From positions 1 through 49,154 of the forward strand of contig JBQTJV010000002.1 in assembly GCA_052386775.1 (NCBI GenBank): a stretch of 49,154 nt of DNA, written 5' to 3'. The notes beneath the pieces were generated by a model, which saw nothing but the letters and a program-made list of their open reading frames with translations, did no database searches and was not told the DNA's origin. Made by a program: the position numbers and the translations under genes. Positions 1 to 49,154 of this stretch are shown here, piece by piece (position 1 is the stretch's first letter; each line of letters begins with the position of its first letter). Source of the stretch: Betaproteobacteria bacterium (GTDB lineage: Bacteria; Pseudomonadota; Gammaproteobacteria; Burkholderiales; SG8-41).

Positions 1-34
1 ACGAGTTTTGGCCCATGACTTTGTCGCCCGCCTT

Positions 35-55
35 GTGAATATTCGCGATATTCAC
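35..55. promoter_or_regulatory. Perfect inverted repeat GTGAATAT-N5-ATATTCAC, possible operator upstream of the aldehyde dehydrogenase
   Basis: 8-5-8 AT-rich palindrome in non-coding DNA about 90 nt upstream of the ATG at 148. Confidence 0.35.
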
Positions 56-147
56 TGCGGCGAGCTTCGCGTCCTGAGCCAAAATCGTGACAGCGCACCA
101 CGCGGGTCATTATGTTAGGCACTCTTAATCACGCGAATTCGAACGCC

Positions 148-1581
148 ATGTATCCCAATACGCAGCTTTACATCAACGGAGCCTGGACCGCGGGCGCGAC
201 CGGCCGGACCTTGCCGGTCGTCAATCCGGCGACCGGTGCGGAAATCGGCACCGTGGCCTATGCCGAGCGGGCAGATCTCGACCAGGCCCTTGACGCGGCG
301 GAACGGGGTTTCAGAGCCTGGCGCAAGGTTTCGACCTTCGAGCGGGCGAAAGTCATGCGCAAGGCGGCGGCGCTGTTTCGCGAGCGCGTGGATGCGGTTG
401 CGCCCATGCTCACCATGGAGCAGGGCAAGCCGCTGTTCGAGGCGAAACAGGAAGTGCTCGCCGGCGCGGACATCATCGACTGGTTTGCGGAAGAGGCGCG
501 GCGCGCCTACGGACGGGTGATTCCGGCGCGCGCGGAAGGCGTCTACCAGCTCGTGATCAAGGAACCGGTCGGCCCGGTCGCCGCTTTCACGCCGTGGAAT
601 TTTCCGATCAACCAGGTGGTGCGCAAGCTTTCCGCCGCGCTGGCGGCGGGCTGCTCGATCATCGTGAAAGCGCCGGAAGAAACGCCGGCCTCGCCCGCTG
701 AACTGATCCGCGCTTTTGCCGACGCCGGTGTCCCGGCGGGCGTGATCAACCTGGTTTACGGCAGCCCGGCGGAAATCTCGAGCTATCTGATCCCGCATCC
801 CGTCATCCGCAAGATGTCGTTCACCGGTTCGGTGCCGATCGGGAAACAGCTTGCCGCCCTGGCCGGCCAGCACATGAAGCGGACCACGATGGAACTCGGC
901 GGCCACGCACCGGTGATCGTGTTCGACGACGCGGACGTCGATGCGGCCGCGAAAACCATGACCTTCATGAAGTACCGCAATGCCGGCCAGGTGTGCGTTT
1001 CGCCGACGCGGTTTCTGGTGCAGGAAGCGGCCTATCCGCGCTTCGTCGAGAAATTCGTCGAGGGGGCGAAGGCGATCAAGGTCGGTGACGGCTTCGACCA
1101 GGACACCAAGATGGCGACGCTCGCCAACCCGCGCCGGCAGCGCGCGATGCAGGCGCACGTCGAGGATGCGAGAAAGCACGGCGGCAAGGTGCTGGCCGGC
1201 GGTTATCCGATCGGCGAGAAAGGAAACTTCTTCGAGCCCACGGTGATCACCGAGTTGCCGAAGGACGCGATGGCGATGAACCAGGAGCCGTTCGGCCCGC
1301 TGGCGATCATCAACCCGTTCAAAAGTTTCGACGACGCGGTCACCGAGGCGAACCGCCTGCCGTACGGACTGGCGGCCTATGCCTGGACCAAATCGGCCAA
1401 GACGGCAAACGCCATCGCGGCATCGGTCGAGACCGGCATGATGACGATCAACCATCTCGGTCTGGCACTGCCCGAGGTGCCGTTCGGCGGCGTCAAGGAT
1501 TCGGGCTACGGCTCGGAGGGCGGCAGCGAGGCGATCGAGGCCTATCTCAATCCGAAATTCGTGACGCAGGCAGGGTTGTAG
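148..1581 (+). CDS. NAD(P)-dependent aldehyde dehydrogenase, succinate-semialdehyde / alpha-ketoglutaric semialdehyde dehydrogenase type
   Basis: PWNFP, FTGS, MELGG (catalytic Glu), AGQVCVS (catalytic Cys), EPFGP and [11 protein letters not shown] motifs; start placed at [11 protein letters not shown]. Confidence 0.93.
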
Positions 1582-1619
1582 TCGACAGTACGAACTCTGC
1601 AATAAGCCTGGGGAAAGTA

Positions 1620-2813
1620 ATGAAACGTGCAGTGTGGGCAGTGATTCTTGTCGTTGTGGTGTCGGGACTCGCCCGGCTGGGTCACGCCCAGCCCGCTTCC
1701 AGGAGCCCGCCCTCGACGGCGCAGAGCGCTCCCGCGATTCAGACCGTGCCCGGCATGCCGCCGGTGGTCGATCCTTCCAATCTCTACAGCGAAACGGCGG
1801 CGGGCAAGGTGCGACCGGATGTGGCCAAAGCGCTGCCGCGCGTCTACGTGCCGAACCGCCGTTCGAACGACGTCACGGTGATCGATGCCGAGACGATGAA
1901 GGTGGTGGATCGTTTCAAGGTCGGCGTGCACCCGCAGCACGTGGTGCCGTCATGGGATCTGAAGACCTTGTGGGTGACGAACAACGCCGAAAAGCGCTTC
2001 GACGGTACCCTGACGCCGATCGATCCGATGACCGGCAAGCCGGGGCAGCCGATCGACGTGGACAATCCCTACAACATGTATTTCACGCCGGACGGACGCT
2101 CGGCGGTGGTCGTGGCCGAAGCGCGCAAACGCCTCGACTTCCGTGATCCGCAAACGATGGCGTTGCAGAGCTCGCTGTCGGTACCCGGCTGTGCCGGCAT
2201 CAATCACGGCGACTTCTCGATCGACGGCCGCTACGCCATCTTCACCTGCGAGTTTGAGAAGGGCACGCTCGCCAAAATCGATTTCGTCGAGCGTAAAGTC
2301 CTCGGCTATCTGAAGCTCTCCAAGCCGGGCATGCCCCAGGACATCCGCATCTCCCCCGACGGTAAAGTGTTTTTCGTGGCCGACATGCATTCGGGCGGCG
2401 TGTTCGTGATCGACGGCGACAGGTTCGTCGAGCTGGAATTCATCGCGACCGGCGTCGGCGCGCATGGGCTCTACCCGAGCCGCGACGCCAAGCACCTCTA
2501 CGTCATCAATCGCGGATCGCACATGGTCTATGCGAAGCCCGGCGGCAAGGGCAGCATCACGGTCATGGACTTCGCCACGCGCAAGATCGTCACCACCTGG
2601 CCGATTCCGGGCGGCGGCAGTCCCGACATGGGCAATCTGAGCGCGGACGGCAAGACGCTGTGGCTGTCGGGTCGCTTCGACGACGTGGTTTACGCCATCG
2701 ATACGGCAAGCGGCGCCGTGCGCAAGATCAAGGCCGGTACCGAACCGCACGGTCTGACGGTCTGGCCCCAGCCCGGCCGCTACTCCCTGGGCCACACCGG
2801 CAACCTGCGCTGA
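1620..2813 (+). CDS. Secreted YncE/YVTN-type beta-propeller protein
   Basis: N-terminal signal peptide; YVPNRRSNDVTVID, VGVHPQHV, SPDGKVFFVAD and LYVIN repeats. Confidence 0.85.
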   Translation: MKRAVWAVILVVVVSGLARLGHAQPASRSPPSTAQSAPAIQTVPGMPPVVDPSNLYSETAAGKVRPDVAKALPRVYVPNRRSNDVTVIDAETMKVVDRFKVGVHPQHVVPSWDLKTLWVTNNAEKRFDGTLTPIDPMTGKPGQPIDVDNPYNMYFTPDGRSAVVVAEARKRLDFRDPQTMALQSSLSVPGCAGINHGDFSIDGRYAIFTCEFEKGTLAKIDFVERKVLGYLKLSKPGMPQDIRISPDGKVFFVADMHSGGVFVIDGDRFVELEFIATGVGAHGLYPSRDAKHLYVINRGSHMVYAKPGGKGSITVMDFATRKIVTTWPIPGGGSPDMGNLSADGKTLWLSGRFDDVVYAIDTASGAVRKIKAGTEPHGLTVWPQPGRYSLGHTGNLR

Positions 2814-2832
2814 TGGCCGCCGCCCGGATGTC

Positions 2833-3744
2833 ATGATCCTTGCGGCGAGGCGCATCGGCATGGTGGCGCCCTCGGGATTCCTGCCGGACACCGCCGTGCT
2901 CGATCGCGCTGCCGCCTTCTTTGCCGCGCGCGGCTGGGAAGTCCAGGCCGGCGAAAGCTGCTTCGCGAGCGAGCAGCGGTTCGCCGGTCCCGACGAACTG
3001 CGTCACGCCGATCTTTTCCGTTTCGCCACGGACCCTTCGATCGACATCGTTCTCGCGGCACGCGGCGGTTATGGCTTTACCCGCTTCATGGAGCGGGTGG
3101 ATTTCGCGAAGATCAAGGCGCGGGCGTCGATCATCGTCGGCTATAGCGATTTCACCGCGTTTCACCTCGCGTACCTGGCGCGCGGTGGGGTGAGTTTTGC
3201 CGGCCCCTCGGCCGCCGATTTCGGCGCCCGGACACCGGCTCCGTTTACGATCGAGCACTTCTTCGGCGTGCTGGAAAACCGGGATTACGCCGTCGACTTC
3301 GAATCGGAAGGGCCGACGTGCGCGGTGAGCGGACGGTTGTGGGGCGGCAACCTTGCGCTGGTCTGTGCGCTGATCGGCACGCGTTTCATGCCGAAGGTGA
3401 CAGGCGGAATACTGTTCCTGGAAGACGTGAACGAGCCGGCATACAAGATCGAGCGCATGATGCTGCAACTCGATCAGGCCGGCATACTCGCGCGTCAGCG
3501 CGCAATCCTGCTGGGCGCCTTCGATCCGCTTACGCCGATGCCGAACGACAACGGCTATAGCCTGCCCGCTGCCCTCGAATTTTTGCGCAAGCGTAGCAAG
3601 ACGCCCATCCTCACCGGGCTTCCTTTCGGGCACGTCACGCGAAAGCTCACGCTCCCCGTCGGTGGGCGCGCAAAGCTCACCGTGCGCCGCGGCCGGGCGC
3701 AACTTGCGCTGAGCGGTTACCCGGTGCTCGCGAAGCGCGCGTAA
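2833..3744 (+). CDS. ldcA: Muramoyltetrapeptide L,D-carboxypeptidase (peptidase S66)
   Basis: RGGYG, GYSDFT (Ser), GGNL, FLEDVNE (Glu) and PFGH (His) triad motifs. Confidence 0.88.
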   Translation: MILAARRIGMVAPSGFLPDTAVLDRAAAFFAARGWEVQAGESCFASEQRFAGPDELRHADLFRFATDPSIDIVLAARGGYGFTRFMERVDFAKIKARASIIVGYSDFTAFHLAYLARGGVSFAGPSAADFGARTPAPFTIEHFFGVLENRDYAVDFESEGPTCAVSGRLWGGNLALVCALIGTRFMPKVTGGILFLEDVNEPAYKIERMMLQLDQAGILARQRAILLGAFDPLTPMPNDNGYSLPAALEFLRKRSKTPILTGLPFGHVTRKLTLPVGGRAKLTVRRGRAQLALSGYPVLAKRA

Positions 3745-3755
3745 CGCCCGCGCTG

Positions 3756-4013
3756 CTAACCGCCGCTCAGCGCCTGCACGATCACCACCTCGTCGGTTTC
3801 CCGCAGCGGCTGGGACAGGTCGTGGATCTGCGCGTTGTTCACGAATACGCGGATGTGCCGCCGGATGCGCTCCTGCTCATCGACCATGCGAAACCGTATT
3901 CCCGGATGGCGGCGGTCGAGGTCCGCGAGCAGCGCGCCGAGCGTTGCGCCGCTCGCCTGCGCTTCCGCGGCGTCGGTGTAGGAGCGCAAGGCGCTGGGTA
4001 TGTGAACTTTCAT
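3756..4013 (-). CDS. MoaD/ThiS-family ubiquitin-like protein (85 aa)
   Basis: MKVHIPSALRSYT...VFVN...DEVVIVQALSGG with C-terminal GG; start at ATG 4013 rather than the ORF-track start. Confidence 0.88.
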   Translation of the reverse strand: MKVHIPSALRSYTDAAEAQASGATLGALLADLDRRHPGIRFRMVDEQERIRRHIRVFVNNAQIHDLSQPLRETDEVVIVQALSGG

Positions 4014-4020
4014 CCCCGCA

Positions 4021-4069
4021 GTCCGTTGATATTTCGACTTCGCTACGCTGCGCTCAATACGGAACGGAC
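4021..4069. repeat. REP-like intergenic palindrome
   Basis: GTCCGTT(4021-4027)...AACGGAC(4063-4069) outer stem; the minus strand reads CCGTT..TATTGAGCGCAGCGTAGCGAAGTCGAAATA, a TGAGC...GTCGAA hairpin core. Confidence 0.45.
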
Positions 4070-5197
4070 CTACTTGAGGACTGCAGTCTCCACCGCATAG
4101 ATCTCCGGCAGATGGCGCGCCATGCAGGCCCACCCCTTGCCCTCGTCACGGCTGATCCAGAGCTCTCCGCTGGTGGTTCCGAAGTAGAGGCCCACCGGAT
4201 CGAGCACATCGGCCGTCATCGCCTGCCGCTTTACCGTCCACCACGCCTCGCTCTCCGGCATGCCGGAATCCATGCGCTGCCAGCTTTTTCCCGCATCGCG
4301 CGTGCCGTAGACGGCGGGCTTTCCGCCCGGGCTGGTGCGCGGCCACACGCTCGTGCCGTCCATCGGCAATACCCAGGCCGTGTCGGCGTTGCGCGGATGC
4401 ACCACCATCGGGAAACCGATGTCGCCCACGTCCGCAGGCATGCTTTTCACGATGCGGACCCATACGTCCGACGGGCGGTCGATCCGATAGATGCCGCAGT
4501 GATTCTGCTGGTACAGGCGATCGGGATTGGTGGGACACATGCGGATGCAGTGCGGATCGTGAAACGTCGGTTGCGTGCCGTCGAAGCCTTCCACCACGTC
4601 CAGGCCTTTCAGCAGCGGCTTGAAGGTGCGCCCGCCGTCGACAGACTCGTGCACGCCGCCGCCCGACATCGCGAAATTCAGCTGCCTGGGATCGCGCGGG
4701 TCGATGATGATGGAGTGGAGCTTCGGTCCATCCGGCGTGCCGTCCTGGACTGTCCCCATCCATTCCCGGTACTGCGGATCGTCGTTGAGGGTGGAGAACG
4801 GCTTCCATGAAACGCCGCCGTCCTCGGAGCGGAACAGGCCTTGCGGGGAGGTGCCCGCGTACCACACATCGCGCTCGGACGCCGGGCCCGGTGCGAGCCA
4901 GAACGTGTGATCGACCGAGCGGCCCTTGCCGTCCGCGGCTTTGGCGAACGCGGGCGGCTGCGCGGCTTCTTTCCAGTTCTTGCCCAGATCGGTGGAACGG
5001 AAAATGGTGGGTCCGAGATGCCCGGTCTTGGCAGCGGCGAGCACAGTGCGTGCGTCGCGCGGATCGAGCACCATGTGGCTGATCACATGGCCGAGGAAAT
5101 GCGGCCCGTCCGCACGCCAGGATCTGCGCGTCGCATCGCCGTGATAGAGCCACGCGCCTTTGCGGGTTGCAACCAGTAGTATCAATTGTGCTGTCAT
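4070..5197 (-). CDS. BNR/Asp-box beta-propeller protein (sialidase-like/WD40-YVTN-BNR family), cytoplasmic
   Basis: Five Asp-boxes (RSTDLGKNW, RSEDGGVSW, ESVDGGRTF, GTRDAGKSW, ISRDEGKGW); ATRKG N-terminus; QQNHCGIYR; no signal peptide. Confidence 0.85.
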   Translation of the reverse strand: MTAQLILLVATRKGAWLYHGDATRRSWRADGPHFLGHVISHMVLDPRDARTVLAAAKTGHLGPTIFRSTDLGKNWKEAAQPPAFAKAADGKGRSVDHTFWLAPGPASERDVWYAGTSPQGLFRSEDGGVSWKPFSTLNDDPQYREWMGTVQDGTPDGPKLHSIIIDPRDPRQLNFAMSGGGVHESVDGGRTFKPLLKGLDVVEGFDGTQPTFHDPHCIRMCPTNPDRLYQQNHCGIYRIDRPSDVWVRIVKSMPADVGDIGFPMVVHPRNADTAWVLPMDGTSVWPRTSPGGKPAVYGTRDAGKSWQRMDSGMPESEAWWTVKRQAMTADVLDPVGLYFGTTSGELWISRDEGKGWACMARHLPEIYAVETAVLK

Positions 5198-5206
5198 GAT
5201 TTCCCT

Positions 5207-5575
5207 TCAATGGCCGGTTTTTTGCAATTGCGCCTGCGCGACGGCTTCGCGGATCGGGCGTATCGGGCGGACCTCGATACTGCCCATGCGTGCCGGCGGA
5301 ATTCTCGACGCGATCTGTATCGCCTCGTCCAGATCCTTCGCTTCGATCATGTAAAACCCGGCGAGCTGCTCCTTGGTTTCGGCAAACGGCCCGTCTGTGA
5401 CGGACAGGCGGCCGTTGCGCATCCGCACGGTGGTCGCGGTATGTACCGACTGCAGCGCCTCCGATGCGAGGCAATGGCCGCTGTTGCGGATTTCCGTGTC
5501 GTACGCCACGCAATCCTCGTCCGGCAGTTCGCTGAGCCGATTTTCATCCAGATAGACCAGACACAGGTACTTCAT
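5207..5575 (-). CDS. YciI-family DGPF protein
   Basis: MKYLCLVY...VTDGPFAETKEQLAGFYMIEA...IEVRPI; RBS GAGGAG. Confidence 0.93.
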   Translation of the reverse strand: MKYLCLVYLDENRLSELPDEDCVAYDTEIRNSGHCLASEALQSVHTATTVRMRNGRLSVTDGPFAETKEQLAGFYMIEAKDLDEAIQIASRIPPARMGSIEVRPIRPIREAVAQAQLQKTGH

Positions 5576-5601
5576 CGTTGCTCCTCAAGCTGTCGTGCTT
5601 T

Positions 5602-5633
5602 CCCTGGTCGATCGGTACCGCCCCGGATCGACA
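5602..5633 (-). promoter_or_regulatory. Putative ECF42-type sigma factor promoter TGTCGA-N17-CGAC(CAGGG)
   Basis: Minus strand tgtcga-tccggggcggtaccgat-cgaccaggg; the same architecture lies upstream of the second DGPF gene. Confidence 0.7.
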
Positions 5634-5646
5634 CACCGGTGCAGAA

Positions 5647-6378
5647 TTATTTCTGGGTCAGCGCGGCTTCCATCGCCTGCCCGAGATCGAGCAGCGCCTT
5701 TGCACCGTCACCGGCGAAGGCGGAGCCGTGCATCGTTGCACAGAGCCCGGGGCGCAGCGCGGCCAGCTCCCGAAGCTGCCCAGCCGTCCGGGTGGTCCAC
5801 GGCATGTAATCCATGAACGGCGGCGTTGCCTGGTAGGCCTTCAGCGCATCGTTGAAACGGCCCACGATGTCCGATCGGGTGATCGGCTCGACATCGCCGT
5901 TGTGGCCAAAGAGATCGGAACAGAGCAGCGTTCTGCCGGTCTCCTCGAACAGCACTCCTGCGTCCCAGCCATGCGGCAGATGTGGCGTAGGGTAGAGCCT
6001 GAAGCGGTACTTGCCCGTTTCGATCATGTCATTGCGGCCGACGCCGCGTGCGGGACGAAGTGCGGCGTCGTTGGCGAAGACGATGGCGCCGATCTCGCTG
6101 CAGAAACCCTGCGCCTGCGGTGCGGCAGCCAGCCATTCGTTCAATGAACCGCACTCGTCCGGCTCATAGTGGCTGAATCCGACCCAGCGTAGCGCGGCCG
6201 GGTCGAGTACCTTGGCAACGGCATCCCGGACGGAAGGGTACAGCGACCGCATGCCGGTTTCCCACAGCAGCGGCTGTTCGTCTTTCACCAGAAACTGATT
6301 GAACTGCAGGTTGAAGTCCGGGATATAAGTTGAAATGCGGTAAAGATCCGGCGCGATCTCGTCGATTCTGGTCTGCAT
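5647..6378 (-). CDS. Metallo-beta-lactamase-fold protein, FprA/flavodiiron N-terminal (di-iron) domain-like, no flavodoxin domain
   Basis: [33 protein letters not shown] and MHG motifs; start at MQTRIDEIA. Confidence 0.8.
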
Positions 6379-6491
6379 GGGAGCGGTCGTCCTGTTGACA
6401 CGTGAAGAGGGCATCAAGTCTAATCGGGCTCCACGTGTCGAACAAGAAGACGCCCCGTGCAGGCGCGAGCGCGCAGCCGTGAGGAAGCCTG

Positions 6492-7466
6492 ATGAAGCGT
6501 TTGTCCGTTGCCGTTTTCGCCCTGATGTTGTGCGGCTTCGGTGCGGCGCTGGCGCAGAGCGGCGACGCCGCGCGCTATCCGACGCGGCCGGTGCGCATCA
6601 TCGTTCCCTTCGGCGCCGGTGGTCCTTCGGATCTGCTCGCGCGCACCGTCGCGCAGAAAATGTCGGAGAGCCTGGGGCAGCAGGTGATCACGGAGAATCG
6701 CGGCGGGGCGAACGGCGTCGTCGGCGTTGAAGCCGTCGCCCGCAGTGCGCCGGACGGCTATACGCTGGTCATGGGCACCACCGGCACGCACGGCATCAAC
6801 GCGAGTCTCGTTCCCCGGCTGCCCTACGACACGATCAAGGACTTTGCGCCGATTGCCCGCTTTGGCATCTCTAACTACGTCCTGGTCGCCCATCCTTCGC
6901 TGCCGGTTCGCACGGTACAGGAGCTGCTCAAGCTCGCGAAGGCACGGCCGGGCCAGCTCACGTGGGCTGCAGGGGGCGGCGTAACGCAACTGGCCGCGGA
7001 ACTCTTCAAGCACAGCGCCGGCATCGAGGTCATCATCGTGCCGTACAAGGGCAACGCACCGGCGGTGACGGCGACGATGAGCGGGGAAGTCTCGCTCATC
7101 TTCGGCGGCATCGCGCAGTCCGCGAAACTGGTCGAGGCGGGTCGATTGCGCGCCATCGCCGTGAGTGGCGCGCGGCGGTCTCCCGCATTACCGAATGTTC
7201 CGACTGTCGCTGAATCCGGATTGCCCGGGTTCGAAGCGGGCTCCTGGTACGGGCTGCTGGCGCCCGCGGCGACGCCCCGGCCCATCGTGGAGCGGCTCAA
7301 TCAGGAGGTGCTGCGCGTGCTCAAGCTGCCGGACGTGCGCGAACGGCTCCTCGCCGAGGCGTTCGAGATTCCGCTCGACAGCCCCGAAGCGTTTGCAGCG
7401 CACATCCGCGCCGACGTGCCCAAATGGGCGAAGGTGATCAAAGAAGCGGGAATCAAGGCGAACTGA
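6492..7466 (+). CDS. Bug/TctC tripartite tricarboxylate transporter substrate-binding protein
   Basis: Signal peptide; [35 protein letters not shown] and C-terminal [11 protein letters not shown]. Confidence 0.95.
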
Positions 7467-8560
7467 TGGCGCACAGGCAGATCGGGGTTGCCATCGTCGG
7501 CGCGGGGCGCATCGGGACGCTGCGCGCGCATATCGCCGCCACGCACCCCGGGGTACGCTTCATTGCTGTCTCGGACGCGGACCTGCAGCAGGCGAGGACG
7601 CTCGCCCAGAAGGCGAACGCTCATCTCGTTTGCCAGGAAAACATGGAGGCGATATCGCATCCCGACGTGGATGCCGTGATCGTGTCCACCAGCGAGCACG
7701 AACACACCGCGCCAGTCCTGCAGGCGCTGGAGCGCGGCAAGGCCGTCCTCGTCGAAAAGCCGATTGCGCTCGAACTCGAGGATGCGAGCCGGATTCTCGC
7801 CGCGCTCGAAACCACCGGCGGGAATCTCCGCGTCGGATACAGCCGCCGCTTCAAGCGGCGTTATCTCACAGCGAGGGAACAGTTGAAGCGCGGCCGGCTC
7901 GGAAAAGTCGTCGGCGTGTCGGCGCGGCTGTACAACACGCGCGCCCAGGTCTGCCAGATGCTCGATCGCAACCCCGGGGCGACGCCGGTGGTCGATTCGC
8001 TCACCTACTACGTCGACCTGCTCGGCTGGTTTCTTCCGGACAATCCCGTGGTGGAGGTGTCGGCCTGGGGACAGGCCGGTGCGATACGGGCGCGCGGCTA
8101 CAACTGCGACGACGTGACCTGGGCCATCCTGCGGCTCGCCGACGGCGCGCTGGTCAATCTCGGCGTGAGCTTCGCGTTGTCGGACAAGTACCCGTCGCTC
8201 GGTTACAGCGGCCGCTTCGAGATACTGGGTACCGAAGGTTCGCTCATCATCGACGACGATCATCTCGATCAACTGCTGTACACCGAACGGGGCATCCCGC
8301 ACATCTACATCCCGGACCATACGGTGAACATGGCGTTTCTCGGCAGCTCGGCGCCGGGCGACTGGGCGGAAGGCGACTTCTGGGGACCGCTCGCCAGCGA
8401 AACGCGGGCGTGGCTCGATCACCTCACCACTGGCCGGCCGTGTGCGCTGACCACCGCCGAGGAGGCGCGCAACAATCTCGCGGTGACCCTCGCCATCGAG
8501 CACGCGGTCGCCAGCGGGAGGCCGGTCGCGCTCGGCGCGCGTGTCCCATCCGCGCCCTGA
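7466..8560 (+). CDS. Gfo/Idh/MocA-family oxidoreductase
   Basis: GAGRIG Rossmann motif, VEKP, GYSRRF; TGATG coupling with the upstream Bug gene. Confidence 0.9.
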   Translation: MAHRQIGVAIVGAGRIGTLRAHIAATHPGVRFIAVSDADLQQARTLAQKANAHLVCQENMEAISHPDVDAVIVSTSEHEHTAPVLQALERGKAVLVEKPIALELEDASRILAALETTGGNLRVGYSRRFKRRYLTAREQLKRGRLGKVVGVSARLYNTRAQVCQMLDRNPGATPVVDSLTYYVDLLGWFLPDNPVVEVSAWGQAGAIRARGYNCDDVTWAILRLADGALVNLGVSFALSDKYPSLGYSGRFEILGTEGSLIIDDDHLDQLLYTERGIPHIYIPDHTVNMAFLGSSAPGDWAEGDFWGPLASETRAWLDHLTTGRPCALTTAEEARNNLAVTLAIEHAVASGRPVALGARVPSAP

Positions 8561-8631
8561 TGGCCGGCAAGGAAGGCACGCGGCGCGCACGGTAACGATG
8601 CGCCAGCGAATCACCACAAGGGAGGAAAGTC

Positions 8632-9624
8632 ATGGGCGTTGAGAAGAATCACCGGTACGGCGCGATTCCCGCCGTCGCCGCGCTGATGTACTTTGCGGCG
8701 CCAGGCGTGATTGCGCAGGACAACTATCCCACGCGCCCGGACCGTCTGATCGTGGCGTCATCGCCCGGCGGCGGGACGGAGGCCTCGGCGCGCATCGTCG
8801 CGACCAAGCTTTCCGAGGTCCTGGGCCAGCAGGTGGTGGTCGACAACCGGCCCGGTGCGGCGACGATGATCGGCGCCGAAGTCACCGCGCGCGCCGCGCC
8901 CGACGGCTACACGCTGCTGCTCACCAACAGCTCGATGACGATCGTGCCGTCGATGCGCAAGAATCCGCCCATGGAAATACTGCGCGGACTGGCGCCGATC
9001 AGCCTCGTGTCGACCAACCCGCAGATCCTCGTGGGGCATCCGTCATTGCCGGCGCAGGACACCCGGCAGCTCATCGCCTTCGCCAAGTCGCGTCCGGGGC
9101 AGTTGAACTATGCCGCCGGCTCGTACGGCGGCAACGTGCACCTGTGCATGGCGCTCTTTGTACAGATGGCGGGCGTGGACATCGTCTACGTGCCCTACAA
9201 GAGCGGCAACGCCGGACTGGTGGACGTGCTCGCGGGACAGGTGCCGCTCATCATGGCGAGCATACTGAGCGCGCTGCCGCACACGAAGAGCGGCAAGCTC
9301 CGGGCCTACGGCGTCACCACGGCCGAACGCTCGCCCGCGGTACCGAACGTGCCGACCATCGCCGAGGGCGGCGTTGCGGGTTACGACGCGAGCCAGTGGT
9401 TCGGCATGCTGGCGCCGCTTGCGACGCCGCGGGCCATCGTCAACAAGCTGCATGGCGATCTGCTGGCGACGCTTAAGGACCCGGAAGTGCAGAAACGGTT
9501 CGCTTTCGACGGTTCCCGAGCGATCTGGAGCGCTACGCCCGACGAGTTCGGAAAATTCATCCGCAGCGAAGAAACCAAATGGGCGAAAGTGATCAAGGAT
9601 GCGGGCATCAAGCCTGTCAACTGA
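8632..9624 (+). CDS. Bug/TctC substrate-binding protein
   Basis: YPTRP, DNRPGA, PDGYTL, PYK and KWAKVIKDAGI; RBS GGAGG. Confidence 0.93.
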   Translation: MGVEKNHRYGAIPAVAALMYFAAPGVIAQDNYPTRPDRLIVASSPGGGTEASARIVATKLSEVLGQQVVVDNRPGAATMIGAEVTARAAPDGYTLLLTNSSMTIVPSMRKNPPMEILRGLAPISLVSTNPQILVGHPSLPAQDTRQLIAFAKSRPGQLNYAAGSYGGNVHLCMALFVQMAGVDIVYVPYKSGNAGLVDVLAGQVPLIMASILSALPHTKSGKLRAYGVTTAERSPAVPNVPTIAEGGVAGYDASQWFGMLAPLATPRAIVNKLHGDLLATLKDPEVQKRFAFDGSRAIWSATPDEFGKFIRSEETKWAKVIKDAGIKPVN

Positions 9625-9637
9625 AGGAGCAAGCGCA

Positions 9638-10909
9638 ATGAGCGGCATGCACGCGTTGCACAAGATCCTCGCCGAGAAGTCGCGTCCGCGGCGCACTGCG
9701 GTTGCGGCCGGGGAGTTTCTCGAGGTCGAGCCCGACGTATTCGGTGTCATCGTCGGGGTGAATGGCACGGAGGCGAAACGCATGGCCGCCGATCTCGACG
9801 AACTCGGGATCAAGGACCTGCCGCTGAAGGACCGCATCTACGCGGTTTCCGATCATGCGGCCCCGGCGCCGACGCTGGCGCTCGCCGAGGCGCAGAAATC
9901 ATGGCGGGATTTCTTCCGCTCGCGCGGCATCCGCATGTTCGACGGTGGCGCCGGTGTCTCGCATCTCGTGCTGTGCGAGGAAGGGCTGGTGCGCCCGGGC
10001 ATGCTGGCGATTGCGATCGACTCGCACGCCTCGACCATGGGCGGGGTCGGTGCGTATGCGACGTCGCTGGGCGGCGGCCGTCTCACGCTCTACGCCATCG
10101 GGCGCTACGTCATCGAGGTGCCGAAAGTCACGCTGGTGCGCATTAGCGGAAAACTCAAACCCGGTGTACTCGGCCGCGATGCCTCGCTCTATATCAATGG
10201 TCGGCTCGGGCAGCGCGGCGCGTACCAGAACGCAGTGGAGTTCGGCGGCCCCTTCATCGAGAGCCTGAGCATGGACATGCGGTTCACGTTTACCAACATG
10301 GGCACGGAAATGGGCGCGGTTTCGTCGTACATCCAGCCCGACGCGACGACGCTCGAATGGGTGAACCGGCGCAGCGGCCCCACCTATACGGTCTACGAGA
10401 CCGATCGCGATTTTGTCTACGACGCTGTCCACGAGATCGACATATCGGGCATCGGCCCGCAGATTGCGCTGCCCCATGCGCCGGACGACGTCAAGCCCGT
10501 CGACGAGGTGGCGGGCCGCCGCGTCGATCAGGCGTATATCGGCTCCTGCGCGAGCGGCCGGCTCGAGGACATGGCGGAGGCCGCCCGCGTGCTCAAGGGC
10601 CGCAAGGTGCATCCCGATGTGCGTCTCATCGTCACGCCTGGCTCGCGGGAAGTGCTGATGGCCGCGAATGCGCTGGGCTATATCCAGACGATGCACGAGG
10701 CGAACGCAATCGTGACCAGCTCCAACTGCGGGGCGTGTCCCGGGCTGCACGGCGGAATACTCGCGCCCGGCGAGGTGGCGATAACCTCCATCACGCGCAA
10801 CTTCGAAGGCCGCATGGGTACGGGCGCGGAAATCTATCTGGCCTCGCCTGCCACCGTCGCGGCGTCGGCGATCGAGGGACGCATCACCAGTCCGCTCGCT
10901 TATCTGTGA
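9638..10909 (+). CDS. Aconitase-family (3-isopropylmalate dehydratase/homoaconitase-like) large subunit
   Basis: DH, DSH, IGSCASGR, CGACPG (three 4Fe-4S Cys), RNFEGRMG and YLASPATVAAS; RBS AAGGAG. Confidence 0.9.
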   Translation: MSGMHALHKILAEKSRPRRTAVAAGEFLEVEPDVFGVIVGVNGTEAKRMAADLDELGIKDLPLKDRIYAVSDHAAPAPTLALAEAQKSWRDFFRSRGIRMFDGGAGVSHLVLCEEGLVRPGMLAIAIDSHASTMGGVGAYATSLGGGRLTLYAIGRYVIEVPKVTLVRISGKLKPGVLGRDASLYINGRLGQRGAYQNAVEFGGPFIESLSMDMRFTFTNMGTEMGAVSSYIQPDATTLEWVNRRSGPTYTVYETDRDFVYDAVHEIDISGIGPQIALPHAPDDVKPVDEVAGRRVDQAYIGSCASGRLEDMAEAARVLKGRKVHPDVRLIVTPGSREVLMAANALGYIQTMHEANAIVTSSNCGACPGLHGGILAPGEVAITSITRNFEGRMGTGAEIYLASPATVAASAIEGRITSPLAYL

Positions 10910-10923
10910 CAGGAGGCGCCTGA

Positions 10924-11433
10924 ATGAAACTGACCGGCAAAGTCTGGAAGTTTGCGCAGGACGACATCAACACGGGGCTGATCCGCAAGCAGATGTACAA
11001 CCATCTGCCGCCCCACGAGCAGGGCAGGCACTGCATGGAATCGCTCGACCCGGAATTTCCGAAGAACGCGCAACCCGGCGACTTCATCGTGGCGGGAAAG
11101 AACTTCGGCTGCGGCTCTTCAACGCCGGCGCACTATGCCATCGCTGCGCTGGGCATTCCGGTTATCGTGGCGGAGTCTTTCGGTTCGCTGTTCTTCAGCA
11201 ACTGCGTGGGCGGCGCGATCTGGCCGATTATCTGCCCCGGCATCGTCGGTCTCGCGGAGACGGGCGACACGCTCGAAATCGACACGGACAACTATCTTGT
11301 GCGCAATGTCGCGAGCGGCAAGTCTCTGCAAGCGCGAGCGCTGCCGGAAATCTATCGCGCCATGATACTGGCCGGCGGCGAAAAGCCGTATCTCAAGGCA
11401 CGGCTCGCCCGGCAGTCCTCTGTGGCGCCCTGA
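10924..11433 (+). CDS. Aconitase-family (LeuD/DmdB-like) small subunit
   Basis: GKVWKF..DDINT, AGKNFGCGSS and AESF motifs; RBS AGGAGG. Confidence 0.88.
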   Translation: MKLTGKVWKFAQDDINTGLIRKQMYNHLPPHEQGRHCMESLDPEFPKNAQPGDFIVAGKNFGCGSSTPAHYAIAALGIPVIVAESFGSLFFSNCVGGAIWPIICPGIVGLAETGDTLEIDTDNYLVRNVASGKSLQARALPEIYRAMILAGGEKPYLKARLARQSSVAP

Positions 11434-11561
11434 GCGCCTGACCAGGGCTAAGATGGTGCGCGTGCCGTATCGCCGCGGCGGTTCCTCTTACGGGCACTGA
11501 TAGCCGGTGAGTGCAGACGGCCGGAAACCGGGCGCGGCGGTGCGCGCGCCGGTCGATCCGA

Positions 11562-13169
11562 TCAGCGCCGGGAAACGAGTTGCCTCGCGCGTGTCAGTTC
11601 GGCCCGGGTCCCTTGCGACTGTGCACACATGGACGCAAGCTTCTCATAGTAACCGCGTGCCTTTATGCGATCGCCTGACTGCTCCGCCGCGAGCGCCGCG
11701 CCGTAAAGCCCGCGGAACCGGTTCGGTTCCTTGACCGTCGCGGCTTCGTACGCCTTCAGCGCTTCGGCAGGCTGTCCCAGTTCCATAAGCATGTCGCCTA
11801 GCAACTCGCGCGCTGGCATGATCGGGCCCGGCGTCACGACGTGCTTCTCCGTCTGATCTTCGTGGTCGGCGGCCGCGCGCATCTGCGCTAACGCTTCCGT
11901 ATTCTTGCCCTCGGCTCGCAGTGCCCACGCGCTCGCGACCTTGATTTGCACCTCGGTCTGTTCGGCCCAGTAACCCAGTTTTCGCGCCTGCAGCGTCGAG
12001 TGCAATTCGTTGAGCCGGGCGATGTGCTGGCGTGCCGCGGTGGCATCCCCCGCGCGCGCAGCACCGAGCGCGCGTGCATAGACCTGCACGGACTCGGCCT
12101 GCGGAAAACGCTTCCAGTCGGCCTCGGATATCGCGGGATGCAGGGTGATCCGTGCAGCTTCGTTCCAGCGCCCGCGTTCCAGAGCGAGACGTGCAGGCAT
12201 CGCGGCCATGCCGAAGGCGACCGCCAGATTCGGATTCTTCGCGGCGGCGGTCTTCTCCGATTCCGCCCATACCTGCTCCGCCAGCTTGTCCTCGGCCAAT
12301 TGCAGATAGGCATAGGTCATGTAGTCGCGTGCATGCGTGGCGGCTGCCAGCGCGCCCCGGGCCGCCTGCTCGCTGCCCTTGTTTGCCGCAATGGACTCGC
12401 GCCAGTAGCCGACCCGCGTGAAGATGTGCGAGGGCATGTGCTGCGCATGCGCCGCATCGGGCGCGATACGAGCGTAACGCCGTGCCGAAACGAGGCCTTT
12501 GTCGGCGATCGGGGGATAGTCGTAGCTGTGTATCAGGTAGTGCGCGACGCCTGGATGATTCGGGTGCGACTTGAACAGCGGCTCGAGCAGCTGCGCCGCC
12601 TTCAGTGGGCGGCCGAACTTCTTGTCGTTCAAATCGTGGTTCGCGCTCAGTGACAACGCATAAAGTATCCGCGCTTCCATGTCGTCGGGATGACGTGCCG
12701 CCAGTTTTTCCATGGCTGCCTCGTAAGCGAGCGCACGTGCCCTGTGCGGCGTGGACTCGTGGTTTTCATAGAGCTTTGCGAGCGCCTCGATATAGTCCCG
12801 CTCGCGCTGGGTGCCTGCGCCGATCTGCCGGGCTCTGGCGATCGCTGCGGCGCCTTCCTTGAGTCTCAGGCTCACCGGCCATGCGAACGGGTTGTCGGAG
12901 GCGATCATCGCCAAGCCCCAGTGTGCCATCCCGCATCGTGGATCGGTCTGAGCGATGTCTTCGAAAGCGGCCTTGCCCCTGTTCCAGTCAAAAGAGTGAT
13001 AGAGCGCCATCGCGCGATGGAATTTCTGCTGCGCCTCGGCGGAGCACGAAGTCTGGAATCGGACTTCGCCGAGCGTTTCAGTGCCATAACCATGTCCTTG
13101 ATCATCGGTTGCGCACGCAGTCAGCATGGCGGTAACTGCTGCGCTCAGGAAGAGTCTACTTGCGTTCAC
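11562..13169 (-). CDS. TPR-repeat lipoprotein of unknown function
   Basis: Lipobox LTAC; helical TPR-like repeats; NHPGVAHYLIHSYD and HAQHMPSHIF motifs; RBS AAGGAGG before GTG. Confidence 0.8.
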   Translation of the reverse strand: MNASRLFLSAAVTAMLTACATDDQGHGYGTETLGEVRFQTSCSAEAQQKFHRAMALYHSFDWNRGKAAFEDIAQTDPRCGMAHWGLAMIASDNPFAWPVSLRLKEGAAAIARARQIGAGTQRERDYIEALAKLYENHESTPHRARALAYEAAMEKLAARHPDDMEARILYALSLSANHDLNDKKFGRPLKAAQLLEPLFKSHPNHPGVAHYLIHSYDYPPIADKGLVSARRYARIAPDAAHAQHMPSHIFTRVGYWRESIAANKGSEQAARGALAAATHARDYMTYAYLQLAEDKLAEQVWAESEKTAAAKNPNLAVAFGMAAMPARLALERGRWNEAARITLHPAISEADWKRFPQAESVQVYARALGAARAGDATAARQHIARLNELHSTLQARKLGYWAEQTEVQIKVASAWALRAEGKNTEALAQMRAAADHEDQTEKHVVTPGPIMPARELLGDMLMELGQPAEALKAYEAATVKEPNRFRGLYGAALAAEQSGDRIKARGYYEKLASMCAQSQGTRAELTRARQLVSRR

Positions 13170-13411
13170 GCAATCCTCCTTGGAGTATGGGGAACAAATA
13201 CATCCGCATGCTCACGAGGGCGCTGGAGGCGGCGCGGATCAGCAAACGGCGAGCAGCCCCAGACGCTTCACGTCACAGCGGATGCCGTAGCCCCGATCCC
13301 ACACCATCGGGGGAGCGAAAGTATAAGCTCAAGGCGGGGGCGTTTGGCAATGAACCGTACCAGGGACGCGACACCTGCAGGGCGCCGCCTCGGAGGGCAA
13401 ACGCGATGGGG

Positions 13412-14683
13412 TCAGGCGAACTCGCGGGGGTCGGTGATGCAGCCCGAGACAGCGGAGGCGGCTACGGTTGCCGGGCTGCCGAGATAGAGTTTCGCATCCT
13501 TCGCGCCGAAGCGGCCCGCGCCGTTTGCGACCGCGGAAGAAATCGAGACCTCGCCCGAGTGGATGAGGCCGGTGCGGCCGCTCGCGCACACGCCGCATCC
13601 CGCCGGCATGATCATGGCCCCGGCGTCGTGAAACACATCGAAAAGCCCATCCTGTCGCATGCGCCGCGTGGAGTCTTCCGAGCCGGGCGTAACGATGAGC
13701 CGCACGCCCGGCGCAAGATGTCGCCCGCGCAGAATATTTCCCGCGGCGATGAGGTCGTCGTACATGCCCGAGCCGCAGGAGCCGATGAAAGCGTGATCGA
13801 TGCGCGTGCCGGCGACTTCCGCCAGATCGACCGCGTTGTGCGGCGCTCCAGGCAGCGCCACTTGCGGCTCGAGACCGCTCACGTCCATGTCGATTGCAGC
13901 GTCATAGCGCGCATCGAGATCGGGATACACCGGCGCAAACGGGCGTTGCGCACGCTGACGCGCCGCTGCCACGATCTGCTGTGACGGCGGAAAAAAAACG
14001 CCTATCGCGCGCATCTCCGTCGGCGTGCTGCACAGCGAAACCCGTGCGGCAAGACCGAACTGGTCCAGATCTCCGGCGAATTCGAGCACGCGGTAATCGA
14101 TGTCGACGCCGAACTCGCCGCCCGGCTTCAGTCGTTTTCCGATCTGAAAACCGAGATCTCTCGCGTAGACGCCCGCCTTGAGCCTGCCCCTGATCGTCAG
14201 CTTGACCGAGTGCGGCACCAGCGTCCACACCGTTCCGGTGGCAAGCACGCGCGAAATCTCGGTGCCCACGCGTATCGCCAGCGCGCCGATGCCGCCGGCA
14301 TTGGTGCAGTGGCGGTCGTTGTCGAAATAAAAAGTGCCCGGCAGAACCAATCCGCGTTCCATCGGAAAGATGTGCCCGTGGCCGCCCTGGCCGGCGTCAT
14401 AGAAATGCGTGACGCCCCACGCGCGCGCGGCTTTTCGGTTGAACGCACCGCGGGCCGCGGCGCGCTCGTTGGTGTAGACCACATCGTGGTCGGTCACCAT
14501 CAGCACGCGATCGGGGTCGAACAGCCGGTCGATGCCGATCGCATCCATTTCCTGCTTCGCGCCCATCACCACGCCATCGTGAATAATGACGAGATCGGCC
14601 AACGGGTTAACGATGTCCCCGGCGCGCGTGTCGTGCAGGCCGGCGGCGCGCGCGAGAATCTTTTCAGCGGCAGTCATTCCCAT
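13412..14683 (-). CDS. Second aconitase-family (LeuC-like) large subunit, divergent
   Basis: MGMTAAEKILAR, IHD, DHD, IGSCGSG, CGVC and YLGSPATVAASA. Confidence 0.88.
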   Translation of the reverse strand: MGMTAAEKILARAAGLHDTRAGDIVNPLADLVIIHDGVVMGAKQEMDAIGIDRLFDPDRVLMVTDHDVVYTNERAAARGAFNRKAARAWGVTHFYDAGQGGHGHIFPMERGLVLPGTFYFDNDRHCTNAGGIGALAIRVGTEISRVLATGTVWTLVPHSVKLTIRGRLKAGVYARDLGFQIGKRLKPGGEFGVDIDYRVLEFAGDLDQFGLAARVSLCSTPTEMRAIGVFFPPSQQIVAAARQRAQRPFAPVYPDLDARYDAAIDMDVSGLEPQVALPGAPHNAVDLAEVAGTRIDHAFIGSCGSGMYDDLIAAGNILRGRHLAPGVRLIVTPGSEDSTRRMRQDGLFDVFHDAGAMIMPAGCGVCASGRTGLIHSGEVSISSAVANGAGRFGAKDAKLYLGSPATVAASAVSGCITDPREFA

Positions 14684-14755
14684 GGGGTGAGTATATCGTC
14701 TCTCTTTCCCGGGGTGATATCATCGGCGCGACGCGATCACATGGTGGAGAAAAGA

Positions 14756-15742
14756 ATGAAGTGGCTTGCCGGCGTGACGAACTTGTTGACGGCGTTGCTG
14801 GTGTGCGCAGCGTTTCCCGCGCAAGCGCAATGGAAGCCGGAAAAGACGGTGGAGATCATCGCCCCGTCCGGCCCCGGCGGCACCACCGACCGCACGGCGC
14901 GTCTCGTCGCAAAAATCCTCGCGCAGAACAAGCTGGTCGATGTGCCGGTCAACGTCGTGAACAGGCCCGGGGGCAGCGGCACGATCGGCCTCAACTATCT
15001 CAATCAGCACCCGGGCGACGGCCACTACATCATCATCGCGACCACCGGCTCGATCAGCAATCACATCCTGGGGCTGATTCCCTACAATCACACCGCCTTC
15101 ACGCCGCTGGCGATGCTGTTCGAGGAATATCTCGGCGTCAACGTGCGCGCCGACGCCGCGATCAAGAGCGGCGCGGATCTGGTTGCGCGCCTGAAGCAGG
15201 ACCCGCAGTCGGTGAGCTTCGGCGTCTCGACCAGCCTGGGGGGCGGAAATCACACGACCCTCACCACCTGCCTGCGCGCGGGCGGCGTCGATATCAGGCG
15301 GCTCAAGACCGCGATATTTCCGGGCGGCGCGGCGACGACCACCGCGCTGCTGGGCGGCCACGTGGACGTGATCAATACCGGGCTCGGCAACATGGTGGCG
15401 CACCTGCGCAGCGGCAAGCTGCGCACGCTCGCCATCTCCGCGCCCAAGCGCATGTGGGGCGATTTCGCGGCGGTGCCGACGTGGCGCGAACAGGGCGTGC
15501 CCGCGGATTCCTCGAGCTGGCGCGGGCTGATGGGGCCGAGAGGCATGACGGCGGAGCAGATCGCCTACTGGGACAAGGTCTTCGCCGCGCTGGCCCAGAC
15601 CGAGGAATGGAAGAAGGATCTGGAAGCGAACTTCTGGGTGAACGGTTACGCCGGTGCGCAGGCTGCGCGCAAGCGCCTCGACGACGAATACGCCGAGTAC
15701 AAGGCCGTGCTCACCGAGCTGGGGCTTGCGAAACTGCGGTAA
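14756..15742 (+). CDS. TctC/Bug substrate-binding protein (TctC-like subgroup)
   Basis: WKPEKTVEIIAPSGPGGTTD, NRPGGSG, GGHVD, VPTWREQG and WRG; start at ATG 14756 after GGAGA. Confidence 0.9.
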   Translation: MKWLAGVTNLLTALLVCAAFPAQAQWKPEKTVEIIAPSGPGGTTDRTARLVAKILAQNKLVDVPVNVVNRPGGSGTIGLNYLNQHPGDGHYIIIATTGSISNHILGLIPYNHTAFTPLAMLFEEYLGVNVRADAAIKSGADLVARLKQDPQSVSFGVSTSLGGGNHTTLTTCLRAGGVDIRRLKTAIFPGGAATTTALLGGHVDVINTGLGNMVAHLRSGKLRTLAISAPKRMWGDFAAVPTWREQGVPADSSSWRGLMGPRGMTAEQIAYWDKVFAALAQTEEWKKDLEANFWVNGYAGAQAARKRLDDEYAEYKAVLTELGLAKLR

Positions 15743-15814
15743 GCACCTTGCAGTGGCACGCCGCGCTGGCTTTGTTATAGAGTATCAAGCCGAATTCGTT
15801 ACGAGGACGACAAA

Positions 15815-16789
15815 ATGAAGAAGCATTTCCTGATCGCTCTGCTTGCGGGCATCGCAGGCACCCTTGCCGTTGCGACGCCTTCCGAGGCACAGACCTATCC
15901 GACGCGCGCGGTGCGCATCATCGTGCCGTTTCCGCCGGGCGAGGCGGCCGATACCATCGCGCGGCTGGTGGCGCCTGTGCTTTCGCAGCGCATGGGGCAG
16001 CAGTTCGTCGTGGACAATCGTCCCGGAGCGGCGGGCCAGATCGGGTTGCAGCTCCTCAAGCAGGCGCCGCCGGACGGCTATACCATCGGCATGGGACAGG
16101 GCGGCAACATGTCGGTGCAGCCCCACACCTACGCGAAACTGCCCTACGATGCGCTGAACGATTTCGCAGGTCTTTCGCTTGCCGCGACCAACTACCTCGC
16201 GGTCGTCGCGAATCCCGGCGCACCGTTCAAAACGCCGAAGGATATGATCGACTGGGCCAAGAAGAACCCCGGGAAACTGTCGGTGGGCACGAACGGCGAG
16301 GGCGGTTACCCGCACCTGACGATGGAGTTCCTGGCGCGTTCGGCGGGGTTCACTTTCCTGCACGTGCCGTACAAGGGTGCAGGCCAGATCACCACGGAGG
16401 CGATCGCCGGTCAGATTCAGACGGGGGTGGGCTCCTACACCTCGATGTCGCCGCATGTCGCAGCGGGCCGGCTCAAGCTGATCGCGGTGACCAACGACGT
16501 GAAGGTTCCGAACAAGCCAGACCTGCCGATCTTCGCCGAAGTCGTGCCTGGATACGATATGCGCGGCTGGTTTGGCTGGGTAGCGCCCGCCAAGATCCCG
16601 CGCGACATCGTCAAGCGTCTCAACGCCGAAATAAACCGCGCCATGCAGCAGCCCGAAGTCAACACCAAGCTGGTCGATCTGGGTCTGCTCGTGCAGAACG
16701 AGTCCGCCGAGTACTTCGACAAATTCCTCAAGGCGGAATACGAGAAGTACGGCAAGCTGGTGCGCGATATCGGCCTCAAGCCGAAGTAA
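15815..16789 (+). CDS. Bug/TctC substrate-binding protein
   Basis: Signal peptide; YPTRAVRIIVPFPPG, DNRPGA, PDGYT and HVPYKG. Confidence 0.95.
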   Translation: MKKHFLIALLAGIAGTLAVATPSEAQTYPTRAVRIIVPFPPGEAADTIARLVAPVLSQRMGQQFVVDNRPGAAGQIGLQLLKQAPPDGYTIGMGQGGNMSVQPHTYAKLPYDALNDFAGLSLAATNYLAVVANPGAPFKTPKDMIDWAKKNPGKLSVGTNGEGGYPHLTMEFLARSAGFTFLHVPYKGAGQITTEAIAGQIQTGVGSYTSMSPHVAAGRLKLIAVTNDVKVPNKPDLPIFAEVVPGYDMRGWFGWVAPAKIPRDIVKRLNAEINRAMQQPEVNTKLVDLGLLVQNESAEYFDKFLKAEYEKYGKLVRDIGLKPK

Positions 16790-16836
16790 AGGAAAGCGGG
16801 CGCGGCCGTGCCCGGCCGCCACCCGCCCTGACGCAG

Positions 16837-17442
16837 TTACTCGCGCATCGCGCGCGCTTTCTTGGCGGCCGGCCGATCCCAGCAGCGCTGGAACCATGCA
16901 CTGAAGCGCGGCCATTTGGCGAGATCGAGCGTGTGCGCCCGATAGAGCGCGGACGCGACATTGAGATCGCCGACCGAAAACGCGGGTCCTGCCAGCCAAT
17001 CGGTCTTTTTCAGTGCCGCTTCGAGGACATCGAACGCCGGCACCACTTCCTTCCAGGCTGCGTCCGCGACGTCCGCTTTGCGTTCTGCGGCGGGCAGGTC
17101 TTTGGTATGCCGGCAGTAGTTGACGAGCTGGCGGTCCAGCCGATCGGTCTCCCACAGGCTCCACTGCCACACCAGCGCCTCGTGTTTCGGGTCGCCGGGA
17201 TAAAGCGGGCTCCTGTGTTTCTTGGCGAGGTACATGTTGATCGCCATCGACTCGGACAGGATGAAGCCATCGTCGTCGATCGTCGGGACGCGCGCATTGG
17301 GGTTGAGCGCGAGATACTCGGAAGTCCGCGTTTCCGGCGAGCGCGGCAGCCAGTCTTTCTGTTCGTAGGGAATACCCAGTTCACCGACCATCCAGAGCAC
17401 GCGCAGGGTGCGCGATTTCGCCGAGCCGTAGATGCGTAGCAT
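16837..17442 (-). CDS. Glutathione S-transferase family protein
   Basis: SRTLRVLW, LNPNARVPT, LSESMAI and FSVGDL; RBS GGAGG before ATG 17442. Confidence 0.92.
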   Translation of the reverse strand: MLRIYGSAKSRTLRVLWMVGELGIPYEQKDWLPRSPETRTSEYLALNPNARVPTIDDDGFILSESMAINMYLAKKHRSPLYPGDPKHEALVWQWSLWETDRLDRQLVNYCRHTKDLPAAERKADVADAAWKEVVPAFDVLEAALKKTDWLAGPAFSVGDLNVASALYRAHTLDLAKWPRFSAWFQRCWDRPAAKKARAMRE

Positions 17443-17472
17443 GTAATCCTCCAATAGGGCGTTGAAAATCCG

Positions 17473-18312
17473 TCACAGCCACTTCACGGGCTCGAAGGAC
17501 GGGTGATAGACGCCAAGCGACCTGGCGTAGCCGTCCAGTCCGGGAAAGAGGCTCGTGCGCGTAACGTTCATGTGGTAGAGCTGCCGCAGGATCGGGCGTC
17601 TCAATTCGATCGGGATCACCAGCTTCACCACGTTGTCTGCGCTGTGATACTGCGGCAGCGCCCGCAGATTATCCATGAAAGGCAGCCGGCAGTCTCCCGG
17701 CACCATGAAAATGCCCTTCTGCGTGCGCAGGCGCTCGTTGAGGCGGAACGGATTCACCGGCACCGTGCACCGCACGTGGGGCGTTCTTAAAAACGCTTCC
17801 GCAGCGATGCTCTCCTGTTCCTGAACGGTCGGCTGAAGAAACGACTGCACCCCTTTCTTCCCGGCCTTGCGCAGCGCCGTCACCGATGCCCGCGATGCCC
17901 ACGGGCCGTTGATGGCCCAGACGGCGCAGTCGTCGTCGGCATCCTCCAAGGCGAAGTAGGCGGCGACATAGACGGAATAGCTGAAGTCCACGCAGCGCGT
18001 CGGCGCCCCGTGATGCTCCATCAACGCCAGCCACTCCAGCATGGCGTTGTCGCCGGGGACGTGGGCGGCGTACTGGTGATAGGCGCGCTTGAAATCGCGC
18101 AGCAGTTCCTGCTCCAGGTCGTAGCGCTCCTTGACCGGTATGCCTTCCCGCGCGAAGCAGCGCTCGATCGAGCTTTCGATGACCCAGTCGGCCTTGCGAT
18201 GTCCGCGGTACAGCCAGCCGGGCTTCGCGTAGCGGTTGAGGTCTTCGCAGTTGTCGAGCCGGATGCCGGTGATCTCCGGGTCGCGGCTGCGCTTGCGGGC
18301 CGTCCTGTTCAC
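17473..18312 (-). CDS. FRG-domain protein
   Basis: WLYRGH, WLALMEHHGAPTRCVDFSYSVYVAAYFA, NERLRTQKGIF and SLFPGLDG: canonical FRG family motifs. Confidence 0.88.
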   Translation of the reverse strand: MNRTARKRSRDPEITGIRLDNCEDLNRYAKPGWLYRGHRKADWVIESSIERCFAREGIPVKERYDLEQELLRDFKRAYHQYAAHVPGDNAMLEWLALMEHHGAPTRCVDFSYSVYVAAYFALEDADDDCAVWAINGPWASRASVTALRKAGKKGVQSFLQPTVQEQESIAAEAFLRTPHVRCTVPVNPFRLNERLRTQKGIFMVPGDCRLPFMDNLRALPQYHSADNVVKLVIPIELRRPILRQLYHMNVTRTSLFPGLDGYARSLGVYHPSFEPVKWL

Positions 18313-18314
18313 GT

Positions 18315-19418
18315 TCAGGCCTTCAGTGCGCGGTAGAGGAAGGGCAGGCTCACGTCCATGCGGTAGTCGATATCGGAATGGTTGTCGTCGAATTCTTCAT
18401 AGGTGTGGCGTATGCCGGCCCGAGCGAGGCGCTGTGACAGGATTCGCGAACCGTAATGGATATGGTACTGATCGCGCCAGCCGCAGTCGAGGTAGATGCC
18501 GCGCAGCGTCTTCAGATTCGCGCGATACCGTTCCACCAGATTGATCGGATCGTGTGCGAGCCACCTGCGCCAGCGCTCGGGCAGCAACTCTCCGGATTCC
18601 ATATTGAAAGGCACGCGAAAGCCCAGCGGCACGCGCGGGTCCGGGTCGTAGGTCGCCGCCATGCAGATATTCATGATGCAATGACCTTCGGCGCCCGAGA
18701 CTTTCTCCTTGTGCCAGACGTGGTCGAGAAAGCGCTTGATGCGTCCGTCATCGATTCCTTCGTCCAGTCCCTTGCGGTCCGACTCGCGGCGCGCGTCGTA
18801 GCGCCCTGCCTTGCGCTTGGGCTGACGGTGTTTCGCCAGTTCGTTCAGCGTATTGGGCCAATCGTGCCGGTACACGAAGTCGAAGTACGCGTCGCCCGAG
18901 TGGTCGGCAATCGCGCCCCAGTACTTCGCATGCTTCATCGCGTGCAGCATGGCGCCGTAACCGCCCGACGACTTGCCGAAGCAGCCGCGATGCTCGCGGC
19001 GGGCGAGCGTCCGGAACTCGCGATCGACGAAGGGAACGATCTCGCGCGTCAGATAGTCGGCGTAGTTGCCGGTCGCCGCCGAGTTCACGTACTGGTTTCC
19101 GCCCAGCGCCGTGAAGCAGTCGGGGAAGACGATGATCGCCGGGCCCATCTTCTGCTCGCGGATGAGCCTCGCCGCGCGCTCCGGCACGTTGTCGCCAAAG
19201 GGTTTCCAGTTGGTATGCGAAAGCCCGGTTCCGGTGAAGCCCACGAGATCGTAGAGGACGGGAAATCGTCGAGTACCTGAATCGTCGTACTGCGGCGGCA
19301 GCCACACGGCGAGTTTGCGGACGTGCGGGTCGTGCAGGGGATTGTCCCTGAGCACGTTCGAGGTGTGCTCCAGCACGACCAGCGTGCCGCCGGGTCCTTT
19401 CGGGCGTTTGCGTGCCAT
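18315..19418 (-). CDS. Alpha/beta hydrolase, enterochelin esterase (Fes)-like
   Basis: VWLPPQYD, RFPVLY, FGKSSGGYG nucleophile elbow, DCGWRD and EEFDDNH; start at MARKRPK. Confidence 0.85.
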   Translation of the reverse strand: MARKRPKGPGGTLVVLEHTSNVLRDNPLHDPHVRKLAVWLPPQYDDSGTRRFPVLYDLVGFTGTGLSHTNWKPFGDNVPERAARLIREQKMGPAIIVFPDCFTALGGNQYVNSAATGNYADYLTREIVPFVDREFRTLARREHRGCFGKSSGGYGAMLHAMKHAKYWGAIADHSGDAYFDFVYRHDWPNTLNELAKHRQPKRKAGRYDARRESDRKGLDEGIDDGRIKRFLDHVWHKEKVSGAEGHCIMNICMAATYDPDPRVPLGFRVPFNMESGELLPERWRRWLAHDPINLVERYRANLKTLRGIYLDCGWRDQYHIHYGSRILSQRLARAGIRHTYEEFDDNHSDIDYRMDVSLPFLYRALKA

Positions 19419-19429
19419 TCGGTCTCCGT

Positions 19430-20398
19430 TCAGTCCACGGTCGCGCCGGATTCGCGCACGACTCTCGCCCACTTGGCGATCTCGGAGCGGACCAGATCGG
19501 CTGTCTGCGCGACGGTTCCGCCGAGGGCATCTATACCCTGCACCGCAAGCTTGTGCTTGACCTCGCTGTCTGCGACCGCCTTTACCGACGCGGCATTCAG
19601 CCGTCCGATGACGTCTTTCGGCGTGGCCTCCGGCGCGAACAAGGCAAACCAGATGGACGTCTCGAATCCCTTGACGCCGGCTTCCGACACCGTAGGCAGT
19701 TCGGGCACGATGGCGGCGCGCTGGATGGTGCTCGCGGCGAGGGCGCGCAGCTTGCCGCTCTTGATGAACGGCAGGGCGGTCGAGGCCGGCGCAAACATCA
19801 CCTGAACCCTGCCCGCCACGAGATCCGTCACCGCCTGCGGGCTGCCCTTGTAGGGCACGTGCACCATTTTGACCTGCGCCATGCTGTTGAAGAGCACGCC
19901 GGACAGGTGCGGGCTCGTGCCATTGCCCGACGAGCCGAACAGGATCTCGTTGGGATGCGCTCTTGCGACCGCGACGAGTTCCTTCACGGAGCGCGCGGGC
20001 AGGGAGGGATGTACCACGAGCAGATTCGGGACCGACGCGATGCTCGCTATCGGCGCCAGATCGCGCGCAAAGTCGAACGAGAGCTTTTTATAGAGGCTGG
20101 CGTTGATGGTGTTGGCGATCGTGCCCATCAGCAGCGTATAACCGTCTGCCGGCGAGCGGACCACCTGTTCAGCGGCGATGTTGCTGCTCGCGCCCGGCCG
20201 ATTTTCGACGACGAAGCCCTGCTTCAGGTCCTCGCTCAGTTTTGCGGCGACGATCCGCGTCACCACGTCGGCGGCGGCCCCCGGCGGAAAGCCGAGGATC
20301 ACGCGCACCGGCTTTGCGGGATAGGTGCTCTGGCCGCATACCGTGAGCGGCGCGGCGGCGGCAACACAGGCCGAAAGGGCGAGCGCGACCAATTTCAT
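19430..20398 (-). CDS. Bug/TctC substrate-binding protein
   Basis: YPAKPVRVILGFPPGAAAD, ENRPGA, DGYTL, HVPYKG and KWARVVRESG. Confidence 0.95.
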   Translation of the reverse strand: MKLVALALSACVAAAAPLTVCGQSTYPAKPVRVILGFPPGAAADVVTRIVAAKLSEDLKQGFVVENRPGASSNIAAEQVVRSPADGYTLLMGTIANTINASLYKKLSFDFARDLAPIASIASVPNLLVVHPSLPARSVKELVAVARAHPNEILFGSSGNGTSPHLSGVLFNSMAQVKMVHVPYKGSPQAVTDLVAGRVQVMFAPASTALPFIKSGKLRALAASTIQRAAIVPELPTVSEAGVKGFETSIWFALFAPEATPKDVIGRLNAASVKAVADSEVKHKLAVQGIDALGGTVAQTADLVRSEIAKWARVVRESGATVD

Positions 20399-20478
20399 GG
20401 GGTCCTCCGGTTTGGTTTAGGGGCAGCCAGGCCGTCTTATACTGGGTCTTCCACAATCCTACAGGATGGAGAAATGCC

Positions 20479-21003
20479 ATGGCAAAGCTGCGTGCGGTGG
20501 AATGCCGCGAATTCATCAAGGCGGTCGTCGAAAAAGCCGAGGAAATGCGCGTCCCGGTCGCCGTTGCCATCGTCAACGCGGAAGGTCACCTGCTCGCGCT
20601 GGAACGCATGGACGACGCCGGATTCATCACGCCGACGACCGCGCACAGCAAGGCGTACACCGTGGCGGCGTTTCGCTCGATGAGCCCGCGCTTCACCGAT
20701 GGTCTCGTGATCCAGCAGTGGTTCCGCGAGCGCAACCCGCAGATGCTCATGAACGCTTCCGTGTTCAGCGGCGGGCGGGTGGTGGTGTCAGGCGGATGCG
20801 CGCCGATATTCAAGGGCGACGAGATGGTCGGCTGCTACGGCATCAGCGGCGGCACCTCCGACCAGGACGAGGTGATGGCGCACTATGCGCGCGAAAAGGT
20901 CGGCTGGGCGCACAAGCCGGAACACGACGACACGCCGGCGGAGGTGAAGGAGCACATCAACGAGATCTACGGGCAGGTGGGCCTCGGCGATCGGCTGCTT
21001 TGA
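20479..21003 (+). CDS. GlcG/HbpS-family heme-binding protein
   Basis: VAVAIVNAEGHLLALERMDDA, KAYT, GGCAPI and GISGGTSDQD. Confidence 0.88.
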   Translation: MAKLRAVECREFIKAVVEKAEEMRVPVAVAIVNAEGHLLALERMDDAGFITPTTAHSKAYTVAAFRSMSPRFTDGLVIQQWFRERNPQMLMNASVFSGGRVVVSGGCAPIFKGDEMVGCYGISGGTSDQDEVMAHYAREKVGWAHKPEHDDTPAEVKEHINEIYGQVGLGDRLL

Positions 21004-21046
21004 AGGAGCCGACCCGCCAAATTCACACTTGGGGCACACGAACGCA

Positions 21047-22153
21047 TCAAAGCGCGACCTTTTGCCGCTGCCCGGTTTCCGACGCGCGCACGACCGCATC
21101 CAGCATGCGGTGGCGGCGCACCGCGTGATCGAAGTCCGGTTCGCTGTTCGAGCCGGTGCGGATCGCGCGGGCGAAATTCACCCACATCTGGCCCACATCG
21201 TACGAGCGCCCGACATCCCGCACCGCCTGCGGGACCCATTTCAGCCGATCGGGAACGGGTAACTCCTGCAGCGCCTTGTCGTCCTTCTTCCCGCCCATGA
21301 TCTTGCGGCTCGTTTCCTGGCCGGCTTCACCGCCGCCGATCATCATCAGCGTGCCTTCCTTGCCGTAGATTTCGAAGCGATGACCGCTGCCGTGATAGGG
21401 GTGCACGCCCACGTAGGCATTGAGGATCGCGCCGCTCTCCACCCGGCCCTGGATCATGATGTTGTCGGGGGAAGTGACGTCCACGTATTTTTTGGTGTCG
21501 GTCTCGAACCATTGCGGGACGCGCGTGTTCAGCATGGCCGACACTTCCGTCAGCTCGCCGACCACCATCAGCACCGCATCGATGGCATGCCCGAAAGTGA
21601 TGGTGAGCGTGTTGGCGCCGAGCGAGAAGTCGCGCTGCCAGGTGCGGTCAGAGGTGCGCGTCAGAACACCGCTGTTCTGCAGCGTCATGTTGACCGACAG
21701 CACTTCGCCCACGTAACCCTCTTTGATCAACTCGCGCATGTACAGAAAGGCGGGTGACGCGCGTCGTTGCAGTCCGACCATCGTGCGCAGGTTCTTTTTG
21801 CGGGCAAGCGCCGCCAGCTCTTCGGCTTCCCGCGTATTCGCGCCCAGCGGCCACTCGCAGTAAACGTGCTTGCCGCCTTCCAGCACGTCTTTCGTGATCG
21901 AATAGTGCGCCGGCACACGCACTGCAACCAATGCCGCCTCGACCTGCGGGTTGGTGCACATGGTTTTGACATCGCTGTAGGCGTTCTTCACGCCATACTT
22001 GTCGGCTGCGGCTTGCGCCGTGTCGGCATGGGCCGTGCACACGGCGTACAGCGTGGCCTCCGGTAGATTCTGCAGCGCCGGCACATGCGCCCACGGACCC
22101 CAGCGTCCGCCTGCGCCGATAAGTCCCACCCGCAACGGATTTGATGCTGTCAT
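21047..22153 (-). CDS. Gfo/Idh/MocA-family oxidoreductase
   Basis: VGLIGA..WG..AH, HVYCEWPLG and GLQRR; start ATG 22153 with RBS AAGGAG. Confidence 0.9.
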   Translation of the reverse strand: MTASNPLRVGLIGAGGRWGPWAHVPALQNLPEATLYAVCTAHADTAQAAADKYGVKNAYSDVKTMCTNPQVEAALVAVRVPAHYSITKDVLEGGKHVYCEWPLGANTREAEELAALARKKNLRTMVGLQRRASPAFLYMRELIKEGYVGEVLSVNMTLQNSGVLTRTSDRTWQRDFSLGANTLTITFGHAIDAVLMVVGELTEVSAMLNTRVPQWFETDTKKYVDVTSPDNIMIQGRVESGAILNAYVGVHPYHGSGHRFEIYGKEGTLMMIGGGEAGQETSRKIMGGKKDDKALQELPVPDRLKWVPQAVRDVGRSYDVGQMWVNFARAIRTGSNSEPDFDHAVRRHRMLDAVVRASETGQRQKVAL

Positions 22154-22266
22154 GATTAAATCTCCTTGTACTGAGCCCGCTATTTTATTCACTTCACCGA
22201 TCGGGTGGAGCGGGTTAAGCTTGAAAACCCGCCGTCCCTGTGGCATCGATTTCCGGAGTACCGACC

Positions 22267-23301
22267 ATGCCGACGCTGCAATCCCTGTTTGGAACCGAAT
22301 TCCCGCTGGTGCAGGCGCCCATGGCCGGTGTGCAGGGCCACGAGCTTGCCGCCGCAGTCTCCAATGCCGGCGGACTGGGTTCCCTGCCCTGTGCGATGCT
22401 GAGCGTGGAAGGGATGCGAAAAGAACTGGAGGCGCTGAAGGTCAAGACCTCCCGTCCCTATAACGTCAATTTCTTTTGCCACGTGCCGCCCGAGCCGAGC
22501 CCCGATCGCGAAGCGGCGTGGCGCGAGGCGCTCGGGCTGTATTACCGGGAATTCGGCATCGATCCGGCGACGATCCCGGCCGGGCCGGGACGCATGCCTT
22601 TCAGCGCCGACGCCGCCGACGTGTTGAGCCAATTCAGGCCCGCCGTGGTGAGCTTCCACTTCGGGCTGCCGGCCCCGGCACTGCTGCAGCGGGTGCGCGA
22701 GATGGGCGCAAAGATATTGAGTTCTGCGACCACGGTTGAGGAAGCGCGCTGGCTCGAGTCCCAGGGCGTGGACGCCATCATCGCGCAGGGCGCAGAGGCG
22801 GGCGGACACCGTGGAATTTTCCTCTCTGATGATCTCAGCACCCAGGTGGGCACCTTTGCGCTGGTGCCGCAGATCGCGCGTGCGGTGCGTGTACCGGTGA
22901 TCGCCGCCGGTGGAATCGCAGATCGTCAGGGTATCGCGGCTGCCATGGTGCTCGGTGCAGCGGGCGTGCAGATCGGAACAGCCTATCTGCTGTCGCGGGA
23001 GGCGACCACCAGTGATGTGCACCGGGCGGCGCTCAGGAGCGATGCGGCGCGCAACACCGCGCTGACGAATCTTTTCACCGGCCGGCCCGCGCGCGGCATC
23101 GTGAATCGCATCATGCGCGAGCTCGGCCCCATCAATCCTGCTGCGCCGGCGTTTCCACTGGCGACCTCGGCGATCGCGCCGCTGCGGGCCAAGGCGGAGG
23201 CGCGCGGCAGCGGCGATTTCTCGCCGCTGTGGTCCGGACAGAATGCCAGCGGATGCCGCGAGCTGCCCGCCGGCGAAATAACCCGGCAGCTCGCCGCCTA
23301 A
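22267..23301 (+). CDS. Nitronate monooxygenase (2-nitropropane dioxygenase)-family flavoprotein
   Basis: QAPMAG, AVSNAGGLG, QGAEAGGHRG, AAGGIAD, QIGTAYL and GRPARG. Confidence 0.92.
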   Translation: MPTLQSLFGTEFPLVQAPMAGVQGHELAAAVSNAGGLGSLPCAMLSVEGMRKELEALKVKTSRPYNVNFFCHVPPEPSPDREAAWREALGLYYREFGIDPATIPAGPGRMPFSADAADVLSQFRPAVVSFHFGLPAPALLQRVREMGAKILSSATTVEEARWLESQGVDAIIAQGAEAGGHRGIFLSDDLSTQVGTFALVPQIARAVRVPVIAAGGIADRQGIAAAMVLGAAGVQIGTAYLLSREATTSDVHRAALRSDAARNTALTNLFTGRPARGIVNRIMRELGPINPAAPAFPLATSAIAPLRAKAEARGSGDFSPLWSGQNASGCRELPAGEITRQLAA

Positions 23302-24269
23302 TCGAGCTTCATCTCGCGAATGACGGGCGTGAACTGCTTCATCTGCTTGAGCACGATGTCCATCTGCTCTTGCGACGAAGAGCCGACCGCTTCCGCGCCC
23401 AGTTCAGTGAAGCGCTTTTGCACATCGGGATGGCGCACTGCCAGGGCCGTTTCGCGCTGAAGTTTTTCGATGATCGCACGCGGCGTTTTCGCCGGGGCCA
23501 GCAATCCGTTCCAGCCCTCGAATTCGAGCGAAGCAAATCCCTGTTCGCGCACGGTCGGCACGTCGGGCAGGATGGCGATCCGCTTCGAGCCGCTGGTGGC
23601 GAGCGCCTTGAGCTGGGCGCTCCGGATTTCCTGGAGCGAAGTCGAGAGCTGATCGCCGCCGATCTGGATGCGCCCGCTCAGAAGTTCCAGCTTGAGCGGC
23701 GCCGCGCCCTTGTACGCGATGTGCGCCATGTCCACCCTGGCATCGCGCTTGAAGGTTTCGCCGATGACGTGCATCACCGATCCGGGGCCTGTGGAGCCGT
23801 AGTTGTATTTCAGTTTTTTGGACTGCAGCAGTGCGCCGAGTTCTTTCAAATCCTTCGCCGGAACGCTTGGATGCGCCGTGATCACGAACGGTACAAAGAC
23901 CGCGATGGAGACGCCCGCGAAGTCCGTCTCGGCGTTGAACGGGGAGCGCTTCGCCAGCGTCTGCGCCACCGACGAGAGCGGGAAAGTGATGTTGGCCATC
24001 AGCAGCGTGTAACCATCGGGTGCAGATTTCGCGACGATATCCGCGCCGAGCGCACCACCTGCGCCGCCGCGGTTGTCCACGACGACCGGTTGCTTCATCG
24101 ACTCGGTGAAGCGTTGCGCCACCAGCCGTGCAACGACGTCCGTCGTGCCGCCTGGAGGAAACGGAACGACGATGCGTATCGGTTTGGTGGGAAAATTCTG
24201 TGCGGCAGCGCCGCCCGTCATGATGGCGCTGAATACGAGAACTGCCAGACTGCCAAAGCTGCATTTCAT
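23298..24269 (-). CDS. Bug/TctC substrate-binding protein
   Basis: FPTKPIRIVVPFPPGGTTD, DNRGGA, PDGYTL and YKG; start MKCSFG. Confidence 0.93.
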   Translation of the reverse strand: MKCSFGSLAVLVFSAIMTGGAAAQNFPTKPIRIVVPFPPGGTTDVVARLVAQRFTESMKQPVVVDNRGGAGGALGADIVAKSAPDGYTLLMANITFPLSSVAQTLAKRSPFNAETDFAGVSIAVFVPFVITAHPSVPAKDLKELGALLQSKKLKYNYGSTGPGSVMHVIGETFKRDARVDMAHIAYKGAAPLKLELLSGRIQIGGDQLSTSLQEIRSAQLKALATSGSKRIAILPDVPTVREQGFASLEFEGWNGLLAPAKTPRAIIEKLQRETALAVRHPDVQKRFTELGAEAVGSSSQEQMDIVLKQMKQFTPVIREMKLD

Positions 24270-24312
24270 GGCCGCTACCTCCCCCGGTTGCCTTCGAACG
24301 ATCAATTGCGGA

Positions 24313-25053
24313 TCAGCGTGATGCGATGAGACGTCCCCAGCCTGCCACCGGCGGCGCAATCCCCGCAGCGATCAGGCGCCACGTCTGCGCAAGGCGATTG
24401 GTCACGACCGGGATGCCGTAGTCCTCTTCGAGGCTCGGCACCACGGCGAGGCTGCGCCAGGCGCCGCCCGGCAGCAGCAGGGCGGTTGCCTCAGGCGCGC
24501 GCCGCATCGCCTCGCGTCCCAGTTGAAACGCGAGGCGCACCCCTTCCTCGATGCTCATCGAGAATGAGTGCCTGGCCCACTGGTGGGCGCTGGTTACCGC
24601 GAGCACTTCGATCCCCGCCTGGTTGAGATAGGCGACGAGCGCCGCGTTCAGTTCGTCCGACCAGCGGCTCGCGATCGCTATCCGATCGGCACGCAGGTGC
24701 TTGAGTGCATCGACGACGGCCTCGCCATGGGCATCTGCAATCGCACCGGTTTTCTGCGCGGTTTCCTTGACGAGTTCCAGCACGCGCGGCCGGCCGAGCT
24801 GGGAGGCGACCGGCAGCCCGGCGAGCGTGATGCTGTTCGCCCCCTGGCGCACGAGCTGCTCCACACAGTCCCAATACCGTTGCATGCCTTCGTTGACGCC
24901 GCTTTCGGTGTAGTCCTGAATGTCGATCGAGGCCGAAACCTGCTGGATGTCGGGCGGCAGCAGCGGCTGCACTTGCGGCGGATTGCGCACCTTCTCGTGC
25001 GGATAGACCGTCCCCGCAATGAAGCGCGGCTTCGTCATGTTGCTTGTGCTCAT
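24313..25053 (-). CDS. Arylmalonate decarboxylase / maleate isomerase-like protein (Asp/Glu racemase superfamily), atypical
   Basis: AVVDALKHLRADRIAIASRW..ELN..L..YL...GIEV and LEEDYGIPVVTN..QTW pattern; the catalytic Cys positions are not conserved. Confidence 0.72.
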   Translation of the reverse strand: MSTSNMTKPRFIAGTVYPHEKVRNPPQVQPLLPPDIQQVSASIDIQDYTESGVNEGMQRYWDCVEQLVRQGANSITLAGLPVASQLGRPRVLELVKETAQKTGAIADAHGEAVVDALKHLRADRIAIASRWSDELNAALVAYLNQAGIEVLAVTSAHQWARHSFSMSIEEGVRLAFQLGREAMRRAPEATALLLPGGAWRSLAVVPSLEEDYGIPVVTNRLAQTWRLIAAGIAPPVAGWGRLIASR

Positions 25054-26039
25054 CGCGCGGCGCCGGCGAGGCCGAGGTCCGTGAGGATCACTTTGATCTC
25101 GCCGTACTGCTCCCTGATATAGCGCTCGGTGTCGCCGCGCGACAGCGGATTGTTCGGAAGGTAATTCTTCTCCAGCTCCTGGAGCCAGTCGGGACTTTCG
25201 GTCAGCCGCTTGAGCGCGCCTTCCCAGTACGCCGCGTGCGCATCCGGGATCGCCTTCGGCGCGATCGCGAGCCGCCAGTTCTCGGCGATCACGGGAAATC
25301 CCGCTTCGGTCACCGTGGGCACCGTGGCATAGATGCCGCCGAGCCGCTGCGGAGCGGCCACCGCCAGCGGACGGATCTGCCCGTTCTGGAATGCACCGGC
25401 GGTGGCGGAGGCGGAATTCACAAAAATGCCGACGTGCCCGCCGAGCAGACCGGCCAGCGCCTCGTTGGTGCCGGAGAAAATCACCACCTTCATCCTGGTG
25501 ACGTCGACGCCGCCGGCTTTCACGAGCCGTCCCAGCGCGATGTGGTTCGCGCCGCCGGCGGCGCTCGACACGCCGGCTGGAAAAGCGCCGGGATCCTTCC
25601 TGAGGGCCGCGTAGAGATCCGCGACGGTCTTGATCGGTGAATCGGCGCGCACCGAATAGACGATGTACTCGCGAGCCATCAGCGAGATCGGCGTGAAATC
25701 GGTGTAGGTGACTTTGCTGCGGCCGCTGATGTGGGCAGTGACGATGTTATAGGACGTGATGAGCAGCAAATGCGGATCCTCACTGCGCTGGCTGAGATAT
25801 GCCCAGCTTACCGCGCCGCCGCCACCGGGCCGGTTGACCACCGTGACCGGCACGTCCATCACTTTCTTTTCGCGCCAGATGCGCTCCATGAGGCGCGCAA
25901 CCCGGTCGGTGCCGGTACCGGAACTGGACCCAACCACGAGTTCGACGTTGCGCTCGGGCTTCCAGCCGCTTTGCGCGGATCCCGGCGGGCTGACAGCAGC
26001 GAGCGCGCCGGCCAGGGCCAGCAAAACACCTCTATGCAT
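25050..26039 (-). CDS. TctC/Bug substrate-binding protein (TctC-like subgroup)
   Basis: WKPERNVELVVGSSSGTGTD, NRPGGGG, GGHV and VPTVTEAG; start MHRGVLL with RBS AAGGAG. Confidence 0.9.
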   Translation of the reverse strand: MHRGVLLALAGALAAVSPPGSAQSGWKPERNVELVVGSSSGTGTDRVARLMERIWREKKVMDVPVTVVNRPGGGGAVSWAYLSQRSEDPHLLLITSYNIVTAHISGRSKVTYTDFTPISLMAREYIVYSVRADSPIKTVADLYAALRKDPGAFPAGVSSAAGGANHIALGRLVKAGGVDVTRMKVVIFSGTNEALAGLLGGHVGIFVNSASATAGAFQNGQIRPLAVAAPQRLGGIYATVPTVTEAGFPVIAENWRLAIAPKAIPDAHAAYWEGALKRLTESPDWLQELEKNYLPNNPLSRGDTERYIREQYGEIKVILTDLGLAGAAR

Positions 26040-26059
26040 GACTCTCCTTTGAGTTCGGT

Positions 26060-26413
26060 CTACTTCATCTCGATGAACTCGAGCTGCACGCCGTCCGGGC
26101 CTTCGAAAAAGCACACCCGCCGGCCGCCCGAAACGATCGTCTGCTCGAGGATATGGATGCCCTGCGCCTTCAGCTTTTCAATTACGCTGTCCAGCTCGTC
26201 GGTATCGATGGCAATGTGCTCCATGCCGTATTTCTGCTCGCGCGACTGCTCCGTCAGAAAGCCGGTGACGTTGAGCGCGAGGCCATGAAGATCCAGACGA
26301 TAGCCGTTCTTGTTCTGGCTCACGATCTTGGCGCCCAGCGTATCGACGTAGAACTGCGCGGTTTTGCCGGGGTCCTTGGTTTTGAGGTGCAGGTGATTCA
26401 GCTTGAGCGTCAT
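26060..26413 (-). CDS. VOC (glyoxalase/bleomycin resistance/dioxygenase) family protein
   Basis: LNHLHL, FYVDTLG, EHIAI and FFEGPDGVQLEFIE. Confidence 0.9.
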   Translation of the reverse strand: MTLKLNHLHLKTKDPGKTAQFYVDTLGAKIVSQNKNGYRLDLHGLALNVTGFLTEQSREQKYGMEHIAIDTDELDSVIEKLKAQGIHILEQTIVSGGRRVCFFEGPDGVQLEFIEMK

Positions 26414-26436
26414 GTCGGGCTCCTCCGTTAAGTGCT

Positions 26437-27453
26437 TCAGCGTGCGTAAGCGTATTCGCGCGACGAACGCATCCCTTCCTCGCGCAGCAAGGTCTGGTAG
26501 CGCAGGTATTCCGACTGCATGAGCCGCGTAAAGCCGTCGGGCGTGCTGTCCGGCGTCGTCTCGGCGCCCAGACGCGCAAACGCTTCGCGCAGCTCCGGCT
26601 TGCGCAGCGCGCGCACGATATCCCCGTGCAGTTGCTCGACGATGCGCCGCGGTGTTCCCTTGGGCGCGACGATTCCGGACCAGCTGTCGAACTGCGCTTC
26701 GGGCAGTCCGAATTCGGCGATGGCGGGGACATCGGGCAGCGCGGCACTGCGCTGGGGCGTCATCACGGCGAGCGCCCGCATGCGGCCCTCGCGCACCGAG
26801 GGCATCACGGAAGGCAGCGTCAGCACCGCGTAGTGCACCCTGCCGAGCACCATTTCGACGAAGGAGTCGGAAAGCTGGCGGAAGGGCACGTGCACCGCAT
26901 CGATGCCGGCCGAGCGCGTGAAGACTTCTCCGGCCAGATGCGACGCCGAGCCGATGCCGAGCGAGGCATAGTTCAACTCGCCTGCGCGCACGCGTGCGTG
27001 CTGCACGAACTGGGACGGCGTGCGCGCCGGTATGGAAGGCGTGACCGCCAGGACGTTGGTGATCGACGCGACGTGGATGACGCCGACGATGTCGTCGAGA
27101 ACCCGGTAGGGCGCCTCCTCACGCATCAGTGCGGTGATGATGCGCGTGACCCCGATCAGGCCCAGCGTATAGCCATCGGGATTGGCACGCGAGAGTATGT
27201 TGTTGCCGATCAGCCCGCCGGCGCCGGGCCGATTGTCGATGATGACGCGCTGCCGATAGAACACGCCCAGTTCCTCGCCGAGCGCGCGCGCGAAGTAGTC
27301 GTCCGAGGTGCCGGGTGAGGACCCGGTGACGATCCGGATCGGTTTAGCCGGATACGCCTGAGCCGCCGCCGACGGCTGCGCGTCGCCCGGTCCCGGCGCA
27401 CACAGGAATGCGAGCGCAAGGGTGAATCCGCAGAAAGTGGCGGGACCGCGCAT
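26437..27453 (-). CDS. Bug/TctC substrate-binding protein, divergent
   Basis: YPAKPIRIV, DNRPGAGG, PDGYTL, HVPFR and PDVPAIAE. Confidence 0.9.
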   Translation of the reverse strand: MRGPATFCGFTLALAFLCAPGPGDAQPSAAAQAYPAKPIRIVTGSSPGTSDDYFARALGEELGVFYRQRVIIDNRPGAGGLIGNNILSRANPDGYTLGLIGVTRIITALMREEAPYRVLDDIVGVIHVASITNVLAVTPSIPARTPSQFVQHARVRAGELNYASLGIGSASHLAGEVFTRSAGIDAVHVPFRQLSDSFVEMVLGRVHYAVLTLPSVMPSVREGRMRALAVMTPQRSAALPDVPAIAEFGLPEAQFDSWSGIVAPKGTPRRIVEQLHGDIVRALRKPELREAFARLGAETTPDSTPDGFTRLMQSEYLRYQTLLREEGMRSSREYAYAR

Positions 27454-28640
27454 CAGTCGGCCGGCATGCCGTTACGCAGCAGGTCACGCGCGATAAACCA
27501 GCGGTGCACTTCACTGGGGCCTTCGTAAATGCGGTACGCGCGGCACGCGCGGCTGATGTACTCGAGCGGCATGTCCTTGGTCATGCCCATGCCGCCGAAC
27601 ATCTGCATCGCGCGGTCCGCAATGCGGTAAATCATCTCGCTGCCCTGGAGCTTGACCATCGCCGCGTCGCGCCGCCAGTTCGTTTCCCCCTGGTCGATCC
27701 TGCACGCAAGCCGCCACGTGATGAGGCGCACCATCTCCATTTCCTGGAAGCTGTCGGCGATCCACCACTGGACGGCCTGCCGGTCGGCGAGCGGCTTGCC
27801 GAACGTGACACGCTCGTTCGCATACGGGATCATCAGCTCCAGGCAGCGGCGCGCGTAGCCGAGCGAGCGGCACGCGATCTCCATGCGCCGCACGCCGAGG
27901 CGATTCTGCATCGGGCCGAAGCCGTTGCCGACTTCGCCCAGCACCTGGTCATCCGGTACCTCCACGTCGTCGAAGAACACGCCATAGGGCGCATGCTCGC
28001 CGATCGTATTGAAAACCGCCGGGATCGACATGCCCTTGGTGCCCTGGTCGACGAGAAAGGCGGTAATGCCGCCGCGCGAGCCTTTCGCCGGATCGGTCAC
28101 CGCCATCACGATGATGAAGTCGGCCTTGCGCGCGTTGCTGATGAAGATCTTCTGGCCGTTGATCACCCACTTGCCATTACGGTACTCCGCGCGCGTTTTC
28201 ATCGCCGCCGGATCGGATCCGGCGCCCGGTTCCGTAATCGCGATCGCGCTTTTCTTCTCGCCGCGCGCATAGGGGATGAAGTATTTTTCGACCTGGTCGC
28301 CCTTGCACGTCTCGCGCAGCATGTAGAGGTTGGGGCTGTCCGGGGGCAGCACGTAGGGCGTGATGCTGGTCTTGAGTTCCTCGATCACGACGGCTTTCGC
28401 CAGCATGCCGAGGTTTTGCCCGCCGTATTCTTCCGGCACGTCAATGCCGTAGAGCCCGATCTCCTGCGCCTTGCGATTGAGCGCCTTTTCGGCGTCCGGG
28501 TCGATCAGCGGCGCATCCGTCAGGCCGCGCTCCGCTTCCCGGCGGATGACGTCCTTTTCGAGTGGACGCAGTTCCTGGCGCGCGAAGCGGGCAACGGTGT
28601 CGCGCAGCATGCGCAACTCTTCGGGCAGGGTAAAGTCCAT
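27453..28640 (-). CDS. Acyl-CoA dehydrogenase family protein
   Basis: MDFTLPEE, PEEYGG, AITEPGAGSD, NGQKIFISN, RVTFGKPL and IYEGPSEVHR. Confidence 0.94.
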   Translation of the reverse strand: MDFTLPEELRMLRDTVARFARQELRPLEKDVIRREAERGLTDAPLIDPDAEKALNRKAQEIGLYGIDVPEEYGGQNLGMLAKAVVIEELKTSITPYVLPPDSPNLYMLRETCKGDQVEKYFIPYARGEKKSAIAITEPGAGSDPAAMKTRAEYRNGKWVINGQKIFISNARKADFIIVMAVTDPAKGSRGGITAFLVDQGTKGMSIPAVFNTIGEHAPYGVFFDDVEVPDDQVLGEVGNGFGPMQNRLGVRRMEIACRSLGYARRCLELMIPYANERVTFGKPLADRQAVQWWIADSFQEMEMVRLITWRLACRIDQGETNWRRDAAMVKLQGSEMIYRIADRAMQMFGGMGMTKDMPLEYISRACRAYRIYEGPSEVHRWFIARDLLRNGMPAD

Positions 28641-28772
28641 GTATTGAAAGCCTTTAGCTGGGCGCAGCGGGGTAGGGGCATGATAACACTCTCCTCTTGA
28701 CGGCCGGGCGCTTCGGTTACATCCTGTGCGCCTCAGAAGCACCAGAATTCAATCAGACCGACAGGGAGGCAC

Positions 28773-29387
28773 ATGAAACGCTTATCCGCTTTGACCGCCG
28801 TGCTGCTGATAACGGCATTTACCGCATCCGGCTGTGCGCGCCACGTATACGACGACGGCTGGGTCACGCTGATCGACGGCAAGAAGGGTCTCGAGAACTT
28901 CGACCGGATTGGCGACGCCAACTGGCGCGGCCAGCACGATTACATCGTGGCTGACTCCGGCAAGGGCGGGTATCTGGTATCGAAGAAATCCTTCAAGGAT
29001 TTTGCGTTGCGCGTTGAATTTTGGGCGGATCACACGACGAACAGCGGTATACACATCCGCTCAGCCGACTCGAAAAAAATAGCGAGTACCAATTCGTATG
29101 AGATCAACATCTTCGACCAGGGCCCGAATCCGGTCTATGCGACTGGCGGCGTGCCGAACTTCGCTATGATTCGTCCCGGCGCATACAAGGCCGGAGGTCG
29201 GTGGAACGTCTACGAAATCTTCGCGATAGGACCTGAGATCACCGTGAAACTCAATGGCGTTGTCACGGTCGCCTTCACCAATAGCCAGTTCACAGAAGGC
29301 CCGATCGCTTTGCAATATGGGGCCGGTCCCAAAGGTATGCGTGGCGGGACCATCCGCTGGCGCAGCGTTCGAATCAAAGAACTGTAA
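28773..29387 (+). CDS. DUF1080 (3-keto-disaccharide hydrolase-like) lipoprotein
   Basis: Lipobox ASGC; GWVTLIDGK, DFALRVEF, NSGI, YEINI, WNVYEI and GPIALQ. Confidence 0.85.
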   Translation: MKRLSALTAVLLITAFTASGCARHVYDDGWVTLIDGKKGLENFDRIGDANWRGQHDYIVADSGKGGYLVSKKSFKDFALRVEFWADHTTNSGIHIRSADSKKIASTNSYEINIFDQGPNPVYATGGVPNFAMIRPGAYKAGGRWNVYEIFAIGPEITVKLNGVVTVAFTNSQFTEGPIALQYGAGPKGMRGGTIRWRSVRIKEL

Positions 29388-29392
29388 GAAAA

Positions 29393-29424
29393 CGGGGACA
29401 GCCTGCGATCCGGGTTTGTCCCCG
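29393..29424. terminator. Hairpin between convergent DUF1080 and YciI genes (possible terminator or REP-like element)
   Basis: CGGGGACA(29393-29400)...TGTCCCCG(29417-29424), with an A-tract on the left side. Confidence 0.4.
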
Positions 29425-29439
29425 ATTATTCCTGCCGGG

Positions 29440-29817
29440 TTATTCGCCGATGGCGCGGAGCGTCATCGGATCTTCTGCGATCGGGCGCACTTCGACGCAG
29501 CCGTAACGGGCGCCGGGAACGCGTGAGGCGATCTGGACGGCTTCGTTGAGGTCCTTCGCTTCGAGTATGTAATAGCCGCCGAGATGCTCCTTGGTCTCGG
29601 CGAACGGCCCGTCGGTGGTCGAGGTCTTTCCGTTGCGCACCCTCACAGTGATCGCCTCGGAGGGCGGCATTAACCGGTTGGCGGCCACGAAATGACCGCC
29701 GGCCCGGATGTCACGGGTGAAGGCGACGTACTCCTCGAAGTGTTCCGCCGCATCGGCGGCCGTGCGGTATTCCATCATGTATTGCGGCTCGGCGCAGATC
29801 AGGCACAGGTATTTCAT
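29440..29817 (-). CDS. YciI-family DGPF protein (second copy)
   Basis: MKYLCLI...TTDGPFAETKEHLGGYYILEA...VEVRPI; RBS GAGGAG. Confidence 0.93.
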   Translation of the reverse strand: MKYLCLICAEPQYMMEYRTAADAAEHFEEYVAFTRDIRAGGHFVAANRLMPPSEAITVRVRNGKTSTTDGPFAETKEHLGGYYILEAKDLNEAVQIASRVPGARYGCVEVRPIAEDPMTLRAIGE

Positions 29818-29844
29818 GGCATCTCCTCTGTTCGGGCAGTTCTG

Positions 29845-29876
29845 CCCTGGTCGTTTGGCGCGGAGCCAATTCGACA
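29845..29876 (-). promoter_or_regulatory. Putative ECF42-type promoter TGTCGA-N17-CGAC(CAGGG)
   Basis: Minus strand tgtcga-attggctccgcgccaaa-cgaccaggg, matching the element at 5602-5633. Confidence 0.7.
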
Positions 29877-30063
29877 GCGAAGCGGGCCTCACGTAAAGCG
29901 GCCGCCGGCGCCGCGGCGCAACCGCATATTTGGTGCCCGGTTGCCCGCTCTGTAGCTATGCCGCTACCCCTGTAAAACGCCCTTGGCTGGGTTTCTTGAC
30001 GCCGCGCCGGTCGAGGAGGCACAATGCGCGCCCCTGTACGAAAAACGCGACTGGAGGAGCACC

Positions 30064-30222
30064 GTGATCGACACGCGACCCATGCGTCTGACCAATAGCG
30101 TTGCACGGCGCGCCTGGCTGCGGGTGGCATCCACGCAAGCCAAGACGCCCATAGCGCCCCAATACCTGGAACGGATCGAGAAGGCCCGCGCCCGGCGCAT
30201 CGAGCTGCCGAAGAAATCATAG
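30064..30222 (+). CDS. Small basic hypothetical protein (52 aa)
   Basis: GGAGGAG RBS just upstream of GTG 30064; ends just before a bidirectional terminator. Confidence 0.45.
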   Translation: MIDTRPMRLTNSVARRAWLRVASTQAKTPIAPQYLERIEKARARRIELPKKS

Positions 30223-30240
30223 CGCGGCCCCGCGCCAGCT

Positions 30241-30271
30241 AAAAAAAAGCCCGGCTTACGCCGGGCTTTTT
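30241..30271. terminator. Bidirectional Rho-independent terminator
   Basis: A8-GCCCGGC-TTAC-GCCGGGC-T5 between convergent genes. Confidence 0.9.
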
Positions 30272-30320
30272 CATTGCAGAAAAACGGACGGCCGTCAGCC
30301 GCCCGCCGTGCGCATCGCCA

Positions 30321-30764
30321 TTACTGCGTCGTCGTGGTGGAGCTGGACGTTCCGGACGTCCTCGAGCTGCTCGACGAGGTGCCCTGGCGTTCCTTGTCCT
30401 TGTCGGACGAGCCGCTCGTGGCGCTGCTGCCCGTCGCGCCTGGCGTGGTTCCCGTATTGCCGCCATCGCCGGTCGCCGACGAACCTGAGCCGCTCAGCGT
30501 GCCGCTGCCTGACGCGGAACCCGATGCAGATCCGCTTGCGCTGCCGCTCGCCGAGCCGCCGTTACCCGTGGCCGAAGAGCTCGAGCTGGGAGCGCCCGTC
30601 GTGCCCGATGCAGAACCCGTGGCGCCGCTGGTCGAACCGCTGGTTGCACCGCTTTGCGACCGGTCCTTGCTGGTGCCGCTGGAAGAGCCGTTGCCAGAAC
30701 AGCCCGCAAAGGCCGCCAGCGCAGCAGCCATCACCACGGCGACCAAAGATTTCCTGATAAGCAT
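30321..30764 (-). CDS. Ser/Gly/Thr-rich low-complexity lipoprotein (147 aa)
   Basis: MLIRKSLVAVVMAAALAAFAGC lipobox, RBS AAAGGAG, (SGSA)n repeats; followed by the terminator. Confidence 0.8.
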   Translation of the reverse strand: MLIRKSLVAVVMAAALAAFAGCSGNGSSSGTSKDRSQSGATSGSTSGATGSASGTTGAPSSSSSATGNGGSASGSASGSASGSASGSGTLSGSGSSATGDGGNTGTTPGATGSSATSGSSDKDKERQGTSSSSSRTSGTSSSTTTTQ

Positions 30765-30952
30765 GGATGAACTCCTTTCGTGAAATGCGACAGGAGTTAC
30801 GACCCTGCGACACCGTGCCGGTTCGATGAAATATACTAGTTCGAAACGCCTCGCGGCCCGACTGCCGCCGCCCTTTCTCGGGTGAGATAAACAACATACG
30901 GCGGCGCGCCATGCGGCACGCCGATGCAATTCTGCGCGGCTCCAGTGGGTTT

Positions 30953-32173
30953 CTATAGCGCCGGCCGCGAAGTGTCCGCTGGCGGCGACACTTCGAACGC
31001 GTTCGCCAGGCAGCCCATCATGACGCAGTAGCCCAGGAATACCGAGATCTGCACCAGTTCGGCGATACCGAATTCGGTGGCCGCCGTCTGATAGGTGGGC
31101 TCGGGCACGTGGTGATTGCCACGGAGAAGCGGTATGCAGAACTCGAGCAGCACGCGTTCCTTGCCGCTGGCGATCTGAATTGCCTCATCCCGGTCGATGG
31201 CCGCGATCAACCGCGGGTCGACATGAGCTGCGTGCGCGGCCGCTGACCAGACCGTCCGCAGGTATCCGGAATCGAGTTCGCGAGCCACTATCGAACCGAC
31301 AATGGCACGCGTTGCGTCGGTGAGCGCGCCTTCGTAAAGCAGAAAGGCGCCGATATGGGCGGCACGTTCGGCGGCGTCCGGGGTATGGAGCAGGACCTGA
31401 AACACCGGCGAGATCCAGCCGCGCGTGCGCACGATCCGATCGAGAAAATGCTGATGCTCGGGTGGCACCTCCTGGTGGCCCGAAAGCAGCGGCACGCGCG
31501 GTGTCGCTGCTTCTGCCCACTCGGGCAGTATTCTCGCGCCGCCGTGACCGGGCGCACCCACCTCGAGCGGGGCAAACGGCTTGCGCAAGCCTTTCTGCTC
31601 GGCCGTCATCTCCATCTCGAACGCGTTGAGCGGCAGCGCAATCATCGCGAAATAGCCGAGCGTCATCACCAGTTCCACGACACCCTGCATGCCGTAGCGC
31701 TCGAGCGCCGCGCGGAACACACCGTCGCTCAGGCGATGATTGCCCGACGTGAGTTGAGCGCACAGCTCCGCAATCAGCGCTTCTTCCGCCGTGAGGCGCG
31801 GCGGCGTACGCCCCTCGCGGATTGCATCCACGGTCTGCTGCGGCACGCCGGCTTCGAGCGCCCAGTTGACCCACGCCGCCCACTCGTAGGGCGCATCGAG
31901 CGCGCGCGAGCCGATCAGCGCGACGAATGCGCGAACCCGCAGCGGCAGGATGGATTCGTCCGCCTGCCCCCGCGCGTGAAAGTAATGCCCGAGATGCGCG
32001 ATGCGCGCCGCGAGATCGGGGCTGCTGTTCATGGTGACGATGAAGGGCCCGCTTACCGGCCGGCGCCGTATCGCGCTTACCGCATCGTAGAAGCGGCGCT
32101 CGTCTGCGGGCAGCGCCTCGCGGGGAATTGCAGCCAGTCTGCTCACGTCGTCGGCTTTCAATAGAAGGGGCAC
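30953..32173 (-). CDS. Tandem two-domain carboxymuconolactone decarboxylase (CMD/AhpD-like) protein
   Basis: Two repeats of GPF/SPVF..SPD/TPD..HLG/HIG, APYEW, and G..GVVEL...GY / GIAELV...GY. Confidence 0.8.
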   Translation of the reverse strand: MPLLLKADDVSRLAAIPREALPADERRFYDAVSAIRRRPVSGPFIVTMNSSPDLAARIAHLGHYFHARGQADESILPLRVRAFVALIGSRALDAPYEWAAWVNWALEAGVPQQTVDAIREGRTPPRLTAEEALIAELCAQLTSGNHRLSDGVFRAALERYGMQGVVELVMTLGYFAMIALPLNAFEMEMTAEQKGLRKPFAPLEVGAPGHGGARILPEWAEAATPRVPLLSGHQEVPPEHQHFLDRIVRTRGWISPVFQVLLHTPDAAERAAHIGAFLLYEGALTDATRAIVGSIVARELDSGYLRTVWSAAAHAAHVDPRLIAAIDRDEAIQIASGKERVLLEFCIPLLRGNHHVPEPTYQTAATEFGIAELVQISVFLGYCVMMGCLANAFEVSPPADTSRPAL

Positions 32174-32249
32174 CGATTATAGCTGCGGAGCCGTGATAGG
32201 ATTCCCGCTCTTCTACCCGAACCCACACTCACGACAGAGGAATATCGCC

Positions 32250-33029
32250 ATGGAGCTTGGCATCAGAGGAAAGAACGCGCTGGTATGCGCGGCGAGCAAG
32301 GGTCTCGGCAAGGGCTGTGCGATGTCGCTTGCGCGCGAAGGGGTGAACGTCACGATCGTGGCTCGCGGGCGTGAGGCCCTGGAGGCCGCCGCGACGGAAA
32401 TGCGGTCGGCAACGAACGCTCACGTTACCGCGGTGGCGGCCGACATCACGACGGCCGAGGGCCGCGCCGCCGCGCTCGCTGCCTGCCCGCAGCCCGACAT
32501 CCTGGTCAACAATGCGGGCGGGCCGCCGCCCGGCGACTTCCGCAACTGGACGCGCGAGGACTGGATCAAGGCGATCGACGCCAACATGCTGGCGCCGATC
32601 GAACTCATCAAGGCGACGGTGGACGGCATGATCGCGCGCAAGTTCGGCCGCATCGTCAACATCACGTCCAATTCCGTGAAAGCGCCGATCGACGAGCTGG
32701 GACTTTCGAATGGCGCGCGCTCGGGACTGACCGGTTTCGTCGCCGGCCTCGCACGCAAGACGGTCCGGCACAACGTCACCATCAACAACATCCTTCCGGG
32801 GCAGTTTGCGACCGACCGGCTGCGGACCAACCTGTCCGCGCGCGCGAAGGCGCTCGGCCAGCCCTTCGAGCAGTTCTGGGAAGCCCGCAGCAACGCGATC
32901 CCGGCGGGCCGCTTCGGAAATGCGGACGAGTTTGGCGATCTTTGCGCGTACGTCTGCAGCGCGCAGGCCGCCTACATCACCGGCCAGAACTTTCTGATCG
33001 ACGGCGGCACTTATCCCGGTACGTATTGA
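32250..33029 (+). CDS. Short-chain dehydrogenase/reductase (BKR-like atypical subgroup)
   Basis: ASKGLG, DILVNNAGGPPPG, LSNGAR and YITGQNFLIDGG; start MELGIRGK. Confidence 0.92.
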   Translation: MELGIRGKNALVCAASKGLGKGCAMSLAREGVNVTIVARGREALEAAATEMRSATNAHVTAVAADITTAEGRAAALAACPQPDILVNNAGGPPPGDFRNWTREDWIKAIDANMLAPIELIKATVDGMIARKFGRIVNITSNSVKAPIDELGLSNGARSGLTGFVAGLARKTVRHNVTINNILPGQFATDRLRTNLSARAKALGQPFEQFWEARSNAIPAGRFGNADEFGDLCAYVCSAQAAYITGQNFLIDGGTYPGTY

Positions 33030-33099
33030 TGCGCGGGGGCCGGCCTACTCGGGAGCGGCCAATTTTCTATCCTGACTTTCATCGAGGAAGGGAGGTGCA

Positions 33100-34092
33100 A
33101 TGAGCGAACGCCGCATTGCCTGTGTCCTGGTCGCCGGCCTGCTCGCCGCACAGGTGCTGCTCCCGCGCGCGCATGCGCAATCGTCGCCCGCGAGTGCCTA
33201 TCCGAACAAACCGGTCCGGTTCGTCATACCGTTTCCGCCGCAAGGCTTTTCGGAGGTGATCGGCCGTGTGATCGCGGAAAAGCTTTCCGTAGCGGTACAG
33301 CAGCCGGTCGTCAACGACGTGCGCCCGGGCGCCAGCGGCAATATTGGCGCGGCCATCGTCGCAAAGGCGGCGCCTGATGGCTACACGCTGCTCGTGAACA
33401 GCTTCAACTTCGTCGCGAATCCTGGCGCCATGGTACTGCCGTTCGACCCGATCAAGGACTTTTCGCCAGTCAGTCTGGTGGCGGACGGCATGCCGATCAT
33501 CTTCGTCGTCAACCGGTCCGCGCCCTATAAGACGCCGCACGATCTCTTGGCGGCGGCGCGTGCCAAGCCCGGCGCGCTCAACTTCGCGACTGCGGGACGC
33601 GGGACTTCGTCGCACCTCGCGATCGAAATGCTCAGAGCGTCCGCCGGAATCGAGGTGGTACAGGTTCCCTACAAGGGCACGCTTTTGTCCTTTGCCGCGC
33701 TCATGGGTGGCGACATCACCGCGAGCATTGCTTATCTGAGCAGTGCGCTGCCGTTTCTGAAGAGCGGACAACTTCGCGGGCTCGCGACGACAGGCACGCG
33801 GCGAAGCCCGTCGGTAAGCGACCTGCCCACGATGGTGGAACTGGGATTCAAGGACTTCACCATGACGGGATTCGTCGGTCTGCTTGCGCCGGCCAGGACG
33901 CCGCGGCCGATCATCGAGAAGCTCAACCGGGAACTCTCGGGGATTTCGCGCCAGAAGGACTTCGTCGACCGACTCACGGTGTATGACATGCAACCCGTCG
34001 CGATCACCCCCGAGGCGTTCGGCAGCTATCTCCGGAAGGAGATCGCCCGGTGGAGCAAAGTGCTGCACGACGCGGGATACAAGCCGGAATAG
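33100..34092 (+). CDS. Bug/TctC substrate-binding protein
   Basis: YPNKPVRFVIPFPP, RPGASG, PDGYTL, VPYKG and RWSKVLHDAG; RBS GGAGG. Confidence 0.93.
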   Translation: MSERRIACVLVAGLLAAQVLLPRAHAQSSPASAYPNKPVRFVIPFPPQGFSEVIGRVIAEKLSVAVQQPVVNDVRPGASGNIGAAIVAKAAPDGYTLLVNSFNFVANPGAMVLPFDPIKDFSPVSLVADGMPIIFVVNRSAPYKTPHDLLAAARAKPGALNFATAGRGTSSHLAIEMLRASAGIEVVQVPYKGTLLSFAALMGGDITASIAYLSSALPFLKSGQLRGLATTGTRRSPSVSDLPTMVELGFKDFTMTGFVGLLAPARTPRPIIEKLNRELSGISRQKDFVDRLTVYDMQPVAITPEAFGSYLRKEIARWSKVLHDAGYKPE

Positions 34093-34126
34093 GCTGCGCG
34101 AGGACGCGAATCCCCGCGAGGCCCGT

Positions 34127-34672
34127 TCAACTCACCAGTCCGAGTTCGCGGCGTTTGCGTGTGCGCCAGTCGCTGAAGGGTTCCGTCGTGGGATCGTTCG
34201 CGATGCGTTTTCGGGTCGATTCCGCGATTTCATCGTCCGACAGCGAAAAGTCGATCGCCACGCGGTGCGGCTGCGCGACGTACCACGGCGTGTCGCAGAA
34301 GAACTCAAGCCGGTTGCCTTCGGGATCGAGAAAATACACCGACCACGCATTGCCGTGATCCACGGGGTCGACGCCTTCCACCTTGTGGGCCATCGCGAGG
34401 TCGTACATCGCGCGCACTTCCTTGAGCGAGGCGACGCGGTAGGTGATCTGGTTGACGGTGGACCTGGTGCCTTTTTCGCGCCCGGTCACGAGCACGATCT
34501 GATGATGATCCTTGGGATCCTTGCTGAGGAAGGTGAGGCGAACGCCGCTCCTCAGTTCCCCCGCGTCCATCACCTTGTAGCCCAACAGGCCGGTGTAGAA
34601 ATCGCGCATCTTGTCCATGTCGCTGACGAACAGGCCGACATGGCTCAGTTCCCACTTGGGCAATTCCGGCAT
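34127..34672 (-). CDS. VOC family protein (extradiol dioxygenase-like single domain)
   Basis: LSHVGLFV, FYTGLLG, DHHQIVL and DHGNAWSVYFLDPEGNRLE. Confidence 0.88.
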   Translation of the reverse strand: MPELPKWELSHVGLFVSDMDKMRDFYTGLLGYKVMDAGELRSGVRLTFLSKDPKDHHQIVLVTGREKGTRSTVNQITYRVASLKEVRAMYDLAMAHKVEGVDPVDHGNAWSVYFLDPEGNRLEFFCDTPWYVAQPHRVAIDFSLSDDEIAESTRKRIANDPTTEPFSDWRTRKRRELGLVS

Positions 34673-34777
34673 GGTCTCCTCCGTGCAGTGTGTGCAGGTT
34701 GCTCACCAGTATACAACGGGTAAAGTCAAGGCCCGCGAGGTGCACTAGAATCCAGGGAAGACCGGGGGACGGATGCC

Positions 34778-35797
34778 ATGACGATCGGATCGCACAAGCT
34801 GGAATACGAAGTGATCGAGGGCTGGGAGCACATGCCCGAAGGGTGGAGCTTCGTGGAGGTCGCGGGGGTGGCATGCGACTCGCAGGACCGCGTCTACGTT
34901 TTCAATCGCGGGGCGCACCCGATGATCGTCTTTGACAAGGAGGGACGCTTCCTCAATGCGTGGGGCGAGGGCGAGTTCGTCAATCCGCACGGCATTTTCA
35001 TCGATCACAACGACCATCTCTGGCTCGCTGACGACAAGGATCACACCGTCCACAAGTACACGACGGACGGCAAGCGGCTGATGACGATCGGCGAATCGGG
35101 CAAGCCGTCCGACACCGGTTACAAAATCGGCGCGAGCCCGGTGCTGCGCGCTGCGGGACCGTTTCACCGCGTCACCAACGTCGCGGTTCTGCCCGACGGC
35201 GACATGTACAGTGCCGACGGGTCCGGCAATGCCCGCGTGCACAAGTTTTCGAAAGACGGGAAGCTGCTCTTCTCGTGGGGCGAGCCGGGCCGCGGGCCGG
35301 GTCAGTTCATCCTGCCGCACGGCATCGGCGTCGACAGCGCGGGACTGGTTTACGTGTGTGATCGCGAGAACTCGCGCGTGCAGATCTTCACGTCTGAAGG
35401 CGAATACCTGCGCGAGTGGACGTTCCTCAACCGGCCCTACGACATCTTCATCGACGACCAGGACATGATGCACATCGCCGAGGGCGGTTTCCACAACTAC
35501 ATGATGAAGCGCTCGGAAGGGCCTATGCCCGCGCACGACCAGACGATGATCTATCCGCCGTGCGGCCATTCGCCGATCGCGCGCGTCACCGTGTGCGACC
35601 CGGACGGGAAAATCGCGGCGCAGGTCGGCGGCGAGAACCCGGTGCTGCCGGGTAACTTCGTCGCGCCGCACGGCATCTGGGCGGACAAGCGCGGCGATCT
35701 CTACGTCGGCGAAGTCGTGGTCAATGCGGGCGCAGTAAAACGCATGGCTCCGCTCAAGCCGGCCGCCTTCCAGAAGTTCCGGAAGCGGGCGGGCTGA
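34778..35797 (+). CDS. NHL-repeat protein, peptidyl-alpha-hydroxyglycine alpha-amidating lyase (PAL)-like
   Basis: VACDSQDRVYVFNRG, PHGIFID, WGEPGRGPGQFILPHGI and DRENSRVQIF. Confidence 0.88.
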   Translation: MTIGSHKLEYEVIEGWEHMPEGWSFVEVAGVACDSQDRVYVFNRGAHPMIVFDKEGRFLNAWGEGEFVNPHGIFIDHNDHLWLADDKDHTVHKYTTDGKRLMTIGESGKPSDTGYKIGASPVLRAAGPFHRVTNVAVLPDGDMYSADGSGNARVHKFSKDGKLLFSWGEPGRGPGQFILPHGIGVDSAGLVYVCDRENSRVQIFTSEGEYLREWTFLNRPYDIFIDDQDMMHIAEGGFHNYMMKRSEGPMPAHDQTMIYPPCGHSPIARVTVCDPDGKIAAQVGGENPVLPGNFVAPHGIWADKRGDLYVGEVVVNAGAVKRMAPLKPAAFQKFRKRAG

Positions 35798-35804
35798 TCG
35801 GGGC

Positions 35805-36335
35805 GTGGCCATGAACCGCGCCCTGGCGTTCACCATGGCGGCATTTCCGTTTGCGCTCGCGGCGGCACTCTACTCGACGGGCCTGCTCGAACGCATCAAC
35901 ACCGCCATCGACAGCAAGCTCGATCGCAAACGTTACAAGCTCGAGACCCCGCGACCTGGACGGACCCGTCCGCTGGCGGAATACGCCGGCTGGTGGCAGC
36001 GGGATGCGATCCCTCACTACGGCACGGAGTGGGTCGCGCGCATCATCGTTCGCACCGAGGGCAAACGAGCCTGGCTGCGGATGTGGCACGAGTGCCGTCC
36101 CAACTATTGCGAGCAGGGCGAGTTCGAGGCGGACGTCTACGGCAGGCCGCCGGGTGAGGTGTACGCCATCGAAGTCGTACGCAAGAAGGGCCCGCAAGTG
36201 CTGTGGGTCGTCACGTTGAGGCCCAACGCGCACCATCCCAATCTGCTGATCACCGAGAGCCGCCGCGCCCGGGATCCGCAGAGAAATCCTCATGACAACC
36301 AGTCTGCCGTAACGGCGCTGACGCGCGTCAGGTAA
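35805..36335 (+). CDS. Hypothetical membrane-anchored/exported protein
   Basis: N-terminal hydrophobic segment, GC3-biased codons, starts 7 nt after the NHL gene; C-x4-C pair (ECRPNYCEQG). Confidence 0.65.
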   Translation: MAMNRALAFTMAAFPFALAAALYSTGLLERINTAIDSKLDRKRYKLETPRPGRTRPLAEYAGWWQRDAIPHYGTEWVARIIVRTEGKRAWLRMWHECRPNYCEQGEFEADVYGRPPGEVYAIEVVRKKGPQVLWVVTLRPNAHHPNLLITESRRARDPQRNPHDNQSAVTALTRVR

Positions 36336-36380
36336 GCGGACGGTTGCACCCGGCGTGTGATTGCGGGGGAATAACGCGGG

Positions 36381-37364
36381 TTACTCGGTGCGGATGCTCG
36401 CGATCTTCGCGACGTTGCGCCATTTCACGATTTCGGCCTGCACCATTTTCTGCATTTCGGCCGGCGTGCGGATCTGGGTCTCCACGCCTTCCGCCTGAAA
36501 GCGCTTGAGCGTCTCGGGCGACTTGAGAAATACCGTCAACTCCGCACCAAGCTTCGCGATCACGCCAGGCGGCGTCCCCGCCGGCGCCGCGATCGCCCAC
36601 CAGTTGTTCGCTTCGTAGCCCGGCACGCCGGACTCGGCGATCGTCGGAAGATCCGGCGCCGCGGTGGCGCGCTTCACTCCGCTGGTGGCGAGCGCCTTCA
36701 ATCTTCCCGACCTCATGTACGGCAGCGTCTGCACGAGCGAGCCCAGATTGACGTGTGCCTGCCCGCTCATGACGTCGGTCAGCGCCGGAATGCCACCTTT
36801 GTAGAGCACCACCAGCATCTTCATGCCCGACTGGTGGTTGAACAGCTCGCTCGCAAAGTGCCCGAACCCGCCGGACGTCGCCATCGTCACCTTGCCGGGA
36901 TTGGCGCGCCCGTAGGCGATCAGCTCCTTGGCCGACGCCATCTTGAGCGTAGGCCCGACGCTCAGCACGCTCGGGCCGTAGCCGACCATCCCGATCCAGG
37001 AAAACGACTTGAACGGGTCGTAGGGCACCTTGCGGGTTGCGGCATTGATCGCGTAGGCGGCGGACGCAATGAGCAACGTGTGACCATCGGGCTGAGCGCG
37101 TGCGGCGAGCTCGGTGCCGATCATGGCGTCGGCGCCGGGCCGGTTGTCCACCACGACCTGCTTGTCGAGACGGGCGCTGAGGTGCTGCGCGAAGAAGCGC
37201 GCCATGATGTCGTTGCTGCCACCGGGCGGGAAGGGGACGATGAGGCGCACCGGCCGGGACGGATATGCCGCTGCCGGATCGTTCGCCGGTTTCGGCGGGG
37301 CTGCATGGACAACGCCGGCCACCGTCAGCACAACACAAAGCAGTATCGTCGAGACCTTGTTCAC
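36381..37364 (-). CDS. Bug/TctC substrate-binding protein
   Basis: YPSRPVRLIVPFPPGGSND, DNRPGA, YKGG and PTIAESGVPGYE; GTG start after GGGAGG. Confidence 0.94.
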   Translation of the reverse strand: MNKVSTILLCVVLTVAGVVHAAPPKPANDPAAAYPSRPVRLIVPFPPGGSNDIMARFFAQHLSARLDKQVVVDNRPGADAMIGTELAARAQPDGHTLLIASAAYAINAATRKVPYDPFKSFSWIGMVGYGPSVLSVGPTLKMASAKELIAYGRANPGKVTMATSGGFGHFASELFNHQSGMKMLVVLYKGGIPALTDVMSGQAHVNLGSLVQTLPYMRSGRLKALATSGVKRATAAPDLPTIAESGVPGYEANNWWAIAAPAGTPPGVIAKLGAELTVFLKSPETLKRFQAEGVETQIRTPAEMQKMVQAEIVKWRNVAKIASIRTE

Positions 37365-37459
37365 TCGCGCCTCCCAAACCTCGGTTATCGTCAATCAGGG
37401 CTGCATGAAAGATGCGGCAGATCGTAGCTGCATATCGGTGCGCAGGTTGACTCGCCGCG

Positions 37460-38449
37460 TCAGGCGAAGGCGGTGTGGGCCACGGATTTCGCGCCGCGCT
37501 TCATCTCGCGCACGAGGAAGTCAACGACCCGCTCGAACGGATCGAAGCCGAAGTGCTGTGCGATGGAGGGACGCAGGTTGGAATTGGCATTGATATCGTA
37601 GACCACGAGCCGCCCGTCCAGCGCCTCCAGATATTCGATGCCGCCCACATCAAGCTTTCCGGCCGCCATGATGCGCTTGCCCCAGGCGACCGCCCGGGTC
37701 GGCACCGCGATATACGGATAAAACTCCACCGGCAGTGCGGCGCTTTCTTTGGATGGGATCTCGCACACGCCAGCATCGCCGTCTTCAGGATTGCACACGG
37801 GCGCCGGGCACAAGTTGAACCGGCCATGCGCAACCACGCGCATCGCGTAGAGCAGTTCGCCCCCCAGGAACTCCATGCGCACGATGCCCTGCGCCGGATC
37901 CGTCGGAAGGTATTCCTGGAGGAGAAGCAGGTTGTCCGGGAGCCAGTGATCTGGATGCTGCGTGAGCAGTGCCTCGAGATGGGCAAGACTCTCGACGAGC
38001 ACGATGCGCGCGCCGCTGCCGCCCTGCTCTGGCTTGAGCAGCACCGGAAAAGAGATCTCGTGCGCCCGCGCGCGGATCGCTGCGAGGTCATTGAACGTCC
38101 ATACCCGCGGCGCCGGAACGCCGAGCTGGCGCAGCAGTGCCGCCTGCGCGGTCTTGCTGATTTCCAGCGCGAACGCATCGGCCCCGTTCAATACCCGCAC
38201 GCCGCGAATCTGCAGTGCCCGCAGGTAGGCGAGCGCATAAGGCACGGCGCGGGTATTGCCGCGCACGTATGCTGACGGGCTCGCCTGATTGAAATAGAGC
38301 GGCGCGAGCGGTGCGTCGGTGTCGGAGAACGCCGCCTTCTTGAGATCGACGGCCACGTAACGAATGCCGCGCCGGTCGAGCGCCTGGAAGAGCGGCTTTT
38401 GCCACTCCGGGTGCTCGTACAGGACGGCGAGATCGGCGAGAGGGCTCAT
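37460..38449 (-). CDS. ATP-grasp domain protein (RimK/glutathione synthetase-like ligase)
   Basis: LEISK, FPVLLKPEQGGSG, LLLQEY, GGIEY and YDINANSN. Confidence 0.85.
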   Translation of the reverse strand: MSPLADLAVLYEHPEWQKPLFQALDRRGIRYVAVDLKKAAFSDTDAPLAPLYFNQASPSAYVRGNTRAVPYALAYLRALQIRGVRVLNGADAFALEISKTAQAALLRQLGVPAPRVWTFNDLAAIRARAHEISFPVLLKPEQGGSGARIVLVESLAHLEALLTQHPDHWLPDNLLLLQEYLPTDPAQGIVRMEFLGGELLYAMRVVAHGRFNLCPAPVCNPEDGDAGVCEIPSKESAALPVEFYPYIAVPTRAVAWGKRIMAAGKLDVGGIEYLEALDGRLVVYDINANSNLRPSIAQHFGFDPFERVVDFLVREMKRGAKSVAHTAFA

Positions 38450-38677
38450 GTTGCGTCACCATTTGGTGCGATAGAACGTCAATGATCGCGCCAAATGCAA
38501 CCCGACCCAACGATCGAATAGTAATTTGCTTATGCGGCATTGCTGGCACTCTCGGTGTATCGGCGCTGTCCGCGAGCCTGTAGCCGTCACAAGCGGTACG
38601 CTGCAGTTTCTCGCGATCGGACATTTCTTCGCAGACTTCCGCAAGCGCCTCGGGGATTTCAAGTGCAATGCGACGCA

Positions 38678-39616
38678 TCAATGGGTGCTCTTCCCGTCGG
38701 TGCGCTTCTTCGTCGCGATTTCCTTTGCCATCGCCCGCAGGATTTCGATGAACCGCCTGGCTACGGGAGAGAGGTAGCCGTCTTTTCGGTACACCGCGGA
38801 GACCGAACGTATCCATTTTGCGTCCTTGACGGGCAGGATTCTGAGCCCGAGCTTGTCCGTATGGGGCTCCACGCTTCGCCTCGGAGCGATGCCGAGCATA
38901 TCGAGCGTGGCAACCATCTCCCGGTTCAGCGCACCCGCGTCCGATACAACGGCGAATTTTGGTGGAGGCAGGCCCCGCTCTTCGAATGTGCGCTGCAGCG
39001 AATTCCACGCCAGAATTCCACTCGCCGCCGTCGCAGCCCACCTTTCGTTCGCAAGATCAGCCAGCCTAATGATCTTGCACTTGGACAACGGGTGGCGTAC
39101 GGACGCGTACACCACGAATTCGTCGTCCCACAACGCCTCCCGAACGAGACCTTCGCGCGGCGCGTCCGACATCTGGCTCACGACGACATCGAACTCGCCC
39201 TTGCGCAGCTCCTTGAGCAGCGCATCGGTGGATGCCGCGATCGAGATGTCGAGCGTGACCTGGGGCGTGTCCTTCAGCAACGTCCTGGATGCGTTCGGGA
39301 GTATTTCATTGGCGATGACCGGACTCGTGCCGATGCGCAAATGCCCGGCTTGCCCCTTGGCAAGGTCGGAGATCTCGCGGGCAAGATCCGCGCGAGCGAG
39401 TTTTAACCTGCGCACGTGCGACAGCAGCGCGCTGCCCACGTCGGTCAGCTCGACGCCTTTCGGCGTCCGCTTCACGAGCTTGGCCCCCGCGGACGCTTCC
39501 AGCCGCCGCAGGCTCACGCTGAGCGCGGGTTGTCCCAATCCCAGCGCCTCGGCCGCCCGTCCGAGATGCCCGTGTTCCGCGATTACCGCGAAATACTCAA
39601 TGTCGCGAAGGTCCAT
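38678..39616 (-). CDS. LysR-family transcriptional regulator
   Basis: MDLRDIEYF..IAEHGHLGRAAEALGLGQPALS HTH, followed by a LysR substrate-binding domain. Confidence 0.95.
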   Translation of the reverse strand: MDLRDIEYFAVIAEHGHLGRAAEALGLGQPALSVSLRRLEASAGAKLVKRTPKGVELTDVGSALLSHVRRLKLARADLAREISDLAKGQAGHLRIGTSPVIANEILPNASRTLLKDTPQVTLDISIAASTDALLKELRKGEFDVVVSQMSDAPREGLVREALWDDEFVVYASVRHPLSKCKIIRLADLANERWAATAASGILAWNSLQRTFEERGLPPPKFAVVSDAGALNREMVATLDMLGIAPRRSVEPHTDKLGLRILPVKDAKWIRSVSAVYRKDGYLSPVARRFIEILRAMAKEIATKKRTDGKSTH

Positions 39617-39624
39617 AGATATTA

Positions 39625-39668
39625 TTCATTTTAATGAAGTCTCAAATCACAGACAATTGCATTAATGC
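39625..39668. promoter_or_regulatory. AT-rich divergent promoter region with LysR-type T-N11-A dyad
   Basis: TTCATT-TT-AATGAA (39625-39638) and palindrome GCATTAATGC (39659-39668) between the LysR and Bug genes. Confidence 0.5.
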
Positions 39669-39733
39669 GATGACGGCGTCAATATCGGCCAGAATCTTTG
39701 CCGGTATGGGCAAAGAGACCAACGGAGGGCGCC

Positions 39734-40705
39734 ATGAGTGCTTTGCCGAAAATCGGGATGATGAGTTTGCTCGCAGTCTGTGTCGCCGGGGTAACCAGTC
39801 CGTCGGCGGCGCAGGACTATCCAGCCAAGCCCGTCCGCATCGTAACCGGCCAGCCCGTTACGATAATGGACATCGTGAGCCGCCAGCTCGCGCAACGGCT
39901 TACCGAGCATTGGGGCCGTCAAGTCATCGTGGAAAACCGTGGCGGCGTGGGAAATTCCATGGCGCATGTCAGTCAAGCCACTGCCGATGGTTACACGCTG
40001 CTCGTCGCTGACAACGCGTCGCTTGCGATCCGCCAGCATATCTACCGCTCGCTTCGCTACGATCCGGAGCGGGATTTCGCGCCGATCGCCTTGCTCGCGT
40101 GCTCACCGAGTTTCCTGATTGTGCATCCCTCGGTTCCAGCGACCAATCTGGGCGAGTTCATCGCCTACGCGAAACGCCACCCGGGAGGCGTCGATTTTGC
40201 GAATGCCGGACCGTGGACCAACAATCATTTGACGGTGGAGCTTTTCAAGCGGCTGACCGGTATCAACGTCGTTCACGTGAGTTACAAGGGCGGCGGCGCG
40301 GCGACGGCGGCAATCGTCAGCGGCGAAACGAAAGCGGGATTCAGCACGCCGTTTATGTCCCTGCCGCACGTGAAAGCCGGCAGGGTCAAGGCCTATGCGG
40401 TGACCAACAGCAAACGATTCGCGGGCGCTCCTGAGATACTCACCAGGGCGGAGTCCGGGGCAGGTGCCTTCGTAACCACGTACTGGTTCGGGTTGCTTGC
40501 GCCCGCGCGTACCCCGCCCGCGTTGGTCAAGCGGCTCAATCTCGAAGTGGTCGACCTGCTGCAATCATCGGGGATGAAAGCCGCGCTGCTGGAGCAGGGC
40601 GCGGAACCCGGCGCGGGGACCCCAGAGGAATTCTCTGCTTTTATCCGGAGCGAGACCGAAAGGTTCAAGAAGGTCATCGAAGCCGCCGGTATCCGCCCGG
40701 AGTAA
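39734..40705 (+). CDS. Bug/TctC substrate-binding protein (probable LysR target)
   Basis: YPAKPVRIV, ENRGG, DGYTL, YKGGG and KKVIEAAGI; RBS GGAGG. Confidence 0.92.
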   Translation: MSALPKIGMMSLLAVCVAGVTSPSAAQDYPAKPVRIVTGQPVTIMDIVSRQLAQRLTEHWGRQVIVENRGGVGNSMAHVSQATADGYTLLVADNASLAIRQHIYRSLRYDPERDFAPIALLACSPSFLIVHPSVPATNLGEFIAYAKRHPGGVDFANAGPWTNNHLTVELFKRLTGINVVHVSYKGGGAATAAIVSGETKAGFSTPFMSLPHVKAGRVKAYAVTNSKRFAGAPEILTRAESGAGAFVTTYWFGLLAPARTPPALVKRLNLEVVDLLQSSGMKAALLEQGAEPGAGTPEEFSAFIRSETERFKKVIEAAGIRPE

Positions 40706-40709
40706 CGGT

Positions 40710-40865
40710 CTATTCTCCGATACCGTATCGGGCGGTCTCTATAAACGCCGGCAGCGGCGGCTCCGTGCCTGCAGGCAGCGGCGTGCGATCCACGTTGAGC
40801 GTCATAGAGACCATCACGTAGATAGCCGTTGACGGCGATGAGGTCATGACGCCGTGCGCGCCGCA
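40710..40865 (-). pseudogene. Frameshifted 3' remnant of a CMD-family gene (paralogue of 41791-42387)
   Basis: Reads GAHGVM/DLIAVNGY/YVMVSMTLNVDRTPLPAGTEPPLPAF with two 1-nt indels; 27-nt exact match 40774-40800 = 41828-41854. Confidence 0.85.
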
Positions 40866-40888
40866 CCGACGTTGCACAGGTGTAAGCT

Positions 40889-41023
40889 ATGGCTCACGAT
40901 GCCAGCGTGGTCGAAATCCGTGAGACGGCGCTATCCCTCGAAGGCAATCCAAATTTTGCGACGATCATGAAAGTCTGCAAAGCACGTGGGTTGAAGCTGC
41001 ACACCGAACCAGTCGACGCATAG
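40889..41023 (+). pseudogene. Truncated HI1420-type (Xre-HTH) addiction-module antidote fragment
   Basis: 44 aa MAHDASVVEIRETALSLEGNPNFATIMKVCKARGLKLHTEPVDA; ALS..GNP.F.TI.KV..A.GLKL is the C-terminal signature of that family. Confidence 0.7.
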
Positions 41024-41080
41024 CTGCAAAGAACTTGCACGGAGAGCGCGACGCCGGTGTCGGCTTTGGCGCCCAGTCCC

Positions 41081-41120
41081 TTGACCCCCGTCTGTCCGAT
41101 ATGTACACTTGTTCTGTACT
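41081..41120 (+). promoter_or_regulatory. Sigma70 promoter of the TA operon with overlapping TGTACA/TGTACT operator-like sites
   Basis: TTGACC(41081-86)-17 nt-TACACT(41104-09); TGTACA at 41102-07 and TGTACT at 41115-20. Confidence 0.65.
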
Positions 41121-41135
41121 CATGGGAAAACGACA

Positions 41136-41375
41136 ATGGAAACGGTTAAAGTCACCGAGCTCAGGCAGAACCTGCCCGAATACCTCGCGAAGGTGAAGCG
41201 AGGCCGGCGAGTGCGGGTGACTTCGCGGGGCCAGGTGGTCGCTGAGCTTGCCCCCCCGTCCGCCACCAGCGAGGAGGTGGACGCGGCGCGCGCCCGGTTG
41301 CGCGGAAGCGTAGTCAAGTACGAGCGTCCGACCGAGCCGGTGATCGATCCCGGCGAATGGGACGTTAACAAATGA
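41136..41375 (+). CDS. Phd/YefM-family antitoxin
   Basis: METVKVTELRQNLPEYLAKVKRGRRVRVTSRGQVVAEL; ATGA overlap with the PIN toxin. Confidence 0.9.
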   Translation: METVKVTELRQNLPEYLAKVKRGRRVRVTSRGQVVAELAPPSATSEEVDAARARLRGSVVKYERPTEPVIDPGEWDVNK

Positions 41376-41767
41376 TCGTCCTGGACACCCACGTCTTGGT
41401 TTGGTGGGTGACGGGCGCTCCGGATTTGTCTACGCGTGCGAAACGCGCGATTCGGGCAACGGTGCGGCGGGAAGCGGCCGTCGCCTCTGCCATCAGCATA
41501 TTCGAGATCGCGACGGCGGTGCGCCGGGAGCGTCTGAAGTTTCGCGTATCACTGGACCAATGGCTGAGAGATTTGCGTTCTCTGACCGAACTCCAACTGG
41601 AGCCGGTGAGCGCCGACATTGCCCACCTTGCCGGCACGCTGGGGACCTCGCTGCCGGGTGATCCCGCAGATCGGATCATCGTCGCGACGGCGATCGGTCT
41701 GAAGGCCAGGCTGGTGACAGCGGATATCCGCCTCCAGAAATCGCAGCGTATTGAAACAGTCTGGTAG
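41372..41767 (+). CDS. vapC: PIN-domain (VapC-family) toxin
   Basis: MIVLDTHVLVW, SAISIFEI, DPADRIIVATA and LVTAD acidic active-site residues. Confidence 0.92.
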   Translation: MIVLDTHVLVWWVTGAPDLSTRAKRAIRATVRREAAVASAISIFEIATAVRRERLKFRVSLDQWLRDLRSLTELQLEPVSADIAHLAGTLGTSLPGDPADRIIVATAIGLKARLVTADIRLQKSQRIETVW

Positions 41768-41790
41768 CGAGCGGGCGGAGGCAGCGTACC

Positions 41791-42387
41791 TTACCTGCTC
41801 AACGCCGGCAGCGGCTTCGCACCTTCCGGCAGCGGCGTGCGATCCACGTTGAGCACCATCGACACCAGCCCGTAATAGCCGTTGACGGCGATCAGATCCA
41901 TGACGCCGCGCTCGCCAAAACGGTCCAGCGCCCGCTGGTAGGTCTCGTCGCTCACTCCGTGCGTCTCGTGCAACTCGTGCGAGAAGTCGTAAACGATCGC
42001 CTCCTCTTCGGACATCTTCGCCGGGCGGCGGCCGTTTGCGATGTCCTCGCCGATTGCGGGATCGAGCCCGGCCTCCAGCGCGAGGCGGTGGTGGGCCTGC
42101 CACTCGTAATGCGAGCTCCAGTGGCGCGCCGTGATGATGATTGCCAGTTCGTTCAGCTTCGATGGAATCGAGCTGCGAAAACGAATCTCCGCGCCGAGGC
42201 TCTGGATGATGTTGCCGATGTCGGGGCTGCGCAGAAACACGTTGAACGGCCCGACGAGCGGTCCCGGTTTCGCCGCGGCAGAGTTCTTCACCGAGCTGCG
42301 CGGGCCGGACTTGATCGCGTCGTAGAGCGCGCGCTGGTCGGCGTTGAGGTTTTCGAGGGGAATCTGCTTGAACCGCTGTGTCTGCAT
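41791..42387 (-). CDS. Carboxymuconolactone decarboxylase (CMD) family protein
   Basis: GPFNVFLRSP, ELAIIITAR, YEWQAH and FGERGVMDLIAVNGYY. Confidence 0.9.
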   Translation of the reverse strand: MQTQRFKQIPLENLNADQRALYDAIKSGPRSSVKNSAAAKPGPLVGPFNVFLRSPDIGNIIQSLGAEIRFRSSIPSKLNELAIIITARHWSSHYEWQAHHRLALEAGLDPAIGEDIANGRRPAKMSEEEAIVYDFSHELHETHGVSDETYQRALDRFGERGVMDLIAVNGYYGLVSMVLNVDRTPLPEGAKPLPALSR

Positions 42388-42531
42388 GGTGGGCTTTCCT
42401 GATCAGTGAATGCTTGTCGAAATGCTATGTGTTCGACGGCGAAGCTGTATTATCGCCGAAACACGGCCCTTTGAGACGTCTCGTTCTGATGGTGTTGCGG
42501 CGCTTACCGCTGAGCCTGTTATCGTAGCGGC

Positions 42532-43362
42532 ATGCTCGGTGTGCCGCTCAATGAACTGCTCTTTTTCCTCGCCGCCATTGCGGCGGGCGGCGTGGTGGCC
42601 GGGTTGCTCGCCGGCATGTTCGGCGTCGGCGGCGGTGTCGTCGTAGTGCCGGTGCTCTACGAGGTGTTCCGCCTGCTCGGCGTGCCGGAAGCCGTGCGCA
42701 TGCAGCTTTGTATCGGCACGTCGCTCGCGGTCATGGTGCCAACCAATATCCGTTCGTATCTCACGCATCGTTCGACCGGCGCGGTACTCACGAATGTGGT
42801 GAAGCAGTGGACGCCCGCCGCGATCGCCGGTATCGCCATCGGTGCGGCGGTTGCCGCAGTCGCGCCGTCGACGGTTTTCAAAATCGCCTTTATCGTCATC
42901 GCGGCGCTCATTGCCGCCAAGCTTCTGTTCAGCCGGCAATCGTGGCGGCTGGGAGACGACCTGCCGAAGCATCCGCTGGCACGCCTCTACGGCCTCGCGG
43001 TCGGGCTGATGGCCTCGCTTACCGGCGTCAGCGGCGGATCGCTTTGTACAATGGTGCTGACGCTCTACGGCAAGGGGATCCATCAGGCGGTCGCGACCTC
43101 CGCCGGCATCCTGGTGCCGATCACGCTCGCCGGCACGCTGGGCTATGCCGCCGCCGGTCTGCCGCACCAGGCGCAACTGCCGCCGCTGTCGATCGGCTTC
43201 GTGTCGCTGATCGGGTTTGCGCTGATGGCGCCGATATCGAGCATGACTGCTTCTTATGGCGCAAGAATGGCCCACGCGCTTTCGCGACGCGTGCTCGAAG
43301 TCGCTTTCGGGCTGTTCCTGCTCGCTGCGTCGCTGCGCTTTCTCGCCAGCCTGGTGTGGTGA
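42532..43362 (+). CDS. TauE/SafE-family (TSUP) sulfite exporter
   Basis: AGMFGVGGGVVVVP, IGTSLA, GVSGG and HQAVATSA; multiple TM helices. Confidence 0.92.
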   Translation: MLGVPLNELLFFLAAIAAGGVVAGLLAGMFGVGGGVVVVPVLYEVFRLLGVPEAVRMQLCIGTSLAVMVPTNIRSYLTHRSTGAVLTNVVKQWTPAAIAGIAIGAAVAAVAPSTVFKIAFIVIAALIAAKLLFSRQSWRLGDDLPKHPLARLYGLAVGLMASLTGVSGGSLCTMVLTLYGKGIHQAVATSAGILVPITLAGTLGYAAAGLPHQAQLPPLSIGFVSLIGFALMAPISSMTASYGARMAHALSRRVLEVAFGLFLLAASLRFLASLVW

Positions 43363-43377
43363 GATGGAAAAAACCGC

Positions 43378-44580
43378 TTGATCACGCGCCCGGAAAATCA
43401 GCTCTCCATTGCCCTGGGGGCGATGTTCCTGCAGCAGACGTTCGTCGCGCTCGGCAGGGCGCTGCCGGCGGTGATCGCGCCGGCGATCCTCACGGATCTC
43501 AGGATCGACGCGGTCTGGGTCGGCGTTTATTTCGGCCTGACCGCCGCCGCTTCGCTCGTCGCGCAGCTCGGCTGCGGCAGCTTCATCGTGCGCCACGGCG
43601 CCTTGCGCATGAGCCAGATCTCGCTCTTCATGCTTGCGGTCGGCACCGCACTGGCTGCGGTGGGAACGCCGGTGGCGCTCATCCTGTCCGCGATCATCTG
43701 CGGCGCGGGCAGTGCCGTATCCACACCGGCGAGCTCGCATCTGTTGGGGCGCGTCTCATCGCCACGCTACCTGCCGCTGGTGTTCTCGATCAAGCAGACC
43801 GCGGTGCCGGCAGGTCTGCTCCTGGCCGGTCTGCTCGGTCCGCCATTGACGGAATGGAAAGACTGGCGCTTCACGATGTTGCTCAGCGCGGTGGCGTGCG
43901 CTGTCTTCGCCCTGATGCTCCAGCCCCTGCGCCGCTCTTTCGACGACGACCGGGTGCCGACGCGCACTTTCCGGTTATCCGATTTCAAGTCGACCTTGAC
44001 GTCGGTGGTCGGAACGGCGGACCTGCGAGCCTTGTCCTTCGCCTGCCTGGCCTTCAACGGCGTGCAGGCGACGTTCACGGCGTATTTTGTCGTGTACCTC
44101 ACGACGATCGGCTACACGCCGGTCGCAGCGGGCTTTCTCTTTTCGGTGGCGGTGGCAGTCGCCGTGCCGGGCCGCATCGTCTGGGGCTGGCTCGGCAGCA
44201 GCTATGTCACCCCGCGCATGGTGATGGCGGGACTCGCCTTCGGCATGGCGGGCAGCGCAGCGCTTCTCGCACTGTCGAACGCGGGCTGGCCGACGCTCCT
44301 GGTCGGCCTGATTGCCTGCGTGCTCAGCGCCACGGCGTTGTCGTGGCACGGCGTGCTCTTGGCTGAAACCGCGCGCGCGGCGCCGGAAGGCATGCGCGGC
44401 GGCATCACCGGCGGCGTGCTGTCCTTCGGCCAGTTCGGTGCGTTGTCGCTGCCGCTCATGTATTCCGCGCTTCTCGACCTCACCGGCAGCTACGGCGTCG
44501 GCTTTATCGTGTGCGGCGTCCCCGCGCTGCTGGTCGGCGTGCAACTGCTCCGCCAGCGCGCTGCATCGCATGACACTTGA
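43378..44580 (+). CDS. MFS transporter
   Basis: About 12 hydrophobic segments; FSIKQTAVPAG, GRIVWGWL and E..P..MRG motifs; TTG start is uncertain. Confidence 0.88.
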   Translation: MITRPENQLSIALGAMFLQQTFVALGRALPAVIAPAILTDLRIDAVWVGVYFGLTAAASLVAQLGCGSFIVRHGALRMSQISLFMLAVGTALAAVGTPVALILSAIICGAGSAVSTPASSHLLGRVSSPRYLPLVFSIKQTAVPAGLLLAGLLGPPLTEWKDWRFTMLLSAVACAVFALMLQPLRRSFDDDRVPTRTFRLSDFKSTLTSVVGTADLRALSFACLAFNGVQATFTAYFVVYLTTIGYTPVAAGFLFSVAVAVAVPGRIVWGWLGSSYVTPRMVMAGLAFGMAGSAALLALSNAGWPTLLVGLIACVLSATALSWHGVLLAETARAAPEGMRGGITGGVLSFGQFGALSLPLMYSALLDLTGSYGVGFIVCGVPALLVGVQLLRQRAASHDT

Positions 44581-44847
44581 CGGGGCCTGAAAAGCGGGGA
44601 TACTGCCAAAAAAGTCCCGTCGCTTGCGGGTTACGAGGAGCCCCAAGCTTGCGCCCAGCCGCGTTTCGACTGATGTCGACCGCCGCCGTCACCACGGTCG
44701 CGGCGGGCCGCTGCATTTTCTCCGCGCCGCGGTATTTCATTCCTGAACTCCGCGGCTTCCGACCGGAAGCCTGCAATCCCATCGAACCTCGCCCGATCCC
44801 CGGATATAAATCAGCGCCGCAAACGGCGCATCACCAGGAGGATGACA

Positions 44848-45816
44848 ATGAAAACTCGCTATCGTGGCTGGCTGCTCTGCTTGATCTGCGGTTTGGCGTG
44901 GCTTGCGCCGGCGGAGGCGCAATATCCCACCCGCTCCATCCGCCTCGTCCTGCCGTTCCCGCCCGGCGGCGGCACCGATACGATGGCACGGGCGATGGGC
45001 ACCCGCCTCGGCGAAGCGCTGGGGCAGCAGGTCCTGATCGATAACCGCGGCGGAGGCGGCGCCAACATCGGCGCGGAAATCGCGGCGAAATCACCACCCG
45101 ACGGCTATACGTTGTTCATGGTGACCGTGACGCACACGATCAACGCGACCCTGTATCGCAGGCTCGGCTACACGCTCGTGAAGGATTTCGTTCCGATATC
45201 GCACCTCGGCAGCACGGCCTATGTGGTCGTGGTGCATCCTTCGTTACCGGTGACATCGGTCAAGGAGCTGGTCGCGCTGGCGAAGGCACGTCCGGGCGAG
45301 ATCTCTCACTCGTCATCCGGTACCGGCAGCGGCCCGCATCTAGCCGGCGAGCTGTTCAAGAGCACGACGGGGATCAAGATGCTGCACATACCTTTCAGGG
45401 GCGGCGGACCCTCGGTCATCGGGCTGGTGTCCGGCGAAGCTGCGGTCGGGTTTACAACGACACCTTCATGCATCGGTCAGATCAAGGCAGGCCGGCTCCG
45501 CGCGCTCGCGGTCAGCACCGCACAACGCTCGCCGTTCCTGCCGGACCTCCCGACGGTTGCGGAAGCCGGCGTTCCAGGCTACGACACCAGCGCCTGGTAC
45601 GCCCTGCTGGCGCCGACGGGCACGCCCAAGGAAGCCATCGAGCGACTGAACACGGAAACGGCCAAGGTCCTGACGCTGCCGGATGTGAAATCGCGGCTGG
45701 ACGCCACCGGCATGGTGGTCAACTACAGCGGTCCGGAGGAACTGGATCGCAAGATACACGATGAAATCGCGAAGTGGGCGAAAGTGGTAAAGGCGCTCGG
45801 CCTGACTGTCGATTGA
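44848..45816 (+). CDS. Bug/TctC substrate-binding protein
   Basis: YPTRSIRLVLPFPPGGGTD, DNRGGG, PDGYTL and KWAKVVK; RBS AGGAGG. Confidence 0.95.
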   Translation: MKTRYRGWLLCLICGLAWLAPAEAQYPTRSIRLVLPFPPGGGTDTMARAMGTRLGEALGQQVLIDNRGGGGANIGAEIAAKSPPDGYTLFMVTVTHTINATLYRRLGYTLVKDFVPISHLGSTAYVVVVHPSLPVTSVKELVALAKARPGEISHSSSGTGSGPHLAGELFKSTTGIKMLHIPFRGGGPSVIGLVSGEAAVGFTTTPSCIGQIKAGRLRALAVSTAQRSPFLPDLPTVAEAGVPGYDTSAWYALLAPTGTPKEAIERLNTETAKVLTLPDVKSRLDATGMVVNYSGPEELDRKIHDEIAKWAKVVKALGLTVD

Positions 45817-45916
45817 AATAAAGCGGACGCGGAATGGCGTCTGGCTGTACCGGACGCCGGCGGCGCTCGATCGCTGCAGGCTTCCGGCCAGTGCGCGCCG
45901 TATGCATCCGGCCACG

Positions 45917-46124
45917 AACCGGGCGGTCGCGACCTCCGCGGGATCTTCGTGCCGATCATGCTTCCCGGCACCGTCGTGTACATCCTCGCCGGTTTGCCGT
46001 ACCGGGAGCAATTTCCGGCGCTTCGCGTCGCTGATCGGTTTTGAGCTGATTGCGCCGGTGTCGAGCGTTGCCGCGTCCTACGGCACGAGAATGGGCCCGC
46101 GCACTGCCACGGCGGGCGCTGTAA
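45917..46124 (+). pseudogene. Frameshifted 3' remnant of a TauE/SafE gene (paralogue of 42532-43362)
   Basis: NRAVATSAG/IFVPIMLPGTVVYILAGLPYREQFPAL/FASLIGFELIAPVSSVAASYGTRM/ALPRRAL* aligns to HQAVATSAGILVPITLAGTLGYAAAGLPHQAQLPPL..FVSLIGFALMAPISSMTASYGARMAHALSRRVLE (43081-43299). Confidence 0.85.
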
Positions 46125-46217
46125 ACCGCGTTCGGTCCCTACCTCGGCGGATGCGCAGCTGCCATCGCTGGTCGAATAAAACTGCGGGAAAGGCAAGGAT
46201 GCTTGTAAACTCCCGCG

Positions 46218-47609
46218 ATGGCTGCTTGCGCGCGATGGTTCGGGAAGGTGCTGCTCCTCGCGGTGGGGCTCTGCGCGGCGGCCGGCGCCGTGGCGCAGGA
46301 GCAGCCGCGCCTCGTTTATGTGGCAGCGATCGAAGGCATCATCGATCTCGGCCTGGCGCCGTACGTGCAGCGAGTTCTTGACGAAGCGGCCGCCACCGGC
46401 GCGTCCGCCGTGGTGCTGGAGGTCAACACGTTCGGCGGACGGGTGGACGCCGCGGTGCAAATCCGCGACGCACTGCTCGGTGCGAAGGTGCCGACCATCG
46501 CCTATGTGAACCGGCGCGCCATCTCGGCAGGAGCGCTGATCTCGCTCGCCGCGCAGCATCTGGTGATGGCGGAGGGCGCCACCAGCGGCGCGGCGACGCC
46601 GGTGCAGGTCGCAGGGGCGGATGGCGGCGCGCAGCCGGTCTCGGAGAAGACCGTGTCCTACGTCAGGAAGGAGTTCCGCGCTACCGCGGAGAGCCGCAAG
46701 CGCCCGCCGCTCATCGCCGAGGCGATGGTCGATCCCGACATCGCGATTCGCGGTGTGATCGAGAAAGGCAAGCTCCTTACGCTCACCACCGACGAGGCGC
46801 TGAAGCACAAGGTGGCGGAGTTCCGTGCCGAGAGCATCGAGGCGGCGCTGGAGCGCGTGGGAATCAAGGGCGCGGAGCTGCGGCGGGTATCGCTCAACTG
46901 GGCGGAGCAGGTGGTGCGTTTCCTGACGCACCCTATATTGAGCTCGCTGCTCGTCACCATCGGCATGCTCGGCATCATCATCGAGCTGCGCAGCCCCGGT
47001 TTCGGCGTCGCCGGGGCCATCGGCATGGGAAGTCTCGCTGCGTTCTTCTGGGGCCATTGGCTGGTGCAGCTCGCCGGCTGGGGTGAACTGCTGCTCGCGC
47101 TGAGCGGGGTTGCGCTGCTGCTTCTCGAATTTCTGGTCATTCCCGGGTTCGGCTTTGCAGGTATCCTCGGCATCGTCGCACTGCTCGCCGCCCTCGTGAT
47201 GAGCGTTCTAGGGTCCGGAGCGACGCCGGAATTTTTCATGCTTGCGGCAGGCCGGATGCTTTTTTCGCTGCTCGTCGCCTTGATCGCGAGCTTCTTTCTG
47301 CTGCGCTTCATGCGGCGCACGCCGTTCGGGCGGCTGCTGATTCTCGATACGGAGCTCGGTGCGGGACATGAATACGGCTCGGCGCCCGAGGCTGACATGC
47401 GCTGGCTGGGCAAACGCGGGTACACGACCTCACCGCTCCGTCCGGCGGGGATCGCCGACATCGGAGGAACACGCGTGGACGTGGTGTCCGAGGGCGAGTT
47501 GATCGTGCCGGACACGCCGGTCGAGGTCATTCGCGTGGACGGCAACCGCATCGTCGTGCGGCAAGTAACGAACATCAACCAGGAGGGGCACACACGTGAC
47601 GGGACTTGA
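46218..47609 (+). CDS. nfeD: Long-form NfeD membrane-bound serine protease (ClpP-like domain + TM + OB fold)
   Basis: [18 protein letters not shown] (Ser), SEK (Lys), TM region, and C-terminal [15 protein letters not shown] domain. Confidence 0.92.
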
Positions 47610-48576
47610 AACTGGATTTACCGGGATATTGGGCATTCTGATCGTTGTCGGCATCGCGATTTTTCTGTTGCTGTACTTGGTGCCTATTCCACTGTGGATT
47701 GCGGCCTGGGCCTCGGGCGCATACGTGGGCTTGTTCACTTTGGTAGGGATGCGGTTGCGCCGCATTCCGCCGAATACAGTGATCACCGCGCGCATCAGTG
47801 CGGTCAAGGCGGGGCTCGATCTCTCGGTCAACGACCTCGAGGCGCACTACCTCGCGGGCGGTAACGTGGTGCGTGTAGTCAACGCGATGATTTCCGCCGA
47901 CAAGGCGAATATCCCTCTGCCGTTCAAACGCGCCGCAGCCATCGACCTCGCCGGGCGCAACGTGCTCGAAGCGGTGCAGATGTCGGTGCTGCCCAAGGTG
48001 ATCGAGACGCCGAAGATCGCCGCGGTCGCCAAGGATGGCATCCAGTTGATCGTCGTCTCGCGCGTTACGGTGCGCACCAATATCGACCGCTTGGTGGGCG
48101 GCGCAGGGGAGGAGACCATCATCGCGCGCGTGGGCGAAGGTATGGTGAGTACCATCGGCTCGGCCGTCAACCACAAGAGCGTGCTCGAGAACCCGGACCA
48201 TATCTCGAAGCACATCCTCTCCAAGGGCCTGGATGCGGGCACCGCCTACGAGATCCTCTCGATCGACATCGCCGACGTGGACGTCGGCGAGAACATCGGT
48301 GCAAAGCTGCAGATCGACCAGGCCAATGCCGACAAGCAGATCGCCCAGGCGAAGGCCGAGGAGCGCCGCGCGATGGCGGTGGCGCTGGAGCAGGAGATGC
48401 GTGCGCGCGTTGTGGAATCCGAAGCCGAGGTGCCGCGCGCCATGGCCGAAGCCTTCCGCCAGGGCAATCTTGGCATCATGGACTACTACCGCATGAAGAA
48501 CCTGCAGGCCGATACCGACATGCGCGGCGTCATTGCTGGTACCGGGAACGACGCCGCCGGTTCGCCGAAGATGTAG
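47596..48576 (+). CDS. floA: Flotillin-like protein FloA (YqfA/UPF0365)
   Basis: [53 protein letters not shown] and GIMDYY; RBS AGGAGG. Confidence 0.93.
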
Positions 48577-48582
48577 ACCGCC

Positions 48583-48999
48583 GTGAGCAAGAACGAACTT
48601 TTCCTCTATGGTCTTTTCTTCGTCGGCTTCCTGCTGTTCAACTATTTCATGCAGCAGGTAGCGAAACGCGCGCGGGAACGGCAGGAGCAGGCGCAGCAGC
48701 CGGAAGCGGCACCGGTACCGGAAGATGAGGCGCTGGAACCGTTATGGGGGCGCGTTCCACAGGACGCTTTTCCGCAGCCGGCTGCGCGTGTCGAGCCGGC
48801 CCGCCGCGTAGAGACCGTTGCCGCGCAGCCCGCGCCTTCACCACGATACCTCGGGCCCAAAGCACTGTTCGGCTCCCGGCAGGCGCTGCGCCATGCCGTC
48901 ATCGTCATGACGGTACTCGGGCCATGCCGGGCGCTTCAGCCGCACGACCAGCATGAAGGCGGGCCCGCCCCGGGCGGCGCCGCCCAGAACCTGTCCTGA
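48583..48999 (+). CDS. YqfB-like hypothetical protein (N-terminal TM, Pro-rich linker)
   Basis: Third gene of the nfeD-floA operon; C-terminal LRHAVIVMTVLGPCRA resembles the LRQA..EILG.P motif typical of this position. Confidence 0.65.
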   Translation: MSKNELFLYGLFFVGFLLFNYFMQQVAKRARERQEQAQQPEAAPVPEDEALEPLWGRVPQDAFPQPAARVEPARRVETVAAQPAPSPRYLGPKALFGSRQALRHAVIVMTVLGPCRALQPHDQHEGGPAPGGAAQNLS

Positions 49000-49154
49000 C
49001 GATTGGCGCCCCCCGGGCGGCGTTACAGAGGTTCTAGCCAGCTCCTTCAAAGAAGCTGAGTGTCAGGCGGCATTCAAGTATGCGGAGAAGACGCAGCCAT
49101 CGTTCCGGTTGGGAACTGACGCACCTTCGACAAAAAGGCTACACTGATACGCGA

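Follow-up and report, generated by a model that had tools for sequence, protein, structure and literature searches.

C-terminal displacement and homology-facilitated illegitimate recombination are reportedly also treated in work by Jackson (2009) and by de Vries and Wackernagel (2002), and the insertion of prophage e14 into icd in that of Hill (1989). In the effector-immunity loci of Rhs, CDI and T6SS systems, C-terminal displacement leaves 'orphan' 3′ ends behind, and homology-facilitated illegitimate recombination is proposed for them in the excerpt cited here (Kirchberger 2017, PMC5361080). Prophage e14 of E. coli K-12 lies in icd; according to an excerpt of PMC13626634, the insert supplies a new 3′ end, and the old one persists at the far side as the pseudogene icdC.

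We analysed a stretch of 49,154 nt (the window; contig JBQTJV010000002.1) from a Bug-rich betaproteobacterial, Burkholderiales-like MAG of a very plastic soil bacterium (417 contigs, 4.3 Mb). Within it, an intact CMD gene and an intact TauE gene, arranged divergently, are flanked outward by decayed 3′ stubs of both gene families (CMD′ and TauE′; Table 1). This is the gene order that an earlier note had described from the letters alone, and our ORF and Pfam calls reproduce it. Each stub lies downstream of its intact paralogue in the same orientation, as was also claimed there, according to tblastn, DNA alignments and a repeat search, which finds both stub/intact pairs independently (families D1–D3, D9 and D14). 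The stub borders given in that note were right and slightly conservative, as the DNA homology runs a little further. Its statement that integrases and transposases are absent holds as well, with no such family among the 47 window ORFs scanned with Pfam (13 ORFs at E ≤ 0.01, 34 at E ≤ 1e-5). The window contains no tRNA gene and has zero Rfam matches.

Table 1 Features of the CMD/TauE locus, with positions in the window.
Feature	Position	Strand	Basis
LysR regulator	38678–39616	−	Pfam
BugA	39698–40705	+	ORF call, Pfam
CMD′ stub	40710–40880	−	tblastn, DNA alignment, repeat search
Antidote fragment (3′ stub)	40889–41030 (ORF part 40889–41023)	+	Pfam; DNA match to G004
Phd antitoxin	41109/41136–41375	+	Pfam, NCBIfam phd_fam; likely start 41136
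PIN toxin (predicted)	41372–41767	+	Pfam
CMD/AhpD-like gene, intact	41791–42387	−	Pfam below cut-off; orthologues
Region upstream of CMD	42388–42531		alignment to relatives
TauE, intact	42532–43362	+	Pfam
MFS transporter	43378–44580	+	Pfam
BugB	44842–45816	+	Pfam; native upstream region from 44568
TauE′ stub	robust 45917–46144; probably 45823–46170	+	tblastn, DNA alignment, repeat search
NfeD-FloA-DUF7555-like module	46158–48999	+	84.5% nt to G004
NfeD	46218–47609	+	ORF call, Pfam
FloA	47596–48576	+	ORF call, Pfam

The locus resembles the Rhs/CDI/T6SS cases in the 3′ fragment downstream of an intact gene in the same orientation, in the absence of an integrase and in the combination of conserved anchors with variable surroundings. 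It differs from them in that the genes concerned are a small enzyme and a transporter instead of polymorphic toxins, in that the new 3′ ends match the old ones over their full length (72–87% nt) and are not different tips, and in having no immunity gene, stubs on both sides of a divergent pair and no mosaic signal. The likeness to e14/icd would consist in inserted DNA that gives a replacement 3′ end while the old one is left as a pseudogene; unlike there, we found no integrase, phage genes or shared exact core at the stub borders, and the inserts measure only 1–3 kb. The best candidate att cores were patches of 20/21 nt (D14) and 22/24 nt (D9), both within motifs conserved in all orthologues. 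Features shared with segmental or tandem duplication followed by decay are the direct orientation of the copies, an MFS end fused to sequence that lies upstream in the nearest congener, the neutral pattern of the stub changes and other partial copies near paralogues in the genome. In contrast to plain duplication, the trees do not resolve either stub as sister to the intact gene next to it, and several extra deletions have to be assumed.

We use 'CMD' as a working label for a putative CMD/AhpD-like gene. The intact copy reaches 16.4 bits against PF02627, under the 23-bit cut-off, has zero NCBIfam matches and hits PDB 2pfx at an E-value of 0.0049 only. With orthologues in 20 of 40 relatives (64–90% aa identity), it serves as the locus's conserved anchor. 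Upstream of it, the motif GTATTATCGCC at 42447–42457 is common to G004 and has one mismatch in G001; past about position 42463 the gene content differs genome by genome, and the last ~27 bp before 42532 are TauE's own leader. The stub CMD′ corresponds to the 3′ ~130 nt of the gene, with one 1-nt deletion, one 1-nt insertion and one extra codon (families D3 and D9). By tblastn it matches the intact CMD at 40868–40743 with 54.8% identity over 42 aa (residues 156–196; E 4.6e-8 in the window, 4.1e-6 in the whole 4.3-Mb genome), and at the DNA level 100 of 115 positions are identical to its own CMD (87%; gene nt 472–587 of 597).

The intact TauE is clearly recognized by PF01925 (137.6 bits, cut-off 32.6). 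TauE′ matches it in two frames (70.8% over 24 aa and 53.3% over 30 aa; tblastn E 5e-10 in the window, 3.8e-8 in the genome) and is interrupted by frameshifting indels of −1, −11, +1 and others. Its robust DNA homology covers gene nt 550–788 of 831, and a weak, gappy extension reaches 45823 on the left and about 46170 on the right. Along its whole length the stub (families D1, D2 and D14) is homologous to the intact gene, with 75% identity over 321 nt.

A third stub, the 3′ end of an antidote-type antitoxin gene, abuts the truncated 5′ side of CMD′. It matches PF21716 (HI1420-downstream type) with an E-value of 0.0035, below the cut-off, and is 87.5% identical at the nucleotide level to the final ~30 codons of a complete PF21716 ORF (115 aa) in G004 (contig C120). 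The adjacent Phd and PIN genes overlap by 4 nt and are preceded by a promoter-like site at 41081–41109. Judged from their domain matches (PF02604, 33.0 bits, cut-off 29.8; PF01850, 60.6 bits, cut-off 23.6), they are predicted to form a type II toxin-antitoxin pair. In G008 and G006 the orthologous pair (80.9% and 83.0% nt, respectively) lies between a glyoxalase gene and Bug36384; Phd-PIN is resident in this neighbourhood there, though at a different position. The order of Phd-PIN, Bug36384, an ATP-grasp gene and the glyoxalase gene varies among G001, G003, G006 and G008, while their orientation is constant.

Both stubs are old, and about equally so. They diverge by 21.4% and 23.1% from the orthologue consensus (difference p 0.81), and their changes are spread over the codon positions (7/11/12 in CMD′; 17/13/24 in TauE′, unlike the orthologue pattern, p 0.005), as expected for neutral decay. 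In phylogenetic trees, each groups with its intact gene in one orthologue clade. A sister relationship of TauE′ to the intact TauE is weakly disfavoured by a p-AU of 0.042, that of CMD′ to the intact CMD is not rejected (p-AU 0.23), and both values come from short fragments on long branches (267 and 151 columns). CMD′ carries none of the four changes private to the intact CMD, and only one of the four that mark the clade in which the intact CMD joins G001 and G005. These results weakly suggest that the stubs did not arise recently from the intact genes beside them. They agree with the earlier note in its description of old, frameshifted remnants, and its view that functional copies have replaced older ones stands.

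That note had further expected the 3′ ends of relatives to be closer to the stubs, and this was not clearly so: the best relative of TauE′ reaches 77% against 72% for the intact copy, and that of CMD′ 84–85% over 98–118 nt against 83–87%. TauE genes of genus g4 are nominally closest to TauE′ (75–77%), but the intact TauE, too, has them among its nearest matches, so the closeness to TauE′ probably reflects short branches and not a donor relationship. Nor did the intact genes show the predicted chimerism. Orthologues ranked alike for the 5′ part and the 3′ part, and sliding windows and partition trees gave the same ranking, a test in which a closely related donor would leave no signal. The combination of stubs no nearer to relatives and intact genes without mosaicism, named in the note as pointing to simple old duplications, is thus largely what we observed; a recent duplication is disfavoured as the origin of the stubs.

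Comparison with the nearest congener, G001, bears on the right side of the locus. There the order is CMD | BugB-TauE-MFS-TauD, with TauE right after BugB, and TauE′ is therefore the positional counterpart of the G001 TauE. The TauD gene behind MFS is the same in G001 and G006; in the genome studied here (G000) its orthologue (93% aa identity in the final 140 residues) opens a different contig, C140. Homology of the window MFS to those of G001 and G006 ends at 44559, so that the final codons and the stop derive from a joint. Only 8 nt further on, at 44568, begins the native upstream region of BugB, which includes a promoter-like site at 44577–44604. The segment 44568–45816 is 85.1% identical to positions 5146–3892 of L049 and collinear with the CMD-BugB spacer plus BugB of G001, which means that BugB is not cargo of the new TauE copy. 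The joint thus fuses the 3′ end of MFS to sequence lying upstream of BugB-TauE-MFS in G001. From this arrangement, the TauE-MFS of the window is probably an extra segment between the promoter regions of CMD and BugB, with the native MFS end truncated at 44559. Nucleotide identity to G001 is 85.3% for CMD, 84.3% for TauE, 86.3% for MFS and 85.1% for BugB, on a par with that of the flanks of this block (85.0–86.5%) and of rpoB (86–88%), the nearest genomes having at most 88% rpoB identity. The proposal of a single incoming ~5-kb module with toxin-antitoxin, MFS and Bug genes is not supported, given the collinear BugB, the Phd-PIN pair resident elsewhere and a divergence at the rpoB level.

The truly lineage-specific modules, moreover, lie outside the stubs. 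One of them, the 2-kb LysR-BugA (38678–40705), in which BugA is a BugA/TctC binding protein, stops 4 bp short of CMD′ and has no close match among the 40 relatives. Its only close relative found is in L062, a Betaproteobacteria MAG (79.6% nt over 38705–40706), where homology terminates at the BugA stop and no CMD stands beside it. On the other side, the NfeD-FloA module has its left border about 60 bp upstream of NfeD, where homology to G004 begins; in G004 the module abuts the region upstream of CMD. NfeD(-FloA) was found in 13 of 159 family genomes, including 5 of the 33 of genus g4, and TauE stood beside NfeD in none of the 11 other NfeD loci (L143–L153; flanks up to 1.5 kb upstream).

Our preferred explanation, to which we give an even chance, is a hotspot around CMD where segments were duplicated, inserted and deleted step by step, with the stubs left as scars. 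The right side of the ancestor would most likely have been G001-like. The CMD-BugB promoter spacer would then have received an additional TauE-MFS segment (about 2.1 kb), copied within the genome or taken from a close relative, whereby the native end of the segment's MFS gene was removed. The original TauE behind BugB, now redundant, would have lost its first ~470–550 nt and decayed; the MFS-TauD formerly behind it would have been lost there, and the patchy NfeD-FloA now occupies the site. On the left, an older CMD 3′ end meets the antidote 3′ end at one joint, which may be a deletion scar or a duplication joint, between the lineage-specific LysR-BugA and the resident Phd-PIN. Template switching or ordinary RecA-type exchange, unequal or ectopic, with subsequent deletion could have done this, and a dedicated mobility enzyme would not be needed. 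Stubs, joints, collinearity with G001 and stub age are observed; we infer this order of events, as well as the choice between extra copies born in the lineage and copies from a close relative.

Several observations sit less well with the stepwise course. It needs several events, at least three on the right, and G001 alone is known to have BugB next to TauE. Each stub retains its native 3′ end and meets the outer module exactly where the gene ends, which would be simpler if the stubs were resident and the centre inserted. Two stubs within 5.4 kb are improbable by chance at 13 fragments per 4.3 Mb, and their proximity and equal divergence fit one event or one burst. The sisterhood of TauE′ and the intact TauE is weakly rejected, CMD′ has just one of four clade-defining changes, and in G004 CMD directly adjoins NfeD-FloA.

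An unlikely but serious alternative consists of two homology-anchored captures, one bringing the CMD 3′ part with Phd-PIN and the other TauE, MFS and BugB, each through recombination within the gene already present. Such an entry, by homology-facilitated illegitimate recombination or by a Campbell-type single crossover with a circularised fragment, would duplicate the 3′ end of the gene and push the old one outward, comparable to the displacement of Rhs/T6SS C-termini. The mechanism is documented elsewhere (in excerpts of PMC5361080 and PMC3240628), and it would account for stubs that lie downstream of the intact copy in the same orientation, keep their native stop and outer neighbour and are not clearly sister to the intact copies. 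The left side would need a single new joint (CMD′|antidote′), and the joint between MFS and the BugB upstream region would be the closure of a circle from a G001-like BugB-TauE-MFS array. Against this, the intact genes lack a mosaic signal, no relative is clearly nearer to the stubs, no more than ~130 nt of homology is available at the CMD side, the divergence of the block from G001 is vertical-like, and the right side still requires a later 5′ deletion in the second TauE. Somewhat more doubtful is the specific form in which the divergent CMD|TauE pair acted as a two-sided homology anchor and integrase-free single-crossover or illegitimate captures on both sides displaced the old 3′ ends outward in one burst, which the equal decay of the stubs (21% and 23%) would fit. 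We consider it improbable that a resident CMD_old | TauE_old-NfeD-FloA lost a centre of about 1.1 kb in one nested replacement, the first option of the earlier note, and gained the ~5-kb block from the antidote stub to BugB. Two new joints would suffice, the stubs are equally diverged, the losses are near-symmetric (about 465 nt of CMD and 470–550 nt of TauE), and G004 has CMD directly beside NfeD-FloA. Yet BugB followed by TauE′ repeats the native order of G001, a coincidence under nested replacement, and the block already holds two internal joints and is thus not a simple module. Phd-PIN is unlinked to CMD in G006 and G008, an X2 contig (see below) matching the CMD 3′ end continues, where PIN lies in the window, with 222 nt of dissimilar sequence, and homologous ends would yield a clean replacement and not stubs.

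The stubs could also be ragged ends of the outer modules, with CMD′ brought by LysR-BugA or the antidote gene and TauE′ by NfeD-FloA from genomes where these sat beside CMD or TauE. The patchy, lineage-specific occurrence of both modules and the nominal closeness of the g4 TauE genes to TauE′, in a genus where some genomes have NfeD, would agree with this, but the L062 homology stops at the BugA stop without a CMD, no other NfeD locus has TauE in the flanks covered, the G004 homology begins only just upstream of NfeD, and the g4 genes are near the intact TauE too; we regard this origin as quite improbable. An artefact of assembly or binning in a low-coverage MAG is very unlikely. The genome is fragmented and the depth in run X1 is only about 2–8, but misjoined reads cannot create frameshifted copies at 72–87% identity. 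Contigs of X1 bridge four joints with 0 differences (41716–42065, 44530–44977, 45612–46061 and 46053–46344); X1 is possibly the window's own source sample and so is not independent evidence. Contigs of run X2, from another study, cover 41896–45818 at about 92–96% identity, the MFS|BugB joint included.

If the stepwise reading is true, the locus shows in good resolution how, in genomes that have hundreds of Bug (TctC) genes, accessory cassettes for transport and catabolism are rearranged around a conserved gene, and short pseudogene stubs can persist for roughly a species-split of neutral change. The stubs look like ordinary scars of repeated cassette reshuffling, a known kind of bacterial gene turnover. 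Only if homology-anchored capture took place would a mechanism of toxin loci be extended to ordinary genes; in its two-sided form, conserved small genes in Bug-rich Burkholderiales would be recurrent landing pads for cassette exchange, and the displacement mode of polymorphic-toxin loci may act on ordinary metabolic and transport cassettes. For annotation, the stubs should be flagged as pseudogene fragments, and stubs beside intact paralogues are alone no proof of an imported module. A crude genome-wide scan, in which some 'fragments' are frameshifted genes or uncalled paralogues, yielded 13 internal partial gene fragments whose best paralogue is no more than 10 kb away, 12 of them in the same orientation as it.

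The gene order around the CMD and TauE genes, determined from ORF calls and Pfam matches, is the one described in the earlier note (see table). "CMD" is used as a working label only: the protein scored 16.4 bits against PF02627, with a cut-off of 23 bits. It had no NCBIfam match and one weak match in the PDB (2pfx, E 0.0049). Scans of the window gave no tRNA gene and no Rfam family, and a Pfam scan of its ORFs gave no integrase or transposase, in line with the earlier claim. The genome (G000) comprises 4.33 Mb in 417 contigs and is 91% complete, and the named relatives closest to it are MAGs of Betaproteobacteria and Burkholderiales. Bug/TctC genes are very abundant in it, with 12 TctC-family ORFs in the window (Pfam) and 227 and 240 matches to two Bug queries in a tblastn search of the whole genome.

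Features of the CMD-TauE locus and other elements of the window referred to in the text
Feature	Position (nt)	Strand
Further 3′ stub, 71 aa	13997-14209	minus
Glyoxalase gene	34127-34672	
LysR gene		minus
BugA	39698-40705	plus
CMD′ stub	40710-40880	minus
Antidote fragment		plus
Phd-PIN toxin-antitoxin pair	to 41767	plus
CMD, intact	41791-42387	minus
Motif GTATTATCGCC	42447-42457	
TauE, intact	42532-43362	plus
MFS	43378-44580	plus
Sigma-70-like site for BugB (predicted)	44577-44604	
BugB	44842-45816	plus
TauE′ stub	45917-46144 (probably 45823-46170)	plus
NfeD-FloA module	from ~46158	plus

The two decayed 3′ stubs, CMD′ and TauE′, are real. In whole-genome searches, the intact CMD protein found CMD′ at 40868-40743 (54.8% over 42 aa, E 4e-6) and intact TauE found TauE′ at 45940-46093 in two frames (E 4e-8); a repeat search recovered both pairs independently. 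Nucleotide alignment assigned CMD′ to nt ~462-587 of the 597-nt gene plus the stop region; the stub carries a single extra codon and two indels of 1 nt. The robust span of TauE′ covers gene nt 550-788 of 831, and the stub, interrupted by five or more frameshifting indels, probably extends from ~466 to ~805. A third 3′ stub is the antidote fragment, which shares 87.5% nucleotide identity with the final ~30 codons of a complete PF21716 protein (115 aa) in the related genome G004. Its truncated side and that of CMD′ face each other, indicating that one joint ended both genes. The further stub near the left of the window, which has no Pfam match, matches the C-terminal residues 159-228 (of 228) of the ORF opening contig C34 at 67.6% identity.

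Contigs from sequencing run X1, which is maybe the source sample, showed zero differences across the PIN|CMD, MFS|BugB, BugB|TauE′ and TauE′|NfeD joints. Contigs from run X2, which belongs to a different study, span 41896-45818 at ~92-96% identity, including CMD|TauE and the MFS|BugB joint. Misassembly is very unlikely. X2 cover was absent at 41003-41605 and 45827-46228 at a threshold of at least 90% identity; because neutrally evolving sequence in a relative of 92-96% identity would not reach this threshold, these gaps say nothing about the presence of the stubs there.

In rpoB, G001 (86-88% nt) and G005 and G006 (86%) are the closest genomes, with G008, G003 and G004 at 84-85%. The order in G001 is CMD(-) | BugB-TauE-MFS-TauD, and in G006 TauE-MFS is followed by the same TauD. 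Window positions 44568-45817, containing BugB and 274 bp upstream of it, are collinear with the CMD-BugB spacer and BugB of G001 (85.1%), and the homology of the window MFS gene to G001 and to G006 ends at 44559. This truncated MFS gene takes its final codons and its stop codon from the joint, where they overlap the promoter-like BugB site predicted by a promoter scan (TTGACG, 16-nt spacer, GATACT); G001 has this site sequence upstream of its BugB as well. Compared with G001, the window carries a ~2.1-kb TauE-MFS segment inserted in the CMD-BugB spacer, and behind BugB it has the TauE′ stub and then NfeD-FloA, where G001 has an intact TauE and then MFS-TauD. From this synteny and its place behind BugB, TauE′ is the positional counterpart of the TauE of G001. 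On the same comparison, BugB is not cargo of the new TauE copy. G000 has an orthologue of the TauD dioxygenase at contig C140:1-420, cut by the contig start (93% aa identity over the last 140 residues). The ancestral cassette tail would now be located either elsewhere or behind an assembly gap upstream of C140; no link between the 174-nt tail of the window contig and C140 was found.

Upstream of CMD, alignment with G001 and G004 extends for the first ~75 bp, and farther out each genome has different genes. The aligned stretch includes the motif GTATTATCGCC, ~60 bp upstream of CMD, which is identical in G004 (locus L033) and has one mismatch in G001 (locus L049). The genomes diverge 45-70 bp past the motif, in TauE, BugB or NfeD, and it may be a regulatory site at the edge of the variable zone.

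On the left side, the stretch from the glyoxalase gene to CMD differs from genome to genome. The two genes are adjacent in G003, the order is glyoxalase | Phd-PIN | Bug36384 | CMD in G008 and ATP-grasp | glyoxalase | Phd-PIN | Bug36384 in G006, and G001 has other genes, then Bug36384, a zf-PARP ORF and CMD. The arrangements in G008 and G006 indicate that Phd-PIN (81-83% nt) is resident in this neighborhood and untied to CMD. For LysR-BugA, the sole close relative found was in a groundwater MAG (L062, 79.6% nt), in which homology stops at the BugA stop codon and no CMD follows. NfeD-FloA was found in 13 of 159 genomes of the family and, among the eight genomes of genus g1 searched, besides G000 only in G004, where its neighbor is the upstream region of a CMD copy that is also disrupted. 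In these comparisons, the lineage-specific additions lie outside the stubs and not between them. An ancestral TauE-then-NfeD order was also sought, and the available flanks of the 11 other NfeD loci contained neither TauE nor CMD. The disrupted CMD of G004 (L033, G004:C24) contains a ~120-bp insert at 11946-12066 with an internal inverted repeat and a MITE-like look, as well as a single TGA codon in frame. Another 5′ part of a CMD gene is found at the end of G004:C120; contamination of G004 is 8%. Farther out, the homologue of window 1-127 (89.8%) in G001 (L049, G001:C6 16048-17427) directly adjoins that of window 30954-32202, and ~30 kb of the window (~128-30953), with many Bug-linked catabolic genes, is missing from G001.

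Divergence from the orthologue consensus amounts to 23.1% in TauE′ (54 of 234 sites) and 21.4% in CMD′ (30 of 140 sites), with no difference between the stubs (p 0.81). Changes at codon positions 1/2/3 (17/13/24 in TauE′, 7/11/12 in CMD′) are both compatible with an even spread, and the TauE′ pattern departs from that of functional orthologues (p 0.005). These patterns mark the divergence of the stubs at the protein level as mostly neutral decay. Set against the four-fold-site divergence between G000 and G001 of 0.36-0.54 (JC), or ~0.18-0.27 per lineage, the decay of the stubs has lasted roughly the time since these two species separated.

In phylogenetic trees, both stubs fell inside the crown clade of close orthologues, without a fixed place within it, and not with an older TauE paralogue that three of 80 metagenome loci carry in tandem. 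These tandem pairs are located at L158 875-2554, L166 1701-3460 and L165 2-1333 (metagenome contigs), and their upstream partner forms a separate, well-supported paralogue clade. Sisterhood of TauE′ with intact TauE was weakly rejected (p-AU 0.042) and that of CMD′ with intact CMD was not rejected (p-AU 0.23). CMD′ shares one of four clade-defining and none of four private changes of intact CMD, and is 87% identical to it over 115 nt. No donor lineage for the stubs was found among the 159 family genomes and the metagenome loci. The best TauE′ match reached 77% in the family genomes, versus 72% to its own intact copy, and 77% in the 80 metagenome loci; for CMD′ it reached 84-85% over 98-118 nt in the family genomes, versus 83% to the intact copy. 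No orthologue of CMD, BugB or MFS (at least 55% aa) turned up near TauE in L158-L211, the 54 metagenome loci tabulated out of L158-L237.

Stepwise reshuffling is the best account of the locus. A second TauE-MFS copy would have been put upstream of BugB, the original TauE would then have decayed in place, and separate events on the CMD side would account for the joint shared by CMD′ and the antidote stub. One of the two alternatives in the earlier note, a lone module of 5 kb whose cargo included MFS and Bug, is contradicted by the G001 synteny, and a single nested replacement is improbable. A stabilizing role of the Phd-PIN pair for the insert, raised in the note, would be conjectural. For neither stub was any genome or metagenome contig a clearly better match than the intact neighbor, and mosaic tests gave no signal in intact CMD or TauE at the stub borders, both outcomes that the note had named as speaking against its claim. 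Homology-anchored capture, Campbell-type or HFIR, is possible, if rather unlikely. Several observations fit it: the stubs are equally old, keep their native 3′ ends, meet the outer modules at gene ends, are no more than 5.4 kb apart, have lost 5′ parts of similar length and are not clearly sister to the intact copies. Such capture is proposed for T6SS and Rhs arrays (PMC5361080), and the locus formally resembles icd/icdC with e14 (PMC13626634), but has no integrase. That the stubs rode along as fragments with the outer modules, which they adjoin, is quite doubtful, with no CMD behind BugA in L062, and an artefact of assembly or binning is very unlikely given the X1 and X2 contigs. Pseudogene stubs from local rearrangement and 3′-end displacement by recombination are already well known.

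A scan of G000 with crude GC3-based gene calls, which excluded 109 contig-edge segments and all matches covering at least 60% of the subject, lends background support to the view that local direct duplication and decay are a general process. It yielded 110 internal partial gene fragments, an upper bound because several matches are frameshifted genes or uncalled paralogues; for 13 of the fragments the best paralogue is no more than 10 kb away, and 12 of these 13 share its orientation. Two further pieces, both in the orientation of their intact paralogues and separated from them by one or two genes, are a 27-aa C-terminal piece at C34:11220-11300 (66.7% identity, 0.7 kb downstream) and a 107-aa Bug piece at C228:13501-13821 (78.5% identity, 2.5 kb downstream).
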